NCBI GenBank assembly: GCA_964106915.2
Contig: OZ066914.1
Length of the DNA stretch: 64,000 bases
DNA from: Podarcis gaigeae
Taxonomy: Eukaryota
Reading direction: 5' to 3' (one strand)
This document shows positions 1 through 64,000 of this stretch, one piece after another. The notes beneath the pieces are model-generated. The model saw nothing but the letters and a program-made list of their open reading frames with translations. It did no database searches and was not told the origin of the DNA. The translations under genes were made by a program, and so were the position numbers. Position 1 is the stretch's first letter; every line of letters starts with the position of its first letter.

Positions 1-129
1 TCGTGAGTAACGCGTCAATAAATGCAGGCCCAAGATCCCCTTGGGCAATATTATACCCTCCCCTAAAATCTAAGATGATGAGGAAGCCGTTGAATATCTC
101 CTGCACTTAATTTGTTCTATTACCCCAAT

Positions 130-570
130 GAATCTTCAATATCAACTTTATTGGACTGGTCATGTTGTGCGGATGCCTGATTATCTATTCCGAACTTAAG
201 AATGGAAAGCGTAATTCTGGTGGTCAACAAAAGAGGTTTAAAGACTCTCTCAAGGCAAATCTAAAAAAATGTATAAACACAGACAACTGGAAAACACTGG
301 CCTGCAAGCGCTCCAGTTGGAGAACAGCCTTTACCAAAGGTATCATGGGTTTTGAAGACACTCCTCAGGACGAAAGGGAGAAACGCGCTAAGAGGAAGGC
401 ATGCTTGGCAAACCCTTACCGTGATCAACTCCTGCCCAGAAACCTATGTCCCCACTGTGGAAGGACTTGTGGATCCAGAATTGGTCTCCACAGTCACTTA
501 CGGACTCGCTGTTAAAACTGTGTTCATGGAAGACAATCTTACTCATCTGCAAATGATTGCCAAAGAAGCA
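130..570 (+). mobile_element. RTE-clade LINE 3' fragment
   Basis: W-GHVVRM, GGQQKRFKDSLKANLKKC and a terminal C2H2 (CPHCGRTCGSRIGLHSHLR). The 3' end recurs at 27499-27621. Confidence 0.85.
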
Positions 571-1383
571 GGAGCAGCAGCAGCACATATTTTGTTCTGT
601 TACGCCCCACCCAAATGTGCAGAATAAATTCTTCTGTTTCCTATTGAAGGCACGGGTCAACTAGTCAAATAACCAGAAGTCAGAATTTTTACATGCAAAT
701 AACAAGAGATCAATAATGGGTACATTTGTCTTGGCTGCTGCAAAATAAATCTGGGTAATTCTGCTGTTTATTTGATACTATCTTGTGCTCTGCTTAGGAT
801 TGTTTCATTACTCCATGTTATTTTTATGGTTTCAGCTAATTTTTATTTTTAGCATTACTGGCTGAAACAAATAAATTCTGAATACTCTGAAATAGATGCA
901 GTTATATGGTGAATTGTGCTGTATGACTAATCAGCTTTACTTCACTTTATTCTGAACAAGGCTGAGAGCTGTCTTCTTTAACCAACTGCTACCATAACAT
1001 CGTAGGCACTTAGAAGAGAGAAGTGTTGAAATATTATATGGAGTGCATTAGGAAAAGGAAGCTTACCTATACAGTATTTTGACAAAGAAAACAACTGTTT
1101 TCCTTGCACAGTGTGACTAAGTGACACTTATAGAGCTGCTTTTTCCTTTTCTTTTTTGCAGGGTGGGGAACGAGTTTGCAGTTGCTTATTACAAAGAAAG
1201 TAGCAAAATAGCTCTCACATCAGACATTGAATGTTCTTGCAATGGAATGTGACACATGCTTCAAAGGCAGCTGACACATTAGGCTACTCTTTTCAAAGAG
1301 GGAAACAGCCACACATTGCAAACTTTCATTTTCTGGGAGAAGGAAAAAAACATGGAAAAAGGGATCAGAGGGAATATTTAGGG

Positions 1384-1708
1384 CATGGGTAGGCAAACTA
1401 AGACCGGGGGCCAGATGCGGCCCAATTGCCTTCACAATCTGGCCCGCAGACGGTCTGGGAATCAGCGTGTTTTTACACGAGTAGAATGTACCCTTTTATT
1501 TAAAATGCAACTCTGAGTTATTTGTGGTGCCTGCCTGGTGTTTTTACATGAGCAGAATGTGTGCTTTTATTTAAAATGTATCTCCGGGTTATTTATGGGG
1601 CATAGAAATTTGTTCCTTTTTTCTTTCCCCCCTCCAAAATATAGTCCGGTTCCCCACAAGGTCTGAGGGACAGTGCAGCCGCCTGCTGAAAAAGGTTGCT
1701 GACCCCTG
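1384..1708. mobile_element. hAT (Charlie-like) MITE
   Basis: TIRs catgggtaggcaaact and aggttgctgacccctg. 8-bp TSD atttaggg/ctttaggg. Internal direct repeat of about 70 bp. Confidence 0.8.
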
Positions 1709-1909
1709 CTTTAGGGAATAGAAATAACTGAGCAATGAAAAAGGAACCAACCTCTTCCCTAAGATGATTGATCAAATTGTCCTTTTTGGCTGAACTTTTG
1801 GGGTTGCCACTCTCTTTGGGCTCACAGGCACAAACCGGAGAAACTGTGTTGTCATTATTAATCATGACAGATAGCCAAGGTTTGCTCTTTCCCTCATGTC
1901 CCTCCTTAC

Positions 1910-2078
1910 CTGCTGAGCTGGTCTTGAAGTAAATCCAGCCTCTGTTCCACTTCTCCATAGTTGATCTCACTCTCTGTTTCAGAGATGCCCCACGTGACAT
2001 GGGGCAATGCGGACTGGCTGGATGATTCCTGGTGGCTCCTGCTGTGATCCTCCTCCCATATTCTTCTGTCGGTGATAT
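1910..2078 (-). CDS. KCNH7: KCNH7 coding exon (start of C-terminal coiled coil)
   Basis: Read manually: DITDRRIWEEDHSRSHQESSSQSALPHVTWGISETESEINYGEVEQRLDLLQDQLSR. Acceptor ttggcag|AT, donor CAG|gtaagg, 169 bp, phase 1/2. The true frame differs from the listed ORF 1593..2000. Confidence 0.93.
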
Positions 2079-4105
2079 CTGCCAAAATATAAGAGTGGAG
2101 GTTGTTATTTAAACAAAGCTACAAAATATGGGAGTAGGCTATGCTAGAGAATGTCCACAAAAGTTATTTTTCCTTTGTCTTCATGATGATGCTCGCACTG
2201 TGCTTTAGCCTCAAGTATGAGTAGAAGCATTTATAAAGTGGACTGGTGTGGCCACAGGTTCTGTCATACTGGCTCAGTTATGAGGCTGGATGAAAGGAAC
2301 TTTCAGATACAATTTAGAGCATGGAATGTTTTGGCAAATTATGTCCCGAATATGCTGCCCCTAGAAGTGTATTCAACTAAGTTTCACTCAGAACAGACCA
2401 GGTGACATTAATGGACCTTACTCAGTCATGTTAATTAATTTCAATCTGTGTAATACTTAGTCGAATGCCAGACTAGGCCTTGGTCAAATTGGCTCCAGCC
2501 TCTTGTGGTAGAAGTAAGGGGAAGGACCTTGAAGAACTTTGTAAAAGCCTTGCTCTAAGCAATGCCATGATTTTGCTGGCTAGCTTGTGCGTCATACTTC
2601 CAGGGATACATGGAAAGAAAGCAGTCTCATACCTGTAACTCAAAATATAATAAATGCCCAACCCACATTTTAATGGGGTGAAAAACAATGGGAAAACTAC
2701 TTCATTCATTTGAGGATGGAAATGCAAACAATACAATACATTATTTACATTCCTCCAAGAGCTGATTTGTAAAAGACCATCGTTTTTACATGTAAATAAT
2801 GTCTAAAAATCTTTTTTCTTCCCACAAAGAAAATATATGGGCTGTAATTCTGGGAAACATCACAATCACTGCACAGTGGGGCAAATGTTTGTGGAATGCC
2901 TAAACAAAAATTTTGGATAGCTCAGTGGTTAATGCAGGAGACTCTTAATCTTAGGGTTGCTGGTTCAAGTCCCACACTGGGCAAAAGATTCCTGAACTGC
3001 AGAGGGTTGGACTGAATGACCCATGTGGTCCCTTCCGACTCTACAATTGTACGGTTCCATGTTAGGTAGGTTTAACTCACTGCCAGGCAACTAAAGCAGG
3101 TGTGATTAAATTGTGGCCACCCAGCAGTTCCTAGACAGTTGTCCAAGTATTCCCAGCCACTGGCAATGCTGGATGGGGCTGATGGGAATTGGAGACTAGC
3201 AGCCTTTGCAGGGCTGTAAGTGCCCCACTCCTGAACTAGACTAAGGTTTAAATGATTCCATGCTTGGCAATAGAGAATGATGGTGAACCGCAGTCCTGGG
3301 AGCCAAATGAACCTCAGCATCCTCTCTATTTGTCTCCCAGCCACGCTTCCTCTCACCAGGCCATATTCCTCAACACCCCAGCTTCATGTTCTCTTTGAGT
3401 CTTTTTGCCTCTCCTTGAACTCTGTTAAGATCTTTTGCTTCTCTGGGTGGAGAGTAGGGAGGGGTATGTGAGAATATACAGCTAGCCTACGATACAGAGG
3501 TAAAATCAGCAAATTAATAAACAACCACACATTTGCAGCCATATATTTATAGGTGTTGCAGAAAACAGTGTTTTGAATTAATTCAATTAAGAATGGCAAT
3601 GAAAACAAGCACAGATGACTGGACCAAACACCATTAACCACAAGAACCACCCCCAACCCACCCCCCGATCAAAGATGATTTGTTCTTAATAACACAACTG
3701 AGAGCCCCAGCAAAGGAACAAAGGAAAATTATATTGGTTTGTGTTTGGTCACAATAAAAACACACACCTCTTAAACTTGCTAAATTTAGCCCAGAGTACA
3801 GTTTGCACTAGGTTGCCTTGGAAAATGTTGCTATAGCTGCAAAAACACTTTTGTGGCCGCCAAAAGAAAAAGAAAAAAGGTGAGCTTCCCAACTGCAAAT
3901 GTAGGAATCTCGACATTTTGAAAGAACCTGAGGGGGTTCAGCTAGCATTCTGGACTGTAAAAAAAGAAAGACGTGTTTGCTGGATTGTCTGGTCGTGCGA
4001 AATGACTCAGGAATTCTTCTTTTGAATAGGTGCTTATCCACGTATCACACCCATCAGTTGCTTTAAAAAGAAAATAAGATGCAAGATTTCTTATTTTTGT
4101 GCCAC

Positions 4106-4106
4106 T

Positions 4107-4170
<64 letters not shown>
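4106..4170. repeat. (TTTC)n microsatellite
   Basis: Directly visible. Confidence 0.95.
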
Positions 4171-4348
4171 ATTCCCCTTAAGGTTGTGTCAGCTAGTCTG
4201 AAAGCTGTTTGCAATCCAGTCTTGTTAATTTTAACACTCCTCTGGCTTTCCTACACTTTCCCCCTCCTCTGGCTCTCTCTCCCACCCCCACCCCCACCAG
4301 TACATTTGTACTGAGTTGTAAGGTTAGTGGCATTGTAGTGTTATGAGA

Positions 4349-4619
4349 GAAGAAGAAGAAGAAGAGGAGGAGGAGGAGGAGGAGGAGTTTGGATTTTATA
4401 TCCTGCTTTATCACTATCCGAAGGAGTCTCAAAGCGGCTAACATTCTCCTTTCCCTTCCTCCCCCACAACAAACACTCTGTGAGGTGAGTGGGGCTGAGA
4501 GACTCCAGAGAAGTGTGACTGGCCCAAGGTCACCCAGAAGCTGCATGCGGAGGAGCGGAGATGCGAACCTGGTTCACCAGATTACGAGTCCCCCACTCTT
4601 AACCACTACGCCACACTGG
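4349..4619 (-). mobile_element. tRNA-derived SINE (Squam3-like) with (CTC)n(CTT)n tail
   Basis: Reverse complement is highly similar to 55035-55289. Confidence 0.85.
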
Positions 4620-5378
4620 GGTGGGGAGCGAGAAAGAGAGTCTTCTCTGTAGTGGTTTCCTGAGTGTGAAATGCTCTCTCCATGGAAGCCTGCCAGGCAC
4701 CAATATTACAACCTTTTTGATGAGTTTTAGTGTATAGTTAGTTTACTTGTATGCATTTTATATTTCTGTTTATTGGATGTAATTTGCCTTAGGAGTTCCT
4801 TGTGTGTGGCTAATAATAACAACTGATGGTGGTGATGATGATGACAACAACGACAATGATGATGATGATAGCAGCTCAGTATGTCCTACATCAACTAACA
4901 GTTGCTTTCAAGGGTTTCATACAGAATTCATTTCCTAGCCCTATCTGGAGATACCAGGGGACTGAAGCTGGGCATTTTATAACCAAATTATGGGCTCTAC
5001 CACTGAACTATCCCTGATGCTAGGAATCTGAGATTTGCAGTTTTCTCAGCAAACAGGGTCCCTCCCCCCACAAGTTAGACGGAACACTATTAAGGTACAA
5101 AGAAACGTTAGTGGCACAATAAAACCAAAAATTACAGGAGGATTGGTAGTAAACCTATGTAGAAGCAAAGACCCTGCAAATCAATCGTGCCTTTTGAAGG
5201 GAATAATTGCTTACAACAGCCCATGCTTGATGGGATTAACTAGCAGAATGTTATGAATTTGAGCATAAGGAAAGAATTTAAATAAATGTTTCATTGCAAG
5301 GTTAAAAAGCATGTTGCTGTATAATTTGCCATGGACTATTAATTCTGAATATGTTTTTAAAACACTTGCATGGATTAC

Positions 5379-5630
5379 CTTTACAAGAATGACTCCTTTT
5401 GTTAGTTTGAATTCTTTCTGTTGCATGCATCATCTCCTCAAAACCCAGCACCGCAGTCTTTCCCAGGACAGATGGGTAGCCTATGATCCCAGAAAACAAC
5501 GGTTTCTGCTCATCATCAATGGATGACACAAAAGATGATGATCTGCTTCTCTTCTCCCCAAAATGCTTCTTGGTGACCTGATAATGTCTGGTGTTATCCA
5601 CAGAACCTTCATTGTCTTTGTCATAGTCTG
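5379..5630 (-). CDS. KCNH7: KCNH7 coding exon (distal C-terminus); tandem acceptor allows a start at 5630 or 5627
   Basis: (A)DYDKDNEGSVDNTRHYQVTKKHFGEKRSRSSSFVSSIDDEQKPLFSGI...KRSHSCK. Acceptor tttttttagcag, donor AAG|gtaatc, phase 1/1. Confidence 0.92.
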
Positions 5631-6769
5631 CTAAAAAAAGAAACCATTATAGTAAATGATATGAAATTTAGCCTTGTCCTTGGGGTAGCAGGGGGAAAGT
5701 TTTTATACCATTTAGCAAGTTTGTTCTCTGCTAGAGATAATGGTTCTTTATGTCTTGTTACAGATAGGGGCTAGCGATTTAAAATGCATTTCCTTCAGCA
5801 GATCGTGCGATTCATTTCTCTGTTGGTCCCAAGTGGCTTACAAAAGCCAAACAAAACCAGTGTGTGCAAATAAATAAATCAAATGGGGACAAAAAGAAAA
5901 TATGTTCTCACCAAAGACTCCTGATCTTTCCCTTTTCTCTCCTTTTCATGTATTTCAAACTGAAATGTCAAGACGTTTCTAGCACAAAAGATTGATTAAG
6001 AGTACTGTATGGTTTACCATAAGAGTCTCTAAACTAGTTTGCCGTAATATTCTGGAGAGATTTCTTCATCTGCTTTCCATTCATGATTACTAAACTTAAT
6101 TCTGCTATGTGTAATCTTTATACTGCGGAGTCTAGGCAGCCCCAGTGCTGATTTTGTAATCTGATCTCTATACCTGTTTAAGTAAGCTCTGAATGCAGCA
6201 GGACTTAATCTTGAGTAAATGTGCATAGGTTGTTAATGCTAACTTAACCATAGCTATTCTATAAACCCACAACTTTGGCCTTAAGAGCTCATTACGCTCT
6301 TTGCTAACATGCCTAGCATCTAGACCCAATTTCTAGATTTTGTGATTCCTCATAGGCAGTGACTGACCTACATTTTGGGGGCCCTGAATCTTGAACTGAT
6401 ATCGGATCCCCTTCTCAATCAGCAACAAGGTCTTTATAACCACTGTTATCTTCTTCAGTGGGGTTGTTCCACGACAGATCACCACAATTTTCTTTAATAA
6501 TGAGTTACAACATCTCAGATTTTGATTTAAATTGCTGTGCTGGATTATATCACATGTCAAAGTCACTGGTGTGAATTAAAATAAATAAATCCTGTGCCTT
6601 ATAGTTTCTGAGTTATGGGGTAGGGGAATGAAAGTTAGGGAAATTAGGGAAATATTATATACATGCATGATGCATTTTTAAAAACAAATATTTAAAGCAA
6701 TGTGGACTAATGTTGCTTCTGGGCCCCTCCAGGATTAGGGGCCCTAAAGTTTAAGTTCCATTGGTTTCA

Positions 6770-7045
6770 TAATAATAATATTATTATTTATACCCCACTC
6801 ATCTGACTTGGTTTCCCCAGCCACTCTGGGTGGCTTACGGCACATATAAAAACATAGTAAAATGTCAAACATTAAAAACTTCCCAATATAGGGCTGCCTT
6901 CAGACATCTTCTAAAAGTTGTGTAGTTCTTTATCTCCTTGACATCTGATGGGAGGGCGCTGCACAGGGTGGGCGCCACCGCCGAGAAGGCCCTCTGCCTG
7001 GTTCCCTGTAACTTCACTTCTCACAGTGAGGGATCCACCAGAAGA
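6770..7045 (-). mobile_element. L2 LINE 3' fragment (related tails at about 39485-39630 plus and 50161-50270 minus)
   Basis: The tttataccc..catctg.ct.ggtttccccagccactctggg terminus is shared by three copies. Upstream is an AFSAVAPTL-like frame. Confidence 0.75.
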
Positions 7046-9332
7046 CCCCCGGAGGATCCGCCCCTGCTCACTGGGTAGCGATTCAAACTGACCTCCCCAG
7101 ACGTTTTCCTCCAAAACCTCTTAGAAAGCATGGGTGACTAAAACTGGGCCCTATTCTAGATGCAGCACCACAAGCAACAATCCTTGCTCTGGCAACCATC
7201 TACCTTGCGGGCTCCCCATGTTCCCCTGCAAGAACAGGATGGTGGACTACATGGGTCAATGGTCCAGTGCAGAAGGCTCTTCTTATGCTCTTAAGGATGC
7301 CAATGCACCCTGGAAAATTCTTCCAGATAAAGCAGGAGAGGGGAACCTCAGACCCAGGGTCAAATGTGACCCTGCAAGCCTCTCTATGTGGCCCTTGGGG
7401 CTCTCTCCAGGCCACACCCCCTCCCCAGCATACCCTATTTCCACAGGTCATTCCCCTCAACGGCCTTGCTCCACATCTTCCTTCAGTGTTTTCGCCTAGC
7501 TGGAATGTGTCCTTGAACTCTGATATTGCCTGTTGCTTGCCTGGATGTAGGATCAAGAGAGACTGTGTGTACAAACCAGTCTTCTGTACAAAGGCAAAAC
7601 TGATATTAATTGTTCCACCTATTTTTGCCTCTGGACCTGCACACCACTGGCATGTGTGAAAAAGGTCCCCAACCCATGCCTTGTAGCTTGTTGTTATCTA
7701 CCAGTCTGCCAACAGCTCATTCCTGTTTCTCTCCTCCAGACCATTCTGGGTTTCCAAGCAGATCCCAAAGATGCTGCTGAGTCCCTTCAGCAAAACGTTT
7801 GGGAATTACTGAATTAAGCACAAGCAGGAGATGCCATGGAAGAGGCAAAGCTGTAGCACAAGGAACTGGATCTGAAATCATTTCTGTGTCGCGTTGGAAG
7901 CCTGATGTTTGATCAAGGCATTTGATCAAACTTGCTTTTAATGCAGAACAAAGATTTCTCACAGAGCAGAACTGCATCATTGAATTAATTGTTCTGCTTC
8001 TGGCAAATTAGTGGCCGAGGTACTAGAGATTAGGGTTAAAAAACTGTGCGGATATTGTCTAAATAGTATACAAAGCTACTGCAGAAAGAAGTTGCTATAG
8101 TAACAACTTGATCAGGCGAACGTGGAGTAGGGGGTGAAATAAGTACCGACTCGTGTTTAGCCGTTCACCTAACATCTGTATCCCGATAAGTGTTAGGAGG
8201 GAAAATAGAGATATCAAAGATGCTCTACTCAGCAGCAGCTGGAACAAAACTACTAGCAGTAAAAACAAACAAACCAATTTCTCTTGCAGCATGGAGCTCA
8301 AAGTGACGGAGGGTTATCTCAGAACCTTATTGTAATTAATCAGTGTGAAAAAGGATCCCAGTTTTCCAGGTATGGCTGGAAACGACTCGTGTCTGATGCT
8401 GTGGAAATAATATACATGCTTCCTCTTGTCCCAATGCTTCCCCCATGGGAAAACCACTCTACAGCACTCAATTGGAGCAAATGGCAATTCTGGTTTTCTC
8501 CAGATTGACGTTTGCTCTGATTGAGCACTAAAGAGCAGGTTTCCCTGGGAAAGGACTGGCGCAAGAGGAAAACTGCTCGGACCCAAGCGGAAGTGTGAGC
8601 AAGCCTGAGATACATAGACCAAATGTATGACGAGGTGTAAGGCAACTTCCTGTACTTCCCTAAAAACAGCAGGGAGTTTGAAAGCCATGGAAAAGGCCTT
8701 TCTGTGCATCACCACATGATGTATCTGTCCTATGGGCAGGATGCTAAGAAGAGCCCTAACCTGGCAGACTTCAACTCTTGTAGCAGGACTATTCTAAATA
8801 CTTTTAGGTGCCAAAACATTTTTATTCCCCCTGGTATTTAAATAAATACTGTTATTTCAACTGAACGAGCTTTAGGGCATTTCCACCTAGTTGCTACTTG
8901 GGGGTTGGATTCAATGGCATACGGGCAAACTCAGCTTGTGCTATCATAGCTAATTGGGAGGTCTTGTGCAACAAACATGCTTCCTCGAAATTTTGCTATA
9001 AGGTAAGCGACAGGGAAATGCACTGCAAAGTGTGGAATTAACACCTGCTTTGGTGCAACATCATTCTAACCAGTCTACTCATCAAAAAGCCATCTTTGTC
9101 TAATTTCCCTGCAAACAAAATCAGAATGAATGCTCAGTAATCAGGTTATCTGGAAGAACCCTTAGTCTGTGTAAAGGTTGATCTGCTTTTTTTCATGAAA
9201 GTCATTCATCAGCCACCCTGAAGCAGCAGCTCAAAATTTCATAGTGGGCAGTGGCTAAAAGGTTACATTTCCCCTTCAGGTGGCAAAATATGTTTTCTCT
9301 TATGGAATGTGAAGGTCATTTAGGCAGGTTAC

Positions 9333-9368
<36 letters not shown>

Positions 9369-9566
9369 AGCAGCTTAAATATTTCATGGGGGTATTGCCT
9401 TGACAGATTTGTTGTCATTCTTGGTTTTGTGCTTAAGAAATGCCTCTTTGACAGAAAGGTAATGCCATTCTGCGAAACAGTAAGACACCAAGCTAAGATT
9501 TCTTTCTCTAGGGCACAGAATCACTCTATAAAACTTTGAAGAGATGACTTATAAAACACAAACAGT

Positions 9567-9704
9567 CAGGGCTTTTCCCCCCAGCCAGAACTCACAGGAA
9601 CTCCGTTCTGGCACCTCTCAGGTGAGCGCCATTGTCAATATAAGAGAACAAGGGAGACGTTCATGGTGAGTTTTGGCACCTCTTGTTTTAGAACAATAGC
9701 ACTG
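9567..9704 (+). mobile_element. Short dispersed MITE-like repeat (other copies at about 34837-34973, 54605-54716 and 61054-61180)
   Basis: cagggctttt...aatagcactg termini. Shared core gaactcac..gaactc..ttc.ggcacctc in four copies. Confidence 0.65.
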
Positions 9705-9873
9705 CCAACAATTCACCTGTTTCTCAAATTATTCTGTTTAGATTAGAACCAGGATGCAACCATAGTAAATGGAGATTTAAAAGCCATAAGGTTGGAACCA
9801 GACTTCATATGAACAGAGTTCCTCTAATAGAGGAAGGGGGGGATGAAGAAGAGTTTGGCCCAGTTCCTATGAG

Positions 9874-9876
<3 letters not shown>

Positions 9877-9919
<43 letters not shown>
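9877..9919. repeat. (GT)n microsatellite (other simple tracts at about 9336-9365, 12657-12700, 17929-17974, 25732-25760, 39595-39631, 45270-45338 and 63849-63909)
   Basis: Directly visible simple repeats. Confidence 0.93.
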
Positions 9920-9922
<3 letters not shown>

Positions 9923-11179
9923 TAGCAATTTTTTGGATAGAAGTAGAGATTGGAAATGGTTAATTCAGAAGAAAAGTTCCTAAAATAACTATGTCTGAAA
10001 AGGCGTTTTGTTTGCTCTCTTAAAGACCGCTCTTGGAGAAAGCAGGCGATGCAGTCCCGTGCCTGCTAGAGGCACAACAACACACTGCCTCAAGCTTCTT
10101 TACATCCCTTCCAGCCGCACTTGAGGTGCAAAGCTCTGGCAGTCATCATGGTTTCTTGCAGGCATAAGGATGCATTTGGACTTTTGAAACTGCCCGATCA
10201 AATTCTTGCTGCCCCTAGGATGCTACTATAGGTCCTGCAATACTGTTGTCTGCCTACTCCTTGCTATTCAAACCTAGATTAGTAGCTATAAGCTGCTAGC
10301 CTAGAACAGTTTCCCTAGGCCTCTTCCAGAACTCTGCAGGTTCACAAAGTGTCTGTAACAGCTAAGGGCTGAGCAGCAAAGGGTTAAGTGATGCTTATGG
10401 GTAAGCAGCTGAGGGTGATATGTTAGTCATGCCCAGAGGAGACCCAGTGATTTCAATAGCTGCGCTCTGAATATGATCTAGTTGGATATCACTCTGAGTG
10501 TTTAGGGCAGGGTTGAAAAAAAATTCTTTCAGCCAGAAGGCCACATCAATAGCAGGCATGGGGCCCCCCCTCAAATTTCAGTAGCACCCTATACAACACC
10601 AATATTCAGCACCCCCTGCCTCCCACCTTTCATTCTACATCGTACTTGCAGCGCCCCCTGTGGCACATCCAAGGCTCCCTAAATCTGCCTCTGGCTACAT
10701 CCTCTCATAGGCATCTCAGTGATGGGCAGGGCCAGATATGACTCTTAGCTTTCAACACTAGGCTACGTTTAAGTCACACAAAAATCAGAGGTGCCTGCAC
10801 ACCAGGGATGGGTGAATCTTTCAGTGTTGCTTTCTCTTAGTTCCCAGTCCGCCCCCCCCCCCCAATCTTAAGCCCAGCTCTCCTCATTTCCACATCAGTT
10901 TGCGATATGTATTAAAAGGAACTCCTCATGAACATTCACCAGCATTTTAATGCAAATTTCTCATCACATACAATTTTTTGTATGCAATTTTGTCTAATAC
11001 ACACTCTTTTTTTTGCAAAGCAATAGCATAAATATTTTGCGTGCTATTTTCAATGATATATGTGATTTAACACATACTTTACCCTAGTATATGCATTTTT
11101 CTACACACTACTTGGCTAGAGAACTGCATTGCAAGATTCAGAGATGTGCAAATGTTGAAGGATGTCTGTGTTTTGGTTC

Positions 11180-11770
11180 ACTTAGTGTCTTATCCTCAGT
11201 ATGAGATTTACTACAATCATCTGCATATATCAGGGTTGCTGTTTTACGGTTCCCAATTGAAGAGGGAAAGTGATCAGGGTGGTTTAGCTCTGTTACAATG
11301 TTGTTAATATAAAGACTGAAAAGGAGGGGAGTTAGCAGACAACTTGGTCTGACATCTTTGTTCTGATACCCTTTGTCATTCTTCCATCTGTGCTGATCCT
11401 TATCCTCATAGTAGTATTAGTATGTAACTCCTGTATTAGGAGTAGCAGCCTTTTATCAATGTTAGTCCTTGCCAGTTTACCCCACAGTAATTTCCTATTA
11501 ATTGTTTCAAATGCTGAGGAAAAGTCAATAAAAGTGGCAAAAAACTGTCTGGGTGAACCACTGGTGTATTTATGCATTAGACAGTGTAATACAAAGATTT
11601 GATCAACTGTACTATGGCCCTTCCCAAACCCAGCTTGTTCCTTGTACAATATATTATTTTCTTTCACCCAGCTTGTTAATTTCAGGAGAAGGCAGAAGCT
11701 GTAAATCTCAGAACTTATATCCAATAGGCTAACAGGCTGATAATTCTGGGGGCTGGCATGAGATTTATTA
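11180..11770 (-). mobile_element. Decayed LINE reverse-transcriptase fragment (RTE/RTE-X-like)
   Basis: NYQPVSLL, EQAGF, FIDFSSAFETINR, then after a frameshift CLLTPLLFSLYINN...LIYADD. Confidence 0.85.
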
Positions 11771-12385
11771 CACACCCTTCACACCCAGAATGTTCTAGGG
11801 TGGGTTACAGCAATAAAAATGAATCATTAAAAACATGTTTAAAACAAATTGCAATCACAACTGGAAATCACAATTAGGCTGGTTCACTTTGAAATATAAA
11901 CAGAGTTGAATTTCTCCTCTATTGCTACTACACACACACACATCTGTCCATTCAGAAACAGCCATTATCACAGTTCAATGACATACTCCAAGCAGGAAGA
12001 GGCACCTGAGAAGGATGCTTGAGGAAGATGGAGGCCCTCTTGGGCCTTGGGAGTGACATGGCTTGAGGAGAGTTCCAGGGGCCAGATGGAGTGGTTCAGA
12101 GGGCCACATTCAGCCCCAGAACCTAAGGTTCCACACCATCCTGGTAGGGTAAACTAAGAAGATCTTCACATCTGAATTCTAAGGTCAACCAGCAATTTTG
12201 GTCACATTAAATCATGCCAGCATCTCCATGAACTTTGAACAGTGCCACACTTAAATTAGACATGTTTAATTTGCCACCTTCATGATAATGGTCCCTCACC
12301 TGGGCCTGCTCTGAGTATGATTTAGTTGACAACAGCCCTCTGCGATCATGTTTTCAAGAACATCATTGTAGAGAAAATCAATTAC

Positions 12386-12485
12386 CTTTATCAATTTCAC
12401 TTTCAAAAGAGAATTTCCTTCTTCGGAGTTTGCCGTTGTCACCATCTGAATCATTAGTTGTTTGTGGCCTTATTGCGAGTTCAGC
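12386..12485 (-). CDS. KCNH7: KCNH7 coding exon (distal C-terminus with RRRKFS motif); absent from the ORF track
   Basis: Read manually: AELAIRPQTTNDSDGDNGKLRRRKFSFESEIDK, resembling the ERG3 segment NDSEGDNCKLRRRKLSFES as recalled. Acceptor tctag|GCT, donor AAG|gtaatt, 100 bp. Phase 0/1 fits both neighbouring exons. Confidence 0.92.
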
Positions 12486-12655
12486 CTAGATACGTGAGAT
12501 ATGATAGATTATATTCATTTCAAAGGTTGTTGTTTTGTTTTTAAAGAAAGAAAAATAAATTGTTTTCTGGGTGGAGCTCATAATATGAATTATGTGTATG
12601 GGTGGTTTTGAAAAGGATACAGATTTTAAAAGAAGGCTTTAAAAGAAGAAAGTTA

Positions 12656-12704
<49 letters not shown>

Positions 12705-14382
12705 GAAGGGAAGGAGGGAGTGAGAGCAGGAGAGAGGGACAGAATGTAAATTAAAGTGCCTTTTTCATCTTGTACTCAGAAGAATGATTTATGGATTGTT
12801 TATGTATTGATAATTTCTTTTCTCAGCAGTGTGTTCTCAGAAACCAGTTTGGTGAAGAAAAATGTGAAAACAACCCCTTGTGGGGATGCGTATTGCTGCA
12901 GACAGTAATGTAGTAGCTGATTATAATTAGCTATGATGTTTAATTACACATAAATTGTGATAAAAGTTGCATTGCATAACAATAAAGCTGGTACATTATG
13001 CACTCTTTGTTTTATTTCTCCAGCTCTTCCTTCTTTGATTATTTCATTATTTCCAAAGCTGAAACTGGCTCCTTCTCCTTTGGGCTACCATTTCCTTATC
13101 ACGATGTTTAATTAATGTTTGATTATTTCTGGGGTTTTTTGTGGAAAATTTCAGATGCATCCATACTTGAATGTTTCATTAGAAAATCAGCATAAAGACA
13201 TTAGGAAGCAAAGTGGTGACTTCCCTCTGCAACACCCGCAACCTGAAACATAGGGGAGTTATAGCCAAAAGCAACTCTCAGATGCTGGGCTTGTGGAAGT
13301 ACATTGTATGTGGTTCTGGGATGTATCATTTCAGATGGCAAGCAGGGCACCAAAAGCTTCAGTGCTCACTTGCATAAAACACATTTCCTCCACACCCAAA
13401 AGCTTCTTCCCTCTACAGCTGTGCAGAGGGATCTGAAGATGACAAAAGAGACTTGGCAGGGCTTTCTCTCCTGATGGAGAAATAAGAGGCTTGATAGACC
13501 TCTTACTGGCTGTAAATGATGTTGCTAGCTCCATTTCCATCTAGAGATCATGGAGTGTGTAGGTCAACCCCATGACCTGTGGTGGGAAAACAGGGCTCAG
13601 TTGAACTTTATGGTGATACCCACCTATGGGAGGATGGATAATGTTTAATTTTTTTAAGAGGTTTGTTTAAAAAATAATCCAAAAGAGCCCTTTTGCATTA
13701 CAGTGATAAACAGAAGGATCCCAATAATGTCTCCATGGTGTGTTAATGTTCTGTACTGCACCCAATGCCTATTGGCAAACCTTCATCTTTTGGTCTGCCA
13801 ACTCCGGACAAAGCAACAGCCCTTGCTTCTAACCATGCAATCCTAGGTATGCTTATTCGTAAGCAAGTCCCACTGTGTTCCATGGGGCTAACCCCCTGGG
13901 TGTGCACAGGGCTTCAGACTAAAAGTTCCAAATCAACAAGATGCTCTTCATCCTAATAAGATAGATTTGGAGGCTGGCCTACTGGTTAGGACCAAACCAC
14001 GGAGATATTTGAAATCCTGCCTATTCCTCACTCTGTTGCGTATAGCCTGATGGAGCTCTGCTGTTCATGTTGATGCTAGTCTGTGTTTCTCTCCTGTTCT
14101 ACGGAACTGCAACAGGGCCAGCTCAAGGTGTTTCTGTTGTGGTGACTGGGCCAGAAAATTCAAGGCACACAACCTGAAAATAAAATAAACGGATAAACAA
14201 ACAAACAGACTATTTGTGTTCATTTAATGGCATCTAAAATTTGCCACTTGAGGCAGCTGCCACACTATATATCATGGGTTGCAAAGCCAGGTCCAGATTT
14301 CAACTAGAAACAGATAGGATAGTGATTGGTAAGAATAAAGAGAATATCTTATGGCATCTTTTTATTTTATGCTTTAAAACAG

Positions 14383-14605
14383 CTAGCATGATGTAGTGGT
14401 TAGGGTGTCAGACTAGGGCCTAAGAGATCAGGGTTAAATTTCCACTCAGCCATGAAGGTCACTGGGTGACCTTGGACCAATCACTGTCTTTCAACCTGAA
14501 CTATTTAACAGGGTAGCTTTGAGGATGAAAGGAGGAGGGGAAAACTATATCTACTCCCCTTGAGCTCCTCAGAGGAAAAGTTGGATATAAGCGTAATAAT
14601 AAATG
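14383..14605 (+). mobile_element. Older MIR/CORE-like tRNA SINE (related remnants at about 44015-44200 minus and 50520-50690 plus)
   Basis: tgtagtggttag head, ctgggtgaccttgg core, aataataaat tail. Confidence 0.65.
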
Positions 14606-14799
14606 AAGAAAAAAAGAGCAGATAAAAAAAATATGTCTAGCATGACAGCAATCCAGAGCTATAAAGACCAAAAGACATTTTGCCATTGATTTTAGTGGGA
14701 TTAAACTTTACTCTAAAGGGGATACAGCTGAATCAAGGCTGACCTATCTTTTTATTTATTAGTAGTATAATTGCTGTACGGGCCAGGAGGAAGCCTTTA

Positions 14800-15148
14800 G
14801 GGACGCGGGTGGTGCTGTGGGTAAAACTTCAGCGCCTAAGACTTGCTGATCGCATGGTCGGCGGTTGAGCTCCCGTCGTTCGGTCCCAGCTCCTGCCCAC
14901 CTAGCAGTTCAAAAGCACCCTTAAGTGCAAGTAGATAAATAGGTACCGCTTTATAGCGGGAAGGTAAACGGCGTTTCCGTGTGCTGCTCTGGTGCCGGTT
15001 CGCCGGAGCAGCTTCGTCACGCTGGCCACGTGACCCGGAAGTGTCTGCAGACAGCACTGGCTCCCGGCCCCTAGAGTGAGATGAGCGCACAACCCTAGAG
15101 TCTGTCAAGACTGGCCTGGACGGGCAGGGGTACCTTTACCTTTTTACC
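14800..15148 (+). mobile_element. Sauria SINE
   Basis: gggacgcgggtggtgctgtgg head, gtagataaataggtaccgc core, acctttacct tail. Confidence 0.88.
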
Positions 15149-15437
15149 CCTGCTGGGATACTATCGTTACATCACTATTTGTTTTTGTTTTTGTTTAATT
15201 TCATGTTTCTGTGTGTGTGTGTTTGAAAAAGCACTATATTTTTCCATGTCCCCCTCACACAGTGCTAAAATGAATAAATTCAGCCCCAAATGGGAAATCT
15301 GCAACCATTTTGGGTGAGTGAGAGTAACTGTTGCTAAACGGTGCCATTCCAGGTCATTTGTCAGCTTTGTTTCTGTCAAATTCTATAAGCCTTAAGATAT
15401 TCATTAGTGAAAGGAAGTTTAGACATACTTCACGTAC

Positions 15438-15643
15438 TTTGGGGTTTTCATTTCTCAAATTGAAAGTGAGCTCTAGATTGGTGAGGAAGAGATCAGAAAA
15501 TTCAGGGTACATATCCAAAACTTCCAACAGGTCTTCTCGTTGGATCTTGTGCAAGTCACAGTAGGTTAAAGCCCTCACATCTGCATTGGACTTTCCTGGT
15601 TTTGCATAAAGATGGACCATCTCTCCAAAAATATCATTTTTGC
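15438..15643 (-). CDS. KCNH7: KCNH7 coding exon: CNBHD
   Basis: [69 protein letters not shown]. Acceptor gttgcag|GC, donor AAA|gtacgt, 206 bp, phase 1/0. Confidence 0.95.
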
Positions 15644-15942
15644 CTGCAACAATAATTGGGGAATGGGGGAACAAACACATTTACACATGGCCTCCTGCCA
15701 TATTACAAAAATAAGAAACAGGACATGTTCTCCAAAAATCTGTGATCTCACATCTACAATCTGATGTCATATGGGCTCAAACAAATTGCATCATGTGATT
15801 ATGCTTCTTGTATATATCTGCTCAGAGGCATATTGCCTTTTATATCATTCAACATGTTCCAAGACTTATTTGCTTGGTTACTTGTTTGTTTATAGCATTT
15901 TTTATCCTACACTTCAGATGAAAAGACCCCCAAAGCAGCTTA

Positions 15943-16439
15943 CCATACATTTCAGTGTTTTAGACGAGGGTTTTTTACTCCAAAATAAAGTGAAAAAGGG
16001 GGGGGGTGTCATCATATACATGGGTAGTGCAGAGGGGGGCGACAGGCAATTGGTTGCATCCACGAGCAGGATTTAGCTATTGGGTGGGTGAATGGTGTCT
16101 GCTGCAAGGGCTGCTTTGGATTGGCTACTGCTTTGTCAATTGGGTGGGTTATTTGTGGATGTGGCAAGGGCTGTTTTGGAGTGGCTCCCACTTCGGCAAT
16201 TTGGCTTGTGATTGTTAGCGTTTGTCAGTTGGGTGAGTGTTATTCGATCAGTCATTCCCCCCCCCCCCCCAAAAAAAATTGCTCAACAACTCTGGTCAAT
16301 TCTGCCCCCCAAAAGCTCAACAACGCTGGGTAAGCGTCCACAGAAAAAGATCAAGTACACTGTGCCATCTCCTCCCATTTTCTTAAATTTGAGCCCCCCA
16401 AATTATACATGGAGACGCCTTATAGACGGAAAAGTACGG
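15943..16439. mobile_element. Decayed pogo/Tc2-like MITE
   Basis: TA flanks. Degenerate TIRs ccatacatttcagtgttttagacg and gacgccttatagacggaaaagtacgg, the same terminus style as 29223-30183. Confidence 0.6.
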
Positions 16440-16879
16440 TATATAAGTTCAATAACAACGATAACAGCAAGACAGTCCCTGCCCATAGGCTTCAAATCTA
16501 AAAGACATAGCACAAAAGGAGATAGGGATAGGGCGGGAGGAAAGCAAGCAACCTCAGCCATCAGTTCTTAAAGTTGCAAACTTCTTATCATTACCAGCTT
16601 GCACAGAAACAGTTCTGGGAGAGGAGGAGTCAAATGAAGTCAATCTCTGGGCCAAGCTAATAGAGGGGACCCTATAGTCCTTTCTCATCTCTCCCTTTGC
16701 TGCAGCCAGATGCAATAGTCAATCAGGTAGCTTAATGTAAGCCTCCTTTTAGGGATCTTAAATCTGTTCTTATGAACTGGACGTTTCTCTTTCATTAATC
16801 CATCTGCAAGACCAGTTCTTGTCTAAAAGGGATTTGTGATGCAGCTTTCTCGGGTTTCGCCAAATTTCCAAATGCTTAC

Positions 16880-17132
16880 CCAGGATTGCCACCACCATAT
16901 CATTCTTGAGGATTTCGATGGAGCCTCGCGACAGGAAGTAAAGCGCAGTCAGGATATCACCAGAGTGGACAAGGGTGTCTCCGGGAGGTGCGTGCGTCGT
17001 CTTAAACTTCATAGCCAAAGCCCGGAGACAGCCTTTACTGGCTCCCTGGAAAGCTTTGCAGTTTTGAAGTAAACTTTGGTTGAGGTGGAGACAGATATCT
17101 GCTTGTAAACATTCTGGAAACCCCTTTAGGAC
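16880..17132 (-). CDS. KCNH7: KCNH7 coding exon: C-linker and CNBHD
   Basis: [84 protein letters not shown]. Acceptor ttcatcag|GTC, donor CTGG|gtaagc, 253 bp, phase 0/1. Confidence 0.96.
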
Positions 17133-17928
17133 CTGATGAAGACAAGGCGAGAGTTCAGAACCAAACCGCAAATTGGCCTCGAGTTTCTGACATCTTTTTG
17201 CTCAGTTAGGAAGCACTTAGGGTTGCTTTTTTTTGGGGGGGGGTCATTCAGCTCTTCTGGCTATGCTGCCTAGATAGCTAACTGGTATAGAGCAAGCGAT
17301 AGAATGAGGTCAAAATGTAATCAGAAAATGAGCTGGGAAAATTGGTATGGGTGAGCAGATTCTTGCGCTGATATAGTCTAGTATGCGGCAGCTGCATATT
17401 GTGCTATTTCTTTTGATGGGATAACTGAATCCACATGACTGCGGCTAGGTGTTGTGTATGCTGATGTGTGTAACTGATGCTTCCAGTTTGAATTACAAAT
17501 CTGATCTGTATTTATTGGTTAATGGTGAAATGACCCATCTTGGTCAGAGATGGTCCCTTGCCTGACTGCTCCTACAACATGTGTGGTCAGATCTGTGGAA
17601 CACTGAAAATCCTTCTTGCCCTTTTCTCACAGAGGTGGCAGCAGTGCCGAGTAAGAACTGATGGGTACTTGGACAGGTCCAGAGAATAATGTGCACCCCA
17701 CTTCTCTGCTTTACAATTCTCTGCCAGTAGGTCAGCCAATGCAAAGTTTGACCCCATTTTACGTATGGGTGCATTGGAATTATTTTTTAGACATTTTATC
17801 ATTAGTGTGTTTACCACCCTGGGCTGGGCTCCTTTGGAGGAATGGGGTGGGATATAAATTTAATAAATAATACTTATAGCAACAATAATGATTCATAATA
17901 ACTTAAGTAATGGTTGCAAAATTATATA

Positions 17929-17978
<50 letters not shown>

Positions 17979-18047
17979 TAAGCTGGTATTGAAAGTGGTT
18001 AAGGTCATACATATGCTATACATTTAAAGTTATACTGCTTTAAGTTT

Positions 18048-18346
18048 GGGATAGCTCAGTCGGTAGAGCATGAAACTCTTAATCCCAGGGTTGTGGGTTT
18101 GAGTCCCATGTTGAGCAAAAGATTCATGCACTGAAAGGGGTTAGATCAGCAGTTCTCAACCTGTGGGTCCCCAGATGTTGTTGGACTACAACTACAACTC
18201 CCATCATCCCTGAGTTCTGGCCTTCCTAGCTAGGGGTGATGGGAATTGTAGTTCAACAACATCTGGGGACCCACAGGTTGAGAAAGGCTGGGTTAGATTA
18301 ATGACCCTCGTGGTCCCTTCCAACTCTACAATTCTATGATTCTATG
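18048..18346 (+). mobile_element. tRNA-derived SINE with CR1-like 3' tail, interrupted by a hAT MITE (other copies at about 2915-3061 plus and 29035-29163 minus)
   Basis: gatagctcagtcggtagagcatg..actcttaatc tRNA-Lys-like head; gtcccttccaactctacaattctatgattctatg tail. Confidence 0.82.
18147..18290. mobile_element. Palindromic hAT MITE nested in a SINE
   Basis: Near-complete foldback (ttctcaacctgtgggtccccagatgttg / caacatctggggacccacaggttgagaa). Perfect 8-bp TSD ggttagat at 18139-46 and 18291-98. Confidence 0.9.
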
Positions 18347-19155
18347 TTCAGTGGTCCTGGGTTTGTTAAGGGTTCTGAAAGTTGTTAGGAGGTTCATCAC
18401 AAAGCTGCAATTCCCAGCACCCTTAACAAACAACAGTTCCCAGAATTCTTTGAGGGAACCCATGATTGTCAATGTGCTTTAAACATATGGAGTGGCTGTC
18501 CTTTTTGCTATGCAATTTATTCCATATCTGCTAATCAATGTCAATAATCTCATTCCCTTTATTAGATAAATGCTATTCACAGTTCAGTCAGTGAGGCAGA
18601 ATTTTGCAGCTGGATCTGAGAGAAACAGACTTCAATTCCACCTCAACCAATAGGTTGACCATGTGTCCTACTTTTGAGGTAAAAACCTCTAAGGTAAAAT
18701 CCTCCAGAAGAACTGTCTGGTCCAAGTCTGGTTGAAAGATAAAGAACCAGAACAAGGGATAGCATTGTAAATTGGAGTAATTACCGGTAGGTCTAAATCT
18801 GAATTAAAACATATACATTTTCATACACAAATTTTATGCAAATTTTATCACATTTTGTCCTCTTTTTGGATGATGCATTCCCTCTTTTACAGCAATTAGT
18901 AAGTGGCCACCATAGTAAGTGACTGGCTGACTCTCAACATTGTAGCATTTACATGAAACCTTGCATTCCCTGTATATTATGCTGAACTGGAGAAGCTAAA
19001 AAATGCATAGAATATCTGGACAGAAATGGCTTTTAAGGGCCAACAGAGTAATCCTACATGTGTTTACTCAGGAGTAAACCCTAATTGTGTTTAATGGAGC
19101 ATACTCCCAGGTACGTATGCACAGAATTGTGGCCTAAAACATATACAATAGATTT

Positions 19156-19232
19156 TATTTTATTAACTATCAGGTGGGTCTATTTATCCACTATTTTATT
19201 AACTATCAGGTGGGTCTATTTATCCACTATTT
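19156..19232. repeat. Exact 36-bp tandem duplication
   Basis: tattttattaactatcaggtgggtctatttatccac occurs twice, followed by tattt. Confidence 0.92.
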
Positions 19233-22200
19233 AAGAAATGTGTCATATCCACAAATACAACATTACTCTTATACATGATGTTAATGATGCAGTACCCAAA
19301 AATGATTATAGTAAATCTCCAGGCTTAGTTATTTCAATAGGTTTTTGTTTCACTTCAGCACAATAAAGGTCTGTGCATCCATTTAAGATTTTGTTACAAA
19401 AATATCAGCATCATGTCTCCAACTTTAACAACAGCAAAAAGCAGCAGCAACAAATGAATGACTTATATTTGACATGAGAATATCACTTCACCAAAGCCAA
19501 GCTATGATTCAAGAAATGACCTTAAATAATTATTTTGACATGTTTTCTATGATTTGGAAGTAAACAATAGAACTTGCACTGTGAAAGAACAGAGAACATT
19601 GTTAAAACAGATGTTCATACAAAAAGTTGAACAATTCAAGGACTTGGGACCAGATGTGCCATTTGAGTAGAGAGGTAAGAATCTCAACTAGGTTTATTTA
19701 GTTAGTTAAAAAAATATTATTTATAGTGGTTGTTCATAACTATAGCCATGCTAGAGGTCAGTCACCTTTTAAATTGCTTATGTATGTATGACTGGGTCAT
19801 GGGTCCATTTAATTGTTTATATGACTCAGACATTGGACTTAAGTTAGTAATGTCCATTGATTTCAATGGGTTTAAGCTCAGTTGAATACCAGCTCCTGAC
19901 CATTAAATAAAATGTGCTCTGAGGAACAGTTGAGAAGCATTTCCCCATCCCACTCCTTACATGGCACCCCTGTTCAGGACACAGAAATGTACACATCTTA
20001 GAAGAAGCCAGATATAGGCAAAAGATAAATAGGCAAAAATCATTTAATAGGCCACACAAAGTCAACTAAATCCAAGGCTTTCTTGTGACAGTGCTTGCCA
20101 CTACAGAATACCAGAACCTATATATTTTGCTGCCCATGGCATCCATTTTGTGCTGGCACCAACGGACACATTTATCAATATATGAGTACCAGTACCTCAT
20201 TTTAAAAAACAAACACATCTCTTACTATATCTAACAAAACTACATCCAGGGTAAAATGGTTGCTGTATCTGAGAAATTGCTTTGATAGTCCCATATTAGG
20301 ACATGCAAATTTATGCTTTGGGTTGCAATAGTATAGTACCCCAAACAAACAAATATTGTGCTGTACTATGCTATTGCAGAGATACACACCAGTGTGAATG
20401 GTTTGGGATCAAGTTACCTTAAAAAATGCAGCTTCACTCAAATTGACATGGCCAGGCCAATTCTATGCCCGCTTACTCAAAAGTGACACCTATTTCCACA
20501 GTACTCATTTCCTTGTAAGTGTGCCCAGGGACTGGATTCTAACAAAAGTCTCATCATTCATGGCATGAAAGCCTTCTTCAGCTGTTCTTTGGCATTAACA
20601 GACGAGGAGAGACAGCTGCATTCTCTGTCACTGTTCCCATCAACACCTTCCACAAGGCAAACCTCTGAAACAGAAAGTCCTGATTTCCCAGGATCTAAAA
20701 TTCATAGAAAGCCTCCACAAGCAGAGGAGGCTTTCTGCTTCAGAAGCTCCGAACTCTAATTTGTGAAGGTGGTTCTAGAATGTGGTGGTTCTAGAGTGCT
20801 CATCCTCACTCTCCCACCAAGAGTGGTGTGATCACGCTGAAGAAAAATTCCTGAGGGGAGTGTTAAACAACGCAAGTATTATAGAGTGATATCTTGTCGC
20901 AAGGAAAGATTTACCCTACCCTGTCACCGATACCATAATTTGAATTTCATCCCAACTCTCTCTTATCTGAAAATTAAGAATTATTCAGCACTCCAATCAT
21001 ATGAATACCACTTTCAGCCGTGATTCACCCCCTCATTCCACATACTGATTATGTGGGTATAAACAGTTAGTGAGCTACTAAAACCTGTTAAAGGGGAACC
21101 ACTCTTCACTCACTTCCCTTTGAGGGTGTGCCCACAGATCAGGGACATTTTATTGTACGGAATAAGTTTTGGCAAAGTTTTCTGATAGAATGCCTAGGAA
21201 CAAGTTTATTTTATCTAGGACAACAGCAGCCTGTCCCCATCTTTACCTGCCAAAACTAGTTAATGTAAGATATGCTTAGTCATTAAGAATAGTCAAGCAT
21301 TTTAATAATTAGGAATAGTCGACTACTTTATATTGCCTGAGGGTCAAACAATTTTAACAGCGCCTCAGGCTTCACTGGGATCACTTCCAAAAAGTGTGCT
21401 TCAGGAATACATGTTTTTCAGACCCATTCTAAAATTTCTTCAACTTCTACATAATGTAAGCATGTTATAAAAATTTACTTTGTATACCAATAATGAGCAC
21501 AGAACCATCTGACCTTCTTAAAGCCCTCTCATTCTGAAGGCTCGCTGGACAATTTAAAGGATAAAATCGTACTAAGATAGTTTCGTGGCCCTCAAACCTT
21601 TCTCAAGTCAACCATCTTCCAAGCTTGCCTGCTTCCCATATGCAGCACAGATGCTTGGTCGAGAAAGTGGCTAGATGTACTATTTACAAGATGTGTGTGT
21701 GTGTGTTAGTTTTAGCCCGCTGGAGATTAAGGGTGGGGGAGTGGAAGAGAAGGACTTGGGGAGAGGGCGGGTAGATATGGGGTGGTGGTGGGAAGGCTGA
21801 ATGAGGGGGATTATTAGAGAGAAAATGAGGGTGTTCCTATTCCACTGCATGTCATCTGCAATAAATGTCATGGCTGGGTGGTTAAGTTCCAGGATCGTAT
21901 AAATTCAGAATTTCTGAATTTGTTAAGTATATTAACTGCACTTACACAACAACAGGGACTATATATGTAGCAAGAGGCTGATTGTAATAATTGACTCATT
22001 TCAGAGGGGTAGCATGAGTGACACTTTTGCCTCTGCTGCTGGTTCACCTCCAACTGGCCTTGAGATGACACTGGAAGAGTTAACTGAAATGGGTAAGGAA
22101 GGAACTCAGGAAAAACATATAAGGAAGGGCAGGAGATTATGGCCAACTTCTACAAATAGCACACAGAAGACTTGAAAACTCCTGTCCTTTTCAGCATCCC

Positions 22201-25200
22201 AGATGCCAGTTGACTGGCCCATAATTTTACATGCCAGTGGCTACTCAGCTTTTATAGCCCTGGTCATAAGAAGCAATATTTTCACAATGACATTTCTGCT
22301 GGTGCATGCAGTGTTGACAATGACCAAATTATATTCTTTTTATGTCAGCATTTGGATCCCAGTTATAGTCCCAAATCCACTCTACCCAACTGTTGCACAT
22401 TGTTATGTTATCAGTGGCACAGCTGAATTGTATGACAAAAGAAATGGAGAAGTAGAGAGAAAGAAATGAACAAATTAATTAGACTCTGATCATATCTCAA
22501 TACAAGAATGACACATTTTCTTTTTATGTATTAGTTATTCAAAATAGGGCTCGGAAGGACATTTCCTTCTTTTCAATATAAGGATCATAAGGATTTGTTT
22601 TCATGAAAGGAGCTACAAATATGTGAGCATTTTCTTTCTTATATGAAAAATAACCTGTACGCTTTCCTATGTATTAAAACAGTTTTAAAAGCAAAGATAT
22701 ATATATTTTTTAAAAAGGCCTTTCACTGTATTAAGTAGGAATATAATTAAATAATGCATGCATTTGTTTTTCACAGCAGCAACTGTTACTGCTCTGGACC
22801 TGACTTCGTTCAGTTTGCAGAACTAAAACTTGCCAAATAAACCTTACAGTGTTCAAGCTGCCTGCCTTTAGATGTTTGTACACATCTTCCAAATCCCACT
22901 GGTGTTGGCAAGAATTCTGCATGCAAGTTGGATGAGAATGGGATCCCTCCTAGTTAACCATCATGCAAGGTCAAGCAGCTCAAAGCTTGTGTGAGTTTGT
23001 GACGTCTGCACATAGTTCTGATCTTGGGACAGCAGTGGGGAAGGGGGATCGATTGGTGCTTGCCAGTAGCATGCATGCGGTGTGAACAAAAAGGCACCAA
23101 CACAAGAGAAAGCACAGAATGATAGGCATGACACCTTCCTTTGAATGTGACATTTTTACAAAATAGCTAACCATATGCACAGAACCTTTTTTGGGCAGAG
23201 AAGAGTTCTCAGAGCTGTGGGGTCAATAAGTGAATAATACATCCATGGATAATAAATATGGCACCTTCAGAAAGGTTTTCGGTTTAAATCGTTTCGGTGC
23301 TGGGTTCGTTTTTTGCCCCATGTCTGTTTTTGCCAATAGTATTATTATTTTATTTCGTATCTATCACATTGTCATGCAGAAAAATGTTACAAATTGAAAC
23401 AGAAAGCATTAAAAACAAGTATGAAACTCAACAGTTAACATGGACAATCTTTTTTTTTTACACTGGAATTAAATTGGATATAAATACCTCCTGCTCTTAC
23501 CAGTGGGTGGTGTTATTCCATGTATTTAGGTATGAAGCAGACAAGAAAGAGATAAATCTTTCATAAGTACAGCATACAAAAGACAGTTGGCATATCAACC
23601 TTGCATTCTTGCACTAAGGTGTGCATGTGTATACACACACACACACACACACACATATATACGTATACCATATGTATTCTGTTTAGATCACTCATTTAGT
23701 TATTGTTCTAAAACTAAATGTATTTAATTTAATGAGAGCATTAAAAATAAAATATTACAAAATAAGCCACTAAACTGTGTATATTGTTTGCAATAAACAG
23801 CATTCAATACTGCTTTCCAACATATATAGTCTTACATCATGCACAGCTTAGCTGAACAACCATCTGGTTGGTATTAGACTTATTTAAAATAACGAACGTT
23901 TCCAGGTAGGTTTCACGTTTATTAGGCTGTAAACTTATACCAATTTACCTGGCACTTAAATCTGAGTAGATACACCTAATGTTGTGCTGTTAATGAATGC
24001 TGATTATACATTTTATTAGGAGCATTTCTGCCAATAAATGCCCTACGAAGCAACTGGATACAGTTGTACCAATTGTATCTCAATGTCTTTATCCAACAGT
24101 ATTCCATCGGCTCCAACTGATATTCATTCAAGCTGAGATGCTTCTGGTGGGGTCATGCAAGCTACAGCTAAAGACTCAGGAATCTAGAGCAGGTATGGGG
24201 AACATTTAGCCCTCTGGATGTTGCTGAATGACTACTACCATCAGTCCCACCCAGCATGGTCAATGGCCAGTGATGGTGAGAGTTGTAGTTCAGCAACATC
24301 CAGAACACTTGTATAGAGCAACTCTTGTCGGGATGCAACCTCTAGAAGTTGAGAGTGGAATACAAAGTTCCACTAAGGAGGGCACTCTTTAGTGCAAACA
24401 TTTCTGCTTGGCTGATGAAACTATCTCCCCCTTCTCCCACTATGCGCTGCTCTGGGCATTCTCTTGACCCCACAGAGCCAATTTAAAGGGGCGAGGGTGT
24501 GCAGGGGCACACTGTAGTGCTAGTGGGACTTATTGTGTAGGCAACTATCTAGTTGAATCCAGCCCTCAATGCTCCCCTTAATTGTATACGTCCCCATGGA
24601 AATTGGATTAAGGTGTTTCTAGATAGAGGGCTTTCTGAGACTCAGCATTCAATGCCAGACACGTAAAAGCCATAAAAGGATTGTCCTTCTTCCTGTGCTT
24701 ATCAGCACTAGTCTTGACAAACTAACTGGGGTTTAGCAGGATCAGTGCTGGAGGCACTATTCAATAGAGAGACTTCGGGGCAAACCTTTAGTCTAATTGG
24801 TACCACTTCCTTTTGATAATGTGCTTTCCACTTCTGGCTTAATGACATTAGGGAAGGTCTCTTTGAGACTCTGACTTAAATGGAACGAATTGGTGCTGTA
24901 GCGTTAAACCAAAAGTGGAAATAAGTGTATCAAAACGCACCAAGGGATTTTCACATCCTCCTGAAGCACGTCTCTCATCGACTTCAGCTGGTTTAGGTTT
25001 TCAAACATCTCGCTTCAAAGAGGCTGCATTTCCCTGGATGAAACTGTGGGCAGACATGTAGGCTGTGCACAAATGATGATAGTTTTGTAGTGCTGTCATT
25101 GCCAACATGTCCCACCTCAGTGTCTGTTCAAACCATACCCTGGAAAAAGCTGAAGCAAGATCCCAGAAGCCTAACCAGCATGTCTGAAATGTTTTCATTT

Positions 25201-25729
25201 GAACAGATGGGGGAGGAACTCATTTAGTTCACATTTTAACGCAAGCCCATCCAATTTGTGCCCTTTTCTTGCTCCAGTTTGTCCTCTCAAAATTGCACAT
25301 GCACACACACACACACACACACACACCCCAGCTGCTTTTTCTCCTTGTCTGGAAAAAATATTGCCTTTCCCTCTATGGGTTGCAAAGCAACTGGTGTACG
25401 TATGTTTGTGATTTTGATCAAATGAACAGCAGCAAAGAAAATGATTTCATTGCATAGCGCTTAGGCTTTTGGTTGCTGTCTTTGAATCTGCATTTCAGTA
25501 AAACAACAACAACAACAACAACAGGGATATAAACATGCAATTGCAAACCAAGAGTCCTTTGAACTCTAAGCATCCCATCCGTCAGAGCAACTTGACACAG
25601 AAACTGTCCTCTTCAACATCCACTTAAAATACATTTGGCTCTTATGTAGTTATATAACACTATGCTACCTCTCTTTCAGCAATGAAGTCGCAGTTTGTAT
25701 TTTATGTGCAACTGCTTCGTTTCACAGGT

Positions 25730-25763
<34 letters not shown>

Positions 25764-26148
25764 TATTGCTCATATAATCCAAAGCATGAGGGATCTAAAG
25801 CAAGTTTTCTGTAAAACTACGTTAGAAATGCTACAGACTAGCTTCCACAGCCAAATCCAGATGCTGACAAACCATTACACTTGCCCCAAAAGGGTGGAAA
25901 TGGTTGCTCTATCAATCTATACCACATTGAATTGAATAATTAATGGCTTTTAACATTACACTGCATTATACAGAAATGTATAATGGCATGAATGTGAAAC
26001 CAGAAATTATCCTTGGGCCAAAAATCAAAAATAAATAAATATGTATTCAGTACAGGCCCCTAAGGCCATCAAAAGTCAAGAGACACATTCCTCTCCCTGT
26101 ACCATTATCAATGCACATTTTTTAGCAATCAAAAGCAGATTTACATAC

Positions 26149-26348
26149 CATGTTCATGTCAATGCCATTTGTGTATGTCCATGCATGCTGAAAATATTCT
26201 TCAAGCCGCTGCCTCAGTGGGTTGGGAATTTGATGGAAGCGTATAAACTCTTTTACACGCAACATCTGCATGTGATACCGTGCGGTCCCTGAATACAGTC
26301 TTTGGATTATTGCGGATACATTTCCAAAAATGCTTGCATACATTAATG
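26149..26348 (-). CDS. KCNH7: KCNH7 coding exon: S6 and C-linker
   Basis: (S)[66 protein letters not shown]. Acceptor atcccag|CA, donor ATG|gtatgt, 200 bp, phase 1/0. Confidence 0.97.
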
Positions 26349-26778
26349 CTGGGATCAAACAAACAAACAAACAAACAGTTTGATAATATCACCATACTGG
26401 TTGTTATAACTTCAAATAAAATTAACAGTAAGCCCAAATTAGATTTTATAACGTCTTGAGCTTTGTTGTCTGAGGCCGGGGGTAGGAGTCTTGTTAGAAT
26501 AAAGTTATAAACTGAGGCTTGGGGCAAGTGTACCCGGCTGCCCCTTCTGCCTCTGCATGGACCTGCTACTAGGCATTATTGGAATCCCAACTCCCATCAG
26601 CCTCAGCCTGTATGGCCAATGGTGAGGCATAATGGGAGTTGGATTCCATCAACCTCTAGAAGGCTGCAGGTTTCCTTCCACTTTTTTGAAGGCTATATTC
26701 CAAAATGTTACCCCATTCATGACAAAGTGCCCATATCTTGTGAACCGCTGTGAGATCTTTTGATCTAATAAATGAATA

Positions 26779-27004
26779 CAGTGGTACCTCGGGTTACATA
26801 CGCTTCAGGTTACAGACTCCGCTAACCCAGAAATAGTGCTTCAGGTTAAGAACTTTGCTTCAGGATGAGAACAGAAATTGTGCTCTGGCGGCATGGCAGC
26901 AGCAGGAGGCCCCATTAGCTAAGGTGGTGCTTCAGGTTAAGAACAGTTTCAGGTTAAGAACGGACCTCCGGAACAAATTAAGTACTTAATCCGAGGTACC
27001 ACTG
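26779..27004. mobile_element. Tigger/mariner-type MITE
   Basis: TA|cagtggtacctcgg...ccgaggtaccactg|TA. Confidence 0.9.
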
Positions 27005-27413
27005 TAATAAATAAAATAAAATAATATATGCTAATGAACTTCAAATGTAGCCATTTTCTGCGGAAAAAGGAAATCCAGATTAAATGTAATTTATTTATTT
27101 TTTTAAAAAATACTAGCTGGTATTTTGATGGCAACCATGTCATATGGTTGATGCTATAAAACATTTGTGTGCATCAAATGCTCTGATTTTACAATAAACT
27201 CTCATCTGGAGACACACTTTAACTGCTTAATTTAGAATCAGTTGTGCTACTTGTTGAAGAGGTTTTGGAGAGTCAAAGAGCAGGGAATGTAATGGAGAGT
27301 TTTAGGGGAAACAAGTCAATAGAACAGAATGGCTGTATCATCGTCTCTGAAACATAGAAAAGGAATTCAGAGCTGTTATCTCCAAATGTTGTATTTTGTA
27401 ATTTTGTTTGAAG

Positions 27414-27690
27414 TGGAACAGATTCCCACGAGAGGTGGCGGACTCTCCTTCCTTGGAGGTTTTTAAGCAGAGTTTGGATGGTTGTCTGTCATGTATGCAG
27501 GACATGTGATCCAGAATTGGCCTCCACAGTCACTTACAGACTCGTTGTTAAAACCATGTTTATGGAAGACAATCTTACTTGGCTACGAGTGATCGCCAAA
27601 GAAGGAAAGAAGAAGAATGAAGTAGCTGAGATTTCTACAATGAAAGGGGTTGGTCTCCTCCAGCTCTACAACTCTACGATTCTATATTAT
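27414..27690 (+). mobile_element. CR1 3' fragment with a nested RTE 3' fragment (about 27499-27621)
   Basis: CR1-like tggaac...tctccttccttggaggtttttaagcagag. The insert matches 463-570. Ends in a gattctat tail. Confidence 0.75.
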
Positions 27691-28737
27691 AGGCATATTA
27701 ACAATCACTTTGGATATATGATTGGTCTACTGAATGTGGCACACGGTTTGAAGAAGCTTTAAAAAAATCATTAAATAACAATTTAATCCTGAATTGGACA
27801 ATGCATATTTTATTATTATTATTTTGGAAAATGTAATTCACAAACTGCCAAGCATTGTTGGTTTTAATTTGGCTGCCTTAAACACAAGTGTCTTCTGATA
27901 ATGTGAGTTATGTCTTTCCAGATTGCTGCCATGATATAACACTGCCATGTTGCTTATAGGAGGGTACCACCTTTTACTTACTAACTTTGTTTCCTTTGCC
28001 CTTAACAGCAGCTTGACTGGCAGAAATTACACAGGTGACTCTTCCCTCAGTATTTCTCCCTGAGCCAGGAGAAGTTTTTAACTTGTGTAAAAATGGTGGC
28101 AATTTTAAACCCAGCAGCACAAAATTTTGCCACATTACGTCCGGTGTATGAAGTGACGTTAACTTTCTGAAGCTGCAAACCTTAGCATTTGACTCACTTC
28201 AGTGCTACTTGCTGGCTAGAATCCAGTTATTTCAGTTTGATTGGTTTATATGTCAGGCTGATTTAGACCTAACAGGGATTTTATGGCGTCCTTTATACTA
28301 TCCGTCCCAAATACAATTTAGCAGATTTAATTTCTCGTTAAAATTGTTTATGCTAATGCAATGTACTTTCTTTTAATTAAAAAAAAAGCCAACAAGAAAC
28401 AGATGCCGTATTACTATTTTATAATTGTCATTTTGATTCTAATATTTCTTTTATTTCTAGCCACAAAGGGAACAGAGAGTTCTTTTATTTTCAAGGTGGG
28501 GGTGGGGAGGATTGGCTACTGTGAAGAAGCTCCCTTTAATGTACTGAAGCCATAGAACTTCAATGAGAATTTTAATGTTCTACCTTGATTACTGATTCCT
28601 AAAACGAATGCTTTTTAATTTTTTAAAAGAAGCTCTTACAAAAGAAAGGAGGTAAAGACCAGTGGCTTCTAAAATGACAGCAGAGCCACCAACATCCTCA
28701 ACCTTTATGGTTCACTCTGTCCATCTCAGGACCTGAA

Positions 28738-29030
28738 AGGGTTGCCATCTGTCTGGAATTTCCTGGACATTTCCAGAAATGTCCAGGTGGAAATCAGAAA
28801 AATGTACAGGGAAATCTGGACGCATGTCAACCCATGTCGGCAGTGTCGTTTTGGGCAGTTTTCCTTTAAAATAGCTCAAAAACTTCAACACCCCCCCCCA
28901 TTTTTTTTTTTGCAAAAAAAATCTCCATAACTTTGGGCAAAGCTTTTAAAAGCTCACCACTCCGCCCAACCCCCCAATGCTCAACAAATTTTCTGTCCAG
29001 ATTCTCACTGTTTGAAATATGTCAACCCTA
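28738..29030. mobile_element. hAT-type MITE, TAGGGTTGCCA-terminus family (related copies at about 31204-31415 and 38026-38250)
   Basis: agggttgccat...atgtcaacccta termini. The internal tgtccaggtggaaatc and cactgtttgaaatatg motifs are shared, with some variation, by the three copies. Confidence 0.7.
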
Positions 29031-29222
29031 ACTTAGAATCAATGAATTGCAGAGCTGGAAGGGACCCTCAGGGTCATCTAGTCCAGCCCCCTGCAAAACA
29101 GGAATCTTTTGTCCAACCCATAATCCTGAGATTAAGAGTCTCTTTCTCTACTGACTGAGCTATGTTGAATTTAGGGGACTGAACAACCTTAAGGCCCAAT
29201 CTTACACGTTTACCTGGGAATA

Positions 29223-30183
29223 CCGTATTTTTCGTCCCATAGGATGCTCCGTCCCATAGGACGCACCTAGTTTTTTTTGGGGGGGAAATAAAGGAAAATT
29301 TTTTTCCCTTTATTTCCCCCCTCAAAAGCAGGTCGGGGAAACCGAACCAGGTCGAGGAACGGCGCTGCGCCTCCCTGAGCTTGTGGGGCTGGCCGATGTC
29401 TGCCTCAGGCGCAGGCTGCTATCCGCAGCGTGGGGAGCCCTGCGGGGATGTCTATCCGGCGCGCGGGGCGCTCTGCTTCAGGGCGCCCCGCCCACCGGGC
29501 GGCAGGCTGCTATCCGCAGCGTGGGGAGCCCTGCGGGGAACCCCTGCAGGGCTCCCCACGCTGCGGATGTCTGCCCGGCGTGCGGGGCGCTCTGCTTCAG
29601 GGCGCTCCGCCCGCTGGGCGGCAGGCTGCTATCTGCGGCGTGGGGAGCCCTGCGGGGAACCCCTGCAGGGCTCCCCACGCTGCGGATGTCTGCCCGGCGC
29701 GCGGGGCGCTCTGCTTCAGGGCGCTCCGCCTGCCGGCGGCAGGCTGCTATCTGCAGCGTGGGGAGCCCTGTGGGGAACCCCTGCAGGGCTCCCCACGCTG
29801 CGGATGTCTGTCCGGCAGGGCGCTCCACCCGCCGGGCGGCAGGCTGCTATCCGCAGCGTGGGGAGCCCTGCGGGGAACCCCTGCAGGGCTCCCCACGCTG
29901 CGGATGCGCTCCCGAAGCGCCGGGGGCTCTGCTTTCAGGGCGCCCGACGCTCCAGGAAGCAGGCTGCTATCCGCAGCCTAGACATCCTTGCCGGACCTCC
30001 TGCAGGGCTGCCCAGGCTGCAGATGTCTTCCTGAAGCCTGGAGAGCGAGAGGGGTCGGTGTGCACCCACCCCTCTCGCTCTCCAAGCTTCAGCGAAAGCC
30101 TGCATTCACCCCATAGGACGCACCCAGATTTCCCCTTCATTTTTGGAGGGGAAAAAGTGCGTCTTATGGGGCGAAAAATATGG
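29223..30183. mobile_element. Non-autonomous Tc1/mariner (pogo/Tc2-like) element carrying a GC-rich minisatellite
   Basis: TA TSDs at 29221-22 and 30184-85. TIRs ccgtatttttcgtcccataggatgc and gcgtcttatggggcgaaaaatatgg. No transposase. Confidence 0.85.
29411..30030. repeat. GC/CpG-rich minisatellite, about 6 units of 91-120 bp, most with an internal 23-bp inverted repeat
   Basis: Units begin gcaggctgctat at 29411, 29502, 29621, 29739, 29839 and 29959. atccgcagcgtggggagccctgc pairs with gcagggctccccacgctgcggat. Confidence 0.92.
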
Positions 30184-33100
30184 TAAGTTCCATTGAACTC
30201 ACCAGGACTTTACTCCCAAGTAGACACATGTAGAATTGTACTGGTAATGGGTAGCGATGAGTACTGAGCTGGGTGCAAGAGGACACCCTCAGGCGCTGCC
30301 TTCAGAAACAGCTCAGCCTGAAACTCCAGTTCCCCTCCAGCTCCACTTCCTGGGTCATGTTGTCTTATATGCCCTTCCTCTGTGACACAATTCATTTCTC
30401 AGCACCGACGTTCATTAATTAGGCCTCTCTAAAGTGCAGCTTCGTCTCATCTGTTTCCACTTCTAATCATTTCCATTTATCCACATCAGTTCTTGAGAGA
30501 CGTCTGCTCAGTCGATCAAATCTGTCATTTATTCGTGCAGTGGATTTGACAGACCTAGCATTATCTCCAAGAATGAAAGCCGAGAAAATCAATGGAAAAA
30601 TTATTTATTCTCTCCTCTCTGTAAAAAACAAACTCCTTTCTCCATTCCCACATGCATACGCATGGCACTTTTGTTTACTGCGAGAACTGCTACTAATATA
30701 AACAACCGTCACTGCTGAGGACAGAAGGGAAAGATAAAGCTTTTTGACTTGACTTCACAAAGAGAGCCATCCCAGTTTCCTGAGGAAGGGAGTTGTGGTG
30801 CTGCAATAGTAAAGGGCCTGCTTCTTTGAAGCCTGTAATTTAGTCTCAACATGTGTTAGATTCAGTTGCAAGGCATCCAAACAGTAGTTGGATGTTCACA
30901 AAGAAGAAGGTGTTCCTTGAAATAATCAGAGATAATTCATGTGACCATCCAGTTTGCAGTAAGGAATTAAACAAAATTAATGAGAGGAATTCCATGTGCA
31001 TAAAGCCTTTACACCAATAAAGAGGATTTCCTTTAAAACATGATGGGTAAATGGAATTAGCATACAGAAATCTGTTTTATTCTTAATTATATATTGAGTG
31101 GAGAGCTGGAATTGAAGGGAAGGGAAGGGCAGTTCTGGCCTATCAGTTATTTTAAAGGGTAGGCCCACCCTACTTAGACATTATTGTGGAGGTCTCAGTA
31201 TTTAAGAGTTGCCATATGTCTGGAATTTCCCAGACATATTTGGAATACTGCAGTTGGCAGCAGTGTCCAGGTGGAAATCAGCAAAATGTCTGGGAAAGTC
31301 CGGATGTATGGCAGTCCATGTAGGCAGTGCTGTTTTTGCCGATTTCCCCACAACTTTGGGCAATCTCAACAACTTTTCTGTCCAGATCTTCACTGTTTGA
31401 AATATGGCAACCCTAAATATTTAGCATTTAACTTGTTATCATTTAAGAGACACAATAGAAATATTTACAAAACTAACAGAGTTTATTTTAAAAATCTGAT
31501 TGAATTGAAATGTTGTTGGTGATATCACACTTTAGTCATGCTGATTAGACCCATTACAATCAACAGACTTGACTAAGTTAAATCTACTTATTTCAGTGGG
31601 TCTGGGTATGACTCAGCTATGTATCTAAATCTAATATCACACACACTTATCTGCAGCAGACTCCAGAACACTTCAGGTTTTTGTGTGTGTGATTATACGT
31701 TTGTTTGGTTCTCATCAGACTGCATGCTTAATATGGAATTATGGTCTCTGAGGAGGCACAGTTTGATGTAAGGAGTTGGGTGCCTCACTCCTTCTTCTCA
31801 GGTTCGAATTCCACCCCTGGTAGTATGATCATATAAAATGGAACTAATCAAGTTTTTTAAAAAAATAAAAATAAAATAAACATTGCTGCTTATAGCACAA
31901 TAGGCCTTCGATATATAGGTGCATCAATGTGTTTTTCATTATTTCTGCCCACCTGTTTGTGCAGCCTCTTGTTATTTGCCTCACATTTCTCTCACCTTGA
32001 CAGCTTTCAAGAGGAAGCCTGAAGGGGGTTTCATGTGGGAAGAAAACATAATTCCATTGGGCATGAAGCAAATGCCCACTTAGAAGAGATCCCTGTGATC
32101 TTAAAGGAATCTAGCCCATGTTTTATGTGTTCCAGTTCACCGCAATCTGGAGCAGTTCCAGCCTAAGTTTTACAAAAAGTTCAGGAGCTCTAAAAGACTT
32201 AGGACTCAGCTAGATAGGTAAAGAAAAAGTGATTTTTATGTGTTGTATATGTGATATATCATTGTGCCACCAGACGGTGCTCTGGAGCCCCGTTTTCCTC
32301 TACCTGTTTTCTCTGTTTAAATTTACAACGCGTTTAACTGAAACGCTTCCCTTCGATGTGTCTAGATCCAGCCTAGGCCCTGAGGTGATTGCAGTGATAG
32401 ATTTCCTTTGCCATTTTTTATTCTTATGAGGATTTTAACTGACAATTAATTGTCCTGTCAAATCACACACTCTACTTTCAGAGTGGACCCCATCTAATAG
32501 CCCTTCATGGATTACGCTGCCACAGAAGCCACTAGAAGCTTCTCTAAGTCAAGGAAGAATGGAAAGAAAAGTAGTTAAGGCTCTCCATAGGCAATTCACA
32601 TATTTTCACATTTGCTTGAATATGTGCCACGGTTGGAGCTGAAGAGAAATAAAGTGATATCAGCTATGTGCCACAGGCTGCCTTCCCTCAGCAGTGTCAA
32701 GAGAACCAAGCCTGACCTACTTTACCCGGCTCATATCTTTCTAGAATATTCCCTGTAGCAAAAGTATGATGACTAGAGCAGAGGGAATACAGAGAGGAAA
32801 TAGAGTACACCAGACATAGCACCGTAATGGTGTGTCCTCTTTAACACTTGGACTGCAGGCTTCCAAACTTCCAACACATTCTTCAAGTATTCTTGAAATG
32901 AATGAAACGCAAGCAAAAACACTTCCCTGTCAAAAACAGCATTTTTAAAAATGAAACTTCTAAAACAATGTTTGCAGTCTCAAGGTCAACCCTTTGAAAG
33001 GGCCATAAGGTGGTTACTTTCCGCACAGATATATAATGGAGAAGCACTGCATGTTTGGGATATATTGTATATATATTTAAATTAAAGGTTCCACCCCACA

Positions 33101-33258
33101 TGCCCTAGTGACATGGACACCATCAGCAGTTGGTTAAATGATTTTGATATCATCTTAAAATCCCCGTGGGCCCTAGTTGTTCTGCTGGACTGAGATTTTT
33201 GCTAAGGCTTTTCAATGAAAAGAATGATATTGTGCAGAGGGAGCTGGGTATCTTAAGG

Positions 33259-33520
33259 TAGAATCATAGAGTGGGAAGGGACCTTTGGGGGCATCTAGTC
33301 CAACCCCCTGCAATGCAGGAATCTCAGCTAAAGCATCCATGATAGATGGCCATCCAAACTCTGCCTTCCAAGTAAGGAGAGTCCACAACCTCCCGAGGGA
33401 GACTGTTCCACTGTCGAACAGCTCTTACTGTCAGAAAGTTTTTCTGTATGTTTAGTCAAAATCTCCTTGACACCACTGGTTGCTTGAAGCCATTGGTTTG
33501 AGTCCTATCCTCCAGAGCAG
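33259..33520 (-). mobile_element. CR1 LINE 3' fragment
   Basis: agaatcatagag tail; ctgttccactg..gaacagctcttactgtcagaaagttttt is a typical CR1 ORF2 end. Confidence 0.8.
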
Positions 33521-35510
33521 GTAAGGACAACCTTCTCGTATACATCCTAAAATGTTTTAAGATCGTCAGAGGAGTCTCAACTTAGAGTCCTGTGACCTTC
33601 AAAGGTTACGAAGAATAAGGACTTCCTGGGGGTTGCCCAGCCTCAATGTTATGGAACTTGCTCCCTACAAAAACCTATCTAGCCTGCTCCTTAATGTGTT
33701 TCCATAGGATGGCATGGTTTTTAGACACTTAACGATCTTCTGCCTGTCAGCATTTTCATCCCTCCCATTGCAAGGATACCAGCTCATGTTTCTTTTACTT
33801 TCTGTCTGAGAGAAAGGAGGGGGTGGAAGCTACTCTTCCAGACTTCCATCCCTAGTACTGTGAGGGTTTTTCTTTGATCTGTCTAGAGAGAAGATGGCAG
33901 TATGAGAGAGCTGTTTCTCTCGTACATGTTTGTTATGTTCTTTTATTTGTTTAATCAGTAGAAATAAATTAGGCATGCTACAAAACCTCCACGGCTTTGC
34001 TTCCGTTACTCTGCTGCATTTGAGGTGCTCACGTGAGCAAATGTGAGTCCACTGAACCAGGACCTATTCCTCAGGAATGCTGTGTTGCTGTTCCTATGTT
34101 CCTGTGATTGGAAGGTCAGAGAAGGTGCTCCCGACACCCAGCCCATGCAGGCGCTGAAGATGTGGGCTAAACATGGGTGTACGGAAACTGCTCCCCCCGC
34201 CCCCAGCGCCACCTCCAACAGCCTCCACTGATAAGGAAATGACATGACTTTTTTTGAAGACCGAAGTTTGTTTCGGCTATTCTTTTGTGCACAATGAGAA
34301 CATGTAAGTTTTACTGGTGGCATGGTCTGCCACCAAGCTAATAATGTTCATTTGAACATCGACAGGCACCACTATTAGGGAGCCCCATGAACATGATGAA
34401 TGCATGAAAAGAGCTCCATCATACATCTTATAAGAAACGGTTAGTGTAAGTTGTCAATAGAATAGGCCTCACTCCTATATACCACAGGCACAAACATGTA
34501 CAGAGCACTCCTCAATGAGCAGGGAAGAAAATGCAGAGGAGTAGATATTGGCCTTAATTAAAGTGGTTTGGAGGGGCAGGGGCGGGGCAGGGGTGGGGAG
34601 GCTTTCAGATAAAATTGCATCTAAAAGCAGCACCTAAAAGAGCAAAGCTGATTGGGGTAAATTATTTTTTAGCTGGGTTGCTGAAAGGATTGACAGAAGA
34701 CATACGGGATATTCCAAATAGTTGGTTTTACAAGGGATACTCCAGAGAAAAATAAAGAGGGATAACACACATATTAGGGCAGAGATGAGGGATCTGTGCC
34801 TCCTGTGGATGTTATTAGACTCTAATTCCCATAACTACTGCTATTTTTCTAGAAAAAGAGGTACCAGAATTCACAATGAACACCTCCCCTGTTCTCTTAG
34901 AATGGCAATGGTGGCAGGCTGAGAGGTGCCGGAACTGAGTTCCAGTGAGTTTCGGATGAAAAAAAAAGCCCTGCTCATAACCCCAACCAGCATGACCCAT
35001 GGTCAGGGATGATGGGAGTTGTACTCTGGCAACATCCAGAGGGCCACAGTTTACCTAACCCTTTAGTAAGGAGAGAACTCAACTGAGTCCAGGGAGCCTT
35101 ACATCAAGCATGCTTAGGGTTGCAAAGCCTTCAAATAGTCCTACTACTTTACAAGATTCTGCATTCAGGGGCATTTCTGTATCTATTATGACATGACACA
35201 TTTTGCTCCTGTGCCCTGACATTGAAGACAAGCTGCAGGGTTAAACACAGATAAGCTCAGGTTTTTTGGGGTGGGTGGGAGGGGGACTAGATGAAAAGCA
35301 AGCTAGAAGGCTTTCCCTATGGGAATCTTATCTATGAGCTGAGGAGGCCTTACCTTGACCTTTGCATACAGTGGGCTTTCCTTCTTTCCTTTACCCAAAT
35401 TCTTTTCTCTCTCACACATTTAAGATATGGAAATGCTGTAGTGTTCACTATTCACCAGTAAAGGGGGTGGAGATAGGGGAGAGTGAAAAACACAGAAGGT
35501 CCCTACTTAC

Positions 35511-35910
35511 AGCCAATCAACATGACGCAGATGGAAAAGATTTTCTCTGAGTTGGTGTTTGGAGACACATTTCCAAATCCGACGCTGGTCAGGCTGCTGA
35601 AGGTGAAATAAAGTGCTGTGACGTATTTGTCCTTGATAGATGGTCCAGAGCTGCTATCACTCCGGTTATAATGCTTTCCCAGTTGCTGTCCCAGGGAATC
35701 CAACCAGCCAATTTTACGAGCCAGGTAATCCCTTTCGACATTCCCAATGGCATACCAGATGCAAGCCAGCCAGTGAGCAATAAGGGCAAATATGCACATA
35801 AGTAACATCAGAACAGCAGCACCATATTCAGAGTATCTATCCAGTTTCCGCGCAACCCTCACCAAACGGAGAAGTCTAGCTGTCTTCAGAAGGCCAATCA
35901 GGGTTGTTGT
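35511..35910 (-). CDS. KCNH7: KCNH7 coding exon: S4, S5, pore helix/selectivity filter, start of S6
   Basis: [34 protein letters not shown]...[38 protein letters not shown]. Acceptor cctgcag|ACA, donor GGCT|gtaagt, 400 bp, phase 0/1. Confidence 0.97.
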
Positions 35911-35922
35911 CTGCAGGAGCAA

Positions 35923-35966
<44 letters not shown>

Positions 35967-35980
35967 TGATGATGATGATG
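35923..35980. repeat. (AAT)14(GAT)5 microsatellite next to a KCNH7 acceptor
   Basis: Directly visible, 12 nt from the exon start at 35910. Confidence 0.95.
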
Positions 35981-36074
35981 CAATTTAAGAACAGCAATAG
36001 GTTTCTCAAATTCCACAACAAGCTGTGAAAAACCACCAAGTTGACTGCAGCAGTGAATATTTGTACTTTTAATA

Positions 36075-36316
36075 CAGTGGTACCTTGGTTGTCAAACGTA
36101 ATCCGTTCCAGAGGACTGTTCGGCTTTCAAAACGTTTGACAACTGAGGCGCAATGGGCGATCAGCAAATTCCATTGAGAAAAATGGAGAAACGCACCTCA
36201 GAAGCTGTTTGACTTCTGAGGCACATTCGAGAATGGAAGCATTCTCTTCCGGGTTTTCAGCGTTTGGGTTCCAAATTGTTCGGCTTCTGAGATGCTCAAA
36301 AACCGAGGCCCCACTG
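36075..36316. mobile_element. Tigger/mariner-type MITE
   Basis: TA|cagtggtaccttggtt...aaccgaggccccactg|TA. Confidence 0.85.
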
Positions 36317-37076
36317 TATATAGATTTAGAAATAAATAAATAAAGGAATTTCCCACTACGAGGATTTCTTCACAGAAATTAGGAAACGCAAGTTGGGATA
36401 AGATGAGCTACTTCAGGCAACCCCTATGGGTGTATTAAGGGTCCACTGAACACTGTGTTTCTTAGTTCTAAACAGACATGCGCAGGATTGCAATGCCATT
36501 TATTATTTAATGTTTTTTCAGTATAGCTCAGGGCAGCTTGCATAAAATTCCTAGGAGGCCTCCTATCCAGGAGGTAACTAGAGACTACAGATTGCCAGCA
36601 AAGTTGACTGATCACATGCATTCAGACCATAGAATAGTGTATGACATTTGCATCTTCAGACAGCTGTTTCTCCACTGTACACAAACAGCCTTTGAATCTC
36701 CCTTCTTCTTTTTTAATGGCTTGCCATGTGACATTGGAGGAGAGGATGCTGATTGCTGAGCAATGCACACCCAAAGGCGCATTGGGCACATCAAAATCAT
36801 AATCATATGCTACTTTCCCACAATGGTGCTCCAAGTGGTGTTCAGCATGCCAAACGAACAACATGTATATATTTTAAGAACAATGTTGAATAATCATAAT
36901 GTCAGTTATAAATACAGAAAATAGATCCATATGAAAAGAGTATAAAAAAGCTAACCTAATTTAGCGGTTTAAAACTAAGCAGGATAAACCACTGTGGAGT
37001 TCTTTAAGTCTTCTCAGTTATTAACATTTGTGTCTACACATAACAAGAGCAAACCAGTCTCATTTTCAATAACATA

Positions 37077-37307
37077 CAGTGGAGCCTTGGTTCTTGAACT
37101 GAATCCGCTCTGGAAGTCCATTCAACTCCCGAAACCATTCAAAAACCATGGCACAGCTTCCAATTGGCTGCAGGAGCTTCCTGCACGCAAGTTGAAACTA
37201 CATTGGACATTTGGCTTCTGAAAAACGTTCGAAAACCAGAACACTTTTCGGTGTTCGGCTGCCAATTTGTTCGTCAACTAAACCATTCGAGAACCAAGGT
37301 ACCATTG
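37077..37307. mobile_element. Tigger/mariner-type MITE
   Basis: TA|cagtggagccttggttct...agaaccaaggtaccattg|TA. Confidence 0.8.
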
Positions 37308-39593
37308 TATTATAAACCTGCAGGCCAGAGGTGTATGAGCTACTGTCCCCCACTCCTTCAAGACTTTTCAGCTGCTTCCCCCAAAGATTCCTCAGTGCAG
37401 ATTATAAGCTCCTGGTTGTATCCATGCTAAGCACATGGGAAGCTGCATTATCTACTTCATGCAGGTGTCTCTATACCGACAATCACCAAGCTCTTGAGGG
37501 TTTCAGATGTGTGTCTTTCCCAGTCCAACTTGCAAGTGCCAAGGGCTGAATGTGGGCTTTTTTTTGCAAGCAAAGATTGTGCCCTATCACTGAACAACAG
37601 CCCTCCCCATCAAAGGTGCTGAAGCACTCTTAAGCTTCATTGGATTCAACGGGGGGATGTTATATGAATGCTCACACCACTGTCTGACCAGTGTTAGGAA
37701 CTCAGTGTTAGATCAGATCCAGCTGGGCAGTTCTTGTGCAGTTCAAGCTGACCAGGGTGTAAATCTGCCTACCTTAAATGGTCAGATGGCATTGTAGCCT
37801 GGCCACAGGCCTGGTCATAGATCCGGCAGCTGGCTGGGGAGGATTGCAGGCCTGTCTGCAGATTGGTCTATGGCAGGTGGACTTGGGTCCAGGCATTCCC
37901 CAGGGGGTAGGCCCAACCAGCCAATGGGCCTCGCTTGAGTCTGCCCCCTGGGAAATAAGTAGAGGTGAGCCCAGCATCCTTCCTCTGTTTTTCTGTCAGT
38001 CTATCCAATGATTTACATAGGATTTAGGGTTGCCATACCTTCAGAATTCCCCAGACGTCAAAAATAGTGTCCAGGCGGAATTTCCGAAAATCACGAAAAA
38101 TGTCCTGGGAAACTCAGGCATATGGCAACCCATGTTGGAAGTGTTGATTTTGGGGCAAATTTCCTAAAACTAAAGCTCCACAATTTTGCCCCTCCCCCAC
38201 CTCAACGATAGCTTAATAACTTTTCACTTTTTGAAATATGGCAATCTTATAGGATTCAAATCTGCACCACTTTCTAATTTGGCTCTAAAACATTCTACTG
38301 TCGTCAGTTACAGAGCCTTATCCATTATTAACCCTATAATGCTGAACATTATGCAACACTATAAATAGTGGCGGCAGGAGCTCCCTCTGCCCTTCAAATC
38401 TACTTAGGTGGGATGCGTAATATTAATGGAGAAAGTCAATAATGATGCAAAGTTTGCATATATTCTCCTCCATCATCACCACCACCTCTTTTTATTTCCA
38501 GAAAGCATGCATAATACATGATGTTTAACAACCGAAAACATTTAAGGTTCTAGTGGGAGAAATCAGCCTACTAGTTTCCACTAAGTACCATGTTAAAAGT
38601 TTGAATAAACCTTTATATATTTTATGCGTTGCTGAATTTAGAACTTAATAATCTTAGCCTTGCAATAAGGGGGAGTGGGAGAGAGAGAAGTATTCCACGG
38701 GCCATGTTTGTTGAAAACAACATATTCTATTTATGCTAAATGTTCAACTTCCTTCCTGCAACAGCACAATGTGATAGCTCAGTAATAGCAGCTAACTGTG
38801 TCATTACTACATAATGGCAGTGCCAACGCATTAAGAAGCTGGCACAGCCATCGACATCCGCTGTGGGTGTATTTGAGAAGTGTGGTCTAGCTATGAACAC
38901 TGCCATATTTATTCTAGGCCTCCCCCCACCCCCCACCAAGGCAACATGCATGACTATAGGAGATCTGCCATTCACAGAGTAAAGCACCAAGATAATTTTG
39001 ACAAGGAGAAGTTAAAAAAAGGTGAACAAATAGTGTTACCCTACAAAGGAGGGTGGAATGAAAAGGCTGACCCTTCAGTCAAAAGAAGACAAACTCAGCG
39101 CGTGGAAAGAGTTCCTATCTATCCCTGCAGCATAAACCTAGAGATATCCCAGTGGATCTCTCCTAAAAGCTGGGACCAGTTCCTCATAGGCCCTCTCATG
39201 GGTTTGCTTGTGAGGGGGAAAGTTGTAGTTTAATCAATAAGCATGTCAGCTGTGAATTAGGACACCCCTAGGTCAAATCTTGTATTTGCAACAAACTCAC
39301 TAGGTGGTCTAGGCTAGCCTTCTCTAATGTAATGCCCTCCGAGTGTTTTGGACTTTGGCTGCCCTCAGCCCAGCCAGCATGCCCAATGATCATAGGTGAT
39401 TGGAGCTGTAGTTCAAAACATCAGCAGGGGACCATGGGATTGGGGCCAGTGATATGGAGGCTGTGCCCCGCCAGATACTGTTGGATTCCAACTCCCTTCT
39501 CTTTGTAGTCTTTGTTGTAGTCATGTTTTTAATATTCTGTTGGGAGCCACCCAGAGTGGCTGGGGAGGCCCAAACAGATGGGTGGGGTATAAG

Positions 39594-39632
<39 letters not shown>

Positions 39633-41295
39633 TAGTCCAGCAGGTTCTACATCTTTGGCCTAGGCAGTTCCACTACACACAGTGTAGGAATAACACTAGA
39701 CCACCAGGTTGCCTATTGAAGCTTGACTGTTGAATTAATTGTGTTGATTCACTGTGCCCAAATACAGCACAGCCACCTTCTAGGATGGTTATAAGCACTA
39801 CTAAGATACTGTGCATGAAGTATTAACATTTACATTAATTTCAGTGATAATTTTTTTAAGCGTACTTTTGGTCACATATAGAGCAGACATGGCCAAAGAC
39901 CTTAAAGTTGTTTCATGGGCCAAGGTCCCCCTCACACGCAGGAGTTCTTGGGGAGTGTTTAGGGCCCTTTTGCACCCATAATATTTTAATGTGTTTATGG
40001 GTGCGACCCAACACCCACCCCCTGTAGTCTCTCAAGATATTGCAGTAGGCTGTGTTACAAAAGAACTCTAGTCCTCTTGTGACTAGTTAGGATCCCTCAA
40101 CCTTGGTTTTTGTCAGTAAGAGGTGAAAAGTAGGGTTGGGTTATTTAGTATGGAATAATAGTGTTTGGGTAATAGGAAATGCACAGTTCCTCTCCATGCT
40201 CTTAAGCCAGGCTGGGATTGCCTCTATAGGAATGAGACAGAGACTCATGATGGTGTCCTATTTGCCCATAGAGGTTGTAATACCAGCCCAAGTTAAGCTC
40301 CCTTTTAATATTCTTCAGTGCTTAATAAAGTTGTCCTCGGTCCCAGTTAAATCAAATTTTGACTTCTAATTTACTTCCAGAAAATAGAGACATTTATTTA
40401 CTTTGGAAATAAAAATATTCTGCTACATAACTAAATATCAATTTCTCATTCTTTGCCATCTTTAGGATTAGCAAAGGAAAATGACATTCAAAGCAAACTA
40501 TGTCTATACCAAGTCATTCCATTTCAGGAACTGTGGTCTTATTCTAGTGCTGAAAAATCCTCTTATCACTTTGAAATCTTTGTGTTGTGTGCTCAACTTG
40601 TCGGGATAAAATTTATCCTTCATGAGTGAGGCGTGTTTTGAAGTGCTCCAAATCCATCATTAGATTATAGTGATCAAAGCATCACACTTGATTCAGCTCA
40701 AAATAGACCCACCTTTATCAAGCACTTGATCACAATTAGGTTCTCGGAATTCTTATTTCAGGATTACTAGTTTATGTCTGCCTCCACACCTCCCTTTCTA
40801 TCTTCTAGAGTTTTAAGGTCAACCCTGGAGACCCTTACTTGAGTTTTCTCATTTTCTGAAGTAAGATAGAGTTGACCAGGGAAAGGGTCTTCTATTGTGT
40901 CCTAGTAGTGGAAAGCTTCCTCATGGGAATCTTTTCTGATGCTGACACTGATGGGGATTTTCGGTGCTGGACAGAGAATTTTTTATTTGTCGGGCGCTTT
41001 ACCATAAACCCTTTCCAACTTTTTTTTTTAAAGAGTTCAATCTATTTTATTAATGTTGTTGTCAACAGTACAAATGAGGCTATGCAAAAACATTTTGTGC
41101 CTTTAAATTTTAAACTGCAGATCAGTGGCAGATCATCTGCTCTACATCTGCAATGTTCCTGATTGAACTGGGAATGTCAAAAAACCCTGGAAAACCACTG
41201 CCAGTAGTTTGATGGATCAAGGATCTGATGAAGTAAAAGAGCTTCTTATGAAAACTGTTCTGAAAGCCTCTGGACTGAAGAGTGGGTTATAAGTC

Positions 41296-41536
41296 CAGTA
41301 GTACCTCGGTTTAAGAACAGTCTGGTTTGAGAACGATTTGGTTTACAAACTCTACAAAACTGGAAGTAGTGTCCCAGTTTGTGAACTTTACCTCGGTCCA
41401 AGAACGGAATCTGAACGGTAGAAGGGCACCGGTAGTGGGAGGCCTCATTAGGGAAAGTGTGCCTCGGTTTAACAACGGTTTCGGTTTATGAACGGACTTC
41501 CAGAATGGATTAAGTTCGTAAACCGAGGTACCACTG
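41296..41536. mobile_element. Tigger/mariner-type MITE
   Basis: cagtagtacctcggttt...aaaccgaggtaccactg|TA. Body resembles 26779-27004. Confidence 0.8.
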
Positions 41537-44363
41537 TATTTGCAATACAGAAGAGAGACCTGTGCAACATTCTGTGAACACTATTTTGTTTGTGCATGTC
41601 AGACAGGGAGAAGAGAATACAAATGTCTACAGTCCCCATTTCTGACTTCTCTGCTTTCATCCAAAGCTTTCTCTGAACAGAGTCTTCACATATAAAAGTT
41701 GTATGTGCACAGGCTATTTCCAATTAGACCTCATGCATTCACAGCTTGCGGATACCCAGGCCCAGCTCTCCATTAGCTAGTGTGAGGGGGCTGCCTCAGG
41801 CGGCAATGCTGGAGGACAGAGATATGTGTGCTATGCATATGGATGTAAAGAGGCAGTGTTTTTTGTCCAATCCTATGTTTATTGTAACCAGTGCCAGTGG
41901 TGTATCATGGGGGTGGCGGTGGGGCTGTTGAGATCAGGAAAGTCTTTGTCGAGCACCTGCAGTTCAGAAGGGATGGGTTCTGTCTAACCTCAATGAGGAG
42001 GGAGTGCCACAAGTTTGGGCCCGCAATACAAGATGCATTACTTTTGGTAGTTACAAGCTGTGCATCTGAACCATGGGGGAGCACTAACAAAGCCCCCCTT
42101 TGGTGGTTGAGAAGGGATCACAAATAGGGACAGGGCTATTGCACTCAGGTCCAGCTTGTGAGCTTCTTGAGGCATCTAGCTGGCCACTGTGAGAAGAGGA
42201 TGCTGGACTTGGGCTGATCCAGCAGGGTCACTCTCCTTGGTTTGTCTCCTTCCAAGGGCAGGGAATTCTGGTGCATCTGAGTACTGGGAATGATTGACTG
42301 ACAGAAGCCCTGCTCTGGCATTCATCTGGGCAATAGAGAAGGCATAGAGAAGCCTGTTCAGCGCTACAGCAGCTCCCCAAGGATATCTGTTTCTCAGTTT
42401 TGATTACTGAATCCTTCAGTAATGCTAATAGTATTTCAGCCTTCCATTTCCAGAACCCTGGTGCTAAATTGATTTATGATTAGTGGCTCTTTAGCTGAAG
42501 GGCAGGTATATGCTAGGGCCTGATGAAGCAGACTAGCGAATGTATTATGATGCATTAGTCTGTCTGATTGTGGAGCTGCACTTAGGGAGGTATTCCATAG
42601 GTATTCAGCTGTTTGGATGAATGCATTCTAATTAACAAAACAAACATGGACCAAAACTGTTTTCTTTCTGATATTGAAAAAACTTTATTTTTAACCTGAC
42701 TGTCACACTTTTGCTTCCGCCCAGGCAGTTTTGCCTCTTCCACATAATTTCTTCTCATTTATTCTCTTTCTTTACTGTTCTACATTTTTGTAAACATGCA
42801 GAAGAAAGTTACTCTTTTTTAAAGTGGTTTTCATACTATCTCCTGAGTAACACTTTGGGGTCCTCTGGAGCTGATCAGGGAGTTGTCAGTGACAAAAGCC
42901 ACAATGATGGCCAGCCTTCCTTCTATGGCAGCTATCCCAATGTTGTTATTGATTTTCCCCTGCAGAGCTAACCCTCCAAAAGGGGTCATCAACAAGGTGC
43001 CTGTGAGCACAATGGTGCCCTTGATGTCTTCCCTTGGTGCCCACGAGGCATTTGAGCACACACACCCGGCAAATTTGCAACCAGACTAGGTTTAAAGTTT
43101 TACAATTATCTAATAAATTTCAAGACAACCTGGGGCCGGGTTACTTGAGGTAGTGTCTCCTTCCAAACTGACTTGCCTGGTCACCAAGATTTGCTAATAG
43201 GGTCCTTTGGGTTGTGCCACAGCCTGCAGGGGACCATCTTACAGTGACCATAGGGAGGGCCTTTTCCACAGTGGCACCCCTCTGCATGATGACATTTGTG
43301 TGAGTGAAGTGAATGCCCAAATATGACTTTTGTCTTTAAGATATGTCACATATGTAAGGAAATAACAATATTGCTTGGAGACGTTCAGTAACAACTTTGC
43401 CATAAGCATTCTATTTTAACAAATCTTCAGGCTGCGATGCCCAAATGGTGCTACCAAACGCATTGATTTTAAGTGAAGCTAAATTAAGGTCATCATAATG
43501 ACATATATTATTTGGATTGATTTACCCAGCTGAACTAAGTAACACACAAGCAGAACTGGTATGCATTATGACATGCAACCTTTTGATTATTATCTCCCAG
43601 CTGGAAGCCAAGAATTTCTAAGCCTTGGAGGAGCATGCCTAGTGATGCTTTTGAAAATGATGCCATTTCATAAAAAAGGATGGTTGACAGCGTTGTTAGC
43701 AGGGGTCTTGTTACTGGATAGGCCTTGAGATAATGGGAAAATCTATTTCTTTTTAAAAGACATCTCCATGACTGAGAATGATCATTAGCGAAAGATATTG
43801 CACCATGGACATTTTACATGTGCTCCCATTCTTGGTATAAAGGGATTGTCACAGAAATATTAAGGTCAAGAGCACAAGAAATAAAAAGCAGCAATAAAAG
43901 GTGAAATCCAGGCCATCACCAAAGATCTCTCACTACCTATTTAATATGGCCAGGGCATTATAACATGCAATTCTTCAAGAATTATGGGCATGGATATGTG
44001 TGAGCTGATATAGTTTATTTATTTATCACACTTTCAACTCACCCTTCCTCTGAGATCAGGGTGACAAACATAAACGTGTTATATCCCCTTTTATCTTTGC
44101 AATAATTCTGTGACGTTGGTTAGGCTGAGAAAGTGTGACAGGCCCAGTGAGTTAGGCTGAGAGACAGTAACCGGCCCAAGGTCACCCAGTTAACTTAATG
44201 GACAAACAAGGTTTATTCCCTCATCCTCCATCTCACACCTGTAGTCTTATTTCAGCTATCTCAAAGCAGATATAAAATATATCCAACTTTTAACTGTCAG
44301 AAAACATGATGTATGCACAAAGCAGGCGATCACGTAAATAGATGCTAGTCATAGTGAGCTTAC

Positions 44364-44789
44364 CTCATCAGAGCCAGATCCAAATATCAGCAGGTCAAAA
44401 GGGATTGCAGCAACCATGTCAATTAGGAACCAGCCTTTGAAGTAGTGGATTGCTATTCTTGCTGGGTCACTTACCACTTCTTCATTCTGGTTCACATATG
44501 TTGTTCGGAAGTTGATGACAATGTCAATGATAAACATGATATCCACAATTAAGTCTACCATGCTTAGTGGGTTGCATGAATAGCCACACACCAGCCTCTT
44601 CTGTTCTTCGCTGTCGTTGAGGAGGAAGGCTGCAGAGTATGGGGTGAAAATGGCCGTGTAGATCACCAGCAGTAAAATCAGCCAGTCCCAGACTGCTTTG
44701 AAAGGACTGTAGTGCAATATAGTAAACTTGTTGATGCGAGGCGTTTGGAGTTTATATTCTGGCAGAACATCTGCTCCCAAGGATAGAAC
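44364..44789 (-). CDS. KCNH7: KCNH7 (ERG3/Kv11.3) coding exon, S1-S3 (probably the orthologue of human exon 7)
   Basis: Translates [42 protein letters not shown]...[12 protein letters not shown]. Acceptor ctccctag|GTT, donor GAG|gtaagc, 426 bp, phase 0/0. TPRINKFT and [15 protein letters not shown] are ERG3-type rather than ERG1. Confidence 0.96.
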
Positions 44790-45293
44790 CTAGGGAGATA
44801 GAAAGAAAAACGAATCACACTGTGTAAGGGTAAACTATTTAGAGCATAAAGGGGGGAAATGAGGGGTCCACACTGTATAAAGGATAAGTTATCTAGAATA
44901 GAAAGCATATATCCAAATGACATTGTTTCTTTAAAGCCAGGATTCGAAGTTCCATTGTGCGAGTGGATCTCTGTTCATGCAGTGAAGAGATACAACCCCA
45001 GATACCCATGCTTTTATCCTGCAAAAACATTTCTCAATCTACGAACTGTTTTCTTGGTACCTTCCAGGTTGGTGAATGGAAAACCCCCTGAAGCATCTTG
45101 GATTCAGTCTCCTTTCCCATGCAATATTTTGATTTATTGAAAGCTTTCATGTATTCCAAAACCTAGATATTGCAGAGATTCATCATTATGTGATATATAT
45201 GTGCTTGGTGATTCACTGGATTAAGATACTATACTAGAAAGAAAAACTATGTGCTGGAAGATACATGCATGCATACATACATACATACATACA

Positions 45294-45332
<39 letters not shown>

Positions 45333-47789
45333 TAGATAGATTTATTATTAAGCACTTTAAATGGCACATTATGTTTGCCATACCATGAAGAAGCTCTGCA
45401 TTTATGAGCAGGGTTCTCTCTCACTTCTGCAGAAAACATTTCATGCTTGTTAAGATTCATGGGACACACAGCCAGCAATTGGATTTTGAAGTATAGAGCT
45501 CTGGAACACAGTCTGTGTGGATTTGATATATGTACACATTTCAATATATATTTACAGAAGGTATAAACTTGAAAAACATGGAAAAGATAGAGAGAGTTAT
45601 TCAATAGGAAATACAACAGGTTTTGAGTAGGGCTGTACCGCACAGTCTTCCATTTTGCTTTGCTCTCAATAACTCATATCTATCTATCTATCGAGAGATA
45701 GATACAGATTTAGCTCTAGATAGATGTAGATATATACCTGTAGATTAAGATTTCAGATTAAAGCGCTTTTGCAGAAACTTGGGCTCCTTTTAAAAAAAGT
45801 GAACCTCCTTTAATTTAACTTAAAAAAAGACAAACCTCACACCCTCTCCTTAATCACGTAGACAGCATCATTGGCTGAACAAAAATGCATACTGTGAAAA
45901 ACTGGGAGGACACCATGGGTTAATAACCACACTTTTCTTTTGAACAGCACAGTAGGGAATGATTACGTTCTACAGAGATTATAAATTGCTTCTAAGCAGC
46001 CATTAAGCAACATGGGCAAGGGTGCCGGGATAAATCTATTATTTATTCCTTTGCACTTAACTAATGGAGGCTGGCTGAACTGGTTCATATAAAAAGCTGA
46101 ATCGCAGCCTTTTTGCCGCACCTGGAGCCACTCCTTTCCCATATGTACCACTGTCTGAAAGCTCAAAGAGAGGTGAGTATTTAGGCTCCTCCCTCTCTCC
46201 AGGAACCTTTCACTTCTGATCTGTTGTCGCCACTGCTACTAAACTTACCAACAACTAATCCAGGGACTCACACCCCACTCCTATGGATGAACATAACAAA
46301 ACAAGTTCAGGGAGCTGACTATTCCTTTCTTTGTAATAAACCCAACCCAGTTCATTGCCCAGTCATGTAGCTTCTCTTTCTTGATCTGCACACATAGTCA
46401 TTTGTGCCACTGAAGCCAATGAGACTGGCAAGTGTGGCAGAAACTAGCTCTCTAGGGGTTGGAAGCTCTAGTGGTGCAAAACTGGAAAAGGAACCCAACT
46501 GGGCACCATAGAGAAGTTGTGCTTTTGGCTTGGCTTCAAATAATTTGGGTACTCAGGGCGCCCAGGGCAGTTCTATACCTCCCGGCTGCTCTCAGATACC
46601 AATCCTGCTACAACATACAGTGTTGCTAGATTCTGCACAGCAGCACTCAAATTCGTCAGTGGATGAGTTGTGCCACAAACTAGATTTAATGACCATATCA
46701 GAGTGCTCTGTAAATTAATAGTTAAAGTCTTTTATATAGCAACCTTTTATGATCTTCCACACCTGCCCAATGCTCCTATCCCTTCTTTTAGCTTCTTTTA
46801 AATTCTTATAGACTTTTATATTCACCTTCTGTTTTAATACCTTTTAGCTTTTCAGGTTTTAAATGACTGTATCCCTTTTAGGCTGGCCTATGACCGTAAT
46901 AAAGATTTGTATTGTATTGTATAAGGGCTGGAAGCATTTCTTTGCTTATGGCTTCTGTCACTGAATTAGAGGCCCGCCGTTGTAGTCATCAGTAGGAACC
47001 TATTCATTCATAGATTCAAAGACAGGCACAGAACGGTGTCAAGTTTCAAAAATCCCGTTCAGCTATTTAGAAAAGTGATTCAGGAGACTGACAAGAAGAT
47101 GGAGTGTGTGCCCATGGAAAGAAACCCTGAAACATCTTTCACAACCCCTCTTGTATTTCTGAGTTGGCCAGCAGCGGCCAGAGTTGCATTCTGTAGTGAA
47201 TTTTGAGGAAGAAGGTCTAACAACCAGCTTGCACAGCCACCTCTGATGCTGTCACATGAACCTTCCTGGAAGATGCAGATGCTTTTCTAAACACCTCTCC
47301 AAATGCACACTTTGGGGAACCCTGTAGTGGCACACAGAGAAAGCCAATGAGCGCAGCATTCTGCACACCTAATTAGCAGCCACACAACTATTTTTCTTTC
47401 TGGCACTGCCAGGTGCTTGTTGCCGCAGTTCTTCCCATGCCATCGCTACCTGTAGCATCGATGCTAAAAACATGCAGGAACTGATGTGGATGTGATGTTT
47501 TCCGTGTTTGCATGGGTCACATGGAACAGCTCCGAAGAAGGACAGAGTGAAGCCTAATCATATCCAGGTGAAGAAATGATATGTTGGCAAAGCCAAGGAA
47601 CGGCCCACTGCTTTGTAACCCAGGATCCCTTATATTTTAGCAGCAGTTCTGAGACTAGTCCTGTATTCTGATGGTCCTGTGGAGAGTGCCCACGAGCCCT
47701 GGAGCACCCTCTCCGAGGGCAGAGACACAGGTCTGCCCCTGAAGAGGGAAAGCAGACATTGGATGCCTCTTCCCTCCTTTACTACAGAA

Positions 47790-48200
47790 ATAGCTCAGGG
47801 CTGCAATACCTCAAGGGCCGCCTCTTTCCACATGAACCTACCTGGACCCAGAGATCACCTTCTGATGCCCTTTTTTGTATGCCTCCTCCACAAGAGGTCT
47901 GCAGGGTGGCAACACGAGAAGGGACCTTTTTCTGCACTGACTCCCCGTTTGTGGAATGCTCTCCCCAGACACGTTCGCGTGGTGCCATCATTATACACCT
48001 TTAGGTGCCAGGCAAAAATGTTTCTCTTTAGCAAGGCCTTTGGCAGATTGATATTCAATGCACTTTTAAAATGTGTTGGGGAGGAGGGGGTTATTGGGTT
48101 GTTTTTGTTTTTATTATGTATTTTCTGTTCTTATATTGTGCTTTTATGTTGTAACCACCCCGAGACCTGCAAGTGTAGGAAGGTATACAAATTTAATTAA
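47790..48200 (+). mobile_element. L2 LINE 3' fragment
   Basis: FSALTPRLWNALP...SLYTFR..AKMFLF matches the L2 ORF2 C-terminus. Confidence 0.75.
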
Positions 48201-50692
48201 CAAACACTTCCATGGCCTTTGTCCTTATCAGCTGACAAGGTGGTGTGCCAGAGATTCCCAACAAGAGGGAACGGGTCAAAGGGACAAAAATGGGAAAGGG
48301 TGGGTAGTGACTACTTCTGTCCTGCTGGCCCGAGTCTGGCAGGGCATTGGATGTGGTGGGTTGACCACCTTTTTTCTTCTCTCCTTTTTCCCTACACACA
48401 TTTACCTAAAAGTAAGCCCCATTGATTTTAATAGGGCTTACTGCTGAGAAATGAATAGGATGAATGGATGAATAGGATTACACTTTAAATATTCATATAG
48501 AAAAGAGAATAAAACCATGTGAATCAACTTTTTTTTCTGGAATAAAGTACAGTATAGACAGATGAAGTCTAGGATGGTTGAATGCATCCTCTTGTGCAGC
48601 TGATGAAGTGGGCACTGATGGTTCTCCAAACATAGTTGGACTCCAGCTCTTAACACCCCAGCCAGCATGGCCAATGTTCAAGGACGATGGGAGCTGAACT
48701 ACAGGAAGAGCCACCTTCCATTCAAGCTGACATTGGCCCTTTGTTGTTTCTGAGCTACAACCAGTATTGTGATATAGGGAAAAAAAGCAGCCACAATGAC
48801 TAGGCATTGTCATCACCAGCAGCCTGCACATATTGTACAGATAAAATGAATATATATTTTTTAAAATGCTGGTAGTTTCTTTGGGCTTTTTCATAGAAAA
48901 GAAATATTGTCATTTCGATTGGGTTTAAAATCTAAAGCTAAATGCCACCACAACTGCTTCAAATAACACTTATGTTCTCTGAGGTTGAAAAGGCAGTTTG
49001 ATTTTAATGCTGTCATTTTCATTAGTTTGCCTGATTTCTTTTGCACCATAGGATTCTCCTTCCATCTGAATCAACAGGAGTCGCAATTCCTCTCTGCTTT
49101 GTCTCCATTGAAGTCATCAGGCTGTATCCAGCCAAGCCAATTTCTTCCATTTTCTTGTGTAAAAAAAAAAAAAAAGACTGAAAAACCTGTACTAGCCTGT
49201 ATCCCCTAAATAAAATCCCCAAATCTGAATTTAGCTCCTAAATTCATAACAAATGCAGGTGCCTGAGTGAAAACTAAGCCAAACGTTACCCTGGATGACA
49301 ATCGCCATTTCATTCTTGATGACACAAGGAACCAAACAAAGCTGCATTGCATTTCAGAGAATAGCAGAATAAATAATCTTGATCTTTATCATATACAACC
49401 TGAATGGAATTTTTCTCACAGCATCAAAGACATTTGAATTTGCACCAGAAAGGCAGTTCATTACAACACATGGCCAATAGGGTTTTAGCAACAGCCATCC
49501 CCCCACTGAGTATTTTTATGTAGCAAAATTTGACACACATGCCTTATTTGTCTTAAAAGAATCAATCTGTTCCAAAATCAGGTTAATGGCACCTGAAAAA
49601 TACCCAACACGTCTTGGTTTTAGTTGCACTGAGAGTACCCCAATATTCTTTAAAGTAACATGCACTGTATTTAAGAAATTGAGGCTGCAATCCTATACAC
49701 ACATTTATCTGGAAGTAAGTCTAATTTGTCTCAGTGGGAATTACCTCTGAGTAGACACGTATAGGATTGGACTACACAGTGCTTCCCCCCCCCCTCAAAA
49801 AATCTTTATGGGTACTCTCATTTTCCTACTCATATTGAAATACTGCCTCTCAATGAGGCCAAACTTAGATTCACAAAATGTTTAGGGGTATGCGTACCCC
49901 TTCGTACCCCCCACAAAAAAGCACCGGCACTGCATATTGCTGACTCATCCAGCTATTGGAACTGACACTCAGAGTGAAAATAGAAATGCATTGAGATATG
50001 TAAGAGGCTGAAAAGTAAGCCTCAAGTTCACTTTATCATTTGTTAACCATTTAAACCAACAACCATCTGGGTTATGAATTAATGGAACAGTGGCTTCCCA
50101 AAACGTCACATTTTAGGGACTCCCAACGGGGCAGTTAAAATGCTGCAAAGTTGAGGCCATTTAATAATAATAATTTATACCCTGCCCATCTGGCTGGGTT
50201 TCCCCAGCCACTCCGGGCGTCTTCCAACAAAGATTAAAAATACATTAAAATGTCACACATTAGAAACTTCACTTGTGCAAGCTTCCTCCCTCAGGTTTGT
50301 GATTAGACAGAAAATGGCAGCGTGCGAATCTGATCTGCTGAATCTGATTTCCGCAATAATTCATTCAGTTTCCAGAAGTGCTCCTGTGATTGCATAAAAC
50401 GCAGCTGTATCCATCCATCAAGCATTGTTTTATTGCAGGTTCACGCCCTACTCCATATGATTCCAAACCAAGGATTGACTGTGAAGGACTAAACCTTGGA
50501 AAATGTGAGTTGTTTCAATTGGGAGACCAGGGTTCCAGTTCCTGCTCGGCCATGAAGTTTGCTGGGTCATCTTGGGCTAGACACTGCCTCTCAGGCTAAC
50601 CTACCTCACAGCTTTGCTGTGAAGATTAAATGGAATAGAACCATGAATGTCACCATTAGCTCATTGCAAGAAAGGCGGAATAATGATATTAT

Positions 50693-50719
50693 GATAGATA
50701 GATAGATAGATATAGAGAG

Positions 50720-50763
<44 letters not shown>

Positions 50764-50777
50764 GATAGATAGATAGA
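50693..50777. repeat. (GATA)n microsatellite
   Basis: Directly visible, interrupted. Confidence 0.93.
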
Positions 50778-53700
50778 TCTGCATCTACTTGCATGGAAAA
50801 AGACCCAGGTTTGATCCCTGGCTTCTCCAAGTATCTCCCTCTCCCTCTCTCTCTTTTGCCTTCCATCCCAATTTAGGATTGAATCCCAGTTTACTATAGA
50901 GAGAAGCCCCTCTGCAATTATATCTGCAGGAATCTCAATCAAACTTAATGCGGGCCTTGTTATCTGAATGCAAGAAGAAGTTCGGAGAAGTCTCACATTA
51001 GCATTTATTTTTTTTGCTGCCACTAAACAGTAAATCAATATTATCATACTCATATTAAATTCCTTTGGGCTCAGAAAGTACACGGCATGAACTAATACCC
51101 ATACAATTTATTACAACCTCAGTGCTGGATTTAATTAGCTAGTACAACCCATAAGGGGGGGGGGGGGGGGACAAGTCTGCAGAAGAAAAGACTCTGATTA
51201 TTGACCAGCTAATGCTCTCAAACTCCCAATTAGAGTTAAACATTTCTAAAGAGAATGAATTTAGGGTTTAATATAATTGGACAGGGCAAACGGTTTCAAA
51301 TCAGAGCACTCAGGAATGGCAAAACATCGCATCCCAGAGACCAATAACATGCAACGTGCTGTTCCGAATTGCCATTGTGAGGTGCGCTGTGACTTTTTTA
51401 GGTCTCTGAAATGCTACAGTTTAATGAGCGAGAGACTATAATTAGAGATGCTTTTGGATGGCTGTGATGACAGCTGTATCACCTTTGGACTTAATCAGCT
51501 GGAAATGAACATGCACCACTTTCAATTTTGGCACCCAAAGCTGCCCTTTTGAAAAGGCAGAACTTTTAGGGGGGTTTTTTTGGGGGGGGGAGTAGGAGAA
51601 GAGTGGCATTTTTTGAGACTTTTCCAGGAAAGCCTCAAAGGGACTTGACTGAAAGCACTACGAAGTCCTAGAAGGGCAAGTGTGGAGAAGCTCTGTGATC
51701 TTGGGTTAAAAAGCTCTGTAGTAACCAGGAAACCCCAAAGGGACAGTCTAGAAATGTTTAACCTTCTGAGGAGCCATACAATCCCGAACTGAATGAATGG
51801 TTCATCTCAATTATGTTGTTTCCCACTACCTACCACTACCAAACATTTGTGTGCATGTGTATGTATTTTTAAAAGGGGAATAAGCAATGACAATAATTTT
51901 CATGGTGTCACATTTCTGTTGGTAATAATCGGACTACATAGTCACTCAAAAGGATATCAGGATGCACCCAAGAAGATATTATGACATTGAAATCAAACTT
52001 CAAGTCCAACACTAGCTATCAGTGTGCCATGGGCTGTGCACAGGCAGAAGTCTTTAATATTAGTGCTGTGCTGAAAATAGGGAAGGGGAGAAATTCACTT
52101 TGCATTTAAACCCAAATTTATCAAATTTTCACTTACCGCAATGATACAAGAACAAAAAAAGCCATCCTTTGAAATTTGCTGTTATCCGAATTTTGTGACA
52201 CAGTGCTCCAACCAAACAATGGAGAATGTTCACAAAACAATGTTCATAAAACTGCATATGTTAGACGAAAGTGTGCATAAAAATGAATATATTTGCAGGA
52301 TTAATATGTAACAATTCATTATATTAGAAACTGAAAGCAATGAAATTAGTTCTGATCCTAAAACAATCCTAAGCACACTTACAAAGGAGTAAGTCCCAAT
52401 GAACACAGTGGGATTTACTCCTGAATAAGCTTGAATAGCTTTCCAGTGTTAACGTATTTATAAGCTATTACCCTGAAGCAACACCCCCTCCATGAAGAGA
52501 AAGTTTGTTTCTGTCGTCCATTTTAAATACTTTATATAGCAACATTTATTGTTATTATGCTTTATGCCTTACTATGACTCAGATTAATTAAAAGGAAAAG
52601 TTGCTCTAAGCCGGAGGAGTTGCTTTTGCTGGCCGATCTAAAATTAGTTTCATGCTGGTGGGCAAATGCATCATTCAGGTAATGTCTCGAAGCAAATAGA
52701 TTTACTCTGTATGGTTAAGTAGACTATAAATCCTACTCCACTGATTTGAAGGATATCAGTGAAACAGGTGTGACCGACTGTTTCCTTTTCAATGAGTGCT
52801 AATGGGAGAAAGTTTGCAACATTTTTCTTACCTATATTTATCTGCATTTTTATGAGACACCTTAGTCAGGAGCAACCAACCAAGCATGATGTCCCTCCCT
52901 CCTGCTTCGTCTCTCTCCCATTAACCCGTCACTCTTGTCTCCTCACAATATTCATATTGAAGTAAACAAACGGGGTCTTTTCAGCATGTTCTTTACTAAC
53001 CAAGAGCTATGAACTGCAAAGGAATATGCCCTCATTGATTGCCTTCATAGTCTCAACACCCTTATTAAGAAGCATTTTCTATTCACCCAACAAGCAATTA
53101 AATAAGAAGGATTTAAAGAATTGCTGTTCTGATAAAGCATGAAAGTAGTTTCATTCGCAAGTTGCTGCTGCTCTGTATAGAAAGTTATTTTCCCAACCCT
53201 TTCCACATCGCCATGATTTCTGTGGATCCTTCCCCTTGGTTCAGAACTCTTCCCTGAACCCACAGAAATGGGTTGATTCAAATCCCTATTACTTTCTTTC
53301 TTTCCACCTTTCCAGATATTTAGGATAAGTTACTACATAGCCGAATCACAGTAAAGCTTTTTAACTAGTTTGGACTGGTGGAAGTTTTAGTGGGCAAATA
53401 AAGTAGAGTTGCGTAAGAGTTAAATATATAATTCATTTTGCATACTATAATTATGATTTGAAAAGTTAAGTTGCATATTGTTTCTTTAAGTTTTTAAGTC
53501 GAGTTGCCTTCCATATTCTGTCCCCCCCCCTTTTTCTGTTTCCCCTATAATCGTTATCTACACATACGGTTCTGTTTATATCATTATTTTACAAGTTGCA
53601 ATCCATTCACTGACCTTCTGTTGCCGTTGTTTTTAAAATAAACGTTTTCTAACAGATTTTGGCTTCTCAAGTCCTGTTTGCTCTCACCCGTTAAGGCAAT

Positions 53701-55034
53701 CCAATCTTCAGTATGGAAAGTCTGGCCAGCTCCCCGGGCAGAAGGGCAATTTGAACATAAGTCTGATGCTCCCCTCCCGTGTATTGGTTTCAATACATAA
53801 TTTGCTAATATCTAAACCTGCCTGGAAATGAATAAAGTGCCCATTTTTTGAACCTAAGATCCTGAATCTCTTCCTGCCAAAGAGTTTAGCTGAAGCAGGG
53901 CAAACTGAGCTTTGCTCCACTGAAGCCAAAGAAAACTTAGTAATGGGGAGTTGGGTATAACACCATTAAAATTCTCATAAACCCTTCTTACCACCCATAA
54001 ATCCTGCACAAAGCATGGGCTGGAGACAGATCCAGCTTGTAAAATGCTAGAATGCTACAGATCTTTCCAGATCATATCTAACACTGTGCCCCACGGCGGG
54101 AGAAGGGCAATGCATAAAACTAAATGTACAATGCTTAATAATAATAATAACGGAGTTCAGAGCAGGGTGGGACTTTGCCTAGTTGGCAAATGTTCGCTTC
54201 ACCACTGTTATGTAAAGGGGTTTGCATCAAGCTAAGCTGTGTTCACACTGAATGTAAAATATATTCAAAATGCTTTCCTTCCCTCAAAGAATTCTGGGCC
54301 CTGTAGCTTACCTCTCTCAGAGTTACAAATCCCAGCAACCCTTAGCAAACCACAGTGTCCATAATTCTTAGAGGGGGAAAATGTGATTTGAATGTACTTC
54401 GAAAAATGCAGTGTGTAGGCAGCTTTAGTGGAACCAAGTGAGTTAGCAAAGCAGATAGGGGAAATATCTCATGGCCAAAGTAGATGTGAAGCTTCTCATG
54501 GAATTTGGTATTGTGTGGCTGTGGTTATTTAAACTAAAGAGATGGCATAAGAACCATGGCATGTGTGTGTTTTAGCTCTTTGTGTCCACCATGGTCCCTA
54601 TTAGCAGTACTATTTTTCTGGAAAAAGAGGTACCTGAACTCACCATGAACACCTACCTCTTCTCTTAGAGTGGTGCCCAACTGAGTTCCGGCAAGTTCCA
54701 GCTGGAAAAAAAGCCCTTTTTGCAATCGTAGGAAAGGTTCCCTTGGTGCCAAACTGCATTTTCCTGACACATAAAGCTTCCTGTGTCTCTATTACACATT
54801 CAACATCACCAAGAAGCCTAGTAACTTATGATTAATGATTTATACTAAAGCTTTTAAGCATACTATAAAATTGTCTTTATGCGTAGAAAACAGTAAATGC
54901 CATATTTGGAGAAGAACATGTTGCCTCTTAAGAGATGCCTGGTTTTATGGGAGAGGTTCATAGAGCAAGCCAAAGAGAATGCTCTGTGGGAGGAACTCCT
55001 TCAGAACATTCTTTTGGTGCACTTGAGTTTCAAA

Positions 55035-55289
55035 GAGAGCCGGTGTGGTGTAGTGGTTAAGAGCGGCAGACTCGTAATCTGGTGAACTGGGTTCGCTTCC
55101 CCGCTCCTCCACATGCAGCTGCTGGGTGACCTTGGGCCTGTCACACTTCTCTGAATTCTCTCAGCCCCGCTCACCTCACAGAGTGCTTGTTGTGGGGGAG
55201 GAAGGGAAAGGAGAATGTTAGCCGCTTTGAGACTCCTTAGGGTAGTGATAAAGCAGGATATCAAATCCAAACTCTTCTTCTTCTTCTTC
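55035..55289 (+). mobile_element. tRNA-derived SINE with (CTT)n tail (Squam3-like)
   Basis: A-box tggtgtagtgg, B-box-like gggttcgcttccc, CORE-like gtgaccttgggc. Close paralogue at 4349-4619. Confidence 0.85.
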
Positions 55290-58272
55290 AAATGCCCAGC
55301 AGCCACACACTGGATGAACTACTGAAAGCAACAACAACTATTTATTTCATGTATGTCTGTGGAAAATTTCTCAGAAAACCCACTTCTGTCTATTGCAGGA
55401 GGCATGGGGAGAGACTTGCCAGCAAGGCAAAACCCCCTCCGAAAAAAAAAATCAAATTATCTCTCAAGAAAACCAAATTTTGTGTTCATAATTGATGTGA
55501 GTCATCATGCCATCACACTACTGAAGGTGTCTCTTAGTTAGCATGGAGCAGACCGTCCTCTCTGCATGTATGTATGGATCAGCCCTCGCAAAGCAATCAC
55601 CAGATAGAAATTCCATACAATCAATTATCATTAGGATGCATTTCAATGGAGAATGAGAGTCTTTAGGGAATGAGACATCAGGTATGATCATGCCTATGCG
55701 AATGAAACCAAAATTTCATTATTCACTTCTGTCCTGCTGCTCCACCGATGTGCCCACAGCGTGAATAAAAGAACAATACACTATAGAGATAGAAGCACAA
55801 TTACTGAAAACCATCTAAAAACAGTAAGAGTCTACCTATGAGAAAACCATCAGCAGATGTTACAATTGGTAGCATTTAAGCATTGGAAACATTGTCCTCA
55901 ATATTCGTTTATTTTTGGCTTTTGTATGCTGCCTCTTAACATTATGTTCTTTTACTTGCAATAAATAGTAACGTTCCTCCTGGTTTCTCCCCTAGAGTCA
56001 TGCTTTAAGAAAACAACGGAAAACATAAATTATCGGGAATTCAAATTATGCTATTGCACATACAGGAACTCTATAAAGTAGGGGCACTATAGGTGGGCTG
56101 TTTAGTTGTGCAAAATTTGGTTGCTATCCTGCACTTCCTAGTGTAATTATCTAGTGTCAGTCTGATAAGGAAACTGACTGGAAAATCACAGTTGAAAGTG
56201 AGGGATAACAACCACTATCTTGCAAGGTTATGTAACCTCTGTGTCAGCATATCAGGATAAATGCTCAATAAGTAGGCAATGTTGAGCAACATCGGTGCAT
56301 GTTTTGTGCAAACTTAATGGCATCAATGCTCAATAAACAGTGAGCCTGGAAGCTCCTTAAGTCTGACCCACTTTAGGCTAAGCAATGCCTAGTAGACGTG
56401 AAATCCAAACAAAAATGGTCCTCTGGAGATCCAATTGGATCTCCAGGATTCTATTCATACACAGCAATATTTTCATGATAAAAACTGCTTTCCTCTTAAA
56501 TGTGCTTCTTTTGAGTTTAACATCATATGCATGCTAATCTTTCCTAAATCGATTCTTTTAAACTCGTTCATTAACTACCTGTCTTCCAGAACTTCTAATG
56601 GAAACCTGTTGGTTAGATGTTTTCAATTAGCACAAGTTCATTCATGAATCAGTGCTTCAGTTAAAGCAGCCAAATGCTTGCCTAATAGAATTTATTTTCC
56701 TGATTTGGCCTAATTGACCCTGAAAACTGAAATGGTGCTTCTGAAGACAAGTAGGAAGGTTTTACACACTGATAAAAGAGAGGGGGGAAATGCTCTATTA
56801 TTGTAATATTCCCTTCTTCCGATGCCCTCAGACAGGTACGTAGAGATAACTTGTACCTGTGCTCAAGATGACATGTGAACAAGTCCAATGGGAGTGGGGG
56901 AATATGGGCCTACCGAGGATCTCTTACACACAACTGACAAAAACATGGGTTAGGCTCCTGGATTACTTACACAGAATATGAAGGCAAAGGAGAGCTTTTG
57001 ACAACATGTGTGTGAGAGCATGTGTGTACAGGCACAGGCACTTACATAGCTACACATGCTAAGGTGATGATCCTTAGAATGCGGAGTGTCCCTGTTTTCA
57101 CCTAGAAAATGTCTGGTGGCCTGCGTGATGCAACAGGTGCAGTATAAAACCATCTTGCTTTCTAAAGACCACAGGACAGACTTGGATGGCAGGCTGATTT
57201 AACTCCAGCTGCATAAACAACGGAGTGTCTTTTACAGGATTAGGCCTCCTGCCTTAACGCTGCTTCCCATAAGGAAGAAAGCACTATTAAAAAGGCCACT
57301 GATCCCCTTTCAAGAGAAAGATGCCACGTTTGTAATTTTTGAAAACATCCAGGCTTTAAAGCCCATTCTCCAATCTCTTGTCCCTGGCTTAGGCTTTCAT
57401 CTCTGCACACCTGCACACCATTGTGATTTGTTAGCATTTTGTACCCACTTAATGATTTCACAGGTGCGAGACATGGAAGAATCAGCCCATTGATCTCTGC
57501 TGCTGGGCCCATCTCCGCAAAGCGTACATCCCCCCCCCCACATTTCCTCCTCCCTCCCTTCCAACACAGCTGTTTTTCCACATCTTTGTTGCATAAATAC
57601 ACTTTGAAAATGATAGTGTAATTAAGCACACTTAAATCATTACCATAATTAGGACCTGTGTTGCAATTATTAAAAAAAAAGTTTTGTAACTATGTAACCC
57701 CAATAAAAGCTGAAATCTTAACTGGAGGAAGGTATTAAAAATTAACGTAGAAGAGCAACATTTTCCACGTGGTGTGTGTATGTTCCTTTCTCATCAGGAA
57801 CAGGAAGAGAGAAAGAGAGAGACAGGTGACGAGAGAGACACCGTAACTGAACAAATCACAGGGACAACAAAGTAATGAAGTGGCATTAAGCTTACATTAC
57901 TAGGATGATTATAGGCATAATTGGAAAATACAGATTAAACCTTAAGCTTTCTCAGTAATTAAGGAGCAATTCCTTAGGGGCTGGTCACACAAACCAATTT
58001 TGTAGTTCCACAGTGATCCTCTATGACTATGTTATACTACAAGAGTTGTGGGAATGGCTTGGATACAAAAACGGCTCCAGAAATGGAAACAGTCCCCTGA
58101 AGTTCTCAGGAAGTTCTCTGTCTCAGGACCCAGTTACACAGCTGAACATAAAATGTTTTAAATGTGTTGTAAAGTGCAATATATAAATGTGACACTAGAT
58201 GGCGATAGTGAGCTATGAAAAATTCAGTGTGTTTTTCAAAACGTATATATATATATATATATAAACGTATAT

Positions 58273-58791
58273 ATGCAGGTTTTGGTGTCCTCGGGTGTCT
58301 TCCCGTGTAAAAGTTGGGGTGTCTAGGCGACGTTTCGACGAGGTCTCACTCGTCATCTTCAGGCTGGTGCTTTCGGCTTCTTGTTACTGGAACAGAGCGG
58401 GATCTCAATGTTTGAGTTCCTATAAATACTGTAGAGGGGGTGTGGTGTCTAGCCTCCAATGTTCTGGGCAGAGAGGAAGTTCCCAGGCTAGTGTGCCTTT
58501 TCTTCTTTTGTTCCTTAATTACTTGAGAGATACCTTGAGTGATTTCTTGAGTGATATCCTGAGTACCACTTAGGTGGGTCATTAGGTGTGGATTAGTTGC
58601 TAAAGTCTTTGTGTCTTGACCTCTTGAACTTTGTGAAGAGTTTTCCTGAGAAGATGGCTGTATTGCACTTAGTTGTGCTTTGGCTTGGCTTCGTGTATAG
58701 GGGCGAGCTGTTGTTTTGTGGCTTGTGTCAGCCAGATCTGTGTAGGGATTGCAGGGGGGTGCAGCATCCGGAGGTGCCACCATGGATTGGC
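58273..58791 (-). repeat. Left (inverted) pLTR arm, 519 bp
   Basis: Mirror coordinates sum to 118552 at both ends and internally. Translations in three frames are identical to those of the right arm. Confidence 0.95.
58327..58364 (-). ncRNA. Second copy of the minimal hammerhead core, in KCNH7-sense orientation
   Basis: Exact reverse complement of 60188-60225. Predicted cleavage between 58329 and 58328. Confidence 0.85.
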
Positions 58792-60206
58792 CACACGGGA
58801 AGGAAAAACTGGATAGCTTCCTCACACATCTCAACAACTTACACCCCAAAATACAATTCAGTATGGAAATAGAAGCCAACAACCAACTTCCCTTCCTTGA
58901 CGTCCTAATCTACAAAAAACCTGATGGCTCCCTAGGACACACTATCTACCGGAAAAAAACACACACCAACCGCTACTTACATGCACAATCACACCACCAC
59001 CCTGCACAAATAAACTCCGTAGCCAAGACTCTCATCTCCAGAACCAAACGCCTGGCTGACAAAGACCACTTGACAACTGAGTTACAGAATCTCTCAAATG
59101 TGTTAATTGCCAATGGATACCAGCAAAACAGGATTACGAAGCTAATCCAAAAGGAAACACCCCCCAAAAACCAAGACACAGAAGAAAACAATGGCATGGC
59201 CCTCCTTCCTTATATCAAGGGCACTACCTATAAAATTAGCAAAATCCTCCATAAACACAATATCAAAACAGCCTTTTGCACCAACCAAAAAATAGCCAAT
59301 ATCCTCAGAAACCCCAAGGATAAAATCCAGTTGGAAAACCAAGGGATCTATGAAATACCCTGCAAAGTCTGCCCAGCCACGTACATTGGACAAACAAACA
59401 GACGAATAAATGCACGTATCGCAGAACACAAGAATGCCGTCAAAAAAGAAGAAAAAACTTCCTCTCTTTTCCAACACATGAAAGAAACAGGACACGAAAT
59501 TAATTTTGCAGATTCCAAATTGCTCTTTAACACGGAACATCACCACAAGAGAATAATCATGGAAGCCATCGAGATAGAGAAACACCCTCACAACATGAAC
59601 AAGCGTGACGACACATCCCGCTTGCCAGACATCTGGAAATTAGCCCTCCCCACAAAAACTGACACCAGATCCAGAGGCACACAGAACGCCAACACCAATC
59701 AACCACACCAGACCCAAACCCAGACCCTCTCCACAGATGAATTACTGACACCATCCAGTAGCCAATCCATGGTGGCACCTCCGGATGCTGCACCCCCCTG
59801 CAATCCCTACACAGATCTGGCTGACACAAGCCACAAAACAACAGCTCGCCCCTATACACGAAGCCAAGCCAAAGCACAACTAAGTGCAATACAGCCATCT
59901 TCTCAGGAAAACTCTTCACAAAGTTCAAGAGGTCAAGACACAAAGACTTTAGCAACTAATCCACACCTAATGACCCACCTAAGTGGTACTCAGGATATCA
60001 CTCAAGAAATCACTCAAGGTATCTCTCAAGTAATTAAGGAACAAAAGAAGAAAAGGCACACTAGCCTGGGAACTTCCTCTCTGCCCAGAACATTGGAGGC
60101 TAGACACCACACCCCCTCTACAGTATTTATAGGAACTCAAACATTGAGATCCCGCTCTGTTCCAGTAACAAGAAGCCGAAAGCACCAGCCTGAAGATGAC
60201 GAGTGA
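58782..60206 (+). CDS. Uninterrupted 474-aa ORF: PLE RT thumb/linker, GIY-YIG endonuclease and pLTR-encoded low-complexity tail; lacks the RT catalytic YxDD
   Basis: Lies in ORF 58749..60206. The first ATG, at 58782, is in GCCACCATGG and comes from the inverted arm. No stops. Expression is not shown. Confidence 0.7.
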   Translation: MDWPHGKEKLDSFLTHLNNLHPKIQFSMEIEANNQLPFLDVLIYKKPDGSLGHTIYRKKTHTNRYLHAQSHHHPAQINSVAKTLISRTKRLADKDHLTTELQNLSNVLIANGYQQNRITKLIQKETPPKNQDTEENNGMALLPYIKGTTYKISKILHKHNIKTAFCTNQKIANILRNPKDKIQLENQGIYEIPCKVCPATYIGQTNRRINARIAEHKNAVKKEEKTSSLFQHMKETGHEINFADSKLLFNTEHHHKRIIMEAIEIEKHPHNMNKRDDTSRLPDIWKLALPTKTDTRSRGTQNANTNQPHQTQTQTLSTDELLTPSSSQSMVAPPDAAPPCNPYTDLADTSHKTTARPYTRSQAKAQLSAIQPSSQENSSQSSRGQDTKTLATNPHLMTHLSGTQDITQEITQGISQVIKEQKKKRHTSLGTSSLPRTLEARHHTPSTVFIGTQTLRSRSVPVTRSRKHQPEDDE

Positions 60207-60279
60207 GACCTCGTCGAAACGTCGCCTAGACACCCCAACTTTTACACGGGAAGACACCCGAGGACACCAAAACCTGCAT
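59761..60279 (+). repeat. Right pLTR arm, 519 bp; includes four 12-bp tandem units at 59988-60035
   Basis: Reverse complement of 58273-58791. Tandem units: actcaggatatc / actcaagaaatc / actcaaggtatc / tctcaagtaatt. Confidence 0.95.
60188..60225 (+). ncRNA. Minimal type I hammerhead ribozyme core (PLE-associated)
   Basis: gc-CUGAAGA-U-GACGAG(ugagac)CUCGUC-GAAAC-GUC-gc: conserved core, perfect 6-bp stem II, palindromic ACGU stem III. Predicted cleavage after 60223. Confidence 0.85.
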
Positions 60280-63101
60280 TCCTGTACCCGTGAAAATCTA
60301 CGAAAGCAAACGTATATATATATATATATATATATATAAATTTTCACAGCGTTTTTAAATATGTGTTTTGAGTCCACCTCTGTCTCTGTCCCCGTCTCTC
60401 TGTCTCTCTATGTGTGTGAGAGACAGAAAGAGATGGGGAGGGCAGGGAAAACGAAAATGTTATGTACTATTGTGCCCCTTTCTTCAAAGTTTGAGGGTCA
60501 GAATCTCCTTTAAAAAAAATCATTAAAAAGGGAGGGATGTCAGGTTTTTGCATTTCAGCTTTCTTTAATAAAAGGTACTTTTTTGTGCCCTAGGGAAGAC
60601 TTGTCTCTTCCTGACAATCACTGCCAAGACCCCATCTGAACTTGTCAGTGTAAAATATGTAGCAACTGGGCTGTTCTTCTGAGCTGGTTGTCAAGAAAGA
60701 TGAATAGGACAGAAGGATATAAAAAGCAAATTGATACCCACTCCCTTGCCCAAGAGTTATAGTCTGGCTTAGGACATCTGGAAATTAGGTGGTATATGAT
60801 GAAGTGCACAGTTCACAAGATTCTCTTTTCAGGCTGCTTTCCACTGCCATTAGCTATACACTATGGAATTAACCTTGTCCTCAAGATTTCAATCTACAGC
60901 ATGGAATAAGGTATAATAAGTATAGCTATATTTAAATTCCTGCTTCACCATATTGTTTAGAACACGGATTGCCAACCTATTTGGAGTCCGAATTTTGAGA
61001 GTGTTCTGTGGGTGCCAGTCACAAAATGGCTTCCATGGGGATGTGGTGTAAACCAGGGTTTTTTTCCAGGCAGAACTCACTGGAACTCAGTTCCAGCACT
61101 TCTCAGATTGCCCACCAGTGCCATTATAAGAGGAGGCGTTCATGGTGAACTCTGGCACCTCTTTTTCTAGAAAAATAGCAAAATTAGGGACAAAATTAGG
61201 CTCTCCCAAACCCAGACAACTCACTGTTTTCTATGGGATTTCAGCCGCGTCCTGCTGGCACTGATTGTGGAGATACAGCTGTTAATGGCACAATAATCCA
61301 GTTTCCCCCAATGCCAATTCCAAACCTTGGCTGCCATCCTTTATCCACTTAGCTGGCATTCATCCCCATTAAACAAAAGTGACTGACTTCTGAGTAGACA
61401 TGCTTGCCATTATGCTGCAAGTTAACTATACATTGATTCCTTCACGAGTGCCTGGCTTTAGGTCCTGCACAGCAGCTGATATGCTGAGACATCTTTGCAA
61501 AGTTTTTATGTTTTGCATTTGCCACCTGGGGAGGGGATTACGGTATTATACACCCTCCCACATTATTGCATAGTATCATTTGCAGAAAATAATATCTAGG
61601 GGTCTAGGGATGATCTGAACTCAAACAGACACACCACAGGAAAGATGCATCTTGACTACAATCTGGCTTGTCTCATCTCACGGAAATCGCTTACTGTAGA
61701 AGGGTTCCTACACATTTTGCTTTATAACTTTCCTTTCAGTAAGGCTATACTTTTATTTTTTAAGTTGAAAGCTTTGAGTCTGCAGCCGTTGTCCTAGGGG
61801 GTATCAATGAAGGCCTTCAGAGGTGTCATGGGACCCACAAACAATGTGCTGACAACCCCTGATTTAGGATTCACCAGCAGTTAGCCATTTTAGCATGCCA
61901 ACACAAGCACACACTCAATCCTTTTGGAATAGCACATAAGAACGCACGACTAAAATGCATCCACCAAAATGACAAACACAGATAACATTTACAACTTAAT
62001 AAATTCACAGAACTTAATCTTCAGACAGTGGGACAGATCACCAGTGCTGCTAATTCCTATTTGGAAAATTTGCATACTGAATAATTACCACCTGGAATAA
62101 CAAATGCTGTGTGAGGCAGACTGGATTGGACAGGTGATAAATATTTGCACATCTGGTAGTATTAAAATGGGGGGGGGGGACTGTGCTAAATCAAAAAGAT
62201 CCACTGAACACCCCACCACCTGTTCAGTTGGCCTCACATGCTTCTTTTTGTTTCTTTCCCTTGCAACATTAAAATTATGTACTGACATTCTCCTTCCATT
62301 GGTGGCTGGCACAGTAGGCTGGGTGTCATTTACAAGGCCCCACTTTATAACCACATGGCATGCTGCTGATAACTGAGAGGGCAGGTTGGTGCAGTGAAAG
62401 GAAGAGTCAGGAGTGTCAGGTTGGCTCTGCTGCTGCTCTCGCACTGTGTTGACCTTTCTGCCACCTTGCCTCTCACCCTCCCAGTTACCAGAAGTGACCA
62501 CAGCATTGGGAAGCCAAGTTAGCAATGTCCCTCCTGCTTCATCCCGCTGGCCACTGCTATATTTTTCACTGAAGTTCTTCAAATTTTACTCTGCCCTTCT
62601 CTGCCCAGGAAGATCAAAGGCAAGGCCGCAGCATCAATAAAAGGGACACCACATTTTCTTTATGTGGCAGAAGAAAATGAAGTGAACAACGAAGAGCAAA
62701 TGTGTGACACCGTCACTGCCAATAGGTGTAGCATTTAAGGCCATGGGATGCAATGTTGACACCCCATTCATGTATATGAACATAAGGAGCTGCCTTATAT
62801 CAGATCAGACAATTTGCCCATCTAGCCCCGGACTGTCTTACTCTGACCAGCAATGATTGTCCAGGGTCTTGGGCAAAGGTCTTTCCCATCACCTGTAACC
62901 TGAAGGTTCAGGATAAAGGGTCAGGGTGATGGGGAAACCTCATATGGGTTGTAACAGTCCCGTCAAAACGGGAACAACTCTAAATTTCAGGGGTTCCTCA
63001 AACTCTAAGCAGATGGAATAGATTGCCAGTTCAGAGTAGTATAGGAAGCTGTCTGATGCCAAATCATTCGCACACCTGATCTAGCTCAGAATTGTCCACA
63101 C

Positions 63102-63217
63102 CAGGTGTGCAAAACCTTTGGCCTGCCAGATATTGCTGAACTACAATTCCCAATGGTCAACGGCCATAATTGATGTAGTTCAAAAACATCAGGAGGGCCA
63201 AAGGTTAGCCACACCTG
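63102..63217. mobile_element. hAT MITE nested in a tRNA-derived SINE (about 63040-63335, minus strand)
   Basis: caggtgtgc...gccacacctg termini. TSD gtccacac/gtctatac matches 6 of 8. Confidence 0.65.
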
Positions 63218-63846
63218 GTCTATACTGACAGGTAGCTTTTGGATAGGGCTCTCTTCCAGCACTATGTGGAGATGCTGGGATTTGAAGCTGGGACCTTCTG
63301 CAAGCAAAGCAGATGCTGTACTACTGAGCTATGACCCTGCCCCAAGTTCCTTGGGGGCAGAGACCTGTCTTCTCATACTCTGTAAAGTGTCACACACACA
63401 GCGTGCTGAAGGCACTGAGCACACAAAAACTGGGAATGATGAATGAGAAAAGGTTATACGTGGGAAGGAAACCACTCCTTGATTCTTTGTTTCTTTCTCA
63501 TCCTCAGAAGAAATACTGTAAAGCAAGCACCAGGACCAGAATTTTATAAAACTATAAAGAGAATAGAAACATGAGCTAAATTGCCCTGGAAGCATTCTGT
63601 GAAGTATTCTTGGCATCTTGGGGAGCACTTCAAATTTAATTTTAAATTTAGTGAGCTGTAGAGTTCCTGGCAAGTCAGACTGTCCTAAACTGATTCTGCC
63701 AGGGTCTTGTATAAATGTGTAAATGATTATGTTATTCATTTAAGTGTAGATCAATTTCCCCCCTTTAAGACACTAATCTCTGATATGGAATAGCTAGTGA
63801 ATTGGAATTGCATATTTTGGCATTAATTTATCACACCAGCATGAAG

Positions 63847-63912
<66 letters not shown>

Positions 63913-64000
63913 GAAACTGGATTTACGCTATCTATACAAGTAGATTCTGCAAATATGCAGCAAAATGATCTCCATGTTCAACAAGACATTCTGGATTAGA

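Follow-up and report, generated by a model that had tools for sequence, protein, structure and literature searches.

A young, 5'-truncated Penelope-like element with a perfect inverted arm in Podarcis gaigeae and the probable origin of its TATA-plus-Kozak arrangement

The PAc element (Poseidon_Ac of Anolis carolinensis) carries its start codon in stem II of a hammerhead motif, its initiation takes place 111-118 nt into the ORF, and two RT start sites bound its tail; both target strands are cleaved and extended, a dimer is predicted, and the targets are AT-rich (all from the available part of PMC11167929). Inverted 5' copies, one-sided tails and a bias toward microsatellites are described as typical of Penelope-like elements (PLEs) in the portions available of PMC8557442 and PMC2377424, in keeping with the premise of a preliminary description of the DNA studied here that inverted pLTRs occur in these elements. 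Penelope of D. virilis and the Pen2, Pen5 and Pen6 elements of Adineta have an inverted, 5'-truncated copy of variable arm length at the 5' end, along with a one-sided tail of 30-40 nt, microhomology junctions and microsatellite bias (PMC2377424, PMC3846280, PMC8557442; available parts), and the TATA of Adineta can be read both ways (PMC3846280, likewise). Poseidon PLEs have been confirmed in reptiles in a preprint whose available text says nothing on inversions (bioRxiv 10.64898/2026.07.22.740005).

We analyzed a 64,000-nt stretch of contig OZ066914.1 (assembly GCA_964106915.2), referred to as the window, and found a 2.0-kb, 5'-truncated Penelope/Poseidon retroelement that resembles the Penelope and Adineta copies in all of the above traits. 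We are confident that the locus is a young, 5'-truncated lacertid copy of the Poseidon clade with a perfect 519-nt inverted arm, that two-ended reverse transcription and joining at 5 nt of microhomology likely produced it, and that a TATA-plus-Kozak "cassette" seen at its junction is likely a by-product yielding little or no protein. The inverted pLTR arm (58273-58791, minus strand) starts from the family's tail-less end point and is the exact reverse complement, over all 519 nt, of the right, sense arm (59761-60279, plus strand), which holds the ORF end and the pLTR; a spacer of 969 nt lies between the arms. The PLE tail of ~30 nt (60280-60311, plus strand) occurs at the right end only and is flanked by a (TA)13 microsatellite (60313-60338). 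The left copy of a candidate 10-nt target-site duplication (58263-58272, plus strand) lies within the (TA)n tract, and the same word was found at 60308-60317 and 58239-58248; the boundaries of the duplication are ambiguous because of the microsatellite. This combination of inverted arm, junction microhomology, ~30-nt tail and (TA)n flanks is the known PLE layout. Two differences set this copy apart from those of Penelope and Adineta: the arm is joined straight to the truncated ORF, a direct pLTR being absent upstream, and an antisense ATG happens to lie in frame across the junction. Since the arms are perfect and CpG observed/expected was 0.42-0.48 in the element as compared to 0.16-0.26 in the flanks, we consider the insertion to be young. 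A different, older high-copy repeat was noted at 58128-58235 and 60340-60380, and the (TA)n tract of the PLE adjoins it or sits inside it. In each of the four runs surveyed the older repeat showed high depth along with numerous loose ends, and a stretch in it near 58194-58207 resembles the CTCF core motif. Among the contigs of the four runs, the flank contigs stopped at the (TA)n tracts.

The ORF of the family is single, with RT followed by a C-terminal GIY-YIG domain as in EN+ PLEs, and the pLTR expected of that group is represented by the inverted arm and the one-sided tail. A protein of Podarcis muralis (P0001, RT plus endonuclease, 735 aa) was 97% identical to the first 291 residues that follow Met-Asp in the reading frame at this locus; Pfam found RVT_1 in it, plus GIY-YIG below cut-off. 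By inspection and folding we identified a hammerhead-like motif at 60190-60230 (plus strand) with a CUGAAGA core, a 6-bp stem II, GAAA and GUC, which holds the ORF stop and the native ATG at 60196. This ATG opens the family N-terminus, and the pLTR end and the tail end lie 84 nt and about 113-116 nt downstream of it, respectively. The family frame ends at a stop in the motif and overlaps the start codon of the next unit. The core and stem II were present and stem I was weak in folds, and we regard the motif as a putative ribozyme; an Rfam search gave no hammerhead match, only 7 weak matches over flanking simple repeats. The element shares with PAc the order of RT and GIY-YIG in one ORF, the start codon inside a hammerhead or hammerhead-like motif, a tail end about 111-118 nt past the ATG and AT-rich targets. 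Unlike PAc, the copy here is truncated past YVDD and has an inverted arm, and the lacertid family has a low-complexity extension of ~180 codons with the frame open into the hammerhead-like motif, the two elements having been compared by description and not by alignment. Membership in Poseidon is suggested by the layout, in which the ATG within the putative ribozyme and the tail offset agree with PAc, rather than by a tree. The copy is best described as a likely dead, otherwise ordinary non-autonomous PLE with a textbook inverted end.

We then considered the coding capacity of the copy, for which the preliminary description had claimed an ATG at 58782 in frame with 474 stop-free codons, a complete-looking GIY-YIG domain and no RT active site. 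All three claims held. The frame (58782-60206, plus strand; stop codon at 60204-60206) takes Met-Asp from the arm and enters the native Poseidon ORF at a Trp five residues after YVDD, and it continues through an RT remnant with the thumb, a linker, the GIY-YIG domain and a low-complexity tail. The fingers, the palm and the N-terminus are gone, so that both the RT active site and the N-terminal domains of an autonomous PLE are missing from the frame; because YVDD is lost, the copy is unable to reverse-transcribe itself. The GIY-YIG endonuclease domain (59343-59645, plus strand) was recognized by its residues, Pfam, a structural model and Foldseek. Residues G188, Y190, Y201, G203, R212, H216, E261 and N273 are all present, and each of the core and Cys/His residues is common to 142-154 of 155 relatives (for C194, C197, H232 and H238, all present in this copy, 154, 149, 149 and 145, respectively). 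The domain alone passed the Pfam cut-off (23.3 vs 22.6 bits), while within the whole protein it fell just under. The AlphaFold model of residues 1-293 had a mean pLDDT of 91 and an alpha/beta fold, and its best Foldseek match was the catalytic domain of I-TevI (TM 0.75 by target, E 0.038), with no match at E 0.001. When the family profile was searched against PDB sequences, only 3 RT chains were found, over columns absent from this copy. Judged by its intact catalytic residues, the protein, if made, could be an active nuclease.

A protein from an unrelated contig (P0053) matched the last 368 residues of the frame with 2 differences and ended at the same stop. The long open tail is therefore a family trait, and the junction adds only the two residues Met-Asp. 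We noted that the frame is kept open for ~180 low-complexity codons past the nuclease and through the pLTR (59661-60206), as it is in P0053. A native in-frame ATG in strong context (58863-58865, plus strand) opens 447 codons independently of the junction and is present in any copy that reaches that far. At position 58861 the window differed from all contig depth in 4 of 4 runs, which gives a private T27S, whereas 144 of 155 relatives have Thr there; this is one conservative change (n=1) and weak evidence. D150Y was also considered as a private lesion and was dropped, since no contig difference was found at 59229; P0053 and P0001 do not have Tyr at this residue, and 129 of 155 relatives have D/E. 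Neither the exact 474-aa protein nor the 447-aa protein had a match in a collection of about 15 billion protein sequences. Pieces of the PLE ORF were seen in two snake database proteins named ACOT12 and P2Y purinoceptor 1 (P0033 and P0055), which are likely annotation chimeras.

At the inversion junction, native-RT contigs join at 58787, so the letters TTGGC (58787-58791, plus strand) fit both the arm end and the native RT sequence and constitute a 5-nt microhomology. The end points, the break point, this microhomology, the one-sided tail and an asymmetry of 519 vs 1488 nt were observed directly. In the origin that we favor, the protein would cut an AT-rich target on both strands. The right end would be primed at the start site of the tail end and copied for about 1.5 kb, the left end would be primed at a second start site ~30 nt upstream and copied for 519 nt, and the two cDNAs would anneal at TTGGC to form the junction. 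We have moderate confidence that there were two priming events, one per target end. The 5' inversion of L1 by twin priming likewise involves two priming events on two target ends and a join at short microhomology, as we propose here. In L1, however, a distinct segment lying further 5' is inverted, whereas the parts at this locus overlap fully and form terminal inverted repeats because both start at the 3' region of the RNA. A tentative alternative, which we consider clearly less probable, is the Arkhipova model of fold-back self-priming, with an antisense strand as template (proposed in PMC3846280, as far as its available text goes), which would leave the copy equally inert. It accounts for near-symmetric junctions of the family (58313 to 60240 and 58390 to 60167) as well as two-ended priming does, but the junction of this copy is strongly asymmetric and has microhomology, not a palindrome. 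Moreover, the starting point of the arm is the tail-less end point and that of the other end is the tail end, in agreement with the two RT start sites described in the available part of PMC11167929. Fold-back thus suits the near-symmetric junctions better than it suits this one. In several other copies (joints 58313-60240, 58390-60167, 58444-60123 and 58445-60127), pLTRs of 40-170 nt form near-symmetric head-to-head pairs that enclose no ORF; these are possibly fold-back products or MITE-like derivatives.

We compared positions 57700-60900 with the contigs of 4 of 24 runs, which carry three species labels. Single contigs in the element body had 344-2040 times the depth of a single-copy flank contig, a rough ratio and not a copy count. 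Copies often stopped at 60279 and ran on into (AT)n, as seen in 25, 6, 7 and 9 contigs of the four runs. The main table listed 15 of 89 joints; our junction set consisted of 16 arm-to-body joints among those listed (14 + 2), all from run X1, with one internal deletion and five other rows that were not arm-to-body left out. Arm lengths in the 16 listed junctions ranged from 41 to 486 nt. Inserted letters occurred in 4 of the 14 main-table joints. Among the listed junctions without inserted letters, 9 of 10 had microhomology of at least 2 nt as compared to 16% expected (P about 5e-7), these rows being marked "between: not known". None of the contig pieces listed bridged the junction of the copy itself. 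This, together with the high copy number of the family, raises the question of whether the junction is an assembly artefact, a mis-join of repeat copies. We assign that reading a negligible probability: the microhomology is clean and of the same type as at other junctions, the tail is one-sided and accompanied by the candidate target duplication, and both flanks run on into host-like sequence.

The same junctions bear on the suggestion that inverted copies are enriched for in-frame fusion to the Kozak ATG, which failed among the joints listed, as 0 of the 16 reached this ATG. The TATA was included in 9 of the 16. Two kept the whole GIY-YIG domain, neither with an open ATG, and one had a weak ATG in frame but lacked the start of the domain. 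Calculated for the antisense strand, the chance that a junction at random has an open in-frame antisense ATG is 14% for arms of 30-519 nt and 30% for arms of 30-1488 nt, and for one in strong context it is about 9-10%. At a rate of 14-30% and in a family of this size, many in-frame fusions would be expected by chance.

As the preliminary description had stated, the octamer TATAAATA is present at 58421-58428 on the plus strand. It is the reverse complement of the sense octamer TATTTATA (60124-60131, plus strand), a candidate sense TATA box 72 nt upstream of the native start codon. Read in antisense, the octamer is closer to the TATA consensus than it is when read in sense, and a bidirectional TATA in the pLTR is possible. 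The perfect Kozak 10-mer GCCACCATGG (58776-58785, plus strand), the reverse complement of coding positions 59767-59776 (Ser-Met-Val-Ala codons), was exact as described, but the arm runs 6 nt beyond it rather than ending there. Since only the two arms carry this 10-mer in 64 kb, with one occurrence each, the exact word is rare. In random 519-nt stretches of the window (n=5000), RnnATGG occurred in 69%, TATAWAWR in 12% and TATAAATA in 2.8%. We conclude that the promoter-like and start-codon-like motifs are real and that their presence is likely coincidental. In its native setting the Kozak ATG opens an antisense ORF of 23 codons. Transcription and translation from the L1 antisense promoter and ORF0 are directly evidenced. 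The locus resembles ORF0 in having a strong-context antisense start codon near the promoter region of a retroelement, and differs in that the antisense ORF here is 23 codons long and known from sequence alone. A bacterial promoter scan returned 0 promoters, its models not being applicable to a vertebrate host.

The cassette proposed from these motifs would have the inverted pLTR act as an antisense promoter, so that the locus makes an RT-less GIY-YIG nickase of 474 aa (or 447 aa). The TATA, the rare Kozak word (2 in 64 kb), the open frame and the intact catalytic residues speak for it, as do the I-TevI match and the pLDDT of the model. Its proponents could further point to cleavage of DNA by the isolated Penelope EN domain (as cited in the available part of PMC11167929) and to the two-way TATA of a rotifer pLTR (PMC3846280, available text). 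Several features count against it. Four plus-strand ATGs precede the Kozak ATG in the arm (58273, 58408, 58459 and 58654), all out of frame, and only 58654 is in strong context (A-3, G+4). The two upstream ATGs that the preliminary description had named, near 58459 and 58654, were both found: the first opens a weak-context uORF of 10 codons (58459-58491, plus strand), and the second a strong-context, out-of-frame uORF of 72 codons (58654-58872, plus strand; stop at 58870-72) that runs past and overlaps the Kozak ATG. Scanning ribosomes would meet the strong ATG at 58654 first and would be diverted into the overlapping uORF, although leaky scanning past it is possible. Overlapping uORFs are described as not allowing reinitiation at the overlapped start (available portion of PMC6547434). 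We also folded a plus-strand RNA of 58450-60310 and obtained a predicted duplex of 342 bp (about -713 kcal/mol), in which the whole leader as far as the junction (342 of 342 nt, with the Kozak word among them) is paired to the right arm. RNAs with the leader in a long duplex are poorly translated and attract editing or silencing. AATAAA occurs inside the frame at 59009 and 59405; an RNA cleaved at either site would lose the right arm, but its frame would be cut before or inside the nuclease. The first downstream signal, at 60522/60567, lies beyond the hammerhead-like motif.

The promoter premise fared no better. Antisense promoter activity of Penelope pLTRs had been taken as reported, but in the available parts of the two sources PMC3846280 calls its direct demonstration future work and PMC2377424 does not contain the word "antisense". 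A literature search that had most subscription papers outside its reach found no report of such activity, and in the same literature on twin priming, Podarcis and truncated domesticated endonucleases in squamates no such cassette was reported. The absence of the exact protein from about 15 billion sequences, the lack of recurrence among the 16 listed junctions and, weakly, T27S also count against expression. A working cassette is thus unsupported: the fusion adds two residues to a frame that the family has anyway, with a native strong-context ATG at 58863, the uORF overlaps the start, the leader is predicted to be paired, none of the 16 other junctions listed reaches the Kozak ATG and the promoter premise found no backing in the literature covered. 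We regard expression of the nickase as very unlikely, and silence of the copy, with little or no protein made, as the likely state. A wider version, in which the lacertid Poseidon pLTR has a true two-way TATA and an antisense Kozak start (the 23-codon frame being ORF0-like) and inversions repeatedly create RT-less, nuclease-competent GIY-YIG proteins, this copy included, seems to us just as improbable; if true, the copy would act from within KCNH7, either by nicking DNA or by regulating the family in a trans-dominant manner.

The preliminary description had placed the ORF antisense to a neuronal channel gene, and we identified the host gene on the opposite strand as KCNH7, which encodes a potassium channel. 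Its minus-strand exons run from 44789 down to 1909, with 97% identity to the Podarcis protein over the nearest exon, and the nearest matched coding segment (44352-44789, minus strand) covers aa 381-526 of P0160. KCNH7 aa 1-380 were not found in the 64-kb window; in tblastn comparisons of three KCNH7 proteins, the matches there began no earlier than residues of about 381-396, and a motif search found no N-terminal KCNH exons. Because residues 1-380 are absent from the window, the element very likely sits in the intron on the 5' side of the S1-S3 exon, the nearest one matched, at a distance of 13.5 kb from it and with its ORF antisense to the gene. The KCNH7 pre-mRNA would carry a 519-bp hairpin and a second hammerhead-like copy in sense orientation (58312-58372, minus strand), and acceptor-like sites were noted at 58464 and 58946 on the minus strand. 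Elsewhere in the KCNH7 introns, a CpG-dense tandem array of 100-119-nt units with long plus-strand open frames was noted at 29400-30010 (GC content 64% in 29001-30000); it is possibly a non-autonomous DNA transposon, its flanks looking related by inversion. Minus-strand frames at 11141-11778 look like what we take to be fragments of an old LINE reverse transcriptase.

This setting prompts the reading that the octamer is a two-way promoter with a non-coding product, either a hairpin or an antisense RNA, as input to small-RNA silencing of the family, and that the hairpin or motif in the KCNH7 pre-mRNA might be edited or cleaved. The perfect arms with their predicted duplex, the minus-strand hammerhead-like copy and the mostly antisense small RNAs of rotifer Penelope (PMC3846280, available part) are consistent with it. 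On the other hand, stem I was weak in folds and Rfam gave no hammerhead match, the PAc ribozyme cleaved only with protein (available part of PMC11167929), and the element lies 13.5 kb from the nearest matched exon. We consider this reading unlikely, and favor a copy whose inverted end arose by two-ended priming and whose motifs came together as a by-product.

If the cassette were expressed after all, it would show the antisense pLTR promoter activity that PMC3846280 calls undemonstrated in its available text, and one way in which RT-less transposon nucleases can arise in a vertebrate. The value of the locus is modest and mainly mechanistic, as its two ends coincide with what appear to be the two RT start sites that in vitro work identified for the anole element. 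The formation of PLE inverted repeats is listed as an open question in the available part of PMC8557442. Since the ends match the RT start sites and the junctions are rich in microhomology, the family, which is young and numbers hundreds to thousands of copies, could be used to test how PLE inverted repeats form.

What the first reader, a model, noticed from the sequence alone, without database searches (positions are those of the whole stretch)
58327..58364. Hammerhead ribozyme core in the sense strand of the KCNH7 pre-mRNA intron
Seen: CUGAAGA-U-[6-bp stem II]-GAAAC-GUC on the minus (KCNH7) strand, about 13.5 kb upstream of the S1 exon. The element body is antisense to the gene, so only the inversion produces a sense copy. 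Known: PLEs carry minimal hammerheads with palindromic stem III, thought to act mainly as dimers. Inference: co-transcriptional cleavage could attenuate KCNH7, but the complementary arm is transcribed first and could mask the ribozyme in a duplex, giving a built-in off state. Stem I is only about 2 bp (gc/gc), so activity may be weak.
Basis: partly seen in the sequence, partly recalled or inferred. Interest (0 to 1): 0.7.

Follow-up and report, generated by a model that had tools for sequence, protein, structure and literature searches.

The report
Masked retrotransposon hammerhead in KCNH7 intron
This small self-cutting RNA motif is the standard end-piece of a recently active jumping gene that sits inside a reptile potassium-channel gene, and it is predicted to stay switched off there because its mirror-image copy is transcribed first and would pair with it, so it is most likely an ordinary passenger rather than a gene regulator.

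Summary
The motif is real: CUGAAGA-U, a 6-bp stem II, GAAA-CGUC on the KCNH7 strand (58362-58329), 13,539 nt upstream of the S1 exon. It is one of two identical copies (the other is 60190-60223, +) in a perfect 519-nt inverted repeat. That repeat flanks a 5'-truncated Penelope/Poseidon-type element with a 28-nt tail and a TA-rich target. This is the published anatomy of such elements, and the scan noted similar inverted hammerhead ends on other DNA. Contigs of three DNA runs show a high-copy family and 7 other inversion junctions, each in one run only.

Attenuation of KCNH7 is unlikely:
- Forcing the ribozyme fold in the read-through RNA costs +73 kcal/mol.
- Stem I is 2 bp (pairing probability at most 0.02).
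- No second sense copy lies in the window for a dimer.
- Published relatives do not cleave as monomers or without the element's protein.

The masking follows from the geometry of any such inversion; no switch was found. Side result: the hammerhead also holds the element's likely start codon and the last codons of an ORF that stays open across the whole repeat. Nothing was assayed. Verdict: ordinary new member of a known kind.

The parts
58327..58364 (-). Minimal type I hammerhead, sense to KCNH7: 2-bp stem I, core C3 at 58362, unpaired U after A9 (58355), predicted cut 58329/58328
58337..58354 (-). Stem II (6 bp, G10.1-C11.1 first pair) with 6-nt loop
58330..58333 (-). Palindromic ACGU (15.1-16.1, no loop): could form stem III only between two copies; self-duplex -1.7 kcal/mol
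   Evidence: dimer model from PMC4209133
58273..58791 (-). Inverted arm (5' inverted pLTR-containing copy, no tail), 519 nt, 100% complementary to 59761-60279
58787..58791 (.). 5-nt microhomology shared by the inverted arm and the element body at the inversion junction
   Evidence: contigs of other copies match the body from 58787 (X1 loose end, X3 record 21, X16 record 12)
58787..60206 (+). 5'-truncated PLE ORF: starts just after the RT YVDD motif, then thumb and GIY-YIG endonuclease, then a 182-codon extension open across the pLTR, stop 60204-60206 inside the hammerhead
   Evidence: (49-52% identity to full-length PLE proteins from residue ~500)
59761..60279 (+). Forward arm; on the KCNH7 strand it is the antisense mask that is transcribed first
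60188..60225 (+). Second, identical hammerhead in the element's own orientation (antisense to KCNH7)
60196..60198 (+). ATG spanning A9-U-G10.1: likely start codon of the element's ORF; frame open to the element's 3' end
   Evidence: same position in anole PAc and in relative P0001
60280..60307 (+). Tail: about 28-nt extension present only on the forward end; ends about +112 from the ATG
   Evidence: PAc reverse transcription starts at +111 to +118
58263..58274 (+). Candidate 12-bp target-site duplication, left copy (ambiguous: lies in a TA microsatellite)
60308..60319 (+). Candidate 12-bp target-site duplication, right copy, running into (TA)n
58421..58428 (.). TATA-like octamer readable on both strands (mirror copy 60124-60131); promoter activity untested
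   Evidence: similar two-way TATA described in a rotifer pLTR
44364..44789 (-). KCNH7 S1-S3 coding exon, next exon downstream of the insertion (3' end approximate)

Best explanation
The motif is the minimal hammerhead in the terminal repeat of a high-copy Penelope/Poseidon-type retrotransposon, mirrored onto the KCNH7 strand by a 519-nt inversion, and in KCNH7 pre-mRNA it is predicted to be silent, so it is likely a passenger with no effect on the gene. How it likely arose (inferred): the element's endonuclease cut TA-rich DNA, two cDNAs began at the two ends of the tail (about +84 and +112 from the ATG), both stopped early, and they were joined head to head over 5 shared bases, leaving a copy without its RT active site. 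How it behaves in the intron (predicted): polymerase makes the antisense arm first, the sense arm pairs with it as it emerges, and the hammerhead bases are already in a long duplex. If freed, it would still need a second copy for stem III and probably the element's protein. Its sequence is kept for the element's own cycle, where the same bases also carry the likely start codon and the end of the ORF.
For: Shown: anatomy with truncated RT-thumb/GIY-YIG body, inverted arm without tail, forward arm with tail, TA target, matching published PLE insertions. [quoted passage not shown] Family abundance: single contigs on the element have depth 25,000 (X1), 17,035 (X3) and 5,312 (X4) against 45.6, 13.7 and 11.9 on the unique flank, roughly 450-1,250-fold (rough). 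7 of the 9 joints listed link the inverted arm to the body at other positions (4 in X1, 1 in X3, 2 in X4), each in one run only, the X1 ones at about half flank depth; 5 of the 7 keep a whole hammerhead in the arm. No alternative letter reaches 10% at any hammerhead position in the 4 runs. Computed: all 38 hammerhead bases pair with the antisense arm in the minimum-energy fold; forcing the ribozyme fold costs +72.8 kcal/mol; nascent-chain folds pair 430 of 430 arm bases when C3 emerges; stem I probability 0.001-0.018 even without the mask. Literature: no detectable monomer cleavage and low dimer activity (PMC4209133); the PAc hammerhead cleaves only with its protein and no RNA-seq ends were seen at its cut site (PMC11167929); slow intronic ribozymes reported not to affect splicing (PMC10274809 citing Fong 2009).
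Against: No cleavage, RNA end or allele data for this locus. Folding is equilibrium modelling of naked RNA; hnRNPs or helicases could delay the duplex. The intron beyond 64000 is unseen and may hold another sense copy of this abundant family, and family RNAs could supply a partner in trans. No contig across this copy's own inversion junction (58791/58792) is among the rows shown, and the one across its left edge has only 24 letters in the arm, below the tool's 31-letter rule (4,839 pieces not shown). The other junctions rest on single contigs with 20-27 letters on the short side. The twin-cDNA origin is inferred; Arkhipova 2013 prefers self-priming on an antisense template.
Confidence: 0.85

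Rival explanations
1. One reading: the sense hammerhead cuts nascent KCNH7 pre-mRNA often enough to lower KCNH7 output, with the duplex as a switchable off state (opened by helicases or editing, or helped by PLE protein or PLE RNA in trans).
For: Core is intact and identical to the family majority. The anole homologue is a working protein-assisted ribozyme. The site is 13.5 kb from the next exon, about 3-4 minutes at the mammalian rates quoted, like the CPEB3 ribozyme (9.9 kb).
Against: +72.8 kcal/mol to free the fold; zipped before the core is made; 2-bp stem I, no stem III in a monomer, no partner in the window; it would need a half-life of minutes whereas relatives are inactive as monomers. 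A-to-I editing that loosened the duplex would also hit core adenosines (inference). The arms are 100% identical, so the copy is young and shows no sign of selection.
Confidence: 0.03
2. The insertion does touch KCNH7, but not through the ribozyme: the 519-bp hairpin would slow or silence the allele (editing, small RNAs, chromatin), or the pLTR promoter would start intragenic transcripts.
For: Perfect 519-bp duplex predicted; a two-way TATA-like octamer in both arms and 5 GTRAG donor-like sites on the KCNH7 strand; pLTR promoters are documented in Drosophila Penelope.
Against: No AATAAA or ATTAAA and no pyrimidine-rich acceptor on the KCNH7 strand of the insertion. The one donor-like site after the hammerhead ATG (58349) is phase 1 while the S1 exon begins in phase 0, so no in-frame short channel isoform results. 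The site is deep in an intron of at least 19 kb.
Confidence: 0.08
3. The motif is not a working ribozyme in any setting; it persists because the same bases encode the start and end of the element's protein.
For: Two reading frames overlap on it; Rfam has no match; cleavage is dispensable for PAc insertion in vitro; Naiad elements thrive without hammerheads.
Against: Relative P0001 keeps the helix with different letters: its two overlapping frames fix a DNA sequence in which 3 of the first 5 stem II pairs differ on both sides yet still pair, followed by the same GAAACGUC (one relative, inferred from protein). PAc shows C3-G8 rescue in vitro. Rfam misses this class in controls.
Confidence: 0.04

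Closest known systems
Minimal hammerheads (min-HHR) of metazoan Penelope-like elements (Cervera and de la Pena 2014, PMC4209133)
   Same: Type I core, unpaired base between A9 and 10.1, G10.1-C11.1, palindromic 15.2-16.2 without loop, position in the terminal repeat, opposite-strand pairs, presence in reptiles.
   Different: Stem I is 2 bp rather than the usual 4-5 bp (2 bp is reported for D. virilis); stem II is 6 bp.
Poseidon of Anolis carolinensis, PAc (Frangieh et al. 2024, PMC11167929)
   Same: ORF starts at the start of stem II; 3' end 111-118 nt into the ORF; tail; AT-rich target; squamate host.
   Different: Cut site is 28 nt after the start of the ATG here by my count versus 26 reported. 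This copy is truncated past the RT active site. Sequence identity to PAc was not measured (its .gbk supplement cannot be read).
PLE insertions with a 5' inverted pLTR and one-sided tail (Arkhipova 2013, PMC3846280; Craig 2021, PMC8557442; Schostak 2008, PMC2377424)
   Same: Head-to-head inverted copy at the 5' end, tail on one end only, microhomology junction, microsatellite target with unclear duplication.
   Different: No upstream direct pLTR here because the body is truncated; the ORF runs open through the whole repeat.
Intronic regulatory ribozymes: CPEB3 HDV-like ribozyme; conserved amniote intronic hammerheads (HH9/HH10, names recalled)
   Same: Self-cleaving motif on the sense strand of a neuronal gene's intron, about 10 kb before the next exon.
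   Different: CPEB3 cleaves as a monomer with a 2-3 minute half-life and is conserved. This one is a young mobile-element copy, lacks stems I and III, and is predicted to be masked; no Rfam hammerhead model matches it.

Membership tests
PLE minimal hammerhead (min-HHR) | Conserved core CUGANGA ... GAAA ... UH | tested here: met
PLE minimal hammerhead (min-HHR) | Stem II of 4 bp or more beginning G10.1-C11.1, with one unpaired base after A9 | tested here: met
   6 bp, probabilities 0.98-1.00; features listed
PLE minimal hammerhead (min-HHR) | Palindromic 15.1-16.1 stretch with no or tiny loop 3 | tested here: met
   ACGU at 58333-58330
PLE minimal hammerhead (min-HHR) | Short stem I | tested here: inconclusive
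   Only 2 bp, probability at most 0.018; usual 4-5 bp, but 2 bp in D. virilis
PLE minimal hammerhead (min-HHR) | Located in the pLTR of a PLE | tested here: met
PLE minimal hammerhead (min-HHR) | Self-cleavage as a dimer or with protein | not testable with these tools
   needs an assay
Canonical hammerhead (Rfam families) | Match to an Rfam hammerhead model; stable stems I and III as a monomer | tested here: not met
   No hit at E<=10; no monomeric stem III
EN+ PLE, Penelope/Poseidon clade | RT followed by a C-terminal GIY-YIG endonuclease in one ORF | tested here: met
   GIY-YIG E 4e-4, 21 bits, just under Pfam's cut-off of 22.6; 49-52% identity to full-length RT-bearing proteins, E 1e-80 or better. 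The RT catalytic part is missing from this copy.
EN+ PLE, Penelope/Poseidon clade | [quoted passage not shown] | tested here: met
   One lone Cys between thumb and GIY; criterion
EN+ PLE, Penelope/Poseidon clade | Phylogenetic placement of the RT with named Poseidon elements | not tested
   RT core absent from this copy; no named reference sequence fetched
EN+ PLE insertion structure | Inverted 5' copy and 30-40 nt tail on one end | tested here: met
   519-nt inversion; tail 28-31 nt depending on the ambiguous A run
Host-regulatory intronic ribozyme (CPEB3-like) | Able to fold and cleave alone within minutes in the pre-mRNA | tested here: not met
   By computation only: +72.8 kcal/mol, no dimer partner
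Host-regulatory intronic ribozyme (CPEB3-like) | Conserved at the orthologous site across species | tested here: inconclusive
   Flank contigs of X3 and X4 stop at a repeat before the insertion; presence there was not determined
Non-LTR retrozyme | Non-coding tandem units each with a hammerhead | tested here: not met
   Coding body, inverted not tandem; definition

The most novel reading that the evidence does not exclude
These minimal hammerheads do cut host pre-mRNAs when exposed, and the head-to-head inversion is a self-made safety catch: a read-through transcript from either side always makes the antisense arm before the ribozyme. Masked copies like this one would then be tolerated in introns while unmasked sense-strand copies are purged, which would give the first in vivo evidence that PLE hammerheads cleave. 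A genome-wide count of masked versus unmasked copies in introns of this young family tests it without any bench work.
Probability: 0.07. Interest if true: 0.55.

Novelty: new member of a known kind. Interest (0 to 1): 0.13.

Why it matters
As it stands it matters little: genomes of amphibians and fish hold thousands of such motifs, and this family has hundreds of copies or more. If cleavage of KCNH7 pre-mRNA were shown, it would be a case of a young transposon ribozyme tuning a neuronal potassium channel, and it would bear on the open question of whether PLE hammerheads cut in vivo. The practical gain is a young lizard-like family with many private inverted insertions, suited to a masked-versus-unmasked test.

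Tried and rejected
Rfam scans: no hammerhead hit; uninformative because 10 of 10 control loci with the same minimal architecture were also missed. Own genome: none held, so no genome-wide copy count and no view of the intron beyond 64000. PDB sequence search with the PLE fragment: 0 hits at E<=1. Metagenome scan: 4 distant loci (32-38% identity), no hammerhead by my descriptor. Viral-contig pattern scan: 41 of 120 matches have a stem II of 4 bp or more, and none of those loci matched the PLE protein. I aligned 18 of them with the window motif but built no model and counted no covariation, because they were selected with the window's own core and by pairing. N-terminal 37 aa versus P0001: no significant BLASTP match. 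Sequencing runs: no RNA holder listed. Run X16 (RNA is a guess, another species) covers the element but not the unique flank, and one contig crosses the cut site with 50 and 104 letters on either side; contigs cannot show ends, so this is not used as evidence. Letter differences in X16 cannot be read as editing. Only the left flank, one arm and the body were laid, so the empty allele could not be seen and polymorphism of this copy is open. In-frame short-isoform idea rejected on splice phase. Premature polyadenylation rejected: no signal on the KCNH7 strand. Lunse et al. 2017 (PMC5785218) is not held; only its title and a review's summary were seen. The search 'KCNH7' + 'ribozyme' found 0 papers; the library lacks most subscription papers. 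Scan look-up by sequence found nothing.

Full report
Observation. The minus strand at 58364-58327 reads gc-CUGAAGA-U-GACGAG-UGAGAC-CUCGUC-GAAA-CG-UC-gc. In hammerhead numbering C3 is 58362, stem II is 58354-58349 with 58342-58337, G12-A15.1 is 58336-58333 and C17 is 58329, so the predicted cut is 58329/58328. The core pattern occurs twice in the window against 0.03 expected; 0 of 100 shuffles had two. A full descriptor gave 2 in the window, while 2 of 150 simulated windows gave one and none gave two. The two sites are mirror copies of one insertion. A looser descriptor without the palindrome found 6 sites in the window; the other 4 have 4-bp stems and no ACGU. Rfam finds no hammerhead here but also missed 10 of 10 control loci of the same minimal type. 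The short stretches alone fold no better than shuffles.

Host gene. The exon at 44789-44364 (minus) is 97% identical to Podarcis muralis KCNH7, and the other top rows are mostly squamate KCNH7; two higher-scoring rows named KCNH2 have lower identity (88% and 61%). Eight coding exons map in order down the minus strand (P0056). The exon that precedes S1 in the squamate isoforms is not in 44790-64000, so the site lies in an intron of at least 19 kb, 13,539 nt before the S1 acceptor, provided the gene continues beyond the window.

What the motif belongs to. 58273-58791 and 59761-60279 are a perfect 519-nt inverted repeat. Between and through them runs a plus-strand ORF fragment that aligns at 49-52% identity to three full-length RT plus endonuclease proteins, starting just after their YVDD motif, with a weak GIY-YIG hit and no Zn-finger linker. 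That fits the Penelope/Poseidon clade (criterion); no tree was made. The forward end carries a tail of about 28 nt (60280-60307) that the inverted arm lacks, and both ends abut TA runs with a candidate 12-bp duplication. The junction shares 5 bases between arm and body. An inverted 5' copy with a one-sided tail is the described PLE structure (passages of PMC8557442; PMC3846280; PMC2377424). [quoted passage not shown] Here an ATG spans A9-U-G10.1 (60196) and the element ends at about +112. The motif meets the four traits listed for minimal PLE hammerheads except that covariation could be checked against one relative only (PMC4209133, parts 1-2 of 4 read).

The family is abundant and makes inversions routinely. 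I laid 4 of the 24 listed runs on 56758-59757, which holds the left flank, one arm and the body. Single contigs on the element have depth 25,000, 17,035 and 5,312 in X1, X3 and X4, against 45.6, 13.7 and 11.9 on the unique flank: roughly 450-1,250-fold, a rough figure. Of 9 joints listed, 7 link the inverted arm to the body at other positions, one is the natural body-to-repeat continuity and one is an internal deletion. Each of the 7 is seen in one run only; the four in X1 are at depth 24-28, about half the flank, as heterozygous insertions would be. Five of the 7 keep a whole hammerhead in the arm. Each rests on one contig with 20-27 letters on the short side. No alternative letter reaches 10% at any hammerhead position. 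Whether this copy is present in X3 or X4 could not be told, and no contig across its own inversion junction is among the rows shown (4,839 pieces not shown).

Would it cut KCNH7 pre-mRNA? Four predicted barriers stand in the way. First, the antisense arm is transcribed first. In the minimum-energy fold of 60330-58230 all 38 hammerhead bases pair with it, and forcing the ribozyme fold costs +72.8 kcal/mol. In folds of nascent prefixes, 430 of 430 arm bases are paired when C3 emerges. Second, even without the mask stem I has probability 0.001-0.018 and a monomer has no stem III. Third, a dimer needs a second sense copy and none lies in the window; the ACGU self-duplex is worth -1.7 kcal/mol and a two-copy cofold did not form it. 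Fourth, published minimal hammerheads show no monomer cleavage and low dimer cleavage; the PAc one cleaves only with its protein, and no RNA-seq ends were found at its cut site. Slow intronic ribozymes are reported not to affect splicing (passages of PMC10274809 citing Fong 2009), and polymerase covers 13.5 kb in about 3-4 minutes at the mammalian rates quoted there. All of this is computation and analogy; nothing was assayed. Loopholes remain: proteins may delay the duplex, the unseen part of the intron or family RNAs may supply a partner, and transcripts starting at the TATA-like octamers would lack the mask, though they would not be KCNH7 pre-mRNA.

The masking is geometry, not a switch. 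In a head-to-head insertion, a transcript entering from either side meets the antisense arm first and the sense hammerhead last. This follows from the sequence and applies to every such inversion, so it does not point to KCNH7 in particular. It does suggest a genome-wide test, given as the novel case. A preprint reports hammerhead-bearing retrozymes depleted from Xenopus introns (10.64898/2026.07.22.740005, part 1 of 5 and passages), which is compatible but does not separate cleavage from general selection.

Other routes to an effect. The KCNH7 strand of the insertion has no AATAAA or ATTAAA and no pyrimidine-rich acceptor, but 5 donor-like sites. The one after the hammerhead ATG is phase 1 while the S1 exon starts in phase 0, so no in-frame short channel results. 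A 519-bp hairpin could attract editing or silencing (inference, untested).

Side result: three codes on one stretch. The ORF stays open for 182 codons after the endonuclease, across the whole repeat, and stops at 60204-60206 inside stem II, 8 nt after the ATG in another frame. The other two frames have 10 stops each, and 3 of 5,000 simulated sequences were open. One of 31 related proteins, P0001, shows the same overlap of its C-terminus with its own N-terminus over 24 codons; the other 30 reach 4 at most and 930 cross-pair controls 6 at most. The DNA this fixes has the ATG at the start of stem II, a helix in which 3 of the first 5 pairs change on both sides, and the same GAAACGUC. This supports a real helix, and it also gives a second reason for sequence conservation. 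The ATG position is published; I did not search the literature for the overlap.

Novelty and limits. The kind is known, and this scan noted similar inverted hammerhead-bearing PLE ends in another genome. 'KCNH7' with 'ribozyme' found 0 papers in the library. Lunse 2017 could not be read; its dimer result is taken from its title and a review's passage (PMC6765202). The PAc sequence file could not be read and one supplement gave no usable text, so direct comparison with the PAc hammerhead, including its stem I, is open. The names HH9/HH10 are recalled. Verdict: observation confirmed; a new member of a known kind; most likely a silent passenger (0.85); interest 0.13.

Noticed in passing
window 59658-60206 (+): The PLE ORF stays open for 182 low-complexity codons across the whole terminal repeat and stops inside the hammerhead, overlapping the likely start codon in another frame (3 of 5,000 simulations open). 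P0001 has the same overlap over 24 codons; 30 other relatives do not. Possible translational coupling in tandem copies.
   Followed up: partly
P0001, residues about 966-994 versus 1-24: The two overlapping frames put A at core position 8; this fits a hammerhead only as the U3-A8 variant described in PMC4209133. The base at position 3 is not fixed by the protein.
   Followed up: partly
window 58126-58235 (and probably 60340-60380): The PLE sits in or beside a second high-copy repeat (contig depth far above the unique flank in X1, X3, X4). It contains CACTAGATGGCG at 58193-58204, which resembles the CTCF motif (recalled); one match in the window, 0.10 expected with 1 mismatch allowed, pattern chosen after seeing it.
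   Followed up: partly
viral-contig loci such as L027, L049, L081, L095 (match plus 8 nt) and L008, L010, L019, L098: The same minimal hammerhead architecture (core, unpaired U, stem II, GAAACGUC) occurs in 41 of 120 pattern matches in viral contigs, in at least two sequence groups, with no match to the PLE protein and no Rfam hit in 10 tested. Gene context not examined.
   Followed up: partly
window 18052-18109 (+): Partial tRNA match above Rfam's gathering score (35 bits, model 8-63) in a KCNH7 intron; probably a tRNA-derived SINE head or pseudogene.
   Followed up: no
window 29243-30186: GC-rich (64%) tandemly repetitive stretch, open in all three plus-strand frames for 200-308 codons, inside a KCNH7 intron.
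   Followed up: no
window 54610-54724 and 61047-61178; 63100-63219: Diverged inverted repeats (76-87%) either side of the PLE, and a 46-bp-arm hairpin, likely small DNA-transposon relics.
   Followed up: no
window about 35920-35990 (-): An ATT/ATC-type trinucleotide run reading as poly-Ile lies just upstream of the S4-S6 exon, where the acceptor's pyrimidine tract would be expected.
   Followed up: no
window 58837, 58861, 59228-59229: At 58861 and 59228-59229 all laid contig depth in the four runs shows another letter than the window, so this copy has private changes in its body while its two arms are still identical; 58837 differs in X4 and X16 only.
   Followed up: no
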